A DNA stretch of 64,000 nucleotides from contig JAXGNR010000007.1 of assembly GCA_040767965.1 (NCBI GenBank), positions 1-64,000 on the forward strand. Direction: 5' to 3'. Of the stretch, positions 1-64,000 are shown piece by piece. The position numbers and the translations under genes are program-made. Positions within the stretch are counted from its first letter, which is position 1; each line of letters opens with the position of its first letter. The notes below the pieces were generated by a model. That model was not told the origin of the DNA and did not search any database. It saw only the letters and a program-made list of their open reading frames with translations. Origin of the DNA: Atribacterota bacterium. Its GTDB lineage: Bacteria; Atribacterota; Phoenicimicrobiia; Phoenicimicrobiales; Stramentimicrobiaceae.

Positions 1-102
1 TCCGGTAGAAGCAATAAAAGCAATCACCTCATCAACTACCTGGTACAATTTTTCTTCAGAAACATAAGGCAGTACCTGTAACCCTAAATTTATTTTAGCC
101 AT
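1..102 (-). CDS. Thiamine-binding protein (Thiamine_BP/MTH1187/YkoF-like), 5' part only; runs off the window edge
   Basis: Manual translation from ATG at 102: MAKINLGLQVLPYVSEEKLYQVVDEVIAFIASTG; SD GGAGGT at 107-112; lies downstream of a TPP riboswitch. Confidence 0.8.
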   Translation of the reverse strand, partial: MAKINLGLQVLPYVSEEKLYQVVDEVIAFIASTG

Positions 103-121
103 AAATACCTCCATGATATAT

Positions 122-155
122 AAAAAAATGCCATTACCTGAACTGGTAATGGCAT
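122..155 (-). terminator. Intrinsic terminator in the TPP riboswitch expression platform
   Basis: Minus strand ATGCCATTACC-AGTTCA-GGTAATGGCAT followed by a T-tract, between the aptamer and the start codon. Confidence 0.8.
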
Positions 156-180
156 ATGAATTAACCAAAATTAATATGTG

Positions 181-266
181 GTTACTTCCCTACGCTAGAA
201 TTATCTAGTTCAGGTTAAGGGGTCAAAGCAGAATGCTTTTTCTCAGCACGTAGCTCCCCCAGTAAC
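181..266 (-). ncRNA. TPP (THI-box) riboswitch
   Basis: Minus strand GTTACTGGGGGAGC...GCTGAGA...GACCCCTTAACCTGAACTAGATAATTCTAGCGTAGGGAAGTAAC contains the conserved CTGAGA, ACCTGA and AGCGTAGGGAAG elements, with P1 GTTACT/AGTAAC. Confidence 0.95.
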
Positions 267-282
267 GTTTTTCCTTGATTTT

Positions 283-310
283 ATTATAACATTATTTTTT
301 CCTTTGTAAA
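283..310 (-). promoter_or_regulatory. Putative sigma70/SigA promoter of the TPP leader
   Basis: TTTACA-16 nt-TATAAT with TG extension, just upstream of the riboswitch. Confidence 0.55.
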
Positions 311-351
311 GCTGAAAAGTCACCGGCTTATTTGTATATTAAAAATATAAC

Positions 352-2174
352 TCATTCCAGTTTTAATTCCAGTAATTTATCTTTTGTAGGAATTCCTTGT
401 TGGTCCCATTGCCTTATCTGGTAATACTCTGTCAGCATATGATCCAAATCTGGTAATACTCCTGCTGCTAAACCATCATTTCTGGCTAATTCTAACAACC
501 TCGGCGGTATAGTATCATCCTTCCTGCTAATACCTAACTTGATATTATACATCCGCTTAAGATTATGCAATCTTTCACCTATCTTTAACAGTTCTTCTTT
601 GCTCAAATTCCAACCTGTTACCATATTTACCCAGTCAGCAACTGTTTCAGGTCCAACTCTGCCAGCAAGCAAAAACTTACATAACCCTAAAGCATTGAAA
701 ACATTCATAAAATTCTGTAGTTTCACTACCAGTTCTGCTTTCTGTGTGCTGGTATGAGGGTCTATTTTATTTTTTTCATCATACCCTAATTCTTTCATCG
801 GTAAACCGGATTCAACCATATAGCTTAAAGACTCTAAATGACAAGCTCCCCTATTGGCAGTTGCATAGCTTAAAGCCATACCGGTATAAGCTCGAGGATC
901 ATGCATGGGATATTCCAGTCCTTTTGTATGAATTGCATACTCCTTGCTCTCATCACCTAATAATTCTGACATGTATTTTACCCCTTGTCCTATCAATTTC
1001 CCCAGCTGAGTATTACTGGCTATTTGATTAATAATTGCAATATAGGCTTCTGGCTTACCCCAGGTTAAATCTATCCCAAAAAGATTTTCATTCTTTAAAA
1101 TATTTTTTTCAGATGCTTCGATAGCAAAGGCAATTGCAACTCCTAAAGAAATTGTATCTATACCATAACGATTGCATAAATCATTCATCATTACTATGCT
1201 ATCCAGATCTTCATTTAACAGGAGTGAACCAAAGGCGCTTAAAGTTTCATACTCGGGACCATGGACTACTTTTTTATTAAAAAATACTTCTTTCCCGCAG
1301 GAAATAGGACATGCATAGCAAGCATAATGTTTTTTGAAAATTGTATCAGCAATCACCTGCCCGGTTGTTTTCCCTGCAGCAGACCAACGGCTTTGTGCGA
1401 AATTTTTTATTGGTAAATCACCTGTTAATTCCCTTGCTTCAACTGATCCACCTGTACCATAATCATGCAGAACCTTCTGGTAAATTTTTTGATTAAAGGG
1501 TTAAGTTCACGAAGATTGTTTTTCAAAGCAATTTGATTTGAAATCGGAATTGATTGCTGACTTATCTGTACAGCAATAGCTTTAAGGTTTTTAGAGCCCA
1601 TTACGGCCCCTAGTCCTCCTCTTCCAGCTAGTCGATAATGAGGGGCATCAAAGACAATAGCAGCCATAGGAATCAAATTCTCACCTGCCTGTCCAATTGA
1701 AGCTATTTGCACTTGCGGATAAATATTTTTTATTAATTCAGATGTATCGTAAGTATCCAATCCCCAAATATGTTCAGCGTTTTGAAATTCTATTTTCTGA
1801 GAATTAATATATAAATATTCTGGTTTATTTGCTTTACCTTTAATTATAATTCCTTCCCAGCCATTCTTTTTTAACATGGCTCCCCATTTGCCGCCTACAG
1901 TAGCCTCATTCCAGATTCCAGTCAAGGGAGAACGGCCACAGACTGAAGTTTTGCTGGCAGTAGGAATTGATGTTCCTGTCAATAAGCCAGGAATTAATAA
2001 AAGAGGGTTATCTGGATGTAAAGGAGAAACAGAAGGATTCAAGATATCATAAAGATATTTGATGGCTATACCGCTTCCCCCTAAATATTCTTTAAATTCA
2101 TCATCAGGCACCATTATTTCTCTGTACTGATGATTTGTAAGGTTTATTTCTAAAAATTTCCTCTTTATGGTCAT
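352..2174 (-). pseudogene. aor: Aldehyde:ferredoxin oxidoreductase (W/Mo AOR family), split by one frameshift near 1470-1491 (real lesion or sequencing error)
   Basis: ORF 1425-2174 is the AOR N-domain (SPLTG, GRGGLGAVMGSKNLKAI); ORF 352-1356 is the C-domain (CYACPISC, GPEYET, GIDTIS, HDPR, RGACH); the linker VLHDYGTGGSVE...GDLPIKNF continues in the shifted frame. Confidence 0.85.
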
Positions 2175-2218
2175 TTTTATACTCCTTCACTTTTTTGTAT
2201 TTTTAAAAATACAATTGA

Positions 2219-3379
2219 TTAAAGAGATCTTTTATAAATATCAATAATATCTTCTTTTGTTGGTTTTCTAAATGTATTATTAGGACTACCACTTTTCATG
2301 GCATCAGAGGCCATTTTTTCCAATTTATCTAGAAAATCTTCTTTTTTTATCCCTAATCCGGCAATAGTGGGAATTTTTACTTCCTGGCATAATTTTTTAA
2401 TCAGGAAAACGGCTTGCCGGGCAGCTGCGATAGGAGATAAATTATTTGTATTTGCTCCCATAGTTTCTGCAACCTTTGCAAATCTATCAGGAACCCCTGA
2501 TATAGCAAATTCCATGCAGGCAGGTAAAAGAACAGCATTTGAAATACCATGAGGTATATGAAATAAAGCACCAACAGGCCTGGACATTCCATGAACTATG
2601 GTTACAGACGAATTGCTAAACGCAAGCCCTGCCTCTAAGGCAGCTAACATCATTTCGCTTCTTGCTTCTTTATCATCTCCATCCAGCCAGGCCCTTTTCA
2701 GGTACTGGTTAATTCTTTTTATAGCCGATAAAGCAAAAATATCAGTTATTGGCTGATTCTTAATTGAAGTATAAGCCTCCACAGCATGGGTTAATGCATC
2801 AACACCTGTCGCGGCAGTTATTTGAGGTGGGAGAGAAACAGTAAAAATGGAATCATCAATAGCAACATCCGGCACCAGATATTCACTACCAATTAGCATT
2901 TTCACCTGATTTTCTGTATCAGTAATAATGGTAAATTGAGTTGCTTCTGAACCAGTTCCGGCAGTTGTGGGGATAGCAATCAATGGAGAGCCTTTTTTTA
3001 TTATTTTCCCTATTCCCATGTAATCGTTAATATTCCCGGGATTATTTATCATTACGCTGATGGCTTTCGCAGTATCTATCGGGCTTCCACCTCCTAAAGC
3101 AATTAAAAAATCACAATCGTAATTATTAAATGATTGAATTCCTTTTTGCACATGAATATCTGTTGGTTCTGAATCTATCTCGTTAAAAATATACTGATTA
3201 ATGTTCTGCTTCTTTAAAATATTTAATAATTTGTCTACATAACCTTTTTCCACCATCACATTATCTGTCACTATCAATGCTTTTTTGCCAATATTGAATG
3301 CCTTATTGAAATATACTTCCAAAGAACCTAATCCATAGTAAATGGACTTGGGTGATAAAAATTTATAGTTATTAAACAT
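2219..3379 (-). CDS. Iron-containing alcohol dehydrogenase
   Basis: GGGSPID, PTTAGTGSE, DALTHAVE, HGMS/HG motifs; start moved to ATG at 3379 behind SD GGAGGT. Confidence 0.92.
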   Translation of the reverse strand: MFNNYKFLSPKSIYYGLGSLEVYFNKAFNIGKKALIVTDNVMVEKGYVDKLLNILKKQNINQYIFNEIDSEPTDIHVQKGIQSFNNYDCDFLIALGGGSPIDTAKAISVMINNPGNINDYMGIGKIIKKGSPLIAIPTTAGTGSEATQFTIITDTENQVKMLIGSEYLVPDVAIDDSIFTVSLPPQITAATGVDALTHAVEAYTSIKNQPITDIFALSAIKRINQYLKRAWLDGDDKEARSEMMLAALEAGLAFSNSSVTIVHGMSRPVGALFHIPHGISNAVLLPACMEFAISGVPDRFAKVAETMGANTNNLSPIAAARQAVFLIKKLCQEVKIPTIAGLGIKKEDFLDKLEKMASDAMKSGSPNNTFRKPTKEDIIDIYKRSL

Positions 3380-3690
3380 CCAGACCTCCATTCTAAATTA
3401 TAATATTAAATCTTTATTTAAAATTACTTTACTTTCTTTTTTCAAAATGTTCCAATTTAAGGATATGCATCTTATTTCCATAATTAATATATTATAAATT
3501 ATTGCATATTAAGGCCATAAATTCTATTTTTAAATTAACATAATTTTTTAGTAATCATTTCTTTCATTTATAATAGAGATAATCTGTTTAATTTTCTGCA
3601 AAAACTTTATTGTATAAAATGTTTTTATTATTTGAAAAAGATTATTTTATAGACTATTATTTATATACAAAATAAGATTGAAGGATTTTT

Positions 3691-4338
3691 ATGGATAGCT
3701 TAATAAAAACAATTATAATTATTGGCAACGGTAATGATTGGGATGCTAAAAAATTTGTCAGTTATTGCCAGCAAGCTGATTATATTATAGCTGCTGATAA
3801 TGGGCTATCTCTGCTTGATCGATTTCAATTCATTCCTGATTTAATAGTAGGAGATTTGGATAGTGCACCCAAAGCTCTTTTGGACAAGTACAAACATATT
3901 CCTGCTGAAAAACACCCCGTCAAAAAAGATTTTAGTGATTCAGAGCTAAGCATAAAAAAAGCAATCAGTATTCAGCCAGAAGAAATAATCCTCCTGGCTA
4001 TGACCGGAAATTATTTTGATCATAGTTATGCTAATATATTAAACCTCTTTAGAAATTATCAAAAAGGCATTCTCATGAAAATAATTACCTCAAATTCAAT
4101 GATTTTTCCTATTGTAGAAAAAACAATTTTATACAACTTGAAAGGACGAAGATTTTCTTTATTCCCGATTGAATCAATTAGAAACATCTCTTTAAAAGGC
4201 TCTTTATATCAATTTATGAAAAAAGATTTGCAGATTACTGATTACAGTATCAGCAATGTAATAGTTGATAAAAAATTGGAAATAGAATTTGATAAGGGAA
4301 AACTTTTCTGTGTACTATTTGATGATGGCTTTCAATAG
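3691..4338 (+). CDS. thiN: Thiamine diphosphokinase
   Basis: AADNG, GDLDS, KDFSDSE, DH motifs; 215 aa. Confidence 0.88.
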   Translation: MDSLIKTIIIIGNGNDWDAKKFVSYCQQADYIIAADNGLSLLDRFQFIPDLIVGDLDSAPKALLDKYKHIPAEKHPVKKDFSDSELSIKKAISIQPEEIILLAMTGNYFDHSYANILNLFRNYQKGILMKIITSNSMIFPIVEKTILYNLKGRRFSLFPIESIRNISLKGSLYQFMKKDLQITDYSISNVIVDKKLEIEFDKGKLFCVLFDDGFQ

Positions 4339-4357
4339 AAAAACAAAGGCAAATACA

Positions 4358-4399
4358 AATAAAGCCACAGCAGCTTGGAAAAACCACTATGGCTTTATT
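4358..4399. terminator. Probable bidirectional terminator between convergent thiN and aminotransferase
   Basis: AATAAAGCCACAG...CTATGGCTTTATT inverted repeat. Confidence 0.55.
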
Positions 4400-4426
4400 A
4401 TTTCTTCTTTTATTAATTAATATTAA

Positions 4427-5614
4427 TTATTTTTCAACGGCTTTTTTAATTCTTTTTACACCTTCAATTATGTTCTCTCTTGATGTGGCATATGACAATC
4501 TTACATATTCCTGATTTTCTTCCTGGTTCTTTTTACCAAAACAGGTTCTTCCCAGCACTGCTACTCCTGCTTCATATAATAAATATTGCTGCAACTCCTT
4601 GGAATCTTTTAAGTTAAGCTTTTTACAGGCTTGAGTAACATTTGGAAATACATAAAATGCACCACCCGGATTTTTGCAGGAGATACCATCAATATCATTT
4701 AAAGCCTGGACTATAATTTCTCTTCTAGAATTAAATTCCTGAATCATTTTTAATGAATCATCTTGCGGTCCTTCCAAGGCTTCAATTCCAGCCATCTGGG
4801 CAAAAGTTGCAGTACAAGAAACTGAATTGGTTTCCAGCCTGGTAAAATGAGTAGCTAGTTCTTTATTCATTACGCCAAACCCCAGTCTCCATCCGGTCAT
4901 GGCATATGTTTTAGAAAATCCGTCTAATAATATTGTTCTTTCTTTCATTCCCGGTAATGACGTGATACTTTTAAATTCTCCGTCATAAACCATATTGCAG
5001 TATATTTCATCGGAAAAAACCCAGATATTGTTTTCAACTGCTATATCGGCAATAGCTTGTAAATCTTCTTGAGTTAAAACGCCTCCAGTTGGATTTTGAG
5101 GAGAATTAATTATAATCATTTTTGTTTTATTGGATATTTTTTTCTTCAAGTCATTGATATCAAATCGAAAATCTTTTTCTTCCAGCAAAGGTAAAGGCAC
5201 TGCCTTTGCTCCTACAAAATTGATAACAGATTCATAGATAGGGAAACCTGGATTAGGATATATTACTTCATCGCCCTCGTTGGCACAAGCTAAAATACCA
5301 AAAAATATAATTGGTTTTGCACCTGGAGTTACTACTACTTCTTCAGGGTTCACTTCTATATTTCGTGTTTTGGAAATATAACGGGAAATACTTTCCCTTA
5401 AGGGCAATATTCCTGCTGATGGTCCATAATGCGTGTATCCATCCTGTAATGCTTTGATCCCTGCTTTTGTAATGTTTGAGGGAGTATCAAAATCTGGTTC
5501 TCCAATTGCAAAGCTTATTATGTCCTTTCCTTTTGCCTTTAATTTATTGACCTCAGCCAATACTTCAAAGGCTGTTTCTGTTCCCAAATTATTCATTCGA
5601 TTGGCAATCTGCAT
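4427..5614 (-). CDS. PLP-dependent aminotransferase class I/II (aspartate aminotransferase-like)
   Basis: GEPDF, NSPQNPTG, SDEIY, GFSKTYAMTGWRLG. Confidence 0.92.
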   Translation of the reverse strand: MQIANRMNNLGTETAFEVLAEVNKLKAKGKDIISFAIGEPDFDTPSNITKAGIKALQDGYTHYGPSAGILPLRESISRYISKTRNIEVNPEEVVVTPGAKPIIFFGILACANEGDEVIYPNPGFPIYESVINFVGAKAVPLPLLEEKDFRFDINDLKKKISNKTKMIIINSPQNPTGGVLTQEDLQAIADIAVENNIWVFSDEIYCNMVYDGEFKSITSLPGMKERTILLDGFSKTYAMTGWRLGFGVMNKELATHFTRLETNSVSCTATFAQMAGIEALEGPQDDSLKMIQEFNSRREIIVQALNDIDGISCKNPGGAFYVFPNVTQACKKLNLKDSKELQQYLLYEAGVAVLGRTCFGKKNQEENQEYVRLSYATSRENIIEGVKRIKKAVEK

Positions 5615-5675
5615 TTAAAAGCACCTCCTAAATTATTTTTATTTTTGTAATATCAAAGAAATATCCTTAAATAAC

Positions 5676-6491
5676 TTATCTTGATATTTTTCTGGATTTT
5701 TTGGTAGCTTTCTCGATGGCCCTAATGAGGGATGCTCTAAATTTTCCATCTTCCAGCTCCATTAAGCCATCAACTGTAACTCCAGCCGGTGTTGTAATTT
5801 CATCTTTTAATACAGCAGGGTGCATTCCAGTATGCAAAATCATTTTTGCCCCTCCTAATACTGATTGGGCTGCAAGAATTCTTGCTAATTTTCTGGGCAA
5901 TCCCATTCTTACTCCACCATCTGTCAAAGATTCAATCATTGTATAGCTATAAGCAGGTCCACCACCTGCGAGAGCTGTTACTACATCCATAAGATTTTCT
6001 TTATAGATAATTTCAACCCTGCCTATAGCCTGGAATATTTTTGAAATTAATTCCAATTGCTCTTTTTCCACAAAGCTGCCAGAGCACAATACAGTCATTC
6101 CTTCATTTATTAAAGATGCAGTGTTGGTCATAGCTCTGATTACCGGTACAGGTTCTTTTAACTGATCTTCTATAAAACTGGTACTGATTGCTGCTATTAC
6201 AGATACTATTATTTTATTTTTATTTAATGCTGGTTTTAATTGTTCCAAGACTTTTTCTATTAATTGCGGTTCAACTGTTAAAATAATTATTTCGCTTTTT
6301 TTCACAGCCATAAGATTATCAGTTCCTGTTTCTATTTGATATTTTTCTTTAACCCTGGATGAGGTTTCTTTGCAGGATGTTGTTCCGAAAATATCCTCTC
6401 TATCCATAACAGCATTATTAATCAAGCTGCTTACTATAGCTCCCCCCATTTTACCTACACCAATAACCGAAATCTTTTTATTTATTTTCAT
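5676..6491 (-). CDS. proC: Pyrroline-5-carboxylate reductase
   Basis: GVGKMG, RAMTN, TALAGGGPAY, TTPAGVT motifs. Confidence 0.92.
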   Translation of the reverse strand: MKINKKISVIGVGKMGGAIVSSLINNAVMDREDIFGTTSCKETSSRVKEKYQIETGTDNLMAVKKSEIIILTVEPQLIEKVLEQLKPALNKNKIIVSVIAAISTSFIEDQLKEPVPVIRAMTNTASLINEGMTVLCSGSFVEKEQLELISKIFQAIGRVEIIYKENLMDVVTALAGGGPAYSYTMIESLTDGGVRMGLPRKLARILAAQSVLGGAKMILHTGMHPAVLKDEITTPAGVTVDGLMELEDGKFRASLIRAIEKATKKSRKISR

Positions 6492-6594
6492 TGATAAAAA
6501 ACCTTTTTCTTTTATAATTTCATTTGCTAAAAAATTCTAAATTAGTTTATGCAATAATAATTTAAAGATTACAATATTGTCAAGTTAAACAATA

Positions 6595-7014
6595 TTAAAC
6601 CCATCCTCTTTTTTTCTTTTCAACAGCGATAAATTTGTCCAGAATTTCTGCACCTTTTAAAATAACATCATAACATTTTTTTTCTTCAGTGCGATATTCA
6701 TCTTTTAATGGTTTGCAATCAAAGTTACCTAATTCTTCCTGGAAAATTTTAAATAATTCTTTACACATTTCTTTTATTTCCGGGTTTTGATGGGCAACAT
6801 TCTCAACAAATAAATGGCTTATTACCATCAGAGACCCGGTTACAACTCCGCACACATTCTCTGTTCCCATTCCTCCACCAAAAGCAGCAGCCAGTCTCAA
6901 ACAGTCTTTCGATAAACCCAATTTATAAACTTTATTAGAACCATATAAAATAGTTTCTGCACAATTTAAATCTTCTTCTTTTCCAAACCCCTGTTCAATC
7001 AAGTCTTTTAACAA
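6595..7014 (-). CDS. C-GCAxxG-C-C family putative redox protein
   Basis: NCAE, FGGGMG..CGVVTG and two later Cys; TTG start with GGAG SD. Confidence 0.8.
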   Translation of the reverse strand: MLKDLIEQGFGKEEDLNCAETILYGSNKVYKLGLSKDCLRLAAAFGGGMGTENVCGVVTGSLMVISHLFVENVAHQNPEIKEMCKELFKIFQEELGNFDCKPLKDEYRTEEKKCYDVILKGAEILDKFIAVEKKKRGWV

Positions 7015-7173
7015 AATACCCTCCTGAAATTATAATTTAAAAAGTATAAGTATATATTACAAATATTCCTTATAAGTTATCTTTTCCTTTTTGTTGTATT
7101 ACTGTGTTAAAATTTTTAAATCTCCTGAGTATTCTATATATTGAATACCGTTCACTATTTCTTATTTTTATAG

Positions 7174-8535
7174 TCAATCTTTTTTAATATCTTTTAATTC
7201 ATATAATAATTGTGCCGAAGAATGAATCCCTTTCATATAATCATCCAGAGTGATATTTTCATTAGGAGAATGATTTGCTTCATCTGCATTGGCATATGGC
7301 ACAATTAAGGAAGGAATTTTTAAAATATTTGTCCAAACATAATCTGGTACACTTCCTCCCATTGCCGGTATTAATATGGGTTTTAGTTCATGAGTTTTGC
7401 TTAAAGCCTGGATAACCGGTTTGCAGATTGGCAAGTCAGCAGCAGTGCGGGAAGGAGACATGTAACCATGATGAATAACTTTAATATTGGGATTATAGTT
7501 GAGTGCAAATTGTTTTATTTTGTTAAAAATATCAACAGGGTCTTGATTATAGACAAGTCTGACATCTAATTTAACAGAAGCATGTCCGGGAATTATTGTT
7601 TTTGGGCCAACTCCGGTATACCCGCTAAACAGACCATTAATGCTCATTACAGGTTCAAAAGATAATTTTTTATAAAAATCTCTCCTGTTGTAATTAATAT
7701 TATTTACCCCGAATATTTTAGCTAATTCTTCAGGATTATAAGGAATGCTATCAAGTAAATTAAGTTCGTACTTGCTTGGAGGTGTTATATTATCATAAAA
7801 ACCATCTATTATTATTTTTCCTTCTTTGTTCATTATTCCTGACAACAGGTTTACTAATTCCCAGGCAGCATTAGGTATAACTCCTCCTTTGTTTCCTGAA
7901 TGGTTATCAAATTTGGCAGTCTCAAGATGCATTTCTATGTTTAAAAGACCTCGCACTCCAAAATAAACAACTGGAGCTCCGCTATCATGTTTTCCTCCAT
8001 CCGAGGTGTAAGCTAGATCAGCTGAAAGCATTTCTCTGTAGTTTTCTACAAATTCAGATAATGATTTGCTGCCACTTTCCTCTTCTCCCTCAAGCACAAT
8101 CTTAACATTAACCGGCACTTCTTTTTCTATTTCTAAAAAAGATTTTATTGCCAGGATATGTGCCAGGAACTGACCTTTGTTATCCCCGCTTCCTCTCCCA
8201 TAAAGACGGTTATTTAAAATTGTAGGTTCAAAAGGAGGTGTATTCCATTCTTCCAGGGAACCTTCTGGCTGAACATCATAGTGACCATAAAAAAGTATTG
8301 TTATTGCATTTGTATTCTTGGTTAGTAATTCTCCAAAAATTACAGGATTGGTTTTTGTTTCAATTATTCTGGTATTGATGCCAACTTTTTTCATAATATT
8401 GCTTACCATCTGGGAACATTCCCTGATACCTGTATTCTGAGCGCTGATACTTGGTTGAGCTACCAGTTCTTTTAATAAAACAATACTTTCTTCTTTATTC
8501 TTTTCTATATTGGAATGAATACTCTCAATATTCAC
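7174..8535 (-). CDS. M20/M25/M40 family metallopeptidase/amidohydrolase
   Basis: YGHYDVQP, GRGSGDNKGQ, GEEESGS, HSG, HSPNE. Confidence 0.9.
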   Translation of the reverse strand: MNIESIHSNIEKNKEESIVLLKELVAQPSISAQNTGIRECSQMVSNIMKKVGINTRIIETKTNPVIFGELLTKNTNAITILFYGHYDVQPEGSLEEWNTPPFEPTILNNRLYGRGSGDNKGQFLAHILAIKSFLEIEKEVPVNVKIVLEGEEESGSKSLSEFVENYREMLSADLAYTSDGGKHDSGAPVVYFGVRGLLNIEMHLETAKFDNHSGNKGGVIPNAAWELVNLLSGIMNKEGKIIIDGFYDNITPPSKYELNLLDSIPYNPEELAKIFGVNNINYNRRDFYKKLSFEPVMSINGLFSGYTGVGPKTIIPGHASVKLDVRLVYNQDPVDIFNKIKQFALNYNPNIKVIHHGYMSPSRTAADLPICKPVIQALSKTHELKPILIPAMGGSVPDYVWTNILKIPSLIVPYANADEANHSPNENITLDDYMKGIHSSAQLLYELKDIKKD

Positions 8536-8605
8536 AATATTACCTCCTTTTATTCTTTTTTACATTCAAAAGTTAAATATTTAACTTTAAATGTTAATCC
8601 ATAAA

Positions 8606-8644
8606 AATTAATCCCTTGTAATCTTTCTATACAAGGGATTAATT
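8606..8644 (-). terminator. Stem-loop downstream of the LDH2 gene
   Basis: AATTAATCCCTTGTA...TACAAGGGATTAATT perfect 15-bp inverted repeat. Confidence 0.7.
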
Positions 8645-8702
8645 AAGTATTTATTGATATAAACAATATATATAATTAGTATTTACTTTTCTGTTTAACA
8701 AA

Positions 8703-9776
8703 TCATTCAGAAATAACTTCTGCTATATTGTTAATATCAACATTTAATTTACCAGCAATTTCAACAATATCTTGCCAGGTTTTTTCTTCAATAGCTATTC
8801 CCTCTTCTAGATTCTTTATCTTTCTCTTGTATTCTATTTCTCCCGGCATAAGCACTTCTTCAAAACCTTCGGCTGGTGGAGTATCTTTAATATGTACAAA
8901 AAGATGTTCCATTTCTTCTTTAAAGTTTTCTATGGTGGTAAATCTTTCAATATCCATAGCTAGTAAAAATAAACCCTGTCCTTTTTCGTGTATACCTTTC
9001 TGCATGGGTCTGTTACCACTTAAAACTCCTCCTAATATTTCTACTATCAAACCTAAGGCAAAACCTTTATGCGCTCCTTGGGACCCTCCGAAAGGCAACA
9101 AAACTCCTCCATTGTAAAGATCTTCTGGATTAGTAGTAGCTTTTCCTTCTTTATCTAAAATCCAACCTTCTGGAATCTGTTTATTTCTGTTTTTAGCTAC
9201 TCTAACTTTTCCTTCAGCAACCACACTGGTAGCCATGTCCATTAAAAACGGAAATTCTCTTTTACTAGGGCAGGCAAAGGTGATAGGATTTGTAGAAATT
9301 CTCCCTTTTGTCCCTCCGAAAGGAGCAACTGCCATAGCTGCTTCCTTAGCCCAGTTAACACAGGCTATTCCTATAGTATTATTTTCAGCTGCTAAAGTAG
9401 TATAAGCACCTAGCCTTCCGGTATGGTTAACATTTTTTACTGTAACACTACCAATGCCATATTTTTTTGCAAGCTGGACAGCTTTTTGCATGCCTTTGAC
9501 TCCGGCAACTGAACCTAAACCAAGATTAGCATCGATTAATACTACTCCATCCTGCTCCTTTAATATTGTATGCTCGGCATTTAAATTTAAAAGATCGCCT
9601 TGCTTGGAAGTCTTAAAATATTCTATTACCCTGATTACTCCATGGGAATCATGTCCAGCCAGATTGTTTTCTACTAAATGGTCAGACACAATTGCCGCTT
9701 CTTCCTCATTGGACCCCATTGCTAAAAATAATTTATCAACTAGTATTTTTAATGAATCTGCTTTGAATTTTTGCAT
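8703..9776 (-). CDS. Ldh_2 family (malate/L-lactate/ureidoglycolate/sulfolactate-type) oxidoreductase
   Basis: GHDSHG, HTGRLG, TNPI, DMATS, HKGFAL, PGE; start at 9776 behind SD AAGGAG. Confidence 0.9.
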   Translation of the reverse strand: MQKFKADSLKILVDKLFLAMGSNEEEAAIVSDHLVENNLAGHDSHGVIRVIEYFKTSKQGDLLNLNAEHTILKEQDGVVLIDANLGLGSVAGVKGMQKAVQLAKKYGIGSVTVKNVNHTGRLGAYTTLAAENNTIGIACVNWAKEAAMAVAPFGGTKGRISTNPITFACPSKREFPFLMDMATSVVAEGKVRVAKNRNKQIPEGWILDKEGKATTNPEDLYNGGVLLPFGGSQGAHKGFALGLIVEILGGVLSGNRPMQKGIHEKGQGLFLLAMDIERFTTIENFKEEMEHLFVHIKDTPPAEGFEEVLMPGEIEYKRKIKNLEEGIAIEEKTWQDIVEIAGKLNVDINNIAEVISE

Positions 9777-10238
9777 TAATTTCTCCTTTCTCATGCTATA
9801 AATGCTAATTTATTGTAATTTTTTATAAAATAGTCTGAATCCTCCTCTAATAAATTATAAGGAACTAAGCGTGCTTTTTCAACATGAATATTTGTTTAAT
9901 TTTAATTTTGGTTGTTTTAATCTTGTTAAATATTCAATTAGAAAAAAATGTTCATATTAAAGCTTTCTTAACTTCAAAAAGATAGATTAACTTTCTGAAT
10001 AATTAATCAGTATAAAATATAGATAATTGGAAAAATTTTTTCTAATTATTTTTATATCAAGCTCAGAATTTTGTTAATTTGGTTATTTTTATATTTTAAA
10101 ATGTTATAATTAATACTCAAATGTTTTTCAATTATAATCCTATTTTTATAAAAAAGGAAATATTTTGAATACTTATTGATATAATGATAAAATATTATCT
10201 AATTTAAAGAATTTTATTTAATTAAGCAGGAATTTTTT

Positions 10239-11747
10239 ATGAAATATATTAGCACCAGGGGTAATATAGCTCCAAAAAGTTCATTAGAAGCAATCAGAAT
10301 GGGGATGGTTTCAAAAGGAGGGCTATTTGTACCGGAAAAAATACCATTTATCCCCATGGTAAAGATAAATAGCTGGAAATTGTTATCATATTCCCAGCTA
10401 GCCAGTAATATTTTTAATTTTTTCCTAAATGATAATTTCACAAAAAATGAAGTAAATAACTTAGTTAAAAAAGTATATAATAAAAATATTTTTCAAACAG
10501 AGGAAATTACTCCCCTAAAAAAACTTACTGAAAAATTATATATTCTGGAATTATTTCATGGACCAACTGGTGCTTTTAAAGACATTGCTTTGCAAGCATT
10601 GCCCTTGCTTCTATCTGAATCTATAAAAAAACTTAACATAAAAAATAAATTACTAATATTAGTAGCTACTTCTGGAGATACTGGCAAAGCAGCCCTGGAG
10701 GGATTTAAAAATATTCCAGGTATCGAAATTATCGTCTATTATCCTTTCCAAAAAGTAAGTAAAATTCAAGAATTGCAAATGCTTACTACTGATGGAAATA
10801 ACACACACGTTGTAGCATTAAAAGGCAATTTTGATGATTGCCAAAATGCTGTCAAGGAAATATTTGCAGATTACCAATTTTGCCGTTATTTAGAGAAAAA
10901 TAGCTTTGAGTTTTCTTCGGCAAACTCCATTAATTGGGGACGCTTGTTCCCACAGATTGTTTATTATTTTTATGCTTATGCTTCCCTGTTGAAAAATAAT
11001 GAAATAAAATGTGGAGAAAAAATAAATATATCTGTACCTACTGGCAATTTTGGTAATATACTTGCCGCCTGGTATGCAAATCAAATGGGATTACCTGTTA
11101 ATAAGCTTATTTGTGCTTCTAATATAAATAATGTTCTGACTGATTTTTTTCAAACTGGCACTTACAACCGGAACCGTCCTTTAATATCCACTTCCAGTCC
11201 ATCGATGGATATTTTAATATCAAGTAATTTAGAACGTTTTTTATTTGAAATTACTGGACATGACCACAAACAGATTACTTTTTGGATGAATGAATTGCAG
11301 GATAAAGGTCAATTTGAGTTAACAAAAAATATAAAAGAAAAAATTAAGCAAAAAATATTTGCTGGTTTTGCTGATGAAAAACAAACTCTAAATACCATCA
11401 AAAAAGTATTTGAAGATTATAATTACCTTGTTGATCCTCACACTGCAGTTGGCATAAAAGTTTTTTTTGATTTCCAAAAATCCTGTGAAACCACAGGAAA
11501 AACTATTGTTGCAGCAACAGCCAGTCCTTTTAAATTTAACCAAAGCGTTTTGTTGGCATTGAATAAACAGGAAAATGACTTAAATAAAAATGAATTTAAT
11601 TTATTACAAGAGCTGGGTAAATTATCCGGACTAACAATACCTATAAATCTAAGTAATTTGGAAAATAAAAAAATAATCCATAATTTAATCTATGAAAAGA
11701 CAGATGCTAAAAAAAGCTTATTAGATATCTTAAATATCAGGCAATAA
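10239..11747 (+). CDS. thrC: Threonine synthase
   Basis: YISTRG, ELFHGPTGAFKD (PLP Lys), ATSGDTG, NSINWGR, PTGNFGN, SPSMDI. Confidence 0.95.
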   Translation: MKYISTRGNIAPKSSLEAIRMGMVSKGGLFVPEKIPFIPMVKINSWKLLSYSQLASNIFNFFLNDNFTKNEVNNLVKKVYNKNIFQTEEITPLKKLTEKLYILELFHGPTGAFKDIALQALPLLLSESIKKLNIKNKLLILVATSGDTGKAALEGFKNIPGIEIIVYYPFQKVSKIQELQMLTTDGNNTHVVALKGNFDDCQNAVKEIFADYQFCRYLEKNSFEFSSANSINWGRLFPQIVYYFYAYASLLKNNEIKCGEKINISVPTGNFGNILAAWYANQMGLPVNKLICASNINNVLTDFFQTGTYNRNRPLISTSSPSMDILISSNLERFLFEITGHDHKQITFWMNELQDKGQFELTKNIKEKIKQKIFAGFADEKQTLNTIKKVFEDYNYLVDPHTAVGIKVFFDFQKSCETTGKTIVAATASPFKFNQSVLLALNKQENDLNKNEFNLLQELGKLSGLTIPINLSNLENKKIIHNLIYEKTDAKKSLLDILNIRQ

Positions 11748-11765
11748 AAAAATAAATAAGATCTT

Positions 11766-12443
11766 TCAGAATTTTATTTTTTTATCTTTTTCTTTATCAT
11801 CTTTATGCTTGATAACTTCTCCTTCTACCATAAAAACCACATCTTCACAGATATTCGTAGAGTGATCACCAATACGTTCTAAATCTAAAGCCAGAGATAT
11901 TAAATGAAAAGAACGTTCAATAGTGGAAGGGTCAGAGCTCATAAATGTTAGAAGCTCTCTGATAATCTGATCTCTTAAATCATTAACCATTTTATCTCTT
12001 TGAAAAACTTCCCGTGCTAATTCAGAATTGCCTTCAATAAAAGCAATTACACTATCTTTAATCATCCCCTGCACTATACCAGACATTCTGGGAATATCAA
12101 TATAAGGTTTTACTTGTGGCCTGCTGATTAAAAAAAGAATACTGCGGGACATGCTTGCTGATAAATCGCCAATTCTTTCCAGGTCTCTATTGATCTCAAG
12201 CATCATTAATATAGTCCTTAAATCTACTGCCATTGGTTGGAATTGGGCAAGTATCCAAACGCATTTTTCATCTAATTCTACCTCATAACGATCAGTGCGT
12301 GGTTCATCTTTTTCTATTACTTCCAAAAGACATTCTTCATCTTTGTCTACCAGACCTTTGATTACCTTTTCCACCATATTTTCTGTTAAGGTTGCATATT
12401 CAATTAATTCTTTTTTTAAAGGTAAAATACGCTCTTCTAACAT
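11766..12443 (-). CDS. phoU: Phosphate signalling protein PhoU
   Basis: Two PhoU repeats (QPMAVDLR, DLERIGD twice); last gene of the pst operon. Confidence 0.95.
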   Translation of the reverse strand: MLEERILPLKKELIEYATLTENMVEKVIKGLVDKDEECLLEVIEKDEPRTDRYEVELDEKCVWILAQFQPMAVDLRTILMMLEINRDLERIGDLSASMSRSILFLISRPQVKPYIDIPRMSGIVQGMIKDSVIAFIEGNSELAREVFQRDKMVNDLRDQIIRELLTFMSSDPSTIERSFHLISLALDLERIGDHSTNICEDVVFMVEGEVIKHKDDKEKDKKIKF

Positions 12444-12464
12444 AATTTTCCTCTTTCTTTGCTT

Positions 12465-13226
12465 TTAACCAAATTTTCCTGTTAAATATGCTTCTGTCAT
12501 CTTGTTTTTGGGAACAGTAAACAGTTTTTCTGTTTCTCCAAATTCAATCAAATCACCCATATATAAAAAAGCTGTAAAATCAGATACTCTGGCAGCCTGT
12601 TGCATATTATGAGTTACAATAACAATAGTATATTCTTTTTTTAATTCCAGTATTAGTTCTTCAATTTTTTGAGTAGAAATCGGGTCCAGGCTAGCACAAG
12701 GCTCATCAAATAATAATACTTCCGGCTCTACCGCCAAACAACGAGCGATACAGATCCTTTGTTGTTGACCACCTGATAATCCTAATGCACTTTCATTTAA
12801 ACGATCTTTTACTTCATCCCATAAGGCTGCTTTTTTTAAAGATGATATCACGATTTCCTCTTTTTTTCTCCTGTCCTTTACTCCATTAATCTCCAATCCA
12901 TAACTAACATTGTCAAAGATGCTTTTTGGAAAAGGGTTGGGCTTTTGGAAAACCATCCCCACCATACGCCTTATTTGTACAACATCAATTTTGGGATTAT
13001 TAATATCCTGACCATCTAGTAGAATTAATCCTTCCAAACTGGCTTTTGGGATAAGGTCATTCATTCTGTTAAACATACGGATTAGCGTGGATTTTCCACA
13101 GCCGGAAGGACCTATTATTGCAGTCACTTTTTTCTCGTAAATATCTAAATTAATACCTTTTAAAACCTGAGTTTTTCCGTAATTAAAACGAATGTTCTGA
13201 ACTTGTATTTTTGTCTTAACTCCCAT
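12465..13226 (-). CDS. pstB: Phosphate ABC transporter ATPase
   Basis: [32 protein letters not shown]. Confidence 0.97.
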
Positions 13227-14073
13227 AATAACTATGGCTCCTTTGTCTTTGTCTAAAAAAAATTGCCAGTACCGACATTGACAATACTAAAATCAATAAA
13301 ATAAAGGCACAACCATAAGCAATACTGGTTTGCTCTTCAGGATGTACTCCTTCAGTCATTAAAGCATATATATGATATGGCAAAGCCATCACTTCAGAAA
13401 AAATAGAATTTGGGTATCTCCTGGTATAAAATGTTGCTGCTGTAAACATGATTGGTGCTGTTTCTCCAGCCACTCTTCCAATGCTTAAAATAACACCAGT
13501 TAAAATTCCAGGTAACGCGCTGGGTAAAACCACCTTACGGACAGTTCCCCATAAAGTAGCTCCTAAAGCCAGTGACGCTTCACGATAAGATTGTGGGACT
13601 GCTATTAAGGCTTCCTGTGCTGAAGAAATAATACTTGGTAACACCATGATGCCTAGAGTCAGTGAGCCAGACAGAATGGATACGCCAAAGCCTAAATACT
13701 TTACAAAAAAAGCTAACCCAAACAAGCCAAAGACAACCGAAGGAACTCCCGCCAAATTATTGATACTAATACGTATTATATTAACCACATAACTATTTGG
13801 ACTATATTCAGTAAGATAAATAGCACAGGCTAGACCTAGAGGAATGGAAAAAAGCATCGCTCCTAATGTCAGATAAAAGGTTCCTACAATAGCCGGCGCA
13901 ACTCCACCTGAAGTCATAGCTTTTCTGGGGACTTGTGTAAAAAATTCCCAGGACAGCACTCCTGCACCTCTTGCAACTATAAAGTAAACAATTATCCCTA
14001 AAAAAAATATAGTTGTTAGGATACAAAAAAGTAATATTAAAAATCCTATATTCTGTTCTATTTTTTTATTCAT
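13216..14073 (-). CDS. pstA: Phosphate ABC transporter permease PstA
   Basis: [26 protein letters not shown]. Confidence 0.95.
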
Positions 14074-14088
14074 AACTACACCTGTCTA

Positions 14089-14973
14089 TTATCTTCCCAA
14101 TCCCAGTTTCAACCTATAGCGACGGCTTATTATTTCTGCAATAACATTAAAAATTAAAGTAATCAGAAACAAAACTAAGCCTATAGCAAATAATGAGTGG
14201 TAATGGGTGCTTCCAACTACAGTTTCTCCCATCTCTGCTGCAATTGTTGATGTCATAGGTCGAACTGGTTTAAAAAAAGAAGTAGGAATAACAGCTGCCC
14301 CTCCGGTAACCATCAGTACTGTCATGGTTTCTCCTACAGCCCTGCTCATACCCAATATGATTCCGGTAGATATTCCTGATCCTGCTGAGGGGATAACAAC
14401 CCTTGTAAGGGTTTGCCAACGGTTTCCTCCTAAGGCAAGAGATGCTTCCCTAAAACTGTTTGGAACAAAACTTAAGGCATCTTCAGAAATGCTGCAAACA
14501 GTAGGAGTGGCCATAATTCCCAGCATTAAACTTCCGGTAAAAGCAGTTTGCCCGATCGGTATGTTTAAGATTTTTTGCAAATAAGGAGCTACTATTACCA
14601 TACCAAAAAATCCGTAAACTATAGAAGGCACTCCTGCCAGTATTTCTATAAGAGGCTTTAAGATTGCTTTTTGCCTATGATTGGCTAATTCATTTATAAA
14701 AAGAGCACTGCCAACACCTAATGGCACACAAATCAAAACTGCCCCGAAAGTAACCATTAATGATGCCAGTATCAAAGGAAGAATACCAAAATCAGGTGGA
14801 ATATAAGTTGGATACCATTCTTTTCCAAAGATAAATTGAAATAGCCTTATTTCCTGGAATAGAGGGATCCCTGTTGAAAACAATGTTATGGTTATCCCTA
14901 CCAGAAATAGTAAAGAGGCAAAAGCTAAGATCGCGAAAGTCCAACTTATAATCTTTTCTTTATTCTTGTTCAT
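14089..14973 (-). CDS. pstC: Phosphate ABC transporter permease PstC
   Basis: LAGVPSIVYG, RAVGETM, LFAIGLVLF. Confidence 0.95.
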   Translation of the reverse strand: MNKNKEKIISWTFAILAFASLLFLVGITITLFSTGIPLFQEIRLFQFIFGKEWYPTYIPPDFGILPLILASLMVTFGAVLICVPLGVGSALFINELANHRQKAILKPLIEILAGVPSIVYGFFGMVIVAPYLQKILNIPIGQTAFTGSLMLGIMATPTVCSISEDALSFVPNSFREASLALGGNRWQTLTRVVIPSAGSGISTGIILGMSRAVGETMTVLMVTGGAAVIPTSFFKPVRPMTSTIAAEMGETVVGSTHYHSLFAIGLVLFLITLIFNVIAEIISRRYRLKLGLGR

Positions 14974-15008
14974 ATTTCTTATCCTTATCTATGCAGTTCA
15001 GTGTATAA

Positions 15009-15039
15009 CCGGGCATAGTTTTTATTTAACCATGCCCGG
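15009..15039 (-). terminator. Hairpin between pstS and pstC (partial terminator or mRNA stabiliser)
   Basis: CCGGGCAT...ATGCCCGG inverted repeat. Confidence 0.55.
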
Positions 15040-15070
15040 GAGATTAGAAAATTAGAATTAATATTAACTT

Positions 15071-15904
15071 CTACTTCACTGCAATGTAGCCATTCTCTTC
15101 TACTAATTTTTGTCCTTCTTCACTCATTATGAAATCAAGAAAATCTTTTACAACACCAGTTGCTTCTCCATTTGTATACATGAACAAAGGTCTCGCCAGA
15201 GGATAAATATCAGAATTAACAGTCTCTTTACTGGGAATGATTCCATCTACTTCAATAACTTTGTTTTTTGATGTTATATAACCCAGGCCGATATAACCAA
15301 TTGCCCCTGGAGTGTTAGCTACGCTGGTGGCCACAGCTGCGTTAGAAGCTTGCAACAATGCATCTGGTCTTAATCTCTCTTTTTGTAAGGCCAACTCATT
15401 AAATGCTTCAAAAGTACCACTAGCTGAATCTCTGGAAATTACCACTATTGGTTGATCAGGACCACCAATTTCTGACCAATTAGAAATTTCTCCGATATAG
15501 ATTGCTTTAATTTGTTCAATACTTAATCCATCTATAATATTAGCCGGATTTACAATTACAGCAATTGCATCTCTAGCTACCACATTTCCTACCGGGTTTA
15601 TATCTTTCTCTTGAGCACTGGTAATTTCAGCGTCTTTTATAGCCCTGGAGGAATTACCAATATCACAAGTCCCATCAATTATAGAAGCAATGCCTACACC
15701 AGAGCCACCACCCTGAACAGAAATATTCACCTGTTGATTTTGATCCATAAAAACTTCAGCACATGCTTGTGAAATAGGCAATACTGTGGTTGAACCTTTT
15801 GCAACAATTTCATTCTCAGCAGCATGCAAACTTACTGGAAAAATTAACATCAAGACAATAAATGTTGTAAAAATTAAATTTTTTGATTTTTTTAAATTTT
15901 TCAT
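15071..15904 (-). CDS. pstS: Phosphate ABC transporter substrate-binding protein
   Basis: Signal peptide; GSTTV, GGGSGVG, SRDSASGT, YPLARPLF. Confidence 0.95.
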   Translation of the reverse strand: MKNLKKSKNLIFTTFIVLMLIFPVSLHAAENEIVAKGSTTVLPISQACAEVFMDQNQQVNISVQGGGSGVGIASIIDGTCDIGNSSRAIKDAEITSAQEKDINPVGNVVARDAIAVIVNPANIIDGLSIEQIKAIYIGEISNWSEIGGPDQPIVVISRDSASGTFEAFNELALQKERLRPDALLQASNAAVATSVANTPGAIGYIGLGYITSKNKVIEVDGIIPSKETVNSDIYPLARPLFMYTNGEATGVVKDFLDFIMSEEGQKLVEENGYIAVK

Positions 15905-15969
15905 TTTTTTCTCCTTTTTTTTTGATGCACAGCATCTTTTTTTTAATTAATTACAATATAAAGGAGTTT

Positions 15970-16008
15970 TGTAAATAATATATAAATATAATGTTAATTT
16001 TTGGTTAA
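15970..16008 (-). promoter_or_regulatory. Pho box array (PhoP/PhoB-type) upstream of pstS
   Basis: Minus strand hexamers TTAACC, TTAACA, TTTATA, TTTACA at exact 11-nt spacing, like the Bacillus TT(A/T/C)ACA Pho box. Confidence 0.7.
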
Positions 16009-16419
16009 TTTTTTATTTTTTATAAATTCTAAAATATTATCTTTAATATCATCCCTAATTTTGCGAAAGATAATCAATTTTTCTTCTTTATTTCCTTTGG
16101 CATTTGCCGGATCTTCAATGTTCCAGTGTAGTTTTTGATGCTTACCTGGAAACAAGGGGCAGATTTGCCGTGCATGGTCACATACTGTAATAACATAGGC
16201 AAATTGTTCATTTAGAAATTCCTGTACTGACTTTGATTTGTGGTTGGATATATCAATTCCTATTTCTGCCATTACCATTACTGCCAAAGGGTTAATGGTT
16301 GATGGTTCAACACCAGCGCTGTATACTTGAAATTCATTCCCTGCCAGATAACGTAAAAATCCTTCAGCCATCTGGCTACGACAAGAGTTTCCAGTACAAA
16401 GAAAAAGAATCTTTTCCAT
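15994..16419 (-). CDS. arsC: Thioredoxin-type arsenate reductase (LMW-PTP fold)
   Basis: CTGNSCRSQMAE P-loop plus TVCD...CP resolving cysteines and the DP motif. Confidence 0.85.
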   Translation of the reverse strand: MEKILFLCTGNSCRSQMAEGFLRYLAGNEFQVYSAGVEPSTINPLAVMVMAEIGIDISNHKSKSVQEFLNEQFAYVITVCDHARQICPLFPGKHQKLHWNIEDPANAKGNKEEKLIIFRKIRDDIKDNILEFIKNKKLTKN

Positions 16420-16493
16420 GCCCTTACCACCTCTAAACTAGTTTTACTTTATTCAAAAAAAGTATTAAACAAAATACATCAGATCTTAAAAAG

Positions 16494-18248
16494 TTAAGAT
16501 TGTTTTACAGGTAAAATAATACTCATCCTGGTTCCTACACCAGGCTGACTGTCAACTTTGATCTCCCCTTTATGTAATAATACAATATGCTTAACAATAG
16601 CAAGTCCTAGCCCTGTTCCTCCCTGCTGGCGGGAACGAGATTTATTAACCACATAAAACCTCTCAAATATTCTACTGAGCTCCTCTTTCTTAATCCCAAT
16701 TCCTGTGTCTTCTATTTCAATCAAAACTCTATTTTCTGAACCTGACCGGGCAGATATTTTTATCTCTCCCCTATCTGTATAATGGATAGCATTGTCCAGT
16801 ATATTAATTAACAACTGCTCAATTTGAAATGCGTCTGCTTCAACATCTGGCAGATTTTTTTCAATGTTAACTTTTAATAATAAATTTTTTTCTTTCATCA
16901 CTGGTTCAAATATTTTATGTAAATTCTCAATAATTTCTTTTAAATTAACCATTTCTCTTTCTATTTCTTTTCCTGTCTTACCGGCTTGCTCTTCTATCTT
17001 TGATAACAAAAGAAGATCGTTTACTAAGTTTGTTAAACGATCTGTGTTTCTGCTGATTATTTTAATATATTTTGTTTTACTTTCTTCATCAACTTCTGAT
17101 AAAGTTTCGAGGTAGCCTTTTATGGAAGTCAGCGGGGTTCGTAATTCATGTGAGATATTAGCAATCAATTCTTTTTTCTCTTTATCCAGCCTCTTGGAAC
17201 GGGTAATGTCCTGAAAAACCATAATTAGTTGCTGATTCTTATCAATATACTTTCCTTTGCATAAAAGATCTTTATTCAAAACAGAAGTTTCTTTAATGAA
17301 ATTGCCTTGTTTCCTGTTCAGTAAAAGATTGATTTTCTCATTTAAAGCATTATCCCTGATTACTTCCCAATAATATTTTTCTTTTTCTTTTGATAATGCA
17401 AAATATTCTTTGAAATATTCATTACTTAAAACAATCTGTCCTTTTCTATCCAGTAATGCAATACCATTGGGAATTGTTGACAAAATACTATGCAATTCTG
17501 CGGTTTCAGATAAAATGGTTTTTCTGCTTTCTTTTATTTTCTCCATCATCTGGTTAAAAAGTTCAGTAATTTCATTAAATTCATATTTCCCCTTGGTTAA
17601 CATTATTCTTGCATTCATATCACCTTGAATTACCCGATCAAAAACCTCTTTCAGCTCTAAAAAAGGTAAGTTTATTTTCCTGGAGACATAGTAAGCTGCC
17701 ATAAATCCTAAAAAAAGCAGTATAATGGTAATTAAAATAATAATATTTCTCCAAATGGTTTGCAGATCATTCATTTCTTCTAAAAATATTCCTAACCTTG
17801 AAACCAATAAAACCTGTTCATTATTATAAATTGGATAAGCGAAAAAAAGCATATCCTCTCTTGTAGTGCTGCTATATCGGATAGTATGACTTTCTTCTCC
17901 GGTAAATGCATTTCTGATTTCAGGGCGGTTTTGATGGCTTTCCATATCTTGAAAACCTTTCAATGTTTCGGCTATTACTCTTCCATCAGGTAATATTAGA
18001 GAAATCCTGATCCCTGTACTTTCATAAAGTTCATTCACAATCAGATCTATTTGCGACCAGTTTTCTTCCAGAACTAGCGGTGATATGGTCTGTTCAAGAA
18101 ATGACGATACATTTTTCATATTCTTCAAGGTAATATCCAGATAACTTTGTTTTAGATAATTATTTGAGTAAATCAATATGATTATAGAAAAAATTATAAT
18201 AAGTAAAAAATATCCAAATAAAATCCTTGAAAAGCGTGAATTTATCAT
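16494..18248 (-). CDS. phoR: Sensor histidine kinase PhoR-like (2 TM, HAMP, PAS-like, HisKA, HATPase)
   Basis: SHELRTPLT, NILDNAI, DTGIGI, FERFY, GTGLGL; sits next to the pst operon. Confidence 0.85.
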   Translation of the reverse strand: MINSRFSRILFGYFLLIIIFSIIILIYSNNYLKQSYLDITLKNMKNVSSFLEQTISPLVLEENWSQIDLIVNELYESTGIRISLILPDGRVIAETLKGFQDMESHQNRPEIRNAFTGEESHTIRYSSTTREDMLFFAYPIYNNEQVLLVSRLGIFLEEMNDLQTIWRNIIILITIILLFLGFMAAYYVSRKINLPFLELKEVFDRVIQGDMNARIMLTKGKYEFNEITELFNQMMEKIKESRKTILSETAELHSILSTIPNGIALLDRKGQIVLSNEYFKEYFALSKEKEKYYWEVIRDNALNEKINLLLNRKQGNFIKETSVLNKDLLCKGKYIDKNQQLIMVFQDITRSKRLDKEKKELIANISHELRTPLTSIKGYLETLSEVDEESKTKYIKIISRNTDRLTNLVNDLLLLSKIEEQAGKTGKEIEREMVNLKEIIENLHKIFEPVMKEKNLLLKVNIEKNLPDVEADAFQIEQLLINILDNAIHYTDRGEIKISARSGSENRVLIEIEDTGIGIKKEELSRIFERFYVVNKSRSRQQGGTGLGLAIVKHIVLLHKGEIKVDSQPGVGTRMSIILPVKQS

Positions 18249-18925
18249 GGTTCTATTTTATAACCCAAACCTCTAACATTTTTAATTAAATTCCCCTTTT
18301 TCCCCATTTTACTACGGAGATTTTTGATGTGCACATCAATAGTGCGGTCTAAAATGGCTTTTTCGTTGCCCCACAAATAATCCAGGATCTGTTCACGATT
18401 AAAAACCCATCCCGCTTTTGAAGATAATAATTGTAATATTTTGAATTCTGTAGCAGTAAGCGGAATTTCTTTCTTATTGATTAATAATTGATATTTGTCT
18501 AAGTCTAACAAGAAATCTTCTTCAATAAAAATTTTGTTTCCCTTGGAATCAGTGTTACTTCTTCTTAGAACCGTTCTTACTCTGGCTACCAATTCTTTAG
18601 GAGAAAACGGTTTAGTAATATAATCATCTGCTCCCAACTCTAACCCTAATACTTTATCAGTTTCATCTATTCTTGCAGAAAGTATAATAATAGGTATATT
18701 CACATATTTTTCTTCTTTTTTAAGATATTTACATATCTCAAATCCTCCTTCATCAGGCAACATTAAATCCAAAACAATTAATGAAGGTCTTTTTTGTTCA
18801 AGCTGATGGTAGAGAGATGCAGCATCCGAAAATCCCTGGACTTTAAAATTAGATTTTTCTAAATGAAGAGTGACTAAATCTACAATATCCTGCTCATCAT
18901 CAACGATATAAATCAGCTGTGCCAT
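18245..18925 (-). CDS. phoB: OmpR-family response regulator PhoB/PhoP-like
   Basis: VDDE, DLMLP, GADDYITKPF, RTIDVHI, VRGLGY; overlaps the phoR start by 4 nt. Confidence 0.8.
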   Translation of the reverse strand: MAQLIYIVDDEQDIVDLVTLHLEKSNFKVQGFSDAASLYHQLEQKRPSLIVLDLMLPDEGGFEICKYLKKEEKYVNIPIIILSARIDETDKVLGLELGADDYITKPFSPKELVARVRTVLRRSNTDSKGNKIFIEEDFLLDLDKYQLLINKKEIPLTATEFKILQLLSSKAGWVFNREQILDYLWGNEKAILDRTIDVHIKNLRSKMGKKGNLIKNVRGLGYKIEP

Positions 18926-18976
18926 AGCAATTTAACCTACTCTTTTTTTTATATATATTTTAATTATAAATATTAT

Positions 18977-20659
18977 TTATGAATTTACTATTAATTTTTT
19001 TTGTTTTTCCTTCTTAAAAAGGTTTTTTTCTACAAAAATATTATTACCGGTAAAAGGATCAATTTTTGAATAATACATCACACTGGAATAAGTAGAAGGA
19101 GTAGGAATAAATATTTGTACCTGTTCAGCGGTTAATTTTAGTTCTTTTTGAATAAATTGTTTTAGGACAAACATATCTTTTTCTCTGCAACCCGGGTGAG
19201 CTGCTATAAAATAATAGGTAAGAAACTGTTTTTTCCCGGTTTTTTCATTAATATGGTCAAATAATTTTTTAAAATCACTTACATTGAATTGGCTTGCTTT
19301 ACCCATTAGAGACAAAATACTTTTTTTAATATGCTCTGGAGCAATCTTCATCTGCCCGGAAATATGGTTCTGGATTATTTCTTTAAGATACCCTTTGCCG
19401 TATTGTCTATCAGCTAAAATCAAATCATAACGGATCCCTGAGGCAACAAATACTTTTTTTATTTCTGGTATTTTCCTTATTTTTTGCAGTAATTTTATCT
19501 GCGGTTGATGGCTATGGTTAAGATTAGGACATATCACCGGAAAAAGACATCTTTTGCCGGAACAATGCTGCTTTTTTTGTTTCAGGCAACTCATCTGATA
19601 CATATTGGCCGTAGGTCCTCCTACATCTAAAATGTAACCTTTAAAATCTTTTTCCTGAGTTAGCCTTTTAGCTTCTTTTAAGATAGACTTTTCACTTCGG
19701 GATTGGATTATCCTGCCCTGATGTACAGTAATAGCACAAAAGTTACATTCTCCAAAACATCCTCTATGAGAGGTAATAGAAAACCTGATAGTATCTAAAG
19801 CTCGAACAGCTCCTTGTTTCTTATAATAAGGATGAACATCTCGTTGAAAATCCATTTCATATACTTTATCCAGTTCTTTTTCTCTCAATGGAATTGCCGG
19901 AGGATTATGGGTAAGATATCTGTTATCTTGTTTCTGAACCAGTATTTTCCCCTGAAAAGGGTCCTGATTTTGGTAGAACAAATCGAACATCTTGATAAAT
20001 TTCTTTTTATCTTTTTTTACCTCTGCAAATGATGGCAAAACAAGACTGTTTGCAACTGGAGAGTCTGCAATATAACAGATTCCTTTAATATTGGTGTGAT
20101 CTTTTTCCTTCTCTAAACAATCAGCAAGCTGAATAATGCTTGTTTCTGCCATTCCATAAACTAAAAAATCAGCCTTGCTATCAAATAATATTGATCTTCT
20201 AATCTGATTACTCCAAAAATCATAATGAGCCAGTCTACGCAAACTGGCTTCTATACCACCCAAAACAATTGGTTTAGTATTTTTAAAATATTGTTTAATC
20301 AGATTTGCATAGACAATAGTGGCACGATCAGGACGCTGATTATTTACTCCTCCGGGTGTATAATCATCTTTTTTTCTTTTTTTCCCACTTGCAGTGTAAT
20401 TGGCAATCATAGAATCAACTGACCCTGCTGAAACCCCCCAAAAAAGTCGTGGCTCTCCCAGGCGGCAAATGTCATCAGGTTTTCTGATGTCAGGTTGAGC
20501 TATTATCCCTACTTTATAACCAGCTTCTGTTAGCAATTGCCCTATAACAGACACTCCGATAAACGAACTGTCAATATAAGTATCTCCGCTTACCAGAATA
20601 ATATCCAGATAAGTCCAATTCAATTTTTTAATTTCTTCTTGTGTTGTTGGTAGGAACAT
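18977..20659 (-). CDS. YgiQ family radical SAM protein (UPF0313)
   Basis: MFLPTT, GDTYID, GGIEASLRR, RGCFGECNFC (CxxxCxxC), GGPTANMY, APEH. Confidence 0.9.
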   Translation of the reverse strand: MFLPTTQEEIKKLNWTYLDIILVSGDTYIDSSFIGVSVIGQLLTEAGYKVGIIAQPDIRKPDDICRLGEPRLFWGVSAGSVDSMIANYTASGKKRKKDDYTPGGVNNQRPDRATIVYANLIKQYFKNTKPIVLGGIEASLRRLAHYDFWSNQIRRSILFDSKADFLVYGMAETSIIQLADCLEKEKDHTNIKGICYIADSPVANSLVLPSFAEVKKDKKKFIKMFDLFYQNQDPFQGKILVQKQDNRYLTHNPPAIPLREKELDKVYEMDFQRDVHPYYKKQGAVRALDTIRFSITSHRGCFGECNFCAITVHQGRIIQSRSEKSILKEAKRLTQEKDFKGYILDVGGPTANMYQMSCLKQKKQHCSGKRCLFPVICPNLNHSHQPQIKLLQKIRKIPEIKKVFVASGIRYDLILADRQYGKGYLKEIIQNHISGQMKIAPEHIKKSILSLMGKASQFNVSDFKKLFDHINEKTGKKQFLTYYFIAAHPGCREKDMFVLKQFIQKELKLTAEQVQIFIPTPSTYSSVMYYSKIDPFTGNNIFVEKNLFKKEKQKKLIVNS

Positions 20660-20749
20660 CTTTTCTTCCTTTAGGCAATAGACAGTAAAATAATCAATTT
20701 GAATATATTTATTTTATCATAATAAAGTATTGAATAGTTTTACTATATT

Positions 20750-21532
20750 TCATACAAAACCATACTCAATATCACCCCAGATACCTATCTTGTCATCTTT
20801 TATAATAACAATACCGAAAACACCGGTTATTGCTCTGGCAAGGTTCAGTCCTTTTTCAATGTCTTCTTTGTTTTGTATAATATTACAGATAGCTGTTGCT
20901 GCTGCATCTGCCAGAGATGCACATGGTGACAAAACAGTAACTGAATCGGCTTTACCCATGCTAAAAGATGGTCCAACAGTTCCGGAAGATGTACAGACAC
21001 CAATTCCTTTTTCCCTGCAGTCGATCTTGAGATAAATTTGATTACTGAGAGGAGATGAACCGGCATAGATGATAACTTTTCTTGGGTAGGAACTTTTAAT
21101 ATAAAGATCTCCACCATTTTCAATTATTAAATCAGTTGCATGTTTTAAAAGGCTTTCTCCTACATGTTGGGCAATACAGCCAGCAACAGCAGCCATTGGT
21201 CCTACCTGACAAATCCGGCTTGTTTCAATCATTTTCTGGATCATACTATGTGCTGAAATATCTTTTGGATAAGGCTTTAAAGTGGTGGCAAAGATAGGAT
21301 TATAAGAAATATATGCCTGAAGAATGCTTCTAAAATAACGGAGATAAAATAAAGCTAATCCCGAAAGATCCTTATCAGATTGAACTAATAAGTCACTTTC
21401 ATTCTCCTTCACCTGAAAAGAAATAAGGTCTGGACATTTTATTTTTTCCCTATATCCACGATCAGAATGATCAGGATCAAAGTAGCTTTTAAAATCAGGA
21501 TTAAAACTGTTCATTGCTTCTTTCAGATACAA
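20750..21532 (-). CDS. UPF0280/ApbE-like protein (MA1715-like, sulfide assimilation)
   Basis: ESDL, VGPMAAVAG, ENGGD, CTSSGTVGPSFSMG.AD, ADAAATA. Confidence 0.85.
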   Translation of the reverse strand: MYLKEAMNSFNPDFKSYFDPDHSDRGYREKIKCPDLISFQVKENESDLLVQSDKDLSGLALFYLRYFRSILQAYISYNPIFATTLKPYPKDISAHSMIQKMIETSRICQVGPMAAVAGCIAQHVGESLLKHATDLIIENGGDLYIKSSYPRKVIIYAGSSPLSNQIYLKIDCREKGIGVCTSSGTVGPSFSMGKADSVTVLSPCASLADAAATAICNIIQNKEDIEKGLNLARAITGVFGIVIIKDDKIGIWGDIEYGFV

Positions 21533-21550
21533 ATATTGTTTTATATATTT

Positions 21551-21958
21551 TTAAAATATTATTTCAATAGCCTGAACGGGGCAGGCATCTACACAATAAC
21601 CACATACTACACATTCTTGATAGTTAAATTCAATTTGAAAATTATCTTTATTCATTTTTATCGCGCCTACCGGGCATATTGACACACAGGCTCCACAATT
21701 GTTACATTTTTTGTGATCCCAGGATACTTCTTTATCCAGGAAATCTACTTTCACATTATGTTTATGCAGGTAGGAAAAAGCTTCATCCAGTTTCTTTTTA
21801 TCTCCACGTAATTCAATGACCAGTTTTCCTCCAATTCCTGGCTCGAATTTTGCCTGCAATATATTAATCCATAAATCATATTTCTTTATTAATTTATAAG
21901 TAATTGGTTCTTCTACTGTAGAAGAATCAAAACGCAATACTGCCTTTTTTTTAATCAT
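21551..21958 (-). CDS. NIL domain + 2x[4Fe-4S] ferredoxin (MA1822-like)
   Basis: INILQA NIL motif; CNNCGACVSICP and CVVCGYCVDACP. Confidence 0.88.
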   Translation of the reverse strand: MIKKKAVLRFDSSTVEEPITYKLIKKYDLWINILQAKFEPGIGGKLVIELRGDKKKLDEAFSYLHKHNVKVDFLDKEVSWDHKKCNNCGACVSICPVGAIKMNKDNFQIEFNYQECVVCGYCVDACPVQAIEIIF

Positions 21959-21997
21959 AGTGCCTCCAAATTATTTACTGCTACGCTGTTTTTATAT

Positions 21998-23167
21998 TTA
22001 TTGTATTCTGGTTGTTTTTAAAGGTTTAAAATCCTGTTTGGCAGGAAAATGCTCTATAGGTTCCTGTAAGAAAAATGAACCTGCCAAAATTGACTCCTTC
22101 AATTTTCCGGCAATTATTCTAGCCTTTGCATAACTGGACATTGAAGATGTTGGTATTTTTTTCCCGTTTAATTCTATTTGGCCAGTTCTCAATTGAGCAT
22201 AATTTATTTTCCCCAAAGATGGCTTATCTCTATGCGGAAAACTATAATCAATAATCTCAGTCCATATCTCTTCATCTTTTATACTGACGGCTCTTAACAT
22301 ATCTTCATCTAAAACAGGGATCGGGATTCCAATACCCATAAACAGGGAAACTCCATAGCCTGCAAAATAAGCGGCTTGAACAAAGTTTGGATCCATTTTT
22401 TTCAAATCTCCAACCAGGGCTAAAGTACATCCTTTTCTTATAATTTCATTTTCTTTATTACCCTGGATGAATTGCGGGCTAAACTGAGTCCCTTCCCACG
22501 CAACATAACCTTCAGTTCCGCCCATAAATATTCTTGTTCCTAGCCCTATAGTTCTTAAATCAGGATCGTTCAATAAAGGACTTAACTGTCCGCTAGTACT
22601 ATAACTTGCATTTCCTAAATCAGGTAACAAAATCCCCATATAGGTATAAATCTTTTTATCAGACTGGTTAACTGCTACATTATAATTTTGGTAAGAATTC
22701 CTCGGATTTAACATAAATGCCTGGTTAACAGTTTCTTTTGATATCCAGGCTTCAACTTGCTGGGCAGGATAACAGTCAGTCCCTGAAGATAAAGCTTTTA
22801 ACTTTATCTTCTTTCCTTTTATAAAAGCCTCAATAACATGGGCACCACCATAGCTTTTTTCTAATTCTGATTCTTGGGTAGCCCCTAAATACATATCCAC
22901 AGCAGCAAGACCCGCATAAGCCATCACTCCATTTAGCCAAACTTTTTGCATTCTGATTGGAGGATCACTATGGCCAACATTTAAAAATGCCCCGGAAGAA
23001 CACATAGGTCCGAAAGTTCCGGTAGTTACCACATCTACAATTTCAGCGGCTTTTTTAACCCCTTGTTCTTCTTTTAAAGCAATAACTTCTTCAGCTGTAA
23101 GAACAACAGCTTCCTTACGAGCAATTTTTTCATTTATTTCTTGAAATGTTTTTTTTATTTTCCCCAT
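21998..23167 (-). CDS. Homocysteine biosynthesis protein / aspartate-semialdehyde sulfurtransferase (DUF39, MA1821-like, no CBS domains)
   Basis: EINEKI, VDVVTTGTFGPMCSSG, YGGAHVIE, NPRNSYQNY, GQLSPLLNDP; start moved to ATG 23167 behind AGGAG. Confidence 0.88.
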   Translation of the reverse strand: MGKIKKTFQEINEKIARKEAVVLTAEEVIALKEEQGVKKAAEIVDVVTTGTFGPMCSSGAFLNVGHSDPPIRMQKVWLNGVMAYAGLAAVDMYLGATQESELEKSYGGAHVIEAFIKGKKIKLKALSSGTDCYPAQQVEAWISKETVNQAFMLNPRNSYQNYNVAVNQSDKKIYTYMGILLPDLGNASYSTSGQLSPLLNDPDLRTIGLGTRIFMGGTEGYVAWEGTQFSPQFIQGNKENEIIRKGCTLALVGDLKKMDPNFVQAAYFAGYGVSLFMGIGIPIPVLDEDMLRAVSIKDEEIWTEIIDYSFPHRDKPSLGKINYAQLRTGQIELNGKKIPTSSMSSYAKARIIAGKLKESILAGSFFLQEPIEHFPAKQDFKPLKTTRIQ

Positions 23168-23247
23168 CCAGAATACTCCTTTTGCTACTACACAAGAATA
23201 TATTGCGTAAATATTTCCATAAATACTAAAACTAATCAAAAAAAAAG

Positions 23248-23946
23248 TCAAATTTTTCTAAACTGACAATTTTCAGCCTGACATATTTTGCAGGAATGAC
23301 CTTCTTCCTGAAAAGGTATAACCAGATTATCTCCCAACCCGATTAACCAGGATAATGATTTTTGCGGAATCATCATAAAAGAATCAGTCAGCCTCACACC
23401 TATTTTTTGAGCGGGAATTAATTGAAAGATAATTTCTTGCTGACTAATATCCCAATCAGGAGAGCCTGGACTGAAAAATTTAGTTGTAGATAGATTTTGT
23501 TTTCTAGCTTCCTGACAGACAGTACTATTGAGATAGTTGCGCAAATATTTTGCTGCTACTGTTCCTGCAGCATCAAGGGCTATTGCCCGCGAATATTCAC
23601 CTTTATTAAACAATTCAGCAACCTTATCTTCCAGGACACCTCCAATAGTTACTATTCCTATGATCAAAAACTTAACTCCTTTTAATAATTCCACTATTGA
23701 ACTGTTAAACTCTAAATGCTGCTTTTTGTTGAGAAAAGATATTCTTCCTTCTGGTGATACTTTTTGAACTTCTAATTTATCATAAATCCCCTGAGTATTA
23801 AAATATAAAAATGCATTTTTGATTTCTTCTCTGGTTATATGTAAAATACTTTGCTTTACTTTCTTTTGTTCGGTAACTGGATAACCTTGATACCTTAAAA
23901 CTTCTTTTTCATCTATTTGTATCTCAATATTTTGAAGTATCTTCAT
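23248..23946 (-). CDS. Stand-alone methionine synthase (MetH) AdoMet-dependent reactivation domain protein
   Basis: EVLRYQGY, VTIG..LE, LDAAG, FSPG..DW..Q, IGVRLTDSFMMIPQKS; C-terminal CKICQAENC. Confidence 0.8.
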   Translation of the reverse strand: MKILQNIEIQIDEKEVLRYQGYPVTEQKKVKQSILHITREEIKNAFLYFNTQGIYDKLEVQKVSPEGRISFLNKKQHLEFNSSIVELLKGVKFLIIGIVTIGGVLEDKVAELFNKGEYSRAIALDAAGTVAAKYLRNYLNSTVCQEARKQNLSTTKFFSPGSPDWDISQQEIIFQLIPAQKIGVRLTDSFMMIPQKSLSWLIGLGDNLVIPFQEEGHSCKICQAENCQFRKI

Positions 23947-23987
23947 AGCAATAGACCTTTTTGCTAAAATATTAGTTTAAATAAGTA

Positions 23988-25061
23988 TTATTTAACATTA
24001 ATCGGGTAAATTCCATATTTCTTAACTGTTTCAATCATGGCAATATAATTTTCAATCTGCGCCCATTCTGGTACAGAATTTCCGCTCCCAATGCAATAAC
24101 CCCCTCCAGGAGCAATTATTTTCAGTCTCTGCTTTGTCAATTTTACTATTTCTTCAGTAGTTCCGTTTTGCAATAACTCATTGGAAATATTCCCAAACAA
24201 AGATATCTTATCTCCTATTTTTCTTTTTACCTCTTCTATATCCATACAAGTTGGGTCAATAGGATGAAGAGCATCAATCTTTAAATCAAGAAGATCATCC
24301 ATCAGGTCCCACAAGTACCCGTCTGAATGAAAAAAGAAGAATTTATTATTATCATGACAGATTTTACTAAATTTTTTATACCAAGGAAATATATAATCCC
24401 TAAAAGCTTGAGGTTGAATCATTGGCCCGGTACCAAAAGCCAGATCATCAACTGCCCATATTGCTGCTATGTCAGGTATTTTTATAATTTCTTTTAAAAT
24501 TCCATACTGTAATTCAGCTACTCTTTCAATTAACTGCTGAATGAATTTTGGTTTTAACATTAGATTAATACAAAAATTCTCATAACCCATCAAAAGCCAA
24601 CTCAAGGTAAATATTTTACCGCTAAGGGCAACTATCTTCATTCCAGAGGGAAGCTGCCTCTGGACTTCATAAAAATCTTTGTTAGTGTCTATTTTCCCTA
24701 TTTCTTCCCAGGGAAATAGCTTAAAATCATCTTCATTTTTAATGAAAATCCGTTCTTCAATATTCCAGTTTTGATCTTTTTCATCTTTTCCGGTAAGGCT
24801 TTTTTTTATTACTTTGGAGATTTCTGAATCTTCAGTAACCTTCCCTGGCTGCAAAACTCCAGCAGTTAAAGCGATGTAATCATAACCTGCTTTAATCCAA
24901 AACTCTATTTGAGATGAAAGATCATCTGCTGTCACTTTTTTACCTAAAAATTTACTCATTGTCTGATAGGCTACAGCTGCTTCAGCCAAAGGAACTCTGT
25001 CTGGTTCTTTATGCTGAAGAGTTATTGCAACTCTCTCGAAATTTGGATTGTTATTTAGCAT
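23988..25061 (-). CDS. Uroporphyrinogen decarboxylase (UroD)/MtaA-CmuA fold protein, putative corrinoid methyltransferase
   Basis: EPDRVP, LMGYENF, DDLAFGTGPMI, HSDG, HPIDP, GNI, PGGGYCIGSGNSV; start at 25061 behind GGAGG. Confidence 0.8.
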   Translation of the reverse strand: MLNNNPNFERVAITLQHKEPDRVPLAEAAVAYQTMSKFLGKKVTADDLSSQIEFWIKAGYDYIALTAGVLQPGKVTEDSEISKVIKKSLTGKDEKDQNWNIEERIFIKNEDDFKLFPWEEIGKIDTNKDFYEVQRQLPSGMKIVALSGKIFTLSWLLMGYENFCINLMLKPKFIQQLIERVAELQYGILKEIIKIPDIAAIWAVDDLAFGTGPMIQPQAFRDYIFPWYKKFSKICHDNNKFFFFHSDGYLWDLMDDLLDLKIDALHPIDPTCMDIEEVKRKIGDKISLFGNISNELLQNGTTEEIVKLTKQRLKIIAPGGGYCIGSGNSVPEWAQIENYIAMIETVKKYGIYPINVK

Positions 25062-25156
25062 TAAAACCTCCAGAAAAGTAAAATATTTGAAAAAGAAAGC
25101 ATAAATCAATATTGACTGGTTATAACTTATGTCAATTTTTACTAGAAATTATAATT

Positions 25157-25963
25157 TTAAAAAGTAAGCTTTCCTTGTCTGAAAGCATTTATATATTCAC
25201 TGCAAAAGTTATCTTTTCCTAAAAGTGTCTCAGTAGCCTTAACCAATGCCATTATTTTTTTATCTGTTGAATCAACTATAGCTGCATTCATTCCATTTCC
25301 CATTGCTAAAACCATAAAAGCCTGGTTCAGCAGTTTTCTCTCTGGAAGGCCATATGAAATGTTGCTTAATCCTGTAACAATACCAATCTCCGGATATGAT
25401 TTTTTAATGTTGCTGATTGTGTTTATAGTTATACATCCATTTTTAATGCTAGTACTGATAGGTACTACCAAGGGATCGATATATATTTCAGATAAAGATA
25501 TTCCGATACCTATTAACTTTGCTATTAATTTTTCAGCAACTTCTACTCTGATCTTAAAAGTATCTGAAATTCCCCTATCATCCATAGCAAGGGCTATTAC
25601 TGAACATTTATATTCTTTTATAACTGGCAATAATTGCTCTATTTTTTCCTTTTCTCCGGTAATAGAGTTGATAATAGGTTTTCCTTTATCCCAATTATAA
25701 ACTGCAAGCCCTTTTTCTATTTCTACAGGGTTAGGACTATCAATGCATAAAGGGACGTTTACTGCCTCCTGCACTGTTCTTATAAGCCATTCCATATTTT
25801 CCAGCTTATCACCATTTGCTGCAGAAGAATTTATATCCAAGACATCAGCCCCTCCTGCTACTTGTTTTTTAGCTAATTCCTGAATGTTTTTCACATCCTT
25901 GTTTTCTATCATCTCTTTGACTTTTTTACGGGTTGAATTTATTTTCTCTCCAATAATTAACAT
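25157..25963 (-). CDS. Methyltetrahydrofolate:corrinoid methyltransferase (pterin-binding; AcsE/MetH folate-domain-like)
   Basis: MLIIGEKINSTR, LDIN, PLCIDS, INS, IDPLV, GLSNISYGLP. Confidence 0.9.
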   Translation of the reverse strand: MLIIGEKINSTRKKVKEMIENKDVKNIQELAKKQVAGGADVLDINSSAANGDKLENMEWLIRTVQEAVNVPLCIDSPNPVEIEKGLAVYNWDKGKPIINSITGEKEKIEQLLPVIKEYKCSVIALAMDDRGISDTFKIRVEVAEKLIAKLIGIGISLSEIYIDPLVVPISTSIKNGCITINTISNIKKSYPEIGIVTGLSNISYGLPERKLLNQAFMVLAMGNGMNAAIVDSTDKKIMALVKATETLLGKDNFCSEYINAFRQGKLTF

Positions 25964-26007
25964 TACAAGATCTCCTTTCTACAGTAATAGTTTTCTTAAT
26001 TCTTAAT

Positions 26008-26640
26008 TCAAGTTAAAAATCCTTTTGCAGTATCTACTGCAGAAGCAGCATCAGGAGCATATCCATCAGCACCAATTTCATCAGCATATTTTTTAGTTAT
26101 AGGTGCACCTCCAATCATGACACGTACCTTCTCCCTTAAACCCGCATTTTCTAGAGATTTTATAACTTCAGCCATATTTATCATGGTAGTAGTTAACAGG
26201 GCAGACATACCGACTATATCGGGCTGATATTTCTCCACAGCGTCGATAAATTTTTCTGAAGAAACATCTACTCCTAAATCAATAACTTCAAACCCTGCTC
26301 CTTCTAACATCATGCTTACTAAATTTTTCCCAATGTCATGCAAGTCGCCTTTTACAGTTCCAATTGTCACTTTACCAACATTTTTTACTCCATCTTCTAT
26401 TAATTTTGGTTTTAATATATCCATTCCTAAATGCATTGCCCGAGCAGCAATTAATACTTCAGGAACATAGATTTCATTTTTTTTAAACTTATCTCCAATT
26501 ACACTCATACCGTCAATCAAACCTTTTTCCAATATTTCTTTTGGAGTGATACTTTCTATTAGGGCTTTTTTTATTAAGTCTTCAACTTTTTCAGCATCCC
26601 CTGTCTGTAAAGCTTCAGAAATTAGCTTTAAATCTATCAT
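26008..26640 (-). CDS. Corrinoid (cobalamin-binding) protein with cap + B12-binding domains
   Basis: YVPEVL, GDLHDIGKNLV (DxHxxG), SALLTTT, GGAP; start at 26640 behind GGAGGG. Confidence 0.93.
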   Translation of the reverse strand: MIDLKLISEALQTGDAEKVEDLIKKALIESITPKEILEKGLIDGMSVIGDKFKKNEIYVPEVLIAARAMHLGMDILKPKLIEDGVKNVGKVTIGTVKGDLHDIGKNLVSMMLEGAGFEVIDLGVDVSSEKFIDAVEKYQPDIVGMSALLTTTMINMAEVIKSLENAGLREKVRVMIGGAPITKKYADEIGADGYAPDAASAVDTAKGFLT

Positions 26641-26795
26641 ACAATTCCCTCCTGGTAACAATGGTCTATTTAATTCTATTATCTGTTATATCCAATTTGT
26701 AAAAAACATGCAAAATTATTAATTATTTTAAAAATACTCTTTATACAAAAAAGAGTGGTATTTATCAATAATAACACTTCAAGAGAAAAAATCAA

Positions 26796-26824
26796 TTGAC
26801 AAAAAATATTACAAATGATAGGAT
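26796..26824 (+). promoter_or_regulatory. Putative sigma70 promoter of metF
   Basis: TTGACA-17 nt-TAGGAT with TG extension. Confidence 0.6.
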
Positions 26825-26884
26825 TTTATAAATTTGCACCTTAAATAAGCATTTTGATTATTTTAATTTAGATTGGTTTAAACA

Positions 26885-27751
26885 ATGAATTTACAGGAAA
26901 AATTAAAAAATGGTAAATTTGTTTATACATTAGAACTTGATCCTCCTTTGAATTTAGATATTGAACATTTGCTAATAAAAATAAAAACTTATTTAAATAA
27001 CGCTGATGCTGTAAATATTACAGACTGCCCTTTGGCTTCATTAAGAATGAGTCCAATTGCCCTTTCTCATATAATTCAGGAGCAACTCAATCTGGAAACC
27101 ATCTTTCATATTACCTGTAGAGATCGTAATCTATTGGCTTTAAAGGCAGAATTGTTAGGAGCTCATGCTTTGGGAGTAAAAAACATCCTTGCCCTTTCTG
27201 GCGATCATCCTAAAATGGGAGACCATCCAGAAGCTACTGCTGTTTTCGATGTTGACTCAACAGGATTAGTAAAATTAATCAGAGATCTCAATATGGGTAT
27301 TTTTTCCAAAGATAAAACTTCTGATTATAAAACAAATTTCTTTATTGGCGTTGCTGGCAATCCTGGCACAAAAAACATAGAGAAAGAAATGTTGCGGTTA
27401 GAAGAAAAGATAGCAGCTGGCGCTAATTTCATTCAAACTCAACCTGTATTTGACATAGATATTCTGCATGAATACTTAAAAGCAACAAAGCATTTAAAAA
27501 TCCCGAAAATAATTGGAATAATGCCCTTAAGAAGTAAGAAAATGGTAGATTATATTGATAATAATTTATCACATATACCTATTCCCAAAAAAATCAGAAT
27601 TAGGATGGAAAATAGCGGAATTGAAGAAGGAATAAAAATTGCTCAGGAATTAACCCGTGAAATTGCCTCCAGCACAGAAGTAGCTGGAATTCATTTATTT
27701 CCTATGAACCAATTGCAAATTATCCCTAAACTAATTACAATTAATGCGTAA
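26885..27751 (+). CDS. metF: Methylenetetrahydrofolate reductase
   Basis: ELDPP, NITD, HITCRDRN, LALSGD, GANFIQTQP, GIHL. Confidence 0.88.
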   Translation: MNLQEKLKNGKFVYTLELDPPLNLDIEHLLIKIKTYLNNADAVNITDCPLASLRMSPIALSHIIQEQLNLETIFHITCRDRNLLALKAELLGAHALGVKNILALSGDHPKMGDHPEATAVFDVDSTGLVKLIRDLNMGIFSKDKTSDYKTNFFIGVAGNPGTKNIEKEMLRLEEKIAAGANFIQTQPVFDIDILHEYLKATKHLKIPKIIGIMPLRSKKMVDYIDNNLSHIPIPKKIRIRMENSGIEEGIKIAQELTREIASSTEVAGIHLFPMNQLQIIPKLITINA

Positions 27752-27770
27752 ATTGACTTCTAAAACTGCA

Positions 27771-27828
27771 AAAAAAATATCAGAATTACCTTTTTTTACT
27801 TAATGGTTAAGATAATTCTGATATTTTT
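27771..27828. terminator. Bidirectional terminator between convergent metF and livF
   Basis: AAAAATATCAGAATTA...TAATTCTGATATTTTT inverted repeat flanked by A/T tracts. Confidence 0.7.
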
Positions 27829-27879
27829 GTAATTAAATTAATAATAACAATTATCTTTACTATACTTCTTTGATTTAAA

Positions 27880-28599
27880 TTATCCACCCAGATAGGCAGA
27901 TTGTACTTTGGGATTTTTCATTAACTCTTTTGCATCTCCTTCAAGTTGAACAATACCTGTTTCAAGAACATATGCCCTGTGAGATATTTCTAAAGCTTTA
28001 CGGGCATTCTGTTCAATCAGTAAAACAGTGGTTCCTTCTTTGTTTATTTTTACTATAGATTCAAATACATCCTGTATAAGTATTGGAGCAAGGCCCAAAG
28101 AAGGTTCATCCAACATCAAGAGCTTTGGATGAGCCATAAGCCCTCTGCCTATGGCTAACATTTGCTGTTCACCACCACTTAAACTCCATCCCTGTTGTTT
28201 TATTCTTTCCTGTAAACGAGGGAATAATTTAAAAATATATTCCATATCCTTTTCCATTCGCTCACGTTCTTCAGCAGTTTTTAAGCTTAAAGAACAGGTG
28301 CCAACTTCTAAGTTTTCCTGTACAGTAAAATAGGGAAATATTCTTCTTCCTTCTGGAACCAATGAAACTCCTGCTTCAACTACTAAGTTAGCATCTATAC
28401 CACTTATTTTTTTACCTAAGAATTCAATTTGTCCATTTCTAGGTGTTAATAAACCAGCAATTGTTTTTAAAGTAGTACTTTTCCCTGCTCCATTAGAACC
28501 AACAATACTGACAATCTCTCCTTCGTTAACATGAAAATTAACACCATGTAAAGCTTGGATTTGACCGTAAAATACATCAATATTTTCTACTTTAAGCAT
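27880..28599 (-). CDS. livF: Branched-chain amino acid-type ABC transporter ATPase (LivF-like)
   Basis: GSNGAGKST, VPEGRRIF, LSGGEQQMLA, DEPSLGLAP. Confidence 0.9.
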   Translation of the reverse strand: MLKVENIDVFYGQIQALHGVNFHVNEGEIVSIVGSNGAGKSTTLKTIAGLLTPRNGQIEFLGKKISGIDANLVVEAGVSLVPEGRRIFPYFTVQENLEVGTCSLSLKTAEERERMEKDMEYIFKLFPRLQERIKQQGWSLSGGEQQMLAIGRGLMAHPKLLMLDEPSLGLAPILIQDVFESIVKINKEGTTVLLIEQNARKALEISHRAYVLETGIVQLEGDAKELMKNPKVQSAYLGG

Positions 28600-29371
28600 T
28601 TATTGTTGCCTCCTCACCCAGGTAGGCTTCTATTACTTTTTTATTGCTTTTTATTTCATCAGGAGTACCTTCTGCTATTTTTTCTCCAAAATTTAAAGCA
28701 CTTATTTTATCACATAAACCCATAACCACTTTCATATCATGCTCTATTATAAACACGGTTATACCTTCTTCCCGTATCTTTCTGGCAACTCCAACCATTC
28801 TTTCCTTTTCAGTAGGATTCATGCCGGCTACCGGTTCGTCCAGCATAATAATTTTTGGTTGAGTGGCAAGTGCCCGTGCTATCTCTATAAGTCTTTGCCC
28901 ACCATGATCAAGTCCACCAGCTAAAATATCTGGCTTCCCTTTGAAACCAACAAAATCTATCCATTTTCTCGCTTCAGACTCCATCCTTTTTTCTTCTTCG
29001 AGTACTGGGGGAACACAGGTAAGAGCACCTAATAAACCTGATTTTGTCCTGCAATGCATTCCCAGCATTACATTTTGCAATATAGACATTTGACCAAAAA
29101 GTCTGGATTTTTGAAAAGTTCTAGCAATTCCTAAATCGGCCAGCACATGAGGCCTTGCATTTTTGTTAATTGGTTTTCCTTCCAAATAGATTTCACCTTC
29201 AGTTGGATAATAAATACCAGTTACAAGATTAACAAATGTAGTCTTACCAGAACCATTTGGCCCTATAAGACCTCTTATTTCACCTTTCTCAATAACCATG
29301 TCAACTTTGTTGACCGCCGTAAGGCCACCAAATTTTTTTGTAAGCTGTTTAGTTTCTAGCAAGGTTGCCAT
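28592..29371 (-). CDS. livG: Branched-chain amino acid-type ABC transporter ATPase (LivG-like)
   Basis: FGGLTAV, GPNGSGKTT, GIARTFQ, EHDM, VIEAYLG. Confidence 0.9.
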   Translation of the reverse strand: MATLLETKQLTKKFGGLTAVNKVDMVIEKGEIRGLIGPNGSGKTTFVNLVTGIYYPTEGEIYLEGKPINKNARPHVLADLGIARTFQKSRLFGQMSILQNVMLGMHCRTKSGLLGALTCVPPVLEEEKRMESEARKWIDFVGFKGKPDILAGGLDHGGQRLIEIARALATQPKIIMLDEPVAGMNPTEKERMVGVARKIREEGITVFIIEHDMKVVMGLCDKISALNFGEKIAEGTPDEIKSNKKVIEAYLGEEATINA

Positions 29372-29409
29372 TTTTTGCCTATACCCTCCTTTAAATTGTT
29401 TTTTAATTA

Positions 29410-30354
29410 TTATTTCTTAGCAGAGCTCCGAGAAAAATTGGAAAATTTACTCTTAAATAATCCAACTATTCCCGTAGGCATCTTAATAGCAATTATTACA
29501 ACTGCTAAACCATAAATTGCTATATAATAATTTTTCAGAAATCTTAGCCATTCCGGTAAAACCACCAATAAAGACGCTCCGATAACAGGTCCCCAGGTCG
29601 TGCCAGAACCTCCAAGAATTAACATACAAATTGTAGTAAATGATTGCTGACTTAAAAAATTATCAGGACTAATATACCCAACAAAATGAGCCAATGCACT
29701 TCCGGCAAGTGCAGCTACAAATGAGCTTAAGGCAAATGAAAGCACTTTGTAATATCTTGTATTGACCCCCATAGCTTCGGCAGCAAGTTCATTGTCCCGA
29801 ATTGCCTGAATAGCTCTTCCAACTCGTGAATTCTTTATTTTTTCAAACATATATAAAACAATTAAAAAGATAACCATTATTACATAATATTTACTTAAAT
29901 TTGAACTAAAAACCCATGGGCCGATACTAGGAGCAGGTATACCAGGCAAACCATCTGCACCTCTGGTTACCGGAATCCAGTTATTCAATACCAGGTTCAC
30001 AATCTGTCCAAAACCCAGAGTAGTAATAGCCAGATAAAAGCCTTTCAGCTTTAAACTTGGTATCCCCAGTAAAACTCCTATAATCAAACCAAAAATTCCT
30101 GCCCCAAGAACTGCTAATGGGAAAGGCACATTAAGGCGTATCACAAGCAAGGATGATACATAGGCTCCTATTCCCCAGAAAGCTGCATGGGCTAAAGAGA
30201 TTTGGCCACACAGCCCCATTAAAAAGTTTAAGCCAATTGCCAGTATTGAAAATATACCAGCCATGGTAAGAACATATCTATGATAAGGGCTTTGTATTAA
30301 AAGTGGTAATACTATTATCACAACTATAACTATAAGCCAGTGTTTTAAACGCAT
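29410..30354 (-). CDS. livM: ABC transporter permease (LivM-like)
   Basis: GQISLAHAAF, YLAITTLGF, AIRDNELAA, LPEWLR. Confidence 0.88.
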   Translation of the reverse strand: MRLKHWLIVIVVIIVLPLLIQSPYHRYVLTMAGIFSILAIGLNFLMGLCGQISLAHAAFWGIGAYVSSLLVIRLNVPFPLAVLGAGIFGLIIGVLLGIPSLKLKGFYLAITTLGFGQIVNLVLNNWIPVTRGADGLPGIPAPSIGPWVFSSNLSKYYVIMVIFLIVLYMFEKIKNSRVGRAIQAIRDNELAAEAMGVNTRYYKVLSFALSSFVAALAGSALAHFVGYISPDNFLSQQSFTTICMLILGGSGTTWGPVIGASLLVVLPEWLRFLKNYYIAIYGLAVVIIAIKMPTGIVGLFKSKFSNFSRSSAKK

Positions 30355-30380
30355 AATATAAACTCCTTCTTCCTTATTCT

Positions 30381-31265
30381 TTAAGCTTTCTCGCCAACTT
30401 CTCTAGTACCCATAAGTCCAAATGGTCTTATAACAAGAATTACAATAAGAAATATAAATGCCCATGCATCACGATATGAAGATGATATAAAAAATGCAGC
30501 ATAAATCTCTACTAATCCGACCAATAGACCACCCACTACTACTCCGTAAACCCTGGAGCCAAATCCACCTATAACTCCAGCAGCAACTGATTTCAGCATT
30601 ATATTAGACATTCCTGTTGATACAAAAAAGATAGGGCTACATAGGATACCAGCGAATGTTCCTAGAATAGTACTAACAGCAAAGGTAATTCTGATAGTAT
30701 TACGAACTCTAATTCCCATTAAGGTTGAGGTTTCCTTGTCCTGACCAACAGCTCTCATCATTAATCCTAATCTCGTTCTGGTAAGTAGCATATGAAGAAG
30801 GAAAAGGACAATCATGACTCCACCAATTATAACAAGATTTTGAGTATCAAGTATTATTGAACCTCTTCTAATCATTGCAGTTTTGATAAATCTGGGTACC
30901 ATGTATGGAAGTTTACCCCAAATAAACTGCACAAATTCTACCATGAAAATACTGGTGCCTATAGCAGCAATAAGAAAGAATCTTGGATTAGCAAATCTAA
31001 GAGGTTCATATACTAGAAAACCAAAAATTGCTCCAACTATTCCCATGACTATTATTGCAATCGTATAACCAATTACACTAGGAAAATTTATCATCGAGGT
31101 AAAGGTAACTCCAAAATAGGCACCTAACATAACTAATCCGCCTTGGGCAAAGTTTAAACCGCCCGTTGCGTTGTAAATTAAGTTAATACCTAATGCAACC
31201 AGGCCGTATATACAGCCCATTGCTAAGCCAGTAACGGTAAGTTGAACTAAGGTTCCTACATTCAC
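30381..31265 (-). CDS. livH: ABC transporter permease (LivH-like)
   Basis: YGLVALG, NFAQG, GLMMRAV, IGGFGS, RPFGL; GTG start. Confidence 0.88.
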   Translation of the reverse strand: MNVGTLVQLTVTGLAMGCIYGLVALGINLIYNATGGLNFAQGGLVMLGAYFGVTFTSMINFPSVIGYTIAIIVMGIVGAIFGFLVYEPLRFANPRFFLIAAIGTSIFMVEFVQFIWGKLPYMVPRFIKTAMIRRGSIILDTQNLVIIGGVMIVLFLLHMLLTRTRLGLMMRAVGQDKETSTLMGIRVRNTIRITFAVSTILGTFAGILCSPIFFVSTGMSNIMLKSVAAGVIGGFGSRVYGVVVGGLLVGLVEIYAAFFISSSYRDAWAFIFLIVILVIRPFGLMGTREVGEKA

Positions 31266-31357
31266 TTCTTTTTCGCCTCCTGTTATTTAAAAATATTATT
31301 AAAATTATACAGAATATATTATATATTAAATATAGTAAAATGAATACAAAAAAGTTG

Positions 31358-31412
31358 TTTTTTGAAGATAAGGAAATTCCTTATAAAATATTTATCCCTT
31401 ATCTTCAAAAAA
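31358..31412 (-). terminator. Hairpin after the substrate-binding protein gene
   Basis: TTTTTTGAAGATAAGG...CCTTATCTTCAAAAAA inverted repeat. Confidence 0.65.
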
Positions 31413-31425
31413 TTATGTTAATTGC

Positions 31426-32637
31426 TTAATTTTCCATAAGATCAATTTTGGTAATAATTTTATGGGCACCATTTTCAATCTGAACTATCGTCATGGAATG
31501 AGCAAGGTCATTTACTTCGTCACAAGTATATGTCTTGGCAGTTCCTTCAGAAAAGTTTTTAGTATCCTTTAAAGCAGTCCTAATGGCTTCACGGGCTTCT
31601 TCAAGAGGCATAATCATTTTTTTGCCATCTATTTCCTGAATTATACCAGCTCTTTTCATAGCATCAGCTAATATCATCATATCGTCATACATGAAAGTAT
31701 TTCCAAATCTATAATTATATCTTTCATTTAACATCTGGTCTATTTCTTGAACTACAGGAGAAGGATCGCTTGAAGAAATATCCATTATTGAATAAACACC
31801 TTCAGCATCATCACCTGCGATTTTAACGGTTACATCAAGGCTGCCGTAAGAGGTGCTACCAACAAAATCAACGTCTAAACCCAATTGTTTGACCTGTCTT
31901 AAGATAATACCATCATCATTAGTATTAGCACTCCAGGAGAAGATGCATTCAGCGCCAGTCTGCTGTATTGACAGTAGTTGAGCAGTGTAATCGAGTGTAT
32001 TTCTTTGGAATCTCTGAACTGTAAGGGGTTTGATATCATATTCTGCCAACGCAGCTACAGTTTCTTCATTTCCACCCTGACCGAATGCTTCATCGCTATA
32101 AAGAGCAGCAACTTTAGTATGTCCAAGATCTTCGGCTATAAATTGAGCCATAATTTTAGCAACATTTCTATCGTTGGTCCTCACACCGAACATCCATGGA
32201 TTACCAAGTTCTCTTACCGACCAGGCAGAACCACCATAAAGTGTAGGTATTTTTGCTTCTGCTACTAAAGGGTTAAGAGCATGGGCAATTGTACTTCGGG
32301 TTGTGATAAAAGCAGCATAAACTTCACGATCATAAGCTAAAATATTATATGCAGAAATTGAACCTGGATTAGTTCCTTGATTATCTTCGTAAACCATCCT
32401 TACCGGTATACCATCAATCCCACCATTATCATTTATTTTTTCAACAGCAAGCTCCCATTTTTTTAATTCCTGATCTCCCTGCAAAGCTGTCGGACCAGTT
32501 AATTCTAAAGTAGCTCCAATATCAATAAATTCAGGTGCTGGCTGCCAGTTTGATTGGGCAAATACCCCAAATGTATTCAATAAAGCAAAAAGTAAAACTA
32601 ACCCTACAATAGAACAATTTCTCAAAAAATTCTTCAT
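31426..32637 (-). CDS. ABC transporter substrate-binding protein (LivJ/LivK-type periplasmic binding fold); ligand unknown
   Basis: Signal peptide, LTGP, INDNGGIDG, DYTAQL; first gene of the liv-like operon. Confidence 0.85.
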   Translation of the reverse strand: MKNFLRNCSIVGLVLLFALLNTFGVFAQSNWQPAPEFIDIGATLELTGPTALQGDQELKKWELAVEKINDNGGIDGIPVRMVYEDNQGTNPGSISAYNILAYDREVYAAFITTRSTIAHALNPLVAEAKIPTLYGGSAWSVRELGNPWMFGVRTNDRNVAKIMAQFIAEDLGHTKVAALYSDEAFGQGGNEETVAALAEYDIKPLTVQRFQRNTLDYTAQLLSIQQTGAECIFSWSANTNDDGIILRQVKQLGLDVDFVGSTSYGSLDVTVKIAGDDAEGVYSIMDISSSDPSPVVQEIDQMLNERYNYRFGNTFMYDDMMILADAMKRAGIIQEIDGKKMIMPLEEAREAIRTALKDTKNFSEGTAKTYTCDEVNDLAHSMTIVQIENGAHKIITKIDLMEN

Positions 32638-33087
32638 TTACTATTTCTCCTTTTTTTCTATTACTACAAATGCGTAAAAATACTACAAATGTTACTGTAA
32701 ATAATCTTCTTAAAATTATAAAAACAACACAATTAACAAGACTTTTTTCTAGTTTCTTATTATTTTTTTAAACATTTAAATATTTCTGAACATCACCTCC
32801 TATTCTATAAGAATCAGGTGTAAATATTTTATGAATATTAGTTCATATTTTTATTTTAACACCTTTTTTAGGTAATTCATTTGGAAATATAAAGAAATAC
32901 TTCTTTGAATTTATGTTTGATAAGTATTGTTGTTTTCCGATTATTCTTTTAAGCAATTTATAAAGGTAGCCTCAATTAAGATATTGAAAAAATAAAGATA
33001 AAGTACTGTAAACTAAGAAAATAATTTTGGTCATTTAATTACCAAAGAACTTATCCGCAACATTTTATTATTTAGTAACATGTTTTT

Positions 33088-33116
33088 ATGATACAGATTT
33101 AAAAATATTATGTCAA
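33088..33116 (-). promoter_or_regulatory. Putative sigma70 promoter about 450 nt upstream of the ABC operon
   Basis: TTGACA-17 nt-TATCAT on the minus strand. Confidence 0.6.
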
Positions 33117-33213
33117 TCTTGTTTTTTTACTATTCAACCTGTTTTGTACCACTTAAAATACAAAAATATAAGCCAAAAATACTAAGAATTTATTTAAAAT
33201 TACCATGAAAAAA

Positions 33214-34320
33214 TCAAATATTTTCTTGCAGGATATCTGTTAATGCTTTTATGAAAATTTTATTTTGTGTTTCTGTTCCAATAGTGACCCTGATAAAGGT
33301 GTCTTTTCCCCAGACTTTTCCGGAGCGGACAATAATCCCTTTTTCGGCCAGCTTTTCACAGACCATATCAGCATCTTTTTGAGTATCAGCAAAAATAAAA
33401 TTTGTCTGAGTTTGATGATAAAAGAGGTTTAAGGCAGTAAGCTCCTTATATAAATAATCTTTTCCTTCTCTGTTATTTTGCAGTAATTGATCTCGATAAT
33501 CATTATCATTTATACATGCTCTTGCAGCTGTTTGTGCTAGTCTGTTCACTGAGTAAGGCTGTTGTACTTTTCTTAAGCAATTTACAAATTCAGGCTGTGC
33601 AATACCAAAACCAATCCGTAATCCGGCAATACCGCCAATTTTTGAGAAGGTACGCAAACTGACGATAGGGTTATTTTTTTCTTTAATCAAATTAATGCTA
33701 TTTGGAAAATCTTTGGATTCCACAAAATCAATATAGGCTTCATCCATAACAATTATAATCTTGTCTGATATATTCTCTAAAAATTTTTCCAACTCTTGTT
33801 GAGTAAAAATGGTTCCATCGGGATTATATGGATTACAGAGAAAAATCATTTTTGTTTTTGCATTTGTCTGCCGGGCTATTGTTGGCAAATCTAAAAAACC
33901 TTTTTTTAAAGGAATTTTTATTATTTTTGCTCCATACATGGTACTGGCAATTTCATAAGTCGAAAAACCATATTCACCTAATATAACCTCATCACCTGAA
34001 GAAATAAAACAACCAGTCAGCAAGTATAGTAGTTCATCTCCACCGTTTGTAACAATAACCATATCAGAACTGACTTTATATTTCTGTGCTATTTCTTTTC
34101 GTAACTCTAAACTGCCTCCATCCGGATATTGGTTTATAGTAGTGAGTTCTTTTTTTAAAGCATCTCGAACCTTGGAAGAAGGTTCTAAGACACTTTCATT
34201 AGTAGATAAATTAAACACTTCCAGAAGTTTATATTTTTTTTGCACATCTGCAATTGTTTGACCGGGAGCATATGGTTTTAGTGGTATAATTTCTTTTCTT
34301 ATTAACTTTTCTATAGACAT
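33214..34320 (-). CDS. hisC: Histidinol-phosphate aminotransferase
   Basis: YAPG, LSTNE, QYPD, DEAY, RTFSKIGGIAGLRIG; last gene of the his operon. Confidence 0.92.
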   Translation of the reverse strand: MSIEKLIRKEIIPLKPYAPGQTIADVQKKYKLLEVFNLSTNESVLEPSSKVRDALKKELTTINQYPDGGSLELRKEIAQKYKVSSDMVIVTNGGDELLYLLTGCFISSGDEVILGEYGFSTYEIASTMYGAKIIKIPLKKGFLDLPTIARQTNAKTKMIFLCNPYNPDGTIFTQQELEKFLENISDKIIIVMDEAYIDFVESKDFPNSINLIKEKNNPIVSLRTFSKIGGIAGLRIGFGIAQPEFVNCLRKVQQPYSVNRLAQTAARACINDNDYRDQLLQNNREGKDYLYKELTALNLFYHQTQTNFIFADTQKDADMVCEKLAEKGIIVRSGKVWGKDTFIRVTIGTETQNKIFIKALTDILQENI

Positions 34321-34343
34321 ATTTATCCTCTTAAGATTGAATA

Positions 34344-35012
34344 TTATTTTCTACGCCGTTTCAATTCTTCCAAAATGGCCTGATATGGGATATCATAATA
34401 TGATAATGCGACTAAAGTGTGAAACCACAAATCTGCTGTTTCATAGATTATCTGACTTTTATCATTATCTTTTAAGGCAATAATAACTTCCGCTGCTTCT
34501 TCTCCTATTTTTTTAGGCATCTTTTCGCCAGGACTGGACATTAAGCGACATACATAAGAGTCTTGGTTAGGATTTTTTTTACGATCATCAAATATTCTTG
34601 ATAATTCATCCAATATATTCTCCTGTTTATTATTATCTTTTTTCTTGTCCTTAAAAACAGAAGAGTTTTTAATTTCTTCACCGCTTAAATTTCGATAAAA
34701 ACAAGTATAATTACCGGTATGACAGGCAACTCCCTTTTGTTCTACCTTAATCAATAAAGTATCATTATCACAATCAATGAGAATTTGCTTTACTTTTTGA
34801 ATATTGCCAGAATTTTCTCCTTTTATCCAGAGCTTTTTCCTGCTCCGGCTATAAAAACAGGTTTGTTTGGTTTGTAAAGTTTTTTTTAATGACAATTCAT
34901 TCATATAAGCAAGCATAAGAACCTCTCCAGAAGATTCATCCTGAACAATTGCTGGGATTAAACCTTCTTGATTATATTTTAATTGATCTATTAAATCTTT
35001 TTTTCTATCCAT
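34344..35012 (-). CDS. hisIE: Bifunctional phosphoribosyl-AMP cyclohydrolase/phosphoribosyl-ATP pyrophosphatase
   Basis: [38 protein letters not shown]. Confidence 0.95.
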
Positions 35013-35014
35013 AG

Positions 35015-35779
35015 TTATTTCTCCATACGTACGGCAATACCTCTTTTTTTAAGATATTCCTTGACCTGTAAAATGGTGATTTCTTTACGGTGAAATAATG
35101 AGGCTGCCAGAGCAGCATCAGCCTTTCCTTCTACAAACACCTGATAAAAATGTTCTAAACTTCCTGCTCCCCCAGAGGCAATAATAGGGCATTTTGTATT
35201 TTCCACGACCAATCGGGTCAGCTCATTGTCATATCCTTTTTTGGTACCATCACAATCCATGCTGGTCAATAAAATCTCTCCCGCTCCCAATTTTTCTACT
35301 TCTTTAGCCCATTCAATTGCATCTTTGCCGGTAGCCGTTCTACCGCCATGGGTAACAACCTCCCAATGATTATTTTTTTTTACTGCATCAATAGCAACTA
35401 CAATAGTTGAACTTCCAAACTTTAAAGAAGCTTGCCTGATTATTGCTGGGTTTTGTACTGCTGCAGTATTGATAGAAATTTTATCTGCTCCAGCTCTTAG
35501 CAGTTGATAGATGTCATCAAGCTGGCGTACTCCGCCTCCTACGGTAAAAGGTATAAATATTTTTTCTGCAGTTTTACGCACAACATCAATTAATATATTT
35601 CTTTCTTCCCATGATGCCGTAATATCTAAAAAAACCAGCTCATCTGCTTTTTCCTGTTCATAATAAGCAGCTAATTCAACCGGGTCCCCTTCATCAGTTA
35701 AATTAACGAACCGTATTCCTTTTACCACTCGACCAGCTTTTACGTCCAAACAGGGAATAATCCTTTTGGCTAAAGACAT
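35015..35779 (-). CDS. hisF: Imidazole glycerol phosphate synthase cyclase subunit
   Basis: [37 protein letters not shown]. Confidence 0.97.
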
Positions 35780-35781
35780 TA

Positions 35782-36522
35782 TCAAGCACCTTCCTTTTTT
35801 TGAAATATATTTATAGCTTCCTCCAGCACAATTTCATTTCTATAGAGCGCTTTACCTATTATTACTCCTTCTAGATTAGAAATACCCAGGCTCTGTAATT
35901 GAAACAAATCTTCCATAGAAGAGACTCCTCCAGAGGAAATAATTTTCATTTTGCTGGCTAAAGCGACTTTTTTAATCATATCAATATTAAGACCACTCAT
36001 CATTCCATCACGATGAATATCGGTATAAATTATTCTTTGCAGTCCCATCATATTAAGATTATGAATAAATTGCTCTACTGGTTTTTCAATCTTTTGAACC
36101 CAGCCATGAATTGCAATATTATCATTCTTTACATCAATCCCGGCAATTAAATGTTTTCCAAACTTTTTAAGCAGATATTCTATTTCTTTTTCTCCTTTTT
36201 CCAGCAAAGCTGACCCCAACACAATACGCTTTACTCCAATATCAAGATATTGTTCAATTGTTTTTTCTTGCCGGATCCCTCCTCCCACCTGGATTGGAAT
36301 AGATAACTCCCGGGCTATTTTTTTGATAATTTTAAAATGAACCGGTTTTCCCTGAAAGGCACCATCTAAATCTACTACATGTATCAATCCGGCACCTTTT
36401 TCTTCCCATTTTTTAGCAACAACCAATGGGTCATCGAAAAATACTTCTACATTCTCTATTTTCCCCTGTGATAAACGTACACATTTATTGTCTTTTATAT
36501 CAATTGCTGGAATTATAATCAA
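35782..36522 (-). CDS. hisA: ProFAR isomerase
   Basis: [32 protein letters not shown]; probable TTG start at 36522. Confidence 0.95.
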
Positions 36523-37168
36523 AACAAATCTCTCCAAAATTTTTTAATAGTTTTAAACCCTGTTTACTACTTTTTTCAGGGTGAAACTGAACACCAAATA
36601 TATTTTCTTTTGCAATAACAGATGTGAATTTTTGATGATATTCAGTCTTTGCCTTTACAATAGTACCAATTTCCGGAACACAGTAGTACGAGTGTACAAA
36701 ATAAAAGTAGCTGTTATCAGAGATTCCACGAAATATTAAATCATCGGTGGTATTAGTCGTATTTTCCCCTTCAAGAGTACAGTATTTTACCTGATTCCAT
36801 CCCAAGTGAGGAACTCTTAATGTCTGCGGAAAACGGGTTACCCGACCTGGTATAATCCCTAATCCCTGATAAAGACCATGTTCTTCACCATATTCAAATA
36901 AAAGCTGCATTCCAAGACATATCCCTAAAAAAGGTTTTCCTTCTTTAATTATTTCCTTTAATAATAAATCTAATTTTTTCTTTCTCAATACCTCTATCCC
37001 ATCCTGGAAAGCTCCAACTCCTGGCAGGATAACACCTATAGATTCTCTTATCTCATCCAAATCTGCACTTATTTTTACTGAAAAACCTAAATGATTTAAA
37101 GCATGCAATACACTTTTTGTATTACCTAAATAATAATCAATTATTATAATTTTTTTATCTTTTTTCAT
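36500..37168 (-). CDS. hisH: Imidazole glycerol phosphate synthase glutaminase subunit
   Basis: LPGVGAF, GICLGMQ, PHLGWN, YFVHSY, QFHPEKS. Confidence 0.96.
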   Translation of the reverse strand: MKKDKKIIIIDYYLGNTKSVLHALNHLGFSVKISADLDEIRESIGVILPGVGAFQDGIEVLRKKKLDLLLKEIIKEGKPFLGICLGMQLLFEYGEEHGLYQGLGIIPGRVTRFPQTLRVPHLGWNQVKYCTLEGENTTNTTDDLIFRGISDNSYFYFVHSYYCVPEIGTIVKAKTEYHQKFTSVIAKENIFGVQFHPEKSSKQGLKLLKNFGEICFDYNSSN

Positions 37169-37169
37169 A

Positions 37170-37772
37170 TTATGCCAGCATACCTTTAGAAGAAGGGATT
37201 CCCCCTTCTAATCTTCTTTCTTCTCTAACAGCCTGGTCTAAAGCCCTGGCAAATCCTTTAAAAATGGCTTCTAGAATATGATGGGTATTTTCTCCTGAGA
37301 GTAAATCAATATGCAAAGTAATCCCACTTTCATAAGCAAGTGCAAGGAAAAATTCTTGCCAAACTTCTCCATCGATATTACCAATTCTGTTAATTTTTTC
37401 TTTTGGTATTCTATAAAAAAGTCTTCCCCTGCCACTGATGTCAAGGGAAATTCTAACCAGGGATTCATCCATTGGCAATAGGAAATATCCATATCTCTTG
37501 ATCCCTTTTTTATTTCCCAGAGCTTCCCTAATAGCCCTTCCCAGGCATATTCCAAGATCTTCCAGAGAATGATGAGCATCAATTTCCAGATCTCCTTGTA
37601 AACTGACTTCCAAATCGAAAAAGCCGTGTTTGCAGAACAAGGTTAACATATGATTTAAGAAGGGGATTTCACTTTTGATTTTATCTTTTCCATTCCCATC
37701 CAGGTTTATTTTAACCATAATTTCCGTTTCCGTAGTTTTTCTTTTAATAATGGCAATTCTTTCTTTAAACAT
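37170..37772 (-). CDS. hisB: Imidazoleglycerol-phosphate dehydratase (monofunctional)
   Basis: RKTTETEI, HML, DAHHSLED, PMDE, NTHHILEAIFK, PSSKG. Confidence 0.96.
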   Translation of the reverse strand: MFKERIAIIKRKTTETEIMVKINLDGNGKDKIKSEIPFLNHMLTLFCKHGFFDLEVSLQGDLEIDAHHSLEDLGICLGRAIREALGNKKGIKRYGYFLLPMDESLVRISLDISGRGRLFYRIPKEKINRIGNIDGEVWQEFFLALAYESGITLHIDLLSGENTHHILEAIFKGFARALDQAVREERRLEGGIPSSKGMLA

Positions 37773-37824
37773 TATTCACACCCCCATGCTTACTGGTTTA
37801 TTATCCAATTTTCCCGGCTTAGCA

Positions 37825-38814
37825 TTATATAAATTCTATTATTTTATTAACATTTCCTGCTATTATATCAACATTTTTTTTCATAAATATTTTCTTCTTT
37901 TCCGTAAAAGATTCTAAGGTGCTATCTCCAATTACAATTGCTGATAAAAATTTTTGTTTTTTTAAAAAACTATTTAAATTTATTACTGTTAACAGGTCAT
38001 CCATGGTATCTCCAATAAAAAGACCGGTTTTTGTTGCAAATTTATCAACGAAATATTTTAATCCTTCAGGAGAAGGCTTGTTCATACCATCATCAGAAGT
38101 TACCGTCATTGAAGGATCTAACCAGGAATCCCATCCTATCTTTTTTATAATATAATTTGCCTCAGTTCGGTTGCGTCCGGATAATATTCCTATTTTATAA
38201 TTTACTAGTTTGTTTTTTGCACTTGAAGCAATTATTATTTTTTCTTTTGCAATATTGCCACTTTTTTTAAAGGCAATGCTTGGTTGAAATCCATATAATT
38301 CAAAGCAATCTGCTTCTCCTGCATAATATTCTCTGGCAATTTGGAATATCTTCTCTTTATCCCATTTTTGAAGAATTCCTGCATAATTCTGTGTATTGTT
38401 TCTTAGCCAATCAAGCATGCTGGTAATTCCTCTACCATCAGCTAAATTATCTCTTGCAAAATTATTTATATAAGGTTTTTTTTCTATCAAATCTTTCGCA
38501 TTTTTCAGCTTATATTTTTCCATTTTCCATAAGTAGAATAAAATAATCGTTGCAGTTAGCTCCCAATCATCATTAAAACCACCAATCAGTTTAAAAGATG
38601 CTACAGTTTCTTTATTAACAATTTTTTCTTCCGCGGGGATATTTAATATTCTTTGAAAATAGTGCTGAACAGTTTCTATTATTGTTTGATGAAAAGATTG
38701 AGAAACATCCACCAGCACACCATCTACATCAAAAATAATTGTATCTATTTCTGAAACCAAAGAACAGATTTCTTCTCTGATAAGTAATTTTTCTTTTTGT
38801 ATATAATTTTCCAT
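37825..38814 (-). CDS. HAD-superfamily hydrolase, candidate histidinol-phosphate phosphatase
   Basis: FDVDGVL (motif I), GGFNDDW, SGR, KPSP, IGDTMDD; located inside the his operon. Confidence 0.75.
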   Translation of the reverse strand: MENYIQKEKLLIREEICSLVSEIDTIIFDVDGVLVDVSQSFHQTIIETVQHYFQRILNIPAEEKIVNKETVASFKLIGGFNDDWELTATIILFYLWKMEKYKLKNAKDLIEKKPYINNFARDNLADGRGITSMLDWLRNNTQNYAGILQKWDKEKIFQIAREYYAGEADCFELYGFQPSIAFKKSGNIAKEKIIIASSAKNKLVNYKIGILSGRNRTEANYIIKKIGWDSWLDPSMTVTSDDGMNKPSPEGLKYFVDKFATKTGLFIGDTMDDLLTVINLNSFLKKQKFLSAIVIGDSTLESFTEKKKIFMKKNVDIIAGNVNKIIEFI

Positions 38815-38855
38815 TTAATGCCTTTTCGTTTCTGATTAATTCTGATTAATAATGA

Positions 38856-40154
38856 TTATTTTCTTATTCTGGCAGCATATGCATGAGCAGACAAACCCTC
38901 AAGTTCGGCAAAAAGAGCAATTTTCTCTTTTTCCTGAATAAATCTGTCTTTACAGCAATAAAGAAGGCTACTTCTTTTTAAAAAATCCTGTACTGATAAT
39001 ACTGAGAACTGACGGGCTCCTCCCATGGTTGGTAAAATATGATTAGGGCCTGCCCAGTAATCTCCCAAAGATTCGGGACAATATGAGCCTAAAAAAATAG
39101 CTCCAAAATTTTTTATCTCCCCTAAATAAGACCATGGATCTTTTAATTGTAATTCTAAATGCTCAGGAGCAATTTCATTAATTAAGTCTATTACAAGTTT
39201 TCTATTTTTTGCTACAAATATTTTACCATTCTTTTTTAGTGAATCAGAAATAATATTACTTCTATTAAAATTCACTATCTGTTCATCAGCTATTCTGGAT
39301 ACTGTTTGCGCTAGCTGTTCAGATGTAGTAACAAGAATTGCTCTTGCCTCCTGGTCATGTTCAGCCTGGGAAAATAAATCGGCTACTATATAATCGGGAT
39401 TGGCTTCTTCGTCTGCCCAAATTAATATTTCACTTGGACCAGCCAGCATATCTATGTCAACTTGTCCAAAGACCAGTTTTTTGGCAATAGTTACATAAAT
39501 ATTTCCAGGACCAACAATTTTATCTACCGGGCTAATAGACTTGGTACCATAAGCAAGAGCAGCAATAGCCTGTGCACCTCCAATTTTATAGACACTGGAA
39601 ATCCCCAAGGCACGTGCTGTCATTAACAAGTAAGGAGATATCTGAGGTCTTTTCCCAACAGGAGTGACTACACTTATTTCTTTAACCCCAGCTACAATTG
39701 CAGGAACTGCCCCCATGATAAGCGAAGAAGGGTATTCTGCTTTTCCTCCAGGCACATAAACTCCAACTTTTTCCAATGGACGAATTATCTGCCCTAAAAT
39801 AATACCTTCTTCCTGGGGTGAAATCCATGATTTTTCCAGTTGTGCCTGGTGGTATTTTTTTATCTTGTCTATTGCTTCTTCAATAATAAGAAAAAGATTT
39901 TTGTCGATCTGCTTTTCAGCTTGCTTAAATTCATCTTCTGTCACAGCCAATTGATTTATCTGTAGTTTGTTTTTATCCAGGAGTCTGGTAATTTCAACAA
40001 GCCCTTTGTCACCCTCAGTTTTAATTTTTTCAATAATTTCTTTTACTTTTTTTTCTATCTCCGGTAAAAAAAAGGAATGATTTTTATTTTTGATTTCATT
40101 TAAAATATTTAGTTTATTATCATTGTTATAGTCAATTATTTTTAACAATTCCAT
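38856..40154 (-). CDS. hisD: Histidinol dehydrogenase
   Basis: YVPGG, GGAQAIAALAYG, GPGNIYV, AGPSE, QAEHD, APEHLE, GPNHILPT; start at 40154. Confidence 0.96.
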   Translation of the reverse strand: MELLKIIDYNNDNKLNILNEIKNKNHSFFLPEIEKKVKEIIEKIKTEGDKGLVEITRLLDKNKLQINQLAVTEDEFKQAEKQIDKNLFLIIEEAIDKIKKYHQAQLEKSWISPQEEGIILGQIIRPLEKVGVYVPGGKAEYPSSLIMGAVPAIVAGVKEISVVTPVGKRPQISPYLLMTARALGISSVYKIGGAQAIAALAYGTKSISPVDKIVGPGNIYVTIAKKLVFGQVDIDMLAGPSEILIWADEEANPDYIVADLFSQAEHDQEARAILVTTSEQLAQTVSRIADEQIVNFNRSNIISDSLKKNGKIFVAKNRKLVIDLINEIAPEHLELQLKDPWSYLGEIKNFGAIFLGSYCPESLGDYWAGPNHILPTMGGARQFSVLSVQDFLKRSSLLYCCKDRFIQEKEKIALFAELEGLSAHAYAARIRK

Positions 40155-40155
40155 T

Positions 40156-40857
40156 CTATATCCTCTTGCCTTCACACTTATTATTTTTTCTAGCAATCGC
40201 TTCCTTTAAAGCTTCTATGAGATGTTGAATTTCTTTATGTTTTGTCTTATAGCTTATCCGATTTGTAATTAACCTTGCACTAATGGTTGTAATTTCATCT
40301 AAAATATTTAAATTATTTTCTTTTAATGTTTTTCCGGTAGATACCAGATCAACGATAAAATCTGCCAGTCCTACCTGAGGCGCCAGTTCTATGGAACCGC
40401 AAAGTGGTACAATTTCTCCGTGCAAACCTTTTTTTCTGCAATAATAATTGCTGATATTTGGATATTTGGTAGCAATCTTAACCGGGAAGTATTGTTTTAA
40501 TTCATTCAAAAATATTTCTTTGGATTTAGTGCCAGCTAAAACTATTTTACATCTGCCTAATTCCAAATCTAGCAATTCATATACATCTTTCTTTTCTTCT
40601 AAAAGAATATCTTTTCCAACCACTCCTACATCGGCAACTCCACATTCTACATAAGTAGAATTATCTTTAGGTTTTGTAATGATGAACCGATAGTTCTTTT
40701 TTTCATTATAAAAAACTAAATGTCTATCTTTTTTAAGATTGTAGCTTATTGAACCAAAATAGCCTGATTCTTCAAATAAATTTATGATTGATTGAAATAA
40801 TCTTCCACTTGGCAATGCTATGGTCATTATGTGAGAATTATTTATTATCTCATTCAT
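40156..40857 (-). CDS. hisG: ATP phosphoribosyltransferase, short form
   Basis: IALPSGRL, GVVGKD, ATKYP, GSIELAP.VGLAD, TGKTLKEN. Confidence 0.95.
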   Translation of the reverse strand: MNEIINNSHIMTIALPSGRLFQSIINLFEESGYFGSISYNLKKDRHLVFYNEKKNYRFIITKPKDNSTYVECGVADVGVVGKDILLEEKKDVYELLDLELGRCKIVLAGTKSKEIFLNELKQYFPVKIATKYPNISNYYCRKKGLHGEIVPLCGSIELAPQVGLADFIVDLVSTGKTLKENNLNILDEITTISARLITNRISYKTKHKEIQHLIEALKEAIARKNNKCEGKRI

Positions 40858-42119
40858 GAAATATCCCTTTCTGCTGTATTTTCTTGCAAATCATTTTTAG
40901 TAACCTTATCAGGGTTTTGAGCTTCTATTTCAATTAGATAACGGATTTTCTTACGGTAAGCATATTGTATGGAATCCTCTTTTGACCGATCAAAATCCAA
41001 CTCGAATTCTACCAAACATCCTTTTCTTCTTAAATTTTCTGCCAAGCTAAAAGCTGATTTTATTAGACATTCCGGAAATCTAATAAAATACTTTTTAGCA
41101 TCTAATTGATGATTCAGCAAACTCTCTTTCTGCCTTAAAACTGTTAATAACCTTTCTATACCTATAGCAATCCCGGTAGAAGGTATATTTTTACCAAAAT
41201 TTTGGCATAAAGAATCATAACGACCACCACCGCAAATAGCAGACCCTGACTGACTTGTATATCCTTCAAAAATTATTCCAGTGTAATAATCAAAATCACG
41301 GATAATTCCTAAATCAATTAAAATATATTTATCTAATCCGAATATTTTTAAATAGTTATAAACTTCTTTTATTTCCTGCAAAGCAGCTAATGCTATTTTG
41401 TTTTTTTTGACAAATGTTTTTTCTGCATCAAAAATAACACTATCATCCCCTCGCCAATGCGGCAGACACAGGATTATTTTTTGCTCATCCCGAGTAAGTC
41501 CGCAGCCGGATAATAGATTTTCCAGTAAAACAAAATCTTTATTCATAACTGTTTTTCTTAATTTGTATTTTTGATCAATGGTTAGAGGCAATTGATTTGT
41601 AACAGCGTTAAAAAACTTTGCACTTCCAATATCAATAAAAAATTCATCCAGGCCACTGTTTAATATAGACTGAATAGCTACTGCTATAATTTCAGCATCC
41701 GCCAATCTGCTATCCAATCCTAATAATTCGATTCCAGCCTGGTGAAATTCTTGTTGCTCGTCTGTTTGGGTGTTAATTTTACGGAATACATTGTTCAGAT
41801 AATAAAACTTTTTAAACCCTTCCCTTTTTATATTCAATTTAGTGGCTGCAACTCGAGCAATCGGAGTAGTCATGTCAGGGCGTAATACAACTATTTCTCC
41901 ATCAACATTAAGGAATTTAAACATTTTATCCTTTAAACCAGGGCCGATACCTTTTGTTAAAATATCATAATACTCTAATGTTGGAGTATCAATCTCCTGA
42001 TATCCCCATTGTCGAAACACCTGTGTTAATTTATTTTCACATGCCCTTCTGCTTTCCATCTCTTCAGGCAAGGTATCCTGGAAGCCTTTTATTATATTCA
42101 TAGCAATCCTTTTTATCAT
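40854..42119 (-). CDS. hisZ: ATP phosphoribosyltransferase regulatory subunit
   Basis: HisRS-like: TPTLEYY, LRPDMTTPIAR, QAGIELLG, YYTG, GGRYD; precedes short hisG. Confidence 0.92.
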   Translation of the reverse strand: MIKRIAMNIIKGFQDTLPEEMESRRACENKLTQVFRQWGYQEIDTPTLEYYDILTKGIGPGLKDKMFKFLNVDGEIVVLRPDMTTPIARVAATKLNIKREGFKKFYYLNNVFRKINTQTDEQQEFHQAGIELLGLDSRLADAEIIAVAIQSILNSGLDEFFIDIGSAKFFNAVTNQLPLTIDQKYKLRKTVMNKDFVLLENLLSGCGLTRDEQKIILCLPHWRGDDSVIFDAEKTFVKKNKIALAALQEIKEVYNYLKIFGLDKYILIDLGIIRDFDYYTGIIFEGYTSQSGSAICGGGRYDSLCQNFGKNIPSTGIAIGIERLLTVLRQKESLLNHQLDAKKYFIRFPECLIKSAFSLAENLRRKGCLVEFELDFDRSKEDSIQYAYRKKIRYLIEIEAQNPDKVTKNDLQENTAERDIS

Positions 42120-42204
42120 CTTATTTTTCTATTTTCCATTTTCATTTAATATTTTATTTATTTAAATCTTTACCTTATTAAATACCTAAATATAAATTAA
42201 AGAA

Positions 42205-42233
42205 AGTATATCATCTATCATTTAAAAGGTCAA
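42205..42233 (-). promoter_or_regulatory. Putative sigma70 promoter of the his operon
   Basis: TTGACC-17 nt-TATACT with TG extension. Confidence 0.6.
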
Positions 42234-42379
42234 CAATAAAATTGATATTTGGATTGAATAAAATATTTCAATAATGTTTGTAGTTTTAACAATGATTGGT
42301 GTCTATTATTGAATGAGGATAGATTAGATGGGAATCCTAAAAATTATATTTTTATATTTATGTTGTCTTTGTATTGGCA

Positions 42380-43255
42380 TTATTTAATATTTTTAAGCAT
42401 TATTCCGGCCGCAAATCGTCCGGTCACACCACGGTCTTTTCTGCTGGAAAAAAAGAGATTAGAATCGCAATAAGTACAAATCTCTGCTATTTCTATATTA
42501 TCAGCAGGAATTTGACACTTCAATAATTGTATTTTATTAGCCTTCCACAAATCGAAGTATACTTTATCTTTATTTGTTGAATTAGTAAAAATCATTGTAT
42601 CTGATTCATCATATACTTCCTTTATTTTTTCCCGGACCTCGGCACCTACTTCATAACAACAACTGCCTATAGATGGGCCAATCCCGCATAGTATATTTTT
42701 AGGTGCACAATTCCAATGTGATTTCATAGTTTTTATTACTTTTTCCGTTATCGATCCTGCTGTTCCTTTCCAGCCGGCATGAATTAAACCTATTACTTTT
42801 TTTTTAAAATCATATACTATTATCGGCACGCAGTCTGCTACAAAAATAAGCAGGCAAATATTCAGTTGATCAGTCAGCAAGGCATCAGTTCCTGTTAGTG
42901 CTGAAGTTAAATCTTTACTTCCCAAACCCTTCATTTTATCATCAACTATAGTGATATTCGTGCCATGTACCTGATTAGCTGTGGTAAAATTGTTTAAGGG
43001 TATATTTAAATAATTTGCCAACCTGGTACGATTTTTTAAAACACTATCAAAATCATCACCTACATGAAAAGCAAGGTTAAGTTCATTAAAAGGCTTTTTG
43101 CTATAACCTCCTTTCCTGTTAGTAATAAAGTGAATAATTTCCTGATGTTTTGCTAAGTTAGCAAAAGAAAAAAGAAACATATCATTATTTGATAAATTCT
43201 TTTTATGGGCATTACTGAAGGATAAAAAGCTTTTTTCGGTTGATTGTTTATCCAT
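42380..43255 (-). CDS. pgeF: PgeF/YfiH (laccase-domain, purine nucleoside phosphorylase-like) protein
   Basis: QVHG, ADCVPI, HAGWKG, GPSIG.CCYEVG, CT, FFS.R. Confidence 0.88.
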   Translation of the reverse strand: MDKQSTEKSFLSFSNAHKKNLSNNDMFLFSFANLAKHQEIIHFITNRKGGYSKKPFNELNLAFHVGDDFDSVLKNRTRLANYLNIPLNNFTTANQVHGTNITIVDDKMKGLGSKDLTSALTGTDALLTDQLNICLLIFVADCVPIIVYDFKKKVIGLIHAGWKGTAGSITEKVIKTMKSHWNCAPKNILCGIGPSIGSCCYEVGAEVREKIKEVYDESDTMIFTNSTNKDKVYFDLWKANKIQLLKCQIPADNIEIAEICTYCDSNLFFSSRKDRGVTGRFAAGIMLKNIK

Positions 43256-43320
43256 TAATCTGTTTCCTGAATATTTTTATTAATTATTTTTATTGTATTT
43301 TTACTCTTTTTTGAATTTTT

Positions 43321-44031
43321 TTACTCTTCCCCAAAATGAACATGTTTGTATAACCAGTTCTCCAAGGGTGCAAAATCTTTAAAAATATTAAATACAAATT
43401 TTAAAATATTTTGACTATAAAGCTCTGGTGGAATCTGAATCTCCGTACTGGCTAACAATCCGTTAAAACGGATTAAATCCTCAAATTTATCACTTACCTT
43501 ATACCCTTCAGGAATTCTTTTATAAAATGGTTTGCTAATTTTATAGTCATTTTTACTTTTCAGCTTTTCCATAATACCAAGCAATTGATCACCAATTTCT
43601 TGTTTAGAAACAGCTTGCCGAAAGGCGGTAAGATTCTTCCGGGAGAAAATTTTATTCCCGGCGGCTAAATATAGCGCCTCTGGCCTTAGTTCAAAATAAT
43701 AACCTGGAGAATCATGTGTTTTCCTTTTTCCTTGCCAGAAGCATATGCCTAGAAATGTCTTATAAGGGTCCTGATCACTCATATTTCTAGTATCCTGATA
43801 TATTCTGCGAATAGAACGGTTTATTTTTGGTTCAGCATTAATTTCTGAGGATATCTTTTCGAGCATTTTGCCCATTTCAACCACAAATTCCATGGCTGGT
43901 TTTATAACTTTCTTGTTGTAATCTTTTTTTCTGGCTAAAAACCATTCTTGATTATTGTTTTCTTTCAAGTTTTTCAGAAAAAAAACGGTTTCCGCTGAAA
44001 ATCCTTCAAATTGACTTTCTTTAGTTAACAT
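43321..44031 (-). CDS. DUF2461 family protein
   Basis: FLKNLKENNNQEWF, RIYQDTR, PYK, GYYF; start at 44031 behind GGAGG. Confidence 0.75.
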   Translation of the reverse strand: MLTKESQFEGFSAETVFFLKNLKENNNQEWFLARKKDYNKKVIKPAMEFVVEMGKMLEKISSEINAEPKINRSIRRIYQDTRNMSDQDPYKTFLGICFWQGKRKTHDSPGYYFELRPEALYLAAGNKIFSRKNLTAFRQAVSKQEIGDQLLGIMEKLKSKNDYKISKPFYKRIPEGYKVSDKFEDLIRFNGLLASTEIQIPPELYSQNILKFVFNIFKDFAPLENWLYKHVHFGEE

Positions 44032-44083
44032 TACTATCCTCCTATCGGACAATATTTAATTAAGCTTGTAGATTATAATAGGA

Positions 44084-44725
44084 TTAATTTTTAGAATCTA
44101 ACTCAAGTTCATTTATCTTTTTAAATAAAAGGCTGGCTAGTTTAAAATGATTTTTTTCATTAAGATGAATTCCATCTATTTTACTTACTTTTATTTTATT
44201 TGTTATATCCAAAAAATGACAATGCATTATTCTGGATATATTTTGATATTCCCGGGTAAGGCTGATAGATTTTTCTCTAGAATCCCTGAAAGAGGAATTT
44301 ATCATGACATTATCAAAGGTGTGAGGCACGGGAAGTAAAATTATGTCAGGGATCTTATCATGGTAACCATATTGGCCATTTTTTATTGATTGAATCATTT
44401 TTTGCATATTAGTGCTAATACGTTGAATTGAATTAGAAAAATAATATTTTAGATCATTAGTCCCTAAAAATATTATAATAATATCAAAAGGCTTATGTGA
44501 TTCCATACAAGGTAATAAATATTTTAAACCATTTCTACCTGGATGCAAAGGGTCATCATCAGCAATAGTTCTGCCATTTAATCCTTCTTCTAAAATAGAA
44601 TACTTCCCCTCTAAAGAATTAGCAAGAATCCCAGTCCAGCGCTTACTATATTCAAATCTTTCGCCAGTACCTGGTATATAACCCCAGGTATTTGAATCTC
44701 CAAAACAAAGTACTCTTTTAATCAT
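44084..44725 (-). CDS. SGNH/GDSL hydrolase
   Basis: FGDSNTWG, EGLNGRT, LGTND, DGIH. Confidence 0.9.
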   Translation of the reverse strand: MIKRVLCFGDSNTWGYIPGTGERFEYSKRWTGILANSLEGKYSILEEGLNGRTIADDDPLHPGRNGLKYLLPCMESHKPFDIIIIFLGTNDLKYYFSNSIQRISTNMQKMIQSIKNGQYGYHDKIPDIILLPVPHTFDNVMINSSFRDSREKSISLTREYQNISRIMHCHFLDITNKIKVSKIDGIHLNEKNHFKLASLLFKKINELELDSKN

Positions 44726-45311
44726 CAGATGTAGGATTTCCTCTAAGCCCTAATTCGTCAGCAATTTCCTGCATACCTTTTATGGTATCATCAATTAATT
44801 CAGATAATTCCATACCAAGCATTTCTGCTCCTCGCGTTATTATGTTTCTATCAACACCAGCTGCAAATCTTTTATCTTTCCATTTTTTTTTCACAGACTT
44901 CACTTTTACATCAAAAATACTTTTTGATGGTCTGACCAGAGCAGTCGTGACAACTAATCCTGTTAACTCATCAATAGCATAAAGCGTTTTTTCTAAATCT
45001 GTTTCAGGTTTCACTTCTGAACAAATACCCCAACCATGGCTTATAACTGCCCTAATATATTCTGCTGGCCAATTGTGTTCTTCTAAAATATCCTTACTCT
45101 TACTACAATGCTGTTGAGGATATTTTTCATAGTCCAAATCATGCACTAAGCCAATAACACCCCACTTTTCCACATCTTCACCTTTTTTGCTTGCCATGTA
45201 GCGCATTACTCCTTCAACGGCCAGGGCATGTTTAATCAAGCTGTCTTCTTGATTATATTCTTTCAGTAAGTCTAAAGCATCTTCTCTTGTTGGCACATAA
45301 TTATTATCCAT
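44718..45311 (-). CDS. HD/HDIG-domain hydrolase
   Basis: HALAVE, HDLDYE, H..., DELTG, FAAGVDR. Confidence 0.82.
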   Translation of the reverse strand: MDNNYVPTREDALDLLKEYNQEDSLIKHALAVEGVMRYMASKKGEDVEKWGVIGLVHDLDYEKYPQQHCSKSKDILEEHNWPAEYIRAVISHGWGICSEVKPETDLEKTLYAIDELTGLVVTTALVRPSKSIFDVKVKSVKKKWKDKRFAAGVDRNIITRGAEMLGMELSELIDDTIKGMQEIADELGLRGNPTSDD

Positions 45312-45415
45312 GAATACCTCCCATGTTCTGCATTGAACGCTATCTGATTGCTATACATTATAACATCACGTTATAAGAATTGAAAGTAATTGAAATTTTT
45401 ACAATTATTATCTCT

Positions 45416-46780
45416 TTATAACGCGTAAAGCTCCTCTTCATACTTTATTTTCCGGACTTCATTCTTAAGGAAAAACCAGGTTATAATTGCTGAAAAGATA
45501 TCTGCAGCAGGGTATGATATCCATATCCCCATTAAACCTAATTTAAAATAACCTGGAAGAATAATTATTAAAGGTATAAACAATAACACTCTTCTTAATA
45601 ACGAAAAAGTTATCGCAGGTAAGGCCTTGCCTAATGATTGAAACAATGCAGCACCTGTCATTTGTATGCTTAAAAATGGAATGCTAAATACCATAAGTCT
45701 CATAATAGGGACTCCTGCTTCAATAATATGCAATTCATTAGTAAAAATACAAAAAACTTTAGAAGGCCAGAATATTATTATTAAACAAAGAGAGGTTGAC
45801 AATAAAAATAAAACCTTAATTGTTAAATTTAATACCTGGTAAACCCTTTTAAATTTTTTGGCACCATAATTATATCCAGCTATTGGCTGCATTCCCTGCA
45901 CCACTCCAAACATAGGCATAAACAAAAAACGAGTTATTTTAATAATTATACCTAAAATAATGATTGGAACATCCCCACCGTAGAAACGTAAAGATTGATT
46001 TACTAATAAAGTGGATACACTGCCTGAAGATAATCGAGCAAAAGAAGGTAAGCCAACCGTGATAATTTCTTTGATAATAGACCAATCAGGTGTTAAATGT
46101 TTTATTTTGATTCCTAAGGAAGTCTCTTTACTATAAATGTATTTGAGAACATATAAAAAAGAAAAAAACTGAGCACATATTGTTGCTAATGCTGCGCCTT
46201 GTATTCCTAGCTGGAATTTAAAGATAAAAATCGGATCAAATACAATATTTAATATTGCACCAATTGACATAGATATCATTGCTACTCTGGCATTGCCTTC
46301 AGCCCTGATAAGGTTGTTTGAAGAAACCGCAAAAGAAAAGAAGGGCAATCCCAACAATATAGTTCTAACATAATCTTTGGAATAGGGCAGGATATTTGCA
46401 GTTGCCCCGAAGAAAAGAAGGATTTGTTCAATATAATTTAAACAAATTAAAGATACACTAATAGATAGCAACATGATGCAAAAAAATGAATTTCCCACTA
46501 CAAACTTAGCGCGTTCAGCATTACCAGCACCTAAGCTTCTTGAAACAGCAGAACCTGCCCCTATTCCAATAGTTTGAGCAATTGCCAAAAGCAGCATTTG
46601 TAACGGAAAAGCTATTGCAAGGGCCCCTATTGCTAATGAGCCTACTCCTCTTCCAACAAAGATTGTATCTATTAGATTATAAAGAGCATTTGCTATCATT
46701 CCTACTACTGCCGGAAAAGATAACCTTAAGAGTAGTTTGTTTATTTCTTCCTGACCAAGAAGTAAGACTTTTTTCTTAAT
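45416..46780 (-). CDS. MATE family efflux transporter (MepA-like); probable non-canonical ATT start at 46780
   Basis: ALYNLIDTIFVG, RAEGNA, NIVFDPIFI, GYNYGA; reading frame open 27 codons upstream of ATG 46699 (LLGQEEINKLLLRLSFPAVVG). Confidence 0.85.
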   Translation of the reverse strand: MKKKVLLLGQEEINKLLLRLSFPAVVGMIANALYNLIDTIFVGRGVGSLAIGALAIAFPLQMLLLAIAQTIGIGAGSAVSRSLGAGNAERAKFVVGNSFFCIMLLSISVSLICLNYIEQILLFFGATANILPYSKDYVRTILLGLPFFSFAVSSNNLIRAEGNARVAMISMSIGAILNIVFDPIFIFKFQLGIQGAALATICAQFFSFLYVLKYIYSKETSLGIKIKHLTPDWSIIKEIITVGLPSFARLSSGSVSTLLVNQSLRFYGGDVPIIILGIIIKITRFLFMPMFGVVQGMQPIAGYNYGAKKFKRVYQVLNLTIKVLFLLSTSLCLIIIFWPSKVFCIFTNELHIIEAGVPIMRLMVFSIPFLSIQMTGAALFQSLGKALPAITFSLLRRVLLFIPLIIILPGYFKLGLMGIWISYPAADIFSAIITWFFLKNEVRKIKYEEELYAL

Positions 46781-46951
46781 TGTCTCTTACCCTCTTTCAC
46801 TATTTGTTGTTTGGATTGTCATCACAAAACAATTAAGAATTATATCCAAAGAAGTAGAAAAAGTAAAGCATCTTGTTCTATTTGGAAAGTAGTAATTAAA
46901 ATTAACCAAAAAATAAAAACAATTTTTTCATGAATATTTATCATAAGGAAA

Positions 46952-48064
46952 TTAATTTTTCTTGATACTCATTTCTTGATACTCATTTAATAAATCATTT
47001 ATTAATTCTTTTACAGTTATTATTTTATCTATTCGATATGCATTGGCACCGGCAAATGCGAATCCTTCTTCAAAAAGTCCCTTCTGAGCATGTGTTAAGG
47101 CTGAAGCAATACAATAAGGTGCAGTTTTAAAATCACAAGTTTTCAGACATTTCCAATAACATCTGAAAGGTTTTTGTCTACCATCAGAAACTTCCTGTAA
47201 AAATCCATTTTTAATAGCTCTGCCTGGCAGCCCAACCGGGCTATTTATAATTGTTAAATCTTCCTTTCTGCAATTAATATAAGCCTGTTTGAATTTAGTT
47301 GAAGCATCACATTCTTCTGTTGCCACAAAGCGAGTAGCCATTTGAACACCTTGTGCACCTAACTGAAAATAGCGAAATATGTCAGAGCCAGAAAAAATAC
47401 CACCAGCAACAATTACAGGAATATTTTTGTTGAATTCTGTTCCAAATTTTTTTAATTCTGAAATAACCTCAGGGAGAATTTTTTCAAGTGCAAATTCTGG
47501 GCTGTCTATTTGTTCAGGATTATATCCTAAATGCCCTCCTGCCAAAGGACCTTCTAATACTACCGCATCAGGTATGTAGTTATAGTGTTTTTGCCAGTGC
47601 TTAAAGATAATTTTTGCAGCTCTGGCAGATGATATAATAGGTATAATTTTAGGTTTTTTGTCACCAGGGAAACGAGGAATTAATTTTTCCATCCCTTTTA
47701 AAGGCAACCCTGCTCCCAGCATAACTAAATCAGCTTTTTCTTCAATGGCTATTTGAAGCATGCTATCAAAATCAGATAGAGCTACCATTATGTTTACTCC
47801 GATAACCCCTGCTGTAGCAGATCTGGCTTTTCGAATTTCTTTACGCAATGCTCTTTGATTTGCTTTTCTAAAATCGGTGTTAAAATCCGGCTCCATCATC
47901 CCAATTCCAGCTGTGCCTATTACCCCAGCACCTCCTGCATTAGCCACTGCTGAAGCTAATCCGGATAAAGATATGCCTACCGCCATCCCACCTTGTATAA
48001 TAGGAATCTTGATTGTTAAATCTCCGATATTTAGACTAGGCATATTTTTTTTGTTCATTTTCAA
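46952..48064 (-). CDS. Nitronate monooxygenase-family flavoprotein, FabX/UfaA-like, with a C-terminal 4-Cys motif
   Basis: PIIQGGMAVGIS, GAGLP, EGPLAGGHLG, GVQMATRF, SPVGLPGRA, CYWKCLKTC...YCI, GANAYRIDKI; last gene of the fab operon. Confidence 0.8.
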   Translation of the reverse strand: MKMNKKNMPSLNIGDLTIKIPIIQGGMAVGISLSGLASAVANAGGAGVIGTAGIGMMEPDFNTDFRKANQRALRKEIRKARSATAGVIGVNIMVALSDFDSMLQIAIEEKADLVMLGAGLPLKGMEKLIPRFPGDKKPKIIPIISSARAAKIIFKHWQKHYNYIPDAVVLEGPLAGGHLGYNPEQIDSPEFALEKILPEVISELKKFGTEFNKNIPVIVAGGIFSGSDIFRYFQLGAQGVQMATRFVATEECDASTKFKQAYINCRKEDLTIINSPVGLPGRAIKNGFLQEVSDGRQKPFRCYWKCLKTCDFKTAPYCIASALTHAQKGLFEEGFAFAGANAYRIDKIITVKELINDLLNEYQEMSIKKN

Positions 48065-48083
48065 CCTCTGTTTCTATTCTTCT

Positions 48084-48521
48084 TTAATTAATTATTTTAT
48101 TTTCTATGGCAAAAATAAGTTCTGCTTCTACTGCCAGTTCTCCTTCTACCAAAGCAATGCCCTTCCCAATCCCGAAAGAACCTCTTTTTTTAATGATTTC
48201 AGTTTCCAACTGAAGACAGTCTCCTGGTATAACCTTTTTTTTAAAGCGAGCCTTATTGATCCCTCCAAAAAAAACTAACTTTCCTTCATTTTCCTTATTA
48301 GATAAAATAGCCACTGCTCCAACTTGGGCCAGGGCTTCTATCATTAATACTCCAGGCATAATCATTTCTTGAGGAAAGTGTCCTTGGAAAAAAGATTCAT
48401 TTGCAGTTATATTTTTAAAACCAGCAGCTCTTACACCTGGAACAATTTCTTTTATTCTATCAACAAGTAAAAATGGAGGTCTGTGTGGAATTATTTTTTG
48501 TATTTCATCACTATTTAACAA
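48084..48521 (-). CDS. fabZ: 3-hydroxyacyl-ACP dehydratase
   Basis: [28 protein letters not shown]. Confidence 0.96.
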
Positions 48522-48536
48522 TTTTATATTCTCCTC

Positions 48537-49772
48537 TTAGTACCATTTCTTTAGAAGGAGGCTTACATTGTGACCTCCAAAACCGAAGGAATTGGATAAT
48601 GTATATTTTAAATCTTTTACTCTTCCTTTTCCCGGCACATAATCTAAGTCGCATTCAGGGTCAGGATTCTCTAATCCAATAGTTGCGGGTATATAACTGT
48701 CATTTATTGATTTAATACAAATGATGGCTTCTATTGAGCCGGCTGCACCTAACATGTGAGCAGTCATTGATTTAGTTGAACTAATAGGAATCGAATAAGC
48801 ATCTTCACCAAACACATTTTTTATAGCTTTTGTTTCACACAAATCATTGAGAGGAGTGCTGGTTCCATGAGCATTTATGTAAGATACCTCTGTTGGAGAT
48901 ATTCCTCCCTCTTTAATGGCCAATCTCATAGCATTGGCACCACCCCTGCCTTCCGGGTCAGGTGCTGTAATGTGATAAGCATCACAGGTAATTCCGCAAC
49001 CAACTATTTCAGCATAAATTTTGGCATTTCTTTTTTGTGCATTTTCTAATGTTTCCATAACTACAATACCAGAGCCTTCTCCCATAACAAAACCGCTTCT
49101 GTCTGCATCAAAAGGAATGGATGCTCTTTGAGGTTGATTATCTGAATATAGTGCCCCCATTGAACTAAACCCAGCTACTGATAAAGGGGTAACTGCCGCC
49201 TCTGTCCCTCCGCTAATAATAACCGAAGCCATTCCCTGCTGCAAAAGGCGATATGAATAATTAATTGCAGAAGCACCTGAGGCACATGCGGTTACGACAC
49301 ATTCGCATATTCCTTTTAATCCATATCGAATGGCAATATTAGCAGAAGCAATATTTGAAATAGCCATTGGAATAAAGAAAGGAGAAACTCTTTTAGGACC
49401 TTTTTTAATTATTTTTTCATTTTCCTTTTCGACTGTAGAAAAACCACCTATTCCTGTCCCGAGAATAACACCCCAATCATTAGCTGAGCTGGGTTTTATT
49501 TCTAATCCAGAATCTTTTATAGCCTCATCAGCAGCAATAATTGCCATTTGAGAAAATCTATCCATTCTTTTGGCTTCTTTGAAGTCAAGAACACCAAGAT
49601 CATCTATATTTTTTACTTCAGCAGCGATTTTCACCTTAAATTCTGAAGTATCAAAAGCCTCAATAAAATCAATTCCACAAACACCTTTTTTAATATTAGA
49701 CCAAAATGATTGAACATTATTCCCAATTGGCGTCACTGCACCTAAACCTGTAATAACAACTCTATGTTTCAA
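48537..49772 (-). CDS. fabF: 3-oxoacyl-ACP synthase II
   Basis: RVVITGLG, TACAS, NAHGTST, HMLGAAG, SNSFGFGG. Confidence 0.95.
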   Translation of the reverse strand: MKHRVVITGLGAVTPIGNNVQSFWSNIKKGVCGIDFIEAFDTSEFKVKIAAEVKNIDDLGVLDFKEAKRMDRFSQMAIIAADEAIKDSGLEIKPSSANDWGVILGTGIGGFSTVEKENEKIIKKGPKRVSPFFIPMAISNIASANIAIRYGLKGICECVVTACASGASAINYSYRLLQQGMASVIISGGTEAAVTPLSVAGFSSMGALYSDNQPQRASIPFDADRSGFVMGEGSGIVVMETLENAQKRNAKIYAEIVGCGITCDAYHITAPDPEGRGGANAMRLAIKEGGISPTEVSYINAHGTSTPLNDLCETKAIKNVFGEDAYSIPISSTKSMTAHMLGAAGSIEAIICIKSINDSYIPATIGLENPDPECDLDYVPGKGRVKDLKYTLSNSFGFGGHNVSLLLKKWY

Positions 49773-49785
49773 TTTTCATCACCTC

Positions 49786-50535
49786 TTATATTTCCATACC
49801 ACCGTCAATCCGAAATACTTGACCGGTAATATAATCTGCTTCATTTGATACTAAAAAGTTAACTATATTAGCAACTTCTTTTGGTAATCCAAATCTCCCT
49901 AAAGAGATTCTTGTTAATATCTTTTCTTTTTGTTCTTCTGTAAGAGAATCAGTCATATCAGTTTTGATAAAACCAGGTGCAATAGCATTTACGGTAATAT
50001 TTCTTGCCCCTAACTCTTTAGCGGCGGATTTGGTAAAACCAATAATTCCTGCTTTTGCTGCAGCATAATTAGCTTGACCAAAATTACCTGCTATTCCCAC
50101 TACAGAAGATAAATTAATAATTTTCCCATAATGGGCTTTCATCATAAACTTACTGGCATATTTAGTACAATAAAATGTTCCCAAAAGATTTGTAGATATT
50201 ACCTGGCTAAAATCCTTTTCTTTCATTCTAATCAATAGGTTATCCCTGGTTATCCCAGCATTATTTACTAAAATATCTAAAGTTTTATATACATCCAATG
50301 AGGCCTGTATAATTCTTTGCGCTTCTTCTGGAATACTTACATCACCTTGTACTGTTATACAATTTCTTCCTAAGTCAGAAATTTCTTTTGCTGTTAACCG
50401 AGCTGCTTCTTCATTTTTAATATAATTCACAACTATATTGGCTCCTGATTCAGCTAAGCGCAAAGCTATTGCCTTGCCAATTCCACGGACACCACCTGTA
50501 ATCAGGGCAGTTTTTCCTTTTAAATCAATAGACAT
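49786..50535 (-). CDS. fabG: 3-oxoacyl-ACP reductase
   Basis: TGGVRGIG, NNAGITRD, YAAAKAG, PGFIKTDMT. Confidence 0.95.
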   Translation of the reverse strand: MSIDLKGKTALITGGVRGIGKAIALRLAESGANIVVNYIKNEEAARLTAKEISDLGRNCITVQGDVSIPEEAQRIIQASLDVYKTLDILVNNAGITRDNLLIRMKEKDFSQVISTNLLGTFYCTKYASKFMMKAHYGKIINLSSVVGIAGNFGQANYAAAKAGIIGFTKSAAKELGARNITVNAIAPGFIKTDMTDSLTEEQKEKILTRISLGRFGLPKEVANIVNFLVSNEADYITGQVFRIDGGMEI

Positions 50536-51472
50536 GGTTTTGCTCCAGTATCTTAATAGTATTATTTAAAGATTGTATATCTTCCACATTGCAAACAAGT
50601 AAATTTTTATCAATTTTTTTTAAAAAACCGCTTAACACCTTCCCGGGTCCAATTTCTATAAAAATATCAACCCCTCCTTGTATCATCTTATAAATACACT
50701 TACTCCAGAGAATAGGGAACATTACCTGTTTTTTTAAAAGCTCTTTTACTAAATTTTTTCCCTCTATATAATCCCCAATGACATTGCTTATTACGGGAAT
50801 TTTTAGATCATAAACATCTATCTTTTCTAATTCTTTTGCTAGCCTGACTGCTGCCGCCTGAAGCATAGAAGTGTGAAACGGAGCACTCACCTGTAAAGGA
50901 ATAACTCTTTTTGCTCCTTCTTCTTTTGCATAAACTGCAGCTAAATCAACCGCTTCCACTTCTCCTCCAATAACCACCTGTCCAGGGTAATTATAGTTGG
51001 CAGGTTCAACAATTCCAGTTGACCTTGCTTTTTCACAGATATTTTCAACTGCTTCATCTGATAATCCTAATATCGCTGTCATTTTACCTTTTCCCAAAGG
51101 AACAGCCTCCTGCATATATTGACCTCTTTTTCTCACCAATTGAACTGCAGTAACAAAATCTAAAGCTCTAGAACAGACTAAAGAAGAGTATTCTCCTAAG
51201 CTTAAACCAGCGGTTACAGCAGGTACAATTCCTCTTTCCTGTAAAATTGACAAAGCGGCTATACTGGTAGTTAAAATAGCTGGTTGCGTATTTTCTGTTT
51301 TGTTAAGTTTTTCTGTATTTCCTTCAAAACAAATTTCCTCAATATCCATATCCAGAGCATCTTTAGCTTTTTTAAATATTTTTCTACATGAAGAGTAGTT
51401 ATCAAAAAGTTCTTTGCCCATTCCCACATACTGAGCACCCTGCCCTGAAAATAAAAAAGCAATTTTTTTCAT
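50525..51472 (-). CDS. fabD: Malonyl-CoA:ACP transacylase
   Basis: GQGAQ, TQPA, GLSLGEY, SAPFH, EIGPG. Confidence 0.95.
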   Translation of the reverse strand: MKKIAFLFSGQGAQYVGMGKELFDNYSSCRKIFKKAKDALDMDIEEICFEGNTEKLNKTENTQPAILTTSIAALSILQERGIVPAVTAGLSLGEYSSLVCSRALDFVTAVQLVRKRGQYMQEAVPLGKGKMTAILGLSDEAVENICEKARSTGIVEPANYNYPGQVVIGGEVEAVDLAAVYAKEEGAKRVIPLQVSAPFHTSMLQAAAVRLAKELEKIDVYDLKIPVISNVIGDYIEGKNLVKELLKKQVMFPILWSKCIYKMIQGGVDIFIEIGPGKVLSGFLKKIDKNLLVCNVEDIQSLNNTIKILEQNHVY

Positions 51473-51484
51473 AATACTTTCCCT

Positions 51485-52468
51485 TCAAACTATTGATCTA
51501 GAACAATTATTAATAGTCATATTTTTTTCAATATCTCGTGCTTTTTGTAATATTATTTCTTCAGCCTGTTCAAACATTTCTTTAATAATTTCCTGACAAG
51601 ACTGTTCTTTTTGGATCAACCCACAAATCTGACCTGCCATCACAGAACCTTTTTCTACATCACCTTTTTTAACAGCATTAAAAAGAGAACCTTTTCCTAA
51701 TTCTTCATATTCTTCCAGTGAAGCATTTCTTTTTTCTAACTGCTGAAATTCACGAGCTAATTGGTTTTTAATAACCCTAACCGGATGACCAGTAGCCCTA
51801 CCGGTAACAATAGTGCTAGTATCTTTGGCTTGTAATATTTTTTCTTTGTATGTTTGGGCAATATTACATTCATAAGCAACTAAAAACCGAGTTCCTACTT
51901 GAACTCCTGAAGAGCCTAACATTAAAGCTGCAGCAAGTCCCCTTCCATCCCCTACTCCGCCAGCAGCAATTACTGGAATTTTTACAGAATCAACAACTTG
52001 AGGAATAAGGCTCATAGTAGTCAAATCACCAATATGCCCTCCGGCTTCACCACCCTCAGCAATAATTGCATCAGCTCCTGATTTTTCCATTCTTTTAGCA
52101 ATAGAAGCTGAAGGAACAACAGGAAGGACTTTAATCCCTTTTTCTTTCCATGCAGGGATATACTTCCCGGGATTACCTGCTCCTGTAATAATAACTGATA
52201 CATTTTCTTCCATCGCTATCTTACCAATCTCTTCAGCCATTGGGTTAAGCAGCATAATATTAAGAGCGAAAGGTTTTTTGGTTAATAATTGCGCCTTTCT
52301 TATTTCATTTCTTATCCATTCTGCAGGAGCATAACCAGAAGCAATAACTCCTAATCCTCCCGCGTTTGACACAGCTGCTGCCAAATCAGCATCAGCAACC
52401 CAGGCCATCCCTCCTTGAATAATCGGATAATCAATTTCTAATAGTTCATTAATAGCAGTTCGTATCAT
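51485..52468 (-). CDS. fabK: Enoyl-ACP reductase II
   Basis: PIIQGGMAWVA, EGGEAGGHIG, TGHPVR, GSVMAGQ. Confidence 0.93.
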   Translation of the reverse strand: MIRTAINELLEIDYPIIQGGMAWVADADLAAAVSNAGGLGVIASGYAPAEWIRNEIRKAQLLTKKPFALNIMLLNPMAEEIGKIAMEENVSVIITGAGNPGKYIPAWKEKGIKVLPVVPSASIAKRMEKSGADAIIAEGGEAGGHIGDLTTMSLIPQVVDSVKIPVIAAGGVGDGRGLAAALMLGSSGVQVGTRFLVAYECNIAQTYKEKILQAKDTSTIVTGRATGHPVRVIKNQLAREFQQLEKRNASLEEYEELGKGSLFNAVKKGDVEKGSVMAGQICGLIQKEQSCQEIIKEMFEQAEEIILQKARDIEKNMTINNCSRSIV

Positions 52469-52480
52469 CTTTTACTCTCC

Positions 52481-53473
52481 TTAAATAGTCCAGTTTAATA
52501 AAATTGATCCCCAGGTTAAACCTCCTCCAAAACCTACCATTATAATCTTGTTATTTTTCTCTAAAATATTTTCTCTCCTCATCTCATCCAAGGCTAAAGG
52601 AATGCTCGCTGCTGAAGTGTTTCCATAGTGCTGCAGGTTCTTATAAAATTTGGAACAGGGCACTTTTAATTTTTTGGCTACATAATCAATAATTCTATAA
52701 TTTGCCTGATGTGGTACGACATAATCAATATCCTGGATTTGTAAATTATTCTTTTCTAAAACCCTAGTAATACTCTCCAGCATGATATTCGTAGCAAACT
52801 TAAATATTTCTTTTCCATCCATATACATCTGACTATTATTTTGACAATCCTCTTCTGGATATTCCCCAAGTAAAAAAGGATTACTGAGAGGTACAGCTGG
52901 TATATTTAAATACCCTTTCAAATCTCCTTGTGAAGCGGTATAAGTAGAAATAACGCCAGGATATTTGCTTTTCTTTAGTACTGCCGCACCAGCACCATCC
53001 CCAAATAAAACGCAAGTATTTCTATCATTCCAGTTAAGTATTTTTGATAGCACTTCAGCCCCGATCACCAGGGCACACCTACTCTCTCCGGTTTTAATGA
53101 ACTGATCTGCTATCTGTATTCCATAAATAAATCCGGTACAACCAGCAGAAAGATCAAAACTTGTTACATTTTTTAACTCCAATTCTGCCTGCACTAAACA
53201 GGCAGTTGCAGGGGTGAAAAAATCGGGGGTTATTGTGGCCAAAATAACCAAGTCTATCTCTTGAGGATTTATATTTGCATCTTTAATTGCCCGTTGAGCT
53301 GCTTTTACGGCAATATGGGTAGTTGTGTCTCCAGTAGATATTCTTCTTTCAGATATGCCTGTTCTAGTTTTTATCCATTGGTCTGAAGTTTCCATTATAT
53401 TTTCAAGTTCAGTATTTTTTACTATTCTTTCTGGAACATATCCACCTGTTCCAATAATTTCGCTATAAAACAT
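52481..53473 (-). CDS. fabH: 3-oxoacyl-ACP synthase III
   Basis: RTGISERR, AGCTGF, LFGDGAGA, PHQAN, GNTSAASIP, GGGLTWG. Confidence 0.96.
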   Translation of the reverse strand: MFYSEIIGTGGYVPERIVKNTELENIMETSDQWIKTRTGISERRISTGDTTTHIAVKAAQRAIKDANINPQEIDLVILATITPDFFTPATACLVQAELELKNVTSFDLSAGCTGFIYGIQIADQFIKTGESRCALVIGAEVLSKILNWNDRNTCVLFGDGAGAAVLKKSKYPGVISTYTASQGDLKGYLNIPAVPLSNPFLLGEYPEEDCQNNSQMYMDGKEIFKFATNIMLESITRVLEKNNLQIQDIDYVVPHQANYRIIDYVAKKLKVPCSKFYKNLQHYGNTSAASIPLALDEMRRENILEKNNKIIMVGFGGGLTWGSILLNWTI

Positions 53474-53544
53474 TCTTTATTCCTTTATTTATTAATATAA
53501 AATAAATGATAGTTGTATATATGATAATATAATAAAACTTACTA

Positions 53545-53561
53545 TTAGTAGTAGGTGCTAT
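53545..53561. promoter_or_regulatory. FapR-like operator
   Basis: TTAGTAGTAGGTGCTAT (reverse ATAGCACCTACTACTAA) resembles the 17-bp FapR palindrome TTAGTA-N5-TACTAA and lies just downstream of the fab promoter. Confidence 0.55.
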
Positions 53562-53572
53562 CATTAGTTTCC

Positions 53573-53601
53573 AGTATAACAATCCTATTTTATGTTGTCA
53601 A
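53573..53601 (-). promoter_or_regulatory. sigma70 promoter of the fab operon
   Basis: TTGACA-17 nt-TATACT with TG extension. Confidence 0.7.
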
Positions 53602-53647
53602 GAATCAGTTTTACAAATCAAATATCCTAAAGCAGAATCAAGATAAA

Positions 53648-53683
53648 GAAACTGTTTTAAGCAAGAAAGCTCAAAACAGTTTC
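53648..53683 (-). terminator. Terminator of the upstream catabolic operon
   Basis: GAAACTGTTTT...AAAACAGTTTC inverted repeat. Confidence 0.6.
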
Positions 53684-53850
53684 GAGTATATTTCTACTTG
53701 AGTACTTGAGGCAACCTATCAGCTTTCGATTAGATTTTTATGTGAGGCAGCAGACATTAATAAAATGCACTATGACAAAAATTTAGTTGAGAAGTGCAAT
53801 TACTATATATTTTATTGATAAGATAAATGAAATCACTAATTATTGGAAAG

Positions 53851-54912
53851 TTATTTATATTTTTTGGTTTTGAGAGGTATTTTGTATTTTTCAGATATTT
53901 TTTCGAGATCAGAAAATATTTCTTCAGAAATTGTAATTCCTTTTTCTTTTCTTATTTCTTCTTTCTCATGTTCAAGTTCTCCTGGAATATATATTTTTGA
54001 AAAATTAGCTGCTAACGGTGCTTCTTTTAGTATGTGAACCATATGATTTAATCTTTTTTGAAACAAGTCATATTCAATAAAATTTTCTATATTAATAGCT
54101 ATAAATAAATGGCCGATATTAAGAGGTTTATCAAATTCTTTAATCCAGGTAGGTATTTCTCCCAGTAAACCACCACCTGTTAAGACAGAAGCCAAAATTT
54201 CAATCATTACTGCTAATCCATATCCTTTATGCTCTCCAAAAGGTAGCAATGCTCCGCCATCAGCTAATGCATCTGGATCATCAGTAAACTTTCCATCCTT
54301 GTCTACAACCCAGTTTTTAGGAATTTTTTCTTTATTTTTTGCTGCAAGCCTTACCTTTCCTCCTGCCACTGTGCTCATTGATATATCCAAAACAATAGGC
54401 AGGTTATTCTGATATGGTACTGCAATAGATATTGGATTATTCCCGATAACAGATTTAGAGCTACCCCATGCTGCCATATTTTGAGAAACACCAGTCATAG
54501 AAATTCCAATCATCTTACCTTCAGCAATTAATGTTGAATAATAGGAAGCTGCTCCAAAGTGAGAGCTATTTCTAACCGCAGAAACAGATATTCCGTTAGA
54601 TTCTGCTTTTTTTTGGGCTATTTTAGATGCATAAACTCCAATTACCTGCCCCATACCATTGTCACCATTAATCAAAACAGAAGATGTGCTCTCTTTAATG
54701 ATTTCAATAAGAGGAGTTGAATTGGTTCCGCCAATTTCTAACCTTTTTAAATAAAAAGGGAACCGCATTATACCATGGGAATCTATTCCTCTCAAATTGG
54801 CAAAAACGAGAGAATTGGCAACTGTAAATGCATCTTGTTTAGAAAGTCCTGCTTTCTCAAGAACATCACTGCAAAATTTCAATAAATTGTCATGCTTTAT
54901 TATAATTCCCAT
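53851..54912 (-). CDS. Ldh_2 family oxidoreductase (second paralog)
   Basis: RGIDSHG, HFGAA, GNNPI, DISMS, HKGYGL, PGE. Confidence 0.9.
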   Translation of the reverse strand: MGIIIKHDNLLKFCSDVLEKAGLSKQDAFTVANSLVFANLRGIDSHGIMRFPFYLKRLEIGGTNSTPLIEIIKESTSSVLINGDNGMGQVIGVYASKIAQKKAESNGISVSAVRNSSHFGAASYYSTLIAEGKMIGISMTGVSQNMAAWGSSKSVIGNNPISIAVPYQNNLPIVLDISMSTVAGGKVRLAAKNKEKIPKNWVVDKDGKFTDDPDALADGGALLPFGEHKGYGLAVMIEILASVLTGGGLLGEIPTWIKEFDKPLNIGHLFIAINIENFIEYDLFQKRLNHMVHILKEAPLAANFSKIYIPGELEHEKEEIRKEKGITISEEIFSDLEKISEKYKIPLKTKKYK

Positions 54913-54995
54913 ATTGTCTTCAATCTTTATTTTATTAGATAATTTTAAAATACAAAAGTTACTTTTTAAAAGGTTTAAATAATTTAAAATTTAAT

Positions 54996-55042
54996 TTACC
55001 TTGCATCAGTTAATAAAAAGCATTCTTTCTGATGCAAGGTAA
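54996..55042 (-). terminator. Stem-loop between the RraA-like gene and LDH2
   Basis: TTACCTTGCATCAG...CTGATGCAAGGTAA perfect 14-bp inverted repeat. Confidence 0.65.
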
Positions 55043-55091
55043 TATTTTGATTAATATTTTTTATTTTCTTCTACTATTATTTATGTCATTC

Positions 55092-55778
55092 TTAAAGAAA
55101 TTGGCAGCCGTTTTCTTTTAACTTTTTATCAATCCAACTGCGATCACCAAAAATACCTTTACTAATATTTTCAATTATTCCATGTTCTTTTTCAGAAACT
55201 TTTTTTGCTTCCTCATAGATTTTTTCAGCATCACCTGGAGGGATAACAATTACTCCGTCTTTATCCCCTACAATAATATCTCCAGGATTTACAACTACAC
55301 CACCACAGGCTACCGGGAAATTAACCTCACCAGGCCCATCTTTATAAGGTCCCTTGGGACTTGTTCCAATAGCATAAACTGGAAAATCCATTTCTTGTAT
55401 TGATTCATAATCACGAATGCAGCCATCAATTAAATATCCTGCAGCGCCTCTTTTTTCAGCCATAAGGACCATAATTTCACCCAGAATAGCGCTATGCATA
55501 TCGCCCTCAGCAGCTATTACCAGCACATCACCAGGCTGAACCATGTCTAATGCCTTATGAACCAGCAGATTATCAATGGTTCTTGTCTTGACAGTCAAAG
55601 CGCTTCCAATCATCTGCAAGCCTTTTTTATTATTAATCATTTTTATTTTTGAATCTACACAAAAACTTCTATTCATGCAATCACCGATATTGGCAACAGG
55701 AATTCCTTTAAATTTCTGCATAAGATCCTGAGAAGGTCTTTCAATATTCTCACGTACCCGTAATCCTAAAGTAGACAT
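55092..55778 (-). CDS. RraA-like family protein (HMG/CHA aldolase-related)
   Basis: ANIGD, DNLLVH.ALD, GEIM, IDGCIRD, PGDIIVGD.DGV. Confidence 0.85.
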   Translation of the reverse strand: MSTLGLRVRENIERPSQDLMQKFKGIPVANIGDCMNRSFCVDSKIKMINNKKGLQMIGSALTVKTRTIDNLLVHKALDMVQPGDVLVIAAEGDMHSAILGEIMVLMAEKRGAAGYLIDGCIRDYESIQEMDFPVYAIGTSPKGPYKDGPGEVNFPVACGGVVVNPGDIIVGDKDGVIVIPPGDAEKIYEEAKKVSEKEHGIIENISKGIFGDRSWIDKKLKENGCQFL

Positions 55779-55847
55779 TAATATAGCTCCTCCAATTTGA
55801 TTTTTCTTATTATTAATACTATCATCATCATCTAATATAGACGTACC

Positions 55848-57386
55848 CTATTCACTATCAATTATATTACTTTCTTCTGCTTCTAGCTTTCTTAACTGGT
55901 TTGTTTTTTTTATCCTTTTGGCATCTTTGTATATTGCTGAAGTTAGGGAAATAAAAGCTATTACCAATAAACCTAAAGACAATGGTTTATTCAAAAATAT
56001 CATCCAATTTCCAGATGATATCAATAAAGATTGTTGTAATCCTGTTTCTGCCAGGGGGCCTAATATCAATCCCAGTACCATAGGAGCTCTAGGAATGTTG
56101 TATTTTACCATAACATATCCTAATAGCCCAAAGACAAACATCAGACCAACATCAAACATGCTATTATTAATCGCATAAGATCCGATAATGCTTAAAGTAA
56201 TAATAACCGGGGCTAAATAGTCATCTCTAATCTTTGTAATCAACACTCCCATTTTTCCAAAAAACAAACCACTACCTAGCATAATTAAATTTATTATAAA
56301 TAAAGATAATATAATGGTAAAACTTAAATCACCATATTCAGTCATAAATTTTGGACCGGGTCTTAATCCATGAACCAAAAACCCGCCTAGCAAAACAGCA
56401 GTTACTGAACTGCCTGGTATTCCCAAAACCATTAAAGGTATGAGAGAACCTCCTGTAACTGCATTATTTGCAGCTTCAGAAGCTACAACTCCTTCTGGTA
56501 TGCCTGTTCCGAAAAGTTCAGGGTTTTTCGAACTTCTTTTTGCTTCATTGTAGCCTACCCATGTAGCCAAATCTCCACCGGTGCCAGGAACCATACCAAC
56601 CCAAGTTCCAATTATTGAAGATCGTATAATGGTAAACCAGAGAGGCTTTAATTCTTTAAAAGTAGGAAATATTTTTCCAGAAACTTTTTTAGCCTCTAAT
56701 GCTCCTTCTATTTTTTTTTCAATTAGTAATAAAGCCTGTGAAATAGAAAACATCCCAATTAAGGCAATTACCAATGGTATTCCGCTTAATAATTCCACTT
56801 GTCCAAAAGCAAAACGGGACTGACCGGTAACTATATCCAACCCTACCATAGCTACCAATAAACCCAAAAAACCCGCCAGAAGTCCTTTTATCCAATCTCC
56901 TTGTGTTAATGTTGCGATCAATGTTAATCCTAAAATAGCTAATGAAAAATACTCCGGAGGGCCAAATAACAGACTTACTTTTGATAAAGCAGGTGCGATA
57001 AATAATAAGGCAAATGCACTAAAAATACCTCCGATAAAAGAAGCCACCAAAGAAAAACCTATTGCTTTCCCGGCCTGACCTTTTTGGGCCATCGGGTAAC
57101 CATCCAGACAGGTTGCTGCAGCTGCTGGTGTCCCTGGAGTATGCAGTAAAATTGCTGAAATAGATCCTCCATACATCGCCCCACAATAAAGAGCAACTAA
57201 CATTGGAAGACCTATACCAGGATCCATTCCGAAGGTTAAAGGGAGTAAAAGTGCCACTCCCATGGTTGCAGAAAGGCCAGGTAATGCTCCAATTATAATA
57301 CCTATTATTACCCCTGCCAACATAGCTAATAGGCTAATTGGATTCAATACATGCCCAAAAGCCGTAATTAAATTATTTATTATCAT
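55848..57386 (-). CDS. tctA: Tripartite tricarboxylate transporter, large TM subunit
   Basis: GALPGLSATMG, YGGSISAIL..PG, DGYPMA, EAANNA, LGIPGS, GLRPGP. Confidence 0.95.
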   Translation of the reverse strand: MIINNLITAFGHVLNPISLLAMLAGVIIGIIIGALPGLSATMGVALLLPLTFGMDPGIGLPMLVALYCGAMYGGSISAILLHTPGTPAAAATCLDGYPMAQKGQAGKAIGFSLVASFIGGIFSAFALLFIAPALSKVSLLFGPPEYFSLAILGLTLIATLTQGDWIKGLLAGFLGLLVAMVGLDIVTGQSRFAFGQVELLSGIPLVIALIGMFSISQALLLIEKKIEGALEAKKVSGKIFPTFKELKPLWFTIIRSSIIGTWVGMVPGTGGDLATWVGYNEAKRSSKNPELFGTGIPEGVVASEAANNAVTGGSLIPLMVLGIPGSSVTAVLLGGFLVHGLRPGPKFMTEYGDLSFTIILSLFIINLIMLGSGLFFGKMGVLITKIRDDYLAPVIITLSIIGSYAINNSMFDVGLMFVFGLLGYVMVKYNIPRAPMVLGLILGPLAETGLQQSLLISSGNWMIFLNKPLSLGLLVIAFISLTSAIYKDAKRIKKTNQLRKLEAEESNIIDSE

Positions 57387-57461
57387 TGTATATCCCCCTA
57401 TTAAGTTTGAAAAAACCTTGTTTACTACACAATACTTCCTGCTTTTAAATTGTATTATTTT

Positions 57462-57890
57462 TTAGATTATTAATCCATCTGGAGTAGGAACTCTTAACCA
57501 GACACTAAAAATGAAATACAATACTACTATAATTAAAAGAGGAACCACAAAACAATGAGTTTTTTTCATACCCAGATATAAGAACAATAAAAGTAAAAAT
57601 AAGTAAGTGCTGACAAAAAATCCCAGAATATTTGTAAAGTATATATACAAAACTGTAATAACAATAGTAATAAAAACTCTTTGTATCGAAACACCTTCGA
57701 AAGCATTCTTTTCAGGCACACCTTTCCTGAGAAAGCTGCGAATAAATAAAAGTACGCTTAATACAATAATGGAAATTAGAATTACTTTTGGTAACATAGC
57801 TGGAGCAGTCGGCCATTTAATTGTCATCTGGAATAAAAAAATTGACAAGATAATTAAAATAATTGCAATAAATCTATTTGCTTTAACCAA
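57462..57890 (-). CDS. tctB: Tripartite tricarboxylate transporter, small TM subunit
   Basis: About 4 TM helices, LGFF..T and F...LRVPTP.G; lies between tctC and tctA. Confidence 0.85.
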   Translation of the reverse strand: MVKANRFIAIILIILSIFLFQMTIKWPTAPAMLPKVILISIIVLSVLLFIRSFLRKGVPEKNAFEGVSIQRVFITIVITVLYIYFTNILGFFVSTYLFLLLLFLYLGMKKTHCFVVPLLIIVVLYFIFSVWLRVPTPDGLII

Positions 57891-57928
57891 TGCCTTACTC
57901 CTTTCTTATTAAATCCTAAATAAATATT

Positions 57929-57961
57929 ATTAGTGAGGGAACTTATCTTTCCCTCACTAAT
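57929..57961 (-). terminator. Hairpin after tctC
   Basis: ATTAGTGAGGG...CCCTCACTAAT inverted repeat. Confidence 0.65.
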
Positions 57962-58015
57962 TTTTACCATACAAAAATTAATAAATAATAGTAAAACTTA
58001 CTGTACCATTATATA

Positions 58016-58999
58016 TTATTGACCTACTTCAGCCCAGACTGCTTCAAAGTCTTCAGTTAATTTATTGAGAAAATCAGAATAATTTTCAGGCCCTCTTGGG
58101 TCTAAAGGTAAACCGATCTTTTCAGCATTCGCCAGGAATTCTTCATCTTCCATTACTTTCCAAAATGCTTCTTCTAATTTATCGATTGCTTCCTGGGGAG
58201 TTCCTTTTAATACTGAATAACCACGACTGGAACCACTTATAATATCATAGCCCAATTCTCTGGCAGTTGGTACATCGGGGATGAGGGGTGATCTCTCTTC
58301 AGTGTAAATTGCCAGTGCTCTTAAAGCTCCATCTTTAATTTGAGGATAGGTAATCCCTAAGTTGTTTGAAGTAGCTGTAATATGTCCACCTAAAGCTGCC
58401 TGCCAGGAAGGTCCATCTCCAGCAAACGGAACTGCTATAATTTCAATATCTGCTTGTTTGTTCAAAAGATTTACTGCAATCCAATCATCTCCACCAATTC
58501 CTGAATTTCCAACAGTTGCCATTCTGGGATTATCTTTTGCAAATTGAACAAATTCTTCAAAAGTCTGGAATGGGCTATCAGCTCTTACCAATAATACTCC
58601 AGGATCTGTTACTACATTAAAGACCGGTTCGATTTGATCCATTGAATAAGTAACTTCTTCAGGGTTCATAATTGGGTTTCCGTATACTGATGGGGTGCAG
58701 GTAATGTTCATATTATAACCATCAGGTTGCATAGTTTCAACCCAATAGGTTAATCCAACCGCTGCATTTGCTCCAGGCTTATAAACATTTATCAAACTAA
58801 CTCCCAAATATTTCGCAAGCCAAGGTTGAACTGCCTGTGCCAGAGTATCACTTCCTCCTCCTGGTGAATAGTCAATTACTATTGTAATATCTCTCTCAGG
58901 ATATTTTGACCAGTCCTGAGCCATTGCCCCATTGAATAATGCTGTTATTGCAAAAACAGCCAAAATACTTATCAATAATATTTTTTTTGTTCTTAACAT
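58016..58999 (-). CDS. tctC: Tripartite tricarboxylate transporter substrate-binding protein (Bug/TctC)
   Basis: Signal peptide; YPERDIT, PGGGSD, KPGA, PDGY, VPF.G, PDVPT..ELG. Confidence 0.9.
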   Translation of the reverse strand: MLRTKKILLISILAVFAITALFNGAMAQDWSKYPERDITIVIDYSPGGGSDTLAQAVQPWLAKYLGVSLINVYKPGANAAVGLTYWVETMQPDGYNMNITCTPSVYGNPIMNPEEVTYSMDQIEPVFNVVTDPGVLLVRADSPFQTFEEFVQFAKDNPRMATVGNSGIGGDDWIAVNLLNKQADIEIIAVPFAGDGPSWQAALGGHITATSNNLGITYPQIKDGALRALAIYTEERSPLIPDVPTARELGYDIISGSSRGYSVLKGTPQEAIDKLEEAFWKVMEDEEFLANAEKIGLPLDPRGPENYSDFLNKLTEDFEAVWAEVGQ

Positions 59000-59135
59000 T
59001 GCTTACTCTCCTTTTTATTTATAGTTATTTTAGATACATTCTAATTTTTATCAATCTATTGTAATTATAGCACCTCCTTTTATTTTTTTCTTTTTAAGTA
59101 AATAACAATTATTTATCTATTTTAATAAATTATTG

Positions 59136-60212
59136 TTATGGAATCAAACCTATTCTTATACATTCTGGGGGAGCAGATAAAAACAACTCCATCGCCTCTT
59201 GTGTTTTTTCCAGGGGAAATACATGAGTAATCATTTTCTCAATAGGATATTTTCGGGAATTAATAATTTTTACAGCATCTTCAACATCCCAGGATTGGCC
59301 ATGACCACCTTTTATTATTAATTCATTATTGACAACATGATCAGTGCAAATATTAACCTTCTTTCCTCCCGTTAATCCGGCAAAAACAATTGTGCCTCCT
59401 GGTTTTATTATATCAAGAGTTGAATTTATAGTTACTTCCACACCTGCACCTTCGATTACCACATCAGCCATTTTCCCTGCAGTTATTTTTTCTATTTCTT
59501 TTACAATATCATTTTTCTGCATATCAACAATATAATCAGCACCAAACTCTATGGCTAATTTAAATTTATTAATATCTTTGCTAATTCCAGCTACTATAAT
59601 TGGTTTCGCCCCAGCTTCTTTAGCGGCAATAACAGATGCCAATCCCTGGGCTCCTGCTCCAAGAATAGCCACTGAATCCCCTGGAGTTACATTTCCTTTT
59701 GTTCTGATCCATCTAAGTCCATTTCCTATAACTGATGAAAGACAGGCCGCTTCTGCTGGTACATTTTTATCTATTTTATGCATTTTTGTTATCGGTAAAA
59801 TAATCATATACTCTGCATAACCTCCCAAAAGAAAAGGAGGGTGATCACAGGTTAAGCTAACACCATAATTATTCCTGGGGGTATGGAATTGATATTCTCC
59901 AGTTAAGCAATATTCACAATTATTACATAATATATATGGTTCTACAGTAACCCTGTCTCCTTTGCTAATATTATATTCCTCTTTTGCTTTTAGCCCAATT
60001 TTTTCCACATAACCAACAATTTCATGGCCTAATATCTTTGGAAAAGAAGATGCTTTATGAGAACCATCAAATAAATGTCTGTCACTACCACAGATAGAAA
60101 CCATCTCCACTTTTAGCAACAGTTCATCATTTTTAATTTCTGGTATTTCAAATGTTTTTTTGATGAATTTTTTTGGTGAAACAAGCACCATTGCATAACA
60201 GTTATTCAACAT
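59136..60212 (-). CDS. Zinc-dependent medium-chain dehydrogenase (sorbitol/threonine DH-like), catalytically intact
   Basis: ICGSD, GHE, CNNCEYC, GAGAQG; start at 60212 behind GGAGGG. Confidence 0.88.
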   Translation of the reverse strand: MLNNCYAMVLVSPKKFIKKTFEIPEIKNDELLLKVEMVSICGSDRHLFDGSHKASSFPKILGHEIVGYVEKIGLKAKEEYNISKGDRVTVEPYILCNNCEYCLTGEYQFHTPRNNYGVSLTCDHPPFLLGGYAEYMIILPITKMHKIDKNVPAEAACLSSVIGNGLRWIRTKGNVTPGDSVAILGAGAQGLASVIAAKEAGAKPIIVAGISKDINKFKLAIEFGADYIVDMQKNDIVKEIEKITAGKMADVVIEGAGVEVTINSTLDIIKPGGTIVFAGLTGGKKVNICTDHVVNNELIIKGGHGQSWDVEDAVKIINSRKYPIEKMITHVFPLEKTQEAMELFLSAPPECIRIGLIP

Positions 60213-61266
60213 TTTCCCCTCCTGAACTTTTACTATTAGGCTGTACAATTATATTAAGCAATCTGTCAACATTATCTTTTTGATAATATTCCTCAATTTC
60301 TTGGAGAGAATATTTTTTGTAAGGTATTTTTTCTAAAGGCATTTTATAATTTTCAATCATCTGTAATGCTTTTTCAAATTCCCAGGAGTAATTAGAAATG
60401 CCCAATAAATCAAGTTCTTTTTTTGCAAATTGGGACTGAGAAATAGATAACATTTTGTCGGGAAAACTGAAAGGTATTATATACTTACCTTCTGGGGCTA
60501 TCTGGTTGTAAATTTCTTCGTTATTAACTCCCAGATTGTTTTTTGAGTAGTCGGATTGAATAACTATATTAAATTCTTTATTAGTAGCATTAGTATTTAT
60601 AATATCTATCTCAAGGCTATCAGTTATTTCTTTTTCTGCTGGGCTTATTTTTTCTTGAACAATTACTACAGGGTCCAATCCTGCTATTTTAGCAACCAAA
60701 GCACAAGCTATGCTAAAATTATTTAACCCAAGGATAGAAATACTTTTACCAATTCCTCCTTCTCCTTTTTTAAGGATGCATTTTATAGCTTTGGCAACAA
60801 GCCCTGCTAAAGCATATTTTTCAAGCGGTAAATCTTTTTTTAGCTTATGCACTCTTGAACCTTTTAACAATATCATATATTGACTGTAACTTCCCAGCAA
60901 GTATGGTTCTTTATCTGCAGGTAAATGTCCGTAATATTTTTTTTGTACACATAAAGCATAATTCCCCTTTAAGCAAAATTGACATTTTTTACATAAAATA
61001 ACCGGCTCCACAAAAACCAGATCACCTGCATCAACATTATATTCAATTTGAGCTTTTCCCCCTATTTTTACAACTTCTCCGATAGCCTCCGATCCAGGGA
61101 TAAACGGGAAATTCCTCTCGGTATCATCATTAAGAAAACTTAATGGAATAAAAGGAGATCCTGATACTTTTACCAGTACTTGAGTTTCATCAATTTCTGG
61201 AACTATATAAGTATATAATTCCATTTCTAAGTCTTTATTGATACGGATACTGTTAGCTTTTAACAT
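60202..61266 (-). CDS. Degenerate MDR-family dehydrogenase-like protein
   Basis: Keeps CKKCQFCLKGNYALC and GxYSQY but lacks the catalytic Cys, has GSE for GHE and GLNNFS for GxGxxG. Confidence 0.7.
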   Translation of the reverse strand: MLKANSIRINKDLEMELYTYIVPEIDETQVLVKVSGSPFIPLSFLNDDTERNFPFIPGSEAIGEVVKIGGKAQIEYNVDAGDLVFVEPVILCKKCQFCLKGNYALCVQKKYYGHLPADKEPYLLGSYSQYMILLKGSRVHKLKKDLPLEKYALAGLVAKAIKCILKKGEGGIGKSISILGLNNFSIACALVAKIAGLDPVVIVQEKISPAEKEITDSLEIDIINTNATNKEFNIVIQSDYSKNNLGVNNEEIYNQIAPEGKYIIPFSFPDKMLSISQSQFAKKELDLLGISNYSWEFEKALQMIENYKMPLEKIPYKKYSLQEIEEYYQKDNVDRLLNIIVQPNSKSSGGENVE

Positions 61267-61318
61267 ACCTTTTCCTATTATCTTTCTTATTTAGATATTT
61301 TTTTGATTTAAAACTAAG

Positions 61319-62527
61319 CTATAATAACTCATTTATTAATAATTTTGCTGGATTTTCTAACCAGACATTCACTTCCTTTGCAAATTTAGCAATTTGGGCA
61401 CCATCAATTACCTGGTGATCATATGAAATACATAAATTCATTATTTTTCTTATTTTAATTTGATCATTATCATCCACTATTGGCTTTTTAGACATTTTAC
61501 CCATCCAAAGTAAAACACTTTGGTCTCCCTGGATTATCGGGGTAGATAAAATAGAGCCAAAGCTGCCAGCATTAGAAATAGTAATTGTGCCATTGCCAAT
61601 ATATTCAGGAGTCAATGTTCCCGTTCTAGCATTTTTAATTAAAGCGTCAATCTTTTTAGTTAATTGCCAGAAAGACAGCTTTTCGGTATTATGAATAACT
61701 GGTACTATCAATCCACTTTCACTTTCAACAGCTATTCCAAAATTAATATATTTTTTGATTATTATCCGGTCCCCTGATAAAGTCGAGTTAATAATCGGAA
61801 ATTTTTTAATTGCTTCAATGGCAGCCTTCACAACAAATGCAAGCAATGTCAAATTGATACCATGTTCTTCTTTCAGGTCAGTTTTTAACATATTTCGAAT
61901 AATTTCTGTATTAGTGACATCAACTTCCAGGGTAGTTGTCACCTGTACTTTATTATTTTTGCTTGCTGTTAATCTTTTTGCAATCTCTTTCCTGATTCCT
62001 TCAAAAGCTATAACTTCTTCATCTTTATTGTCTTCTATTGCGGTTTTCCCTTCAAGATATTTTAAGACATCTTTTTTTGTAACTGAGTTATCTGGTCCCG
62101 TTCCGGCTATTTTGCTTATATCCAAATTGTTTTGTTTAGCAATGTGTTTTGCTGCAGGAGTGGATTTATTGTTTTTATTATTTTCCAAATCCAGGTCAAC
62201 TTGTTTTTTTATAGTGTTTTTTTCAAAAACTTTTTGTTCTTGCTCCTGGCTGATTTGTGGTTTTTGTTTTTCTGAAATAAAATCCATTTCTTTGGTCTCA
62301 CTCACTAAAGCTAACGCTTCATTTACTTTTACCAGCTCACCTGCATTATATAATTTCTTCATTAAAAACCCATTTATAGGAGATACGACTTCAAAGGTTA
62401 CCTTGTCTGTTTCGACTTCTGCAATTGGTTCATCTTTTTTAATTTCGCTTCCTTCTTCTTTTAACCAATTAACAATTTTAGCATCAAGAATAGCTACCCC
62501 TAAACTGGGTAATGTTACTTCAATCAT
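61319..62527 (-). CDS. Dihydrolipoamide acyltransferase (E2) of a 2-oxoacid/acetoin dehydrogenase
   Basis: Lipoyl domain VETDKV, E3-binding TPAAK...GTG, catalytic DHQVIDG. Confidence 0.92.
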   Translation of the reverse strand: MIEVTLPSLGVAILDAKIVNWLKEEGSEIKKDEPIAEVETDKVTFEVVSPINGFLMKKLYNAGELVKVNEALALVSETKEMDFISEKQKPQISQEQEQKVFEKNTIKKQVDLDLENNKNNKSTPAAKHIAKQNNLDISKIAGTGPDNSVTKKDVLKYLEGKTAIEDNKDEEVIAFEGIRKEIAKRLTASKNNKVQVTTTLEVDVTNTEIIRNMLKTDLKEEHGINLTLLAFVVKAAIEAIKKFPIINSTLSGDRIIIKKYINFGIAVESESGLIVPVIHNTEKLSFWQLTKKIDALIKNARTGTLTPEYIGNGTITISNAGSFGSILSTPIIQGDQSVLLWMGKMSKKPIVDDNDQIKIRKIMNLCISYDHQVIDGAQIAKFAKEVNVWLENPAKLLINELL

Positions 62528-62543
62528 TATTTTCCTCCTTTAA

Positions 62544-63524
62544 TTATACTTCCCTACAAGCTTGCATGATATCCTCGACAGAGGGAACAATATACTTTTC
62601 ACCATAACGACTGCCGGGAATAGGGACATTATGAGCTCCTACTCTCTTAATTGGTGCATCAATTTCAGTTATCAATTCTTCTGCAACAATTCCAGCAATT
62701 TCGCTGCCTACTCCACCAGCTTTAACTCCATCTTCAACAATAATCAACTTATTGGTTTTTTTTATTGAATTAAATAAAGTTTCTTTATCAAAAGGAACTA
62801 AAGTTCGAGGATCGATTACTTCAATATCTATACCTTCTTGACTTAGTTTTTCAGCAGCCTCAAGGACTTTATGACAAGCATAACTCCAGGCTAATACTGT
62901 AACATCATTCCCTTCTTTTCTAATAACAGCTTCTCCAAAAGGAATGGTATATTCCTCTGAGGGAACCTGCCCTCTTTTCCCATATAAAAGTTTATGCTCA
63001 AAAAATATCACCGGATTATCTTCCCTGATAGCAGTTTTGAGAAGTCCTTTAGCATCATAAGGAGTTGAAGGTATCGCTATCTTTAAACCTGGATAATGAA
63101 GAAAAGTTGCTTCAACAGTTTGTGAATGATGTAATCCAGATCCTGTGCCAACTCCTGCACCTGCAGCTCTTATAGTCAATGGTACTTTAAACTTTCCTCC
63201 ATTACACATATAACGATATTTAGCAACCTCATTAATTACTGCGTCTCCAGCTAGCAACAAAAAGTCACTATACATTAATTCTACAATTGGCCTCATCCCT
63301 ACCAGGGATGCCCCTAAAGCAGCACTAACAAAACCATTTTCCGAAATGGGAGTATGGAGAACTCTTTCATTACCAAATTCCTCATGTAATCCCCCAGTAA
63401 CTCCCCACACGCTATACCTTATATCTTCACCCATTAAAAAGACTTTTTCATTCTTTTTCATTTCTTCATAGATTGCTTCTTTTAAAGCAATAGCATAAGT
63501 TATTTCTCTATCCATTTTCCCCAC
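62544..63524 (-). CDS. 2-oxoacid/acetoin dehydrogenase E1 beta subunit
   Basis: MGEDI, TPISE, HHSQ, FFEHKLLY, IDPRTL.P.D. Confidence 0.92.
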   Translation of the reverse strand: MGKMDREITYAIALKEAIYEEMKKNEKVFLMGEDIRYSVWGVTGGLHEEFGNERVLHTPISENGFVSAALGASLVGMRPIVELMYSDFLLLAGDAVINEVAKYRYMCNGGKFKVPLTIRAAGAGVGTGSGLHHSQTVEATFLHYPGLKIAIPSTPYDAKGLLKTAIREDNPVIFFEHKLLYGKRGQVPSEEYTIPFGEAVIRKEGNDVTVLAWSYACHKVLEAAEKLSQEGIDIEVIDPRTLVPFDKETLFNSIKKTNKLIIVEDGVKAGGVGSEIAGIVAEELITEIDAPIKRVGAHNVPIPGSRYGEKYIVPSVEDIMQACREV

Positions 63525-63536
63525 CCTCTCATTTAT

Positions 63537-63998
63537 TTAACAAAAAACATTTGATAAATAATCATCTTTGGTTGGATATTCACTATTTACAGCAAATTCC
63601 TCAGCAATATCCATCTCTTGTTCGGAATCATGTTTTATCTTGTTGATTATTTCAGTGCTCAATATTTTTTCCTGTAATAATTCATTTTCTAATCTGTTTA
63701 TGGGGCATTTTTCCTTCCAGGAATCAACTTCTTCCTTTGGACGATATCCGCCATAATGTATTTTATCAATCGGGTTATGTCCATCCCATCTGTAAGTCTT
63801 AGTTTCAATTAAAGTAGGGCCTTCACCATTACGTGCTCTTTCAACTGCCTTAGAAGTAGCATAATAGATAGATAAAATATCATTTCCATCAATAACATAA
63901 TTTTCCATGTCATAACCTAATGATCTACTACCTATATTTTGGGCTGAGGTAGTATCTTTAGCAGAAGAAAATATGGCATAAGAATTGTTTTCACAGAA
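63537..63998 (-). CDS. 2-oxoacid/acetoin dehydrogenase E1 alpha subunit, 3' part only (starts outside the window)
   Basis: Frame open to the window edge: FCENNSYAI (end of ThDP motif), DGND, GPTLIE.KTYR..GH. Confidence 0.9.
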   Translation of the reverse strand, partial: FCENNSYAIFSSAKDTTSAQNIGSRSLGYDMENYVIDGNDILSIYYATSKAVERARNGEGPTLIETKTYRWDGHNPIDKIHYGGYRPKEEVDSWKEKCPINRLENELLQEKILSTEIINKIKHDSEQEMDIAEEFAVNSEYPTKDDYLSNVFC

Positions 63999-64000
63999 AT

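Follow-up and report, generated by a model that had tools for sequence, protein, structure and literature searches.

A split B12-dependent methionine synthase in an Atribacterota bacterium and a UroD-superfamily protein that probably loads its corrinoid protein

The window, a 64,000-nucleotide stretch of an Atribacterota contig, holds a compact minus-strand run of genes with metF divergent from it. Open reading frames and profile searches place all eight genes of the arrangement described in an earlier note at the following coordinates, and the co-directional run is real. A ninth gene lies downstream.

26885..27751, plus strand: metF, methylenetetrahydrofolate reductase (MTHFR); PF02219 143.8 bits, NF006396 294.5 bits, aligned to the model's MTHFR half
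26008..26661, minus strand: corrinoid protein (CoP), B12 cap plus B12-binding domain; PF02607 79.7 bits, PF02310 107.4 bits
25157..25963, minus strand: MeTr (MT2), pterin-binding methyl-THF:corrinoid methyltransferase; PF00809 95.8 bits, NF005719 342.8 bits (cut-off 259)
23988..25061 (alternative TTG start at 25109), minus strand: UroD-superfamily protein; PF01208 82.3 bits, residues 149-365 only
23248..23946, minus strand: stand-alone MetH activation-domain-like protein (Act, TM0269-like); PF02965 26.6 bits (cut-off 25)
21998..23251, minus strand: DUF39/HcyBio, sulfur-incorporating homocysteine synthesis protein; PF01837 492.9 bits
21551..21958, minus strand: NIL-ferredoxin (NIL-Fer), the DUF39 partner; PF09383 59 bits, 2x Fer4 59.6 bits
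20750..21532, minus strand: UPF0280/COG2122-type protein; NF003323 (PRK04334) 270.9 bits (cut-off 271)
18977..20659, minus strand: YgiQ-family radical SAM protein, downstream of the cluster; TIGR03904 814.2 bits

The 20750-21532 product gave zero matches in the Pfam search, and its assignment follows from the NF003323 (PRK04334) family, which we take to be UPF0280/COG2122. Neighboring genes overlap by at most 4 bp and lie at most 95 bp apart, making the run an operon-like unit. The Act/UroD and UroD/MeTr/CoP junctions are spanned by independent landfill and digester metagenome assemblies, two of the spanning records (5 and 6) coming from run X1, possibly the source sample itself, and metF is also divergent in three metagenome loci (L167-L169). 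The ygiQ gene follows COG2122 in the relatives G066 (L146) and G072 (L148) as well; it is a conserved neighbor whose part in a methionine system is only putative. The cluster joins CoP, MeTr, and Act, methionine synthase modules of the B12-dependent type that are here separate genes, to metF and to DUF39, NIL-Fer, and COG2122, as the earlier note had recognized. The latter three function in homocysteine synthesis, COG2122 as the third component, according to Price et al. 2018 (PMC5764234).

Within CoP, the DxHxxG, SxL, and GG motifs are invariant in the family alignment, and the closest NCBIfam models are MtgC and pyl_corrinoid, each matched under its cut-off. A whole-genome PF02310 search returns five matches, of which only one besides CoP has a cap domain, and that protein lies in a GGDEF/PAS-HD signaling neighborhood; in this genome, CoP is the sole corrinoid protein found that is of the methyl-transfer type. 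Profile searches likewise find a single RACo, a single activation protein, and a single PF00809 match, MeTr, the only pterin-binding protein. CoP is 72-75% identical to the CoPs of Atribacterota relatives, versus 46-56% to those that travel with UroD orthologs elsewhere, and is the vertically inherited Atribacterota copy, in contrast to the UroD gene. The Pfam match of Act barely clears its cut-off, but its family profile matches the stand-alone Thermotoga maritima activation protein (1j6r) at 44.2 bits (E 1.4e-10). Act carries a C-terminal CxxCx4C motif with C219, C222, and C227 invariant, and it adjoins a PF02574 gene or a PF02574-RACo pair in several relatives.

Profile searches detect neither PF02574 nor PF01717 inside the cluster, in agreement with the earlier note that no homocysteine (Hcy) S-methyltransferase or MetE-core gene lies there. 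The homocysteine module is instead found elsewhere in this 98% complete genome, whose closest named relative is 'Ca. Oleincola'. The one genome-wide PF02574 match (266 bits) is a stand-alone gene for a 304-residue protein, on the same contig but outside the window (C7:157173-158012), ~130 kb from the cluster and 38 bp upstream of a gene for a Fer2-RACo corrinoid activase (locus C7:155245-158075). Its best solved match is the Hcy domain of T. maritima MetH (1q7m, 219 bits), compared with 89.6 bits to the SAM/S-methylmethionine-type enzyme 5dml and 79 bits to BHMT, and the zinc cysteines in GANCG and GGCCG are kept. Profile searches of the genome turned up no further methionine synthase. PF02574 occurs in 71 of 86 Atribacterota genomes (39/43 of those of high quality), mostly as frames of ~300-340 residues. 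At 30 such loci, for which ±1.5 kb of flank was available, RACo is adjacent in 10 and the activation protein in 3, with HcyMT-RACo-Act runs at L143, L149, and L150 and MetF-Hcy-MeTr-CoP fusions or runs at two.

The UroD protein probably starts at the ATG at 25061, giving 357 residues and matching all homologs. It scores 63.6 bits against MtaA/CmuA-type NCBIfam models (cut-off 244) and has no PF01717 or MetE-type NCBIfam match. The best solved relatives are the MT1 enzyme CdmB (9rui, 40.8 bits) and MtaA (4ay7, 23.3 bits). Across the family alignment H245, D247, H266, D269, and C272 are invariant and C323 is nearly so, and the invariant His/Asp/His(Asp)/Cys set aligns with the zinc ligands of MtaA. 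CdmB, by contrast, is metal-free according to its report (PMC13222342), which also assigns to the UroD superfamily MT1s that act as O-demethylases or on haloalkanes, along with many uncharacterized clades. The window protein belongs to a widespread, uncharacterized clade of UroD-superfamily corrinoid methyltransferases. Its gene has intact frames and a dN/dS of 0.04-0.06 (about 0.05) against 86%-identical copies, a signature of strong purifying selection on what is, by this criterion, a functional gene.

An ortholog is present in only two of the 86 Atribacterota genomes, this one and G075 (86% identity); among the matches listed, the others in the phylum are partial alignments of at most 36% identity. 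In the tree, the window and Oleincola sequences are nested in a clade of 39 rows from several phyla (SH-aLRT 99), where their closest neighbor is a Bacillota sequence, and 19 other Atribacterota UroD paralogs branch together elsewhere (SH-aLRT 100). Relatives keep the methionine cluster without the gene: G066 has CoP-...-MeTr-Act-DUF39-NILFer-COG2122-YgiQ, with MeTr abutting Act; RACo occupies the UroD position in G072; and in a second Atribacterota family, four genomes carry all or part of the run DUF39-NILFer-COG2122-CoP-MeTr-MetF-Act. Synteny and phylogeny together indicate that the cluster can do without the UroD gene, a lineage-specific addition gained horizontally. Within one narrow Atribacterota lineage (77-100% identity; L166-L169, L172, and L003) it always lies between MeTr and Act-DUF39.

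The context of UroD orthologs elsewhere differs. Of the 35 ortholog-clade loci, 34 are from other phyla; the remaining one, L003, belongs to a close Atribacterota relative and is a 2.7-kb contig that breaks off at the UroD gene. Eighteen of the 35 are at least 15 kb long. CoP is found at 21, usually directly downstream of the UroD ortholog, MeTr at 10, and RACo at 5. Importers recur (TRAP DctPQM at 7, MFS at 5, Liv-type ABC at 5), as do DUF1638 (7), GntR-FCD (4), and sigma54-PAS regulators (5), and one locus (L170) reads sigma54 regulator-MeTr-DUF1638-UroD paralog-CoP-TRAP-UroD ortholog-CoP. DUF39, NIL-Fer, COG2122, MetF, HcyMT, and YgiQ were found at none of the 35. Close UroD homologs without links to methionine genes are among the findings that the earlier note had named as refuting its synthase proposal, as is a Hcy-binding MetH domain elsewhere in the genome. 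Among the 34 ortholog-bearing genomes, 19 have PF02574, in six cases as full-length MetH frames of at least 1191 residues, and 15 match neither PF02574 nor PF01717. PF01717 evidently misses MesB, because it matched 0/41 Desulfatiglandales although MesB is reported from that group (Price 2021); the gap in the 15 genomes is probably due to MesB proteins escaping this profile. Among loci of more distant homologs (45 loci, 33-42% identity), only 13 have CoP, and the neighbors include sugar-acid-type enzymes (MR/MLE dehydratase, SDR, GFO/IDH/MocA, SIS, and PfkB). The window itself contains no methyl-donor transporter or regulator tied to the UroD gene; the neighboring Liv-type ABC operon shares no more than 39% identity with its counterparts beside orthologs in other phyla, and the catabolic MTHFR-like/EtfBA genes of relatives are absent.

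The earlier note had proposed that the UroD protein replaces the Hcy module in a new type of methionine synthase, and had also considered an MT1 that would strip methyl groups from an outside substrate; the latter is now the better supported reading. That the UroD protein is a new core synthase acting on CoP, in place of the MetH Hcy module or parallel to it, now seems very improbable. Its position between MeTr and Act-DUF39, kept in close relatives at 77-88% identity, speaks for such a role, as does the coincidence of H245-x-D247, H266/D269, and C323 with zinc-ligand positions of MtaA, MetE, and MesB, at the +2 and +21 spacing of H215, C217, and D236 in MesB (PMC7005905). The second Cys is likewise missing from predicted MesC synthases, whose motif is HxH (PMC7857596), and PF02574 was undetected in G075, an assembly 85% complete. 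However, an intact MetH-type Hcy module sits beside RACo in the same genome, the relatives' cluster does without UroD, orthologs elsewhere lack methionine or homocysteine neighbors and accompany full-length MetH in six genomes, and the UroD protein departs from the HxCxnC motif described as essential for activating Hcy (PMC7005905). The restriction of the ortholog to two genomes of the phylum and the profile matches, to MtaA/CmuA-type models only and far under cut-off, point the same way. A different MT2-type role, in which CH3-CoP would give up its methyl group to an acceptor such as sulfide, selenide, or a small thiol, along the lines suggested for the MtaA-like Mlp proteins that anaerobes carry, is unlikely but has more to commend it. 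The closest NCBIfam models are methylcobamide:CoM methyltransferases, the putative metal site falls at the MtaA zinc positions, and Kountz and Balskus (PMC10418091) describe clusters in bacteria that pair an MtaA-like protein with CoP and RACE but have no clear methyl donor enzyme. Against this stand the low model score, the change of HxC to HxD, the lack in this genome of another MT1 to provide non-folate methyl groups, and the importers (TRAP/MFS/ABC) and substrate-responsive regulators beside UroD-CoP pairs and MeTr, a donor-to-THF layout.

Two further readings detach the UroD protein or the PF02574 protein from the corrinoid system. A corrinoid-independent decarboxylase or other sugar-like or organic-acid enzyme, in the operon through chance insertion, would suit the scarcity of CoP and the sugar-acid-type neighbors at distant homolog loci, as well as the LacI/periplasmic-binding fusions to the UroD fold in the protein atlas. 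It is nevertheless quite unlikely, given the frequency of CoP at ortholog-clade loci, with MeTr, RACo, and DUF1638 there too, and the strong purifying selection under which the window lineage retains the gene between MeTr and Act. Least probable of all, at a very small chance, is a purely catabolic CoP/MeTr/UroD demethylase alongside an unrelated SAM- or S-methylmethionine-dependent homocysteine methyltransferase. CoP does score 240.8 bits with MtgC versus 145.6 with MetH, and MeTr 342.8 with PRK07535 versus 146.4 with MetH, and stand-alone PF02574 proteins of ~300 residues include the MmuM/YagD type, 5dml being among the matches. But the PF02574 protein is far closer to the MetH Hcy domain than to 5dml, is linked to RACo and/or Act at 13/30 loci and fused or adjacent to MeTr-CoP at two, and is the only methionine synthase candidate found in the genome; the second-family genomes, moreover, combine CoP-MeTr-MetF-Act with homocysteine genes at a locus without an MT1.

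The arrangement is probably best explained, then, as a five-part split MetH joined by a horizontally acquired, MT1-type UroD methyltransferase that loads the sole methyl-transfer CoP. From the gene content, distribution, synteny, and phylogeny observed, we infer the catalytic steps, the direction of transfer, and the substrate class as follows. The B12-dependent methionine synthase would consist of five separate genes across two loci: CoP, MeTr, and the TM0269-like Act in the window, in an operon with DUF39/NIL-Fer/COG2122 and beside metF, and the stand-alone MetH-type Hcy-binding methyltransferase followed by the RACo reductive activase farther along the contig. MetF would form CH3-THF, MeTr would methylate Co(I)-CoP, and the PF02574 protein would transfer the methyl group to homocysteine supplied by the DUF39 system, with RACo and/or the activation protein rescuing Co(II). 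Because the Hcy module lies elsewhere in the genome, the UroD protein is most likely an acquired CoP-loading enzyme and not a novel type of methionine synthase, and the MT1-type reading draws on CdmB as the closest solved relative together with the importer and regulator context of orthologs. As an MT1, it would most likely demethylate an imported compound and load the methyl group onto the same CoP, from which the group could pass to THF, by MeTr in reverse, or directly to homocysteine. FTHFS and MetF are present, so a route for methyl groups into the C1 pool exists; ACS was not found in the genome. The invariant residues at the MtaA zinc positions could serve thiol chemistry, and the stable tie of the gene to methionine genes in the narrow lineage would also fit a biosynthetic role. 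The failure to detect PF02574 in G075, the 15 ortholog-bearing genomes that match neither PF02574 nor PF01717, and the lack in the window of a linked methyl-donor transporter or regulator and of the MTHFR-like/EtfBA genes likewise weigh against the MT1 reading. An MT1 in this organism must use its single CoP in common with methionine synthesis, a sharing for which MtgBCDE of Ruegeria provides precedent (PMC12478193).

The genome under study (2.33 Mb, 98% complete) carries at 20750-27751 a compact minus-strand run of genes with intergenic spacing from a 4-bp overlap up to 95 bp. ORFs and family matches bear out the gene description that the earlier note gave for this interval, as well as its statement that the cluster contains neither a PF02574 (homocysteine-binding methyltransferase) nor a PF01717 gene. 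The features on the contig are as follows.

18977-20659, downstream of the cluster: YgiQ-family radical SAM gene (TIGR03904, 814 bits)
20750-21532, minus: PRK04334/UPF0280-type protein (COG2122)
21551-21958, minus: NIL-ferredoxin (NIL-Fer)
21998-23251, minus: DUF39/HcyBio
23248-23946, minus: MetH-activation-like protein, Act (Pfam 26.6 bits, weak)
23988-25061 (or to 25109 with an upstream TTG start), minus: UroD-fold protein
25157-25963, minus: pterin-binding methyl-THF:corrinoid methyltransferase, MeTr (PF00809)
26008-26661, minus: corrinoid protein, CoP (cap plus B12-binding; PF02607 and PF02310)
26885-27751, divergent from the minus-strand run: metF
157161-158075, outside the cluster: stand-alone PF02574 gene, 304 aa

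The UroD gene lies between those for MeTr and Act, two genes away from CoP. In CoP, the D106-x-H108-x-x-G111 motif (DxHxxG) of a cap plus B12-binding module is invariant in the alignment. The Act assignment is made despite its weak Pfam score because the family profile matches 1j6r, the stand-alone activation protein of T. maritima, at 44.2 bits. Act proteins of Atribacterota also have an invariant C-terminal C219-x2-C222-x4-C227 (alignment A3) beyond the stretch aligned to 1j6r (up to about residue 202); these cysteines may form a metal or Fe-S site. The YgiQ gene sits directly 3' of DUF39-NILFer-COG2122 in three Atribacterota genera (window 18977-20659; locus L146, 12564-14252; locus L148, 3854-5536), a conserved link between YgiQ and the homocysteine pathway. 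Convergent with metF is a Liv-type (HAAT family) ABC operon, LivK-H-M-G-F (27880-32637, minus).

The earlier note had seen no homocysteine module in the cluster and had proposed the UroD protein as a new type of methionine synthase in its place. A whole-genome search for PF02574 and PF01717 gave zero matches to the latter and one to the former, outside the cluster on the same contig (157173-158012, 266 bits), and the proposal falls because the module missing from the cluster is encoded elsewhere in the genome. The PF02574 gene ends 38 bp before that of a 625-aa Fer2 + RACo reductive activase. The best solved relative of its product is the homocysteine domain of T. maritima MetH (1q7m, 219 bits), as against 89.6 bits for the SAM/SMM-dependent HMT 5dml and about 79 bits for BHMT, and the zinc cysteines of the GANCG and GGCCG motifs are kept.

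The genome accordingly encodes each module of a split MetH: PF02574 with zinc cysteines, PF00809, cap plus B12-binding with DxHxxG and, for reactivation, both Act and the RACo adjoining the PF02574 gene. Genome searches return a single PF00809 gene (the window MeTr), a single RACo and a single Act. Five genes encode a B12-binding domain, and a methyl-transfer context is found only for the window CoP; the one other cap-domain gene is sited among GGDEF and PAS-HD genes. Its 390-aa product (contig C7, 172065-173237, minus; locus L163, 6066-7238) combines B12 cap and B12-binding domains with an N-terminus of ~190 aa without assignment. The gene is flanked by GGDEF and PAS-GAF-HD genes, and its product may work as a B12-based sensor instead of carrying methyl groups.

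A split MetH is in itself a known kind of enzyme, described for Phaeobacter inhibens as a three-part MetH with a RamA-like activase in a report that also gives DUF39 + NIL/Fer + COG2122 as the homocysteine source of Desulfovibrio (Price et al. 2018, PMC5764234). Separate PF02574, PF00809 and cap + B12 genes and a RamA/RACo-type ATP-dependent activase are common to P. inhibens and the present genome. Unlike P. inhibens, the latter has a TM0269-like, PF02965-type Act besides RACo, its modules stand at two loci, one of them joined in an operon with the DUF39 pathway, its host is an anaerobic member of the Atribacterota, and a UroD-fold methyltransferase is encoded within the operon.

The closest named relative of the genome is 'Ca. 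Oleincola secundus', also of the Atribacterota (PMC11227167). Across 86 genomes of the phylum, PF02574 occurs in 71 (39 of the 43 high-quality ones), mostly in frames of 300-340 aa, and Act in 51. At 30 PF02574 loci with flanks of 1.5 kb on either side, RACo adjoins in 10 and Act in three, and two hold MetF-Hcy-MeTr-CoP runs; the order HcyMT-RACo-Act is seen in three longer loci (L143, L149 and L150). A true ortholog of the UroD gene is found in only two of the 86, the genome under study and G075, at 86% identity, the remaining UroD matches in the phylum being, among those listed, partial alignments at no more than 36% identity. Clusters of the relatives are otherwise similar. Genome G066 has CoP-MTHFR-like-EtfB-EtfA-MeTr-Act-DUF39-NILFer-COG2122-YgiQ without a UroD ortholog inside, preceded upstream by genes for a PocR/AraC regulator and a distinct UroD paralog (23% identity); genome G072 has RACo-Act-DUF39-NILFer-COG2122-YgiQ; and in four genomes of a second family the order is DUF39-NILFer-COG2122-CoP-MeTr-MetF-Act, or the portion of it on their contig, neither of these arrangements including a UroD gene. 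The core thus consists of CoP-MeTr-Act and the homocysteine genes, the homocysteine module standing at a second locus, and the UroD gene is, as judged from gene order, an addition to this conserved methionine core. The linkage in relatives, namely the HcyMT-RACo-Act runs and the occurrence of CoP-MeTr-MetF-Act with homocysteine genes, also suggests that the split modules cooperate in methionine synthesis.

Two further arrangements were seen in the phylum. In locus L146 (5511-8157), CoP and MeTr are separated by a divergent MTHFR-like gene (PF02219, 50 bits) and, after it, EtfB and EtfA; these genes recur between CoP and MeTr in loci L168 and L169, are absent from the window (CoP-MeTr gap 44 bp) and may encode an Etf-linked methylene-THF reductase oxidising methyl groups. 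In a sister family, loci L115 (G061, contig C25) and L121 (G056, contig C12) encode MetF, Hcy, MeTr and CoP modules in succession within open frames of 1074-1138 aa; identity to the window proteins is only 28-35%, and this looks like a fused MetF-MetH-like gene alongside the split system.

The UroD protein belongs to a family of 872 proteins at E ≤ 0.001, the best 120 of which are 54-100% identical. Residues H245, D247, H266, D269 and C272 are invariant in the family alignment and C323 is near-invariant; in a sequence alignment the invariant HSD(G) falls on the HIC zinc motif of MtaA (4ay7), and by that alignment His245, Asp247, His266/Asp269 and Cys323 are putative metal-ligand equivalents. 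Against Pfam at E ≤ 0.001 the protein matches PF01208 alone, not PF01717, and no MetE-type NCBIfam model matches. With MtaA/MtbA/MtsA and the bacterial Mlp proteins, as these are described in PMC10418091, it has in common the superfamily, the nearest NCBIfam models and CoP/RACE-type neighbours; unlike them, it reaches only 63.6 bits with NF004889 (cut-off 244) and 46.6 bits with TIGR01463 (cut-off 235.4), and it lacks the HxCxnC zinc motif. Its best solved match is CdmB (9rui, 40.8 bits), over the C-terminal ~140 residues only, and a protein atlas returned only 'URO-D domain-containing' clusters, with no functional lead. A second UroD-superfamily gene in the genome (contig C4, 767087-768094, minus; locus L162, 9088-10095; 335 aa, PF01208 85 bits) is nearest to MtbA/MtaA models and has H-x-H and GPGCC motifs; its neighbours are LUD-domain, formamidase and GDPD genes, and no corrinoid gene is close by.

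In a tree of 110 rows (IQ-TREE quick mode, LG+G4), the window UroD and its Oleincola counterpart (SH-aLRT 100) are nested in a 39-row clade (SH-aLRT 99) of Thermodesulfobacteriota, Chloroflexota, Acidobacteriota, Bacillota, Nitrospirota, Zixibacteria, Spirochaetota and others, their nearest neighbour being a Bacillota MAG sequence. The 19 other Atribacterota UroD paralogs form a clade of their own (SH-aLRT 100). The window CoP shares 72-75% identity with its counterparts in Atribacterota relatives and only 46-56% with CoPs adjoining UroD orthologs elsewhere; set against the UroD tree, these values indicate that the UroD gene came without its own CoP. Co-transfer of the adjacent Liv-type ABC operon with the UroD gene was considered and rejected, its proteins being at most 39% identical to transporters beside orthologs in other phyla, including Desulfobacterota.

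Gene context of the ortholog clade was examined by relaxed tblastn at 35 loci, 18 of them at least 15 kb long. One, L003, is a 2.7-kb Oleincola contig that stops at the UroD gene, so downstream genes could not show there; the other 34 are from other phyla. CoP is present at 21 loci, MeTr at 10, RACo at five and an Act-like fragment at two. DUF39, NIL-Fer, COG2122, MetF, PF02574 and YgiQ occur at none of the 35, and the linkage to methionine and homocysteine genes does not extend to the 34 loci from other phyla. Neighbour clustering yields TRAP DctPQM and DUF1638 (seven loci each), MFS transporters, Liv-type ABC transporters and sigma54-PAS activators (five each), and GntR-FCD regulators and amidohydrolase + MBL (four each). 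Locus L170 reads sigma54 regulator-MeTr-DUF1638-UroD paralog-CoP-TRAP-UroD ortholog-CoP-another URO-D, a typical island whose layout is that of a donor-specific methyltransferase (MT1) with its CoP and MeTr-type MT2, not of methionine biosynthesis. The window UroD gene likewise encodes a member of a known MT1 superfamily together with a CoP and an MT2.

The transporter and regulator neighbours are only suggestive of the methyl donor. Orthologs and distant homologs taken together are flanked by TRAP/MFS/ABC transporters, GntR and sigma54 regulators, glycerate kinase/CdaR, rhamnose-mutarotase-like, amidohydrolase/MBL, amidase and sugar-acid enzymes; deduction of a substrate from such neighbours was rejected because the contexts are too mixed, and they give a hint of an organic acid or sugar-like compound. 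Among the literature matches listed, none ties corrinoid O-demethylases to methylated sugars, the carbohydrate demethylases in those extracts being P450s only. Distant homologs (loci L038-L082, 33-42% identity) in Acidobacteriota, Armatimonadota, Verrucomicrobiota, Sumerlaeota and Chloroflexota neighbour sugar-acid-type enzymes (MR/MLE, SDR, GFO/IDH/MocA, SIS, PfkB), and the protein atlas contains fusions of LacI/periplasmic-binding domains with the UroD fold, hints that part of this superfamily branch acts on carbohydrate-like substrates.

In an Rfam search of 18000-33500 (E ≤ 1), the only match was a chance snoRNA; there was no SAM or B12 riboswitch or T-box, so no such element ties the operon to methionine. 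Promoter and terminator site counts were not above those in shuffles; a promoter-like TTGACA-16-AATATT at 25135-25108 (minus) in the MeTr-UroD gap, preceded by a hairpin at 25168-25186, would fit a separate UroD transcription start and the ATG at 25061, and with such counts is no evidence of one. Of two RNA-labelled runs, X20 is a true metatranscriptome and X19 probably DNA; in the sparse X20 data, COG2122 and DUF39 are the only genes with clean contigs, and the lack of coverage over UroD is uninformative.

The best reading of these observations, and one we hold to be somewhat better than evenly supported, is a split MetH to which a UroD-type MT1 has been added by acquisition. MetF would supply CH3-THF, from which MeTr would methylate Co(I)-CoP, and the PF02574 protein would pass the methyl group to homocysteine coming from DUF39/NIL-Fer/COG2122, as family functions predict; Co(I) would be restored by RACo in an ATP-dependent reaction and/or by the TM0269-like Act protein. 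The UroD protein would likewise act on this CoP, methylating it from an imported donor, and the methyl group would then move to homocysteine or, by reversal of MeTr, to THF and the C1 pool. The genome contains FTHFS and MetF, and ACS was not found in it. That the UroD protein passes the methyl of an imported methylated compound straight to methionine through the shared CoP, with folate bypassed, has perhaps an even chance of being correct, and is more likely than a role for this protein as a core methionine synthase.

The latter, the central inference of the earlier note, is left without support by the homocysteine module elsewhere and the MT1-like context of the orthologs, and we consider it very improbable. 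In its most specific form, the UroD protein would be a methylcobamide:homocysteine methyltransferase that, in this Atribacterota lineage, works on the stand-alone CoP side by side with the PF02574 module and represents a further 'core' type, its metal site being His/Asp/His/Cys; this form too is very improbable. Like MesA-D and core-MetE, the protein consists of one UroD/MetE-clan barrel (~340 aa) and would take its methyl from a corrinoid (PMC7857596, PMC7005905). Its putative ligand spacing of +2 and +21 equals that of H215, C217 and D236 in MesB (PMC7005905), MesC candidates likewise lack the second Cys (PMC7857596), and the conserved residues from H245 to C323, with HSD at the position of the MtaA motif, would suit a metal site. 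Within the narrow ortholog-bearing lineage, the UroD gene always lies between MeTr and Act-DUF39 (metagenome loci at 100, 85-88 and 77% identity) and is under strong purifying selection (dN/dS 0.04-0.06), and G075 has no PF02574 match, though it is only 85% complete. Against this, there is no MetE-type model match, HxD replaces HxC, so that the Mes zinc-ligand pattern (His, Cys, Glu/Asp, Cys) is broken at its second ligand by Asp, and methionine-gene linkage is limited to that one lineage. Unlike MesA-D, the family also co-occurs with full-length MetH (PF02574 is found in 19 of the 34 ortholog-bearing genomes outside the phylum, six with MetH frames of 1191-1309 aa), and it is not confined to Wood-Ljungdahl organisms, because no ACS was found in the genome under study. 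PF02574 and PF01717 are both missing from the remaining 15 of these 34 genomes, most of which are Desulfobacterota, and this would favour a further synthase. As a gap in methionine synthesis this was rejected as unsafe: Price et al. (2021, PMC7857596) report that Desulfatiglans, Desulfarculus, Desulfatibacillum and others have MesB as their only synthase, and PF01717 matched none of 41 Desulfatiglandales (G090 and 40 others), so that absence of PF01717 cannot exclude MesB. The double absence is read as a probable blind spot of the PF01717 model, which may overlook MesB. By its context, the UroD clade resembles MT1 systems; by its motifs and model scores, it falls outside both the MtaA-type and the MetE/Mes families.

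Precedents for an MT1 reading come from two directions. The UroD superfamily is described as including O-demethylases, haloalkane MT1s and many uncharacterised clades, with CdmB (chloromethane) and the O-demethylases MtvB, OdmB and VdmB as MT1s of three-component systems (PMC13222342). With CdmB-type systems, the genome has in common a UroD-fold TIM barrel encoded beside CoP and a pterin-type MT2, with RACE/RACo activation; unlike CdmB, which has no metal ligands at these positions, the window family has an invariant His/Asp/His/Cys, and the likeness is weak. The second precedent, MtgBCDE of Ruegeria pomeroyi, is reported to use the CoP MtgC and the bidirectional MeTr MtgD for both the MT1 MtgB and the PF02574 protein MtgE, so that demethylation and methionine synthesis use one core (Mausz et al. 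2025, PMC12478193). It offers, by analogy, a precedent for one CoP/MeTr core serving an MT1 and a PF02574 module. MtgB, found in aerobes, is a glycine betaine enzyme of the MttB/pfam06253 family, whereas the window MT1 candidate belongs to the UroD superfamily; sharing of CoP was shown by genetics for MtgBCDE and would follow from gene counts here. What appears new relative to MtgBCDE is a UroD-type MT1 in the methionine operon of an anaerobe, where gene counts would force the sharing of a single CoP.

The five-gene split MetH, tied to the DUF39 homocysteine pathway, is a worked example from the uncultured-dominated Atribacterota, and one that helps pathway callers avoid false methionine auxotrophy. 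To our knowledge, genetic proof of a common CoP and MeTr for both roles exists only for MtgBCDE of aerobic marine bacteria; the present gene set suggests an anaerobe in which a substrate-specific methyltransferase and methionine synthesis depend on one CoP and one MeTr. The analysis also draws attention to an uncharacterised clade of corrinoid methyltransferases in the UroD superfamily that is both large and conserved, with 872 database relatives in at least nine phyla and an HxD...H...C site, whose methyl donor would be worth identifying.
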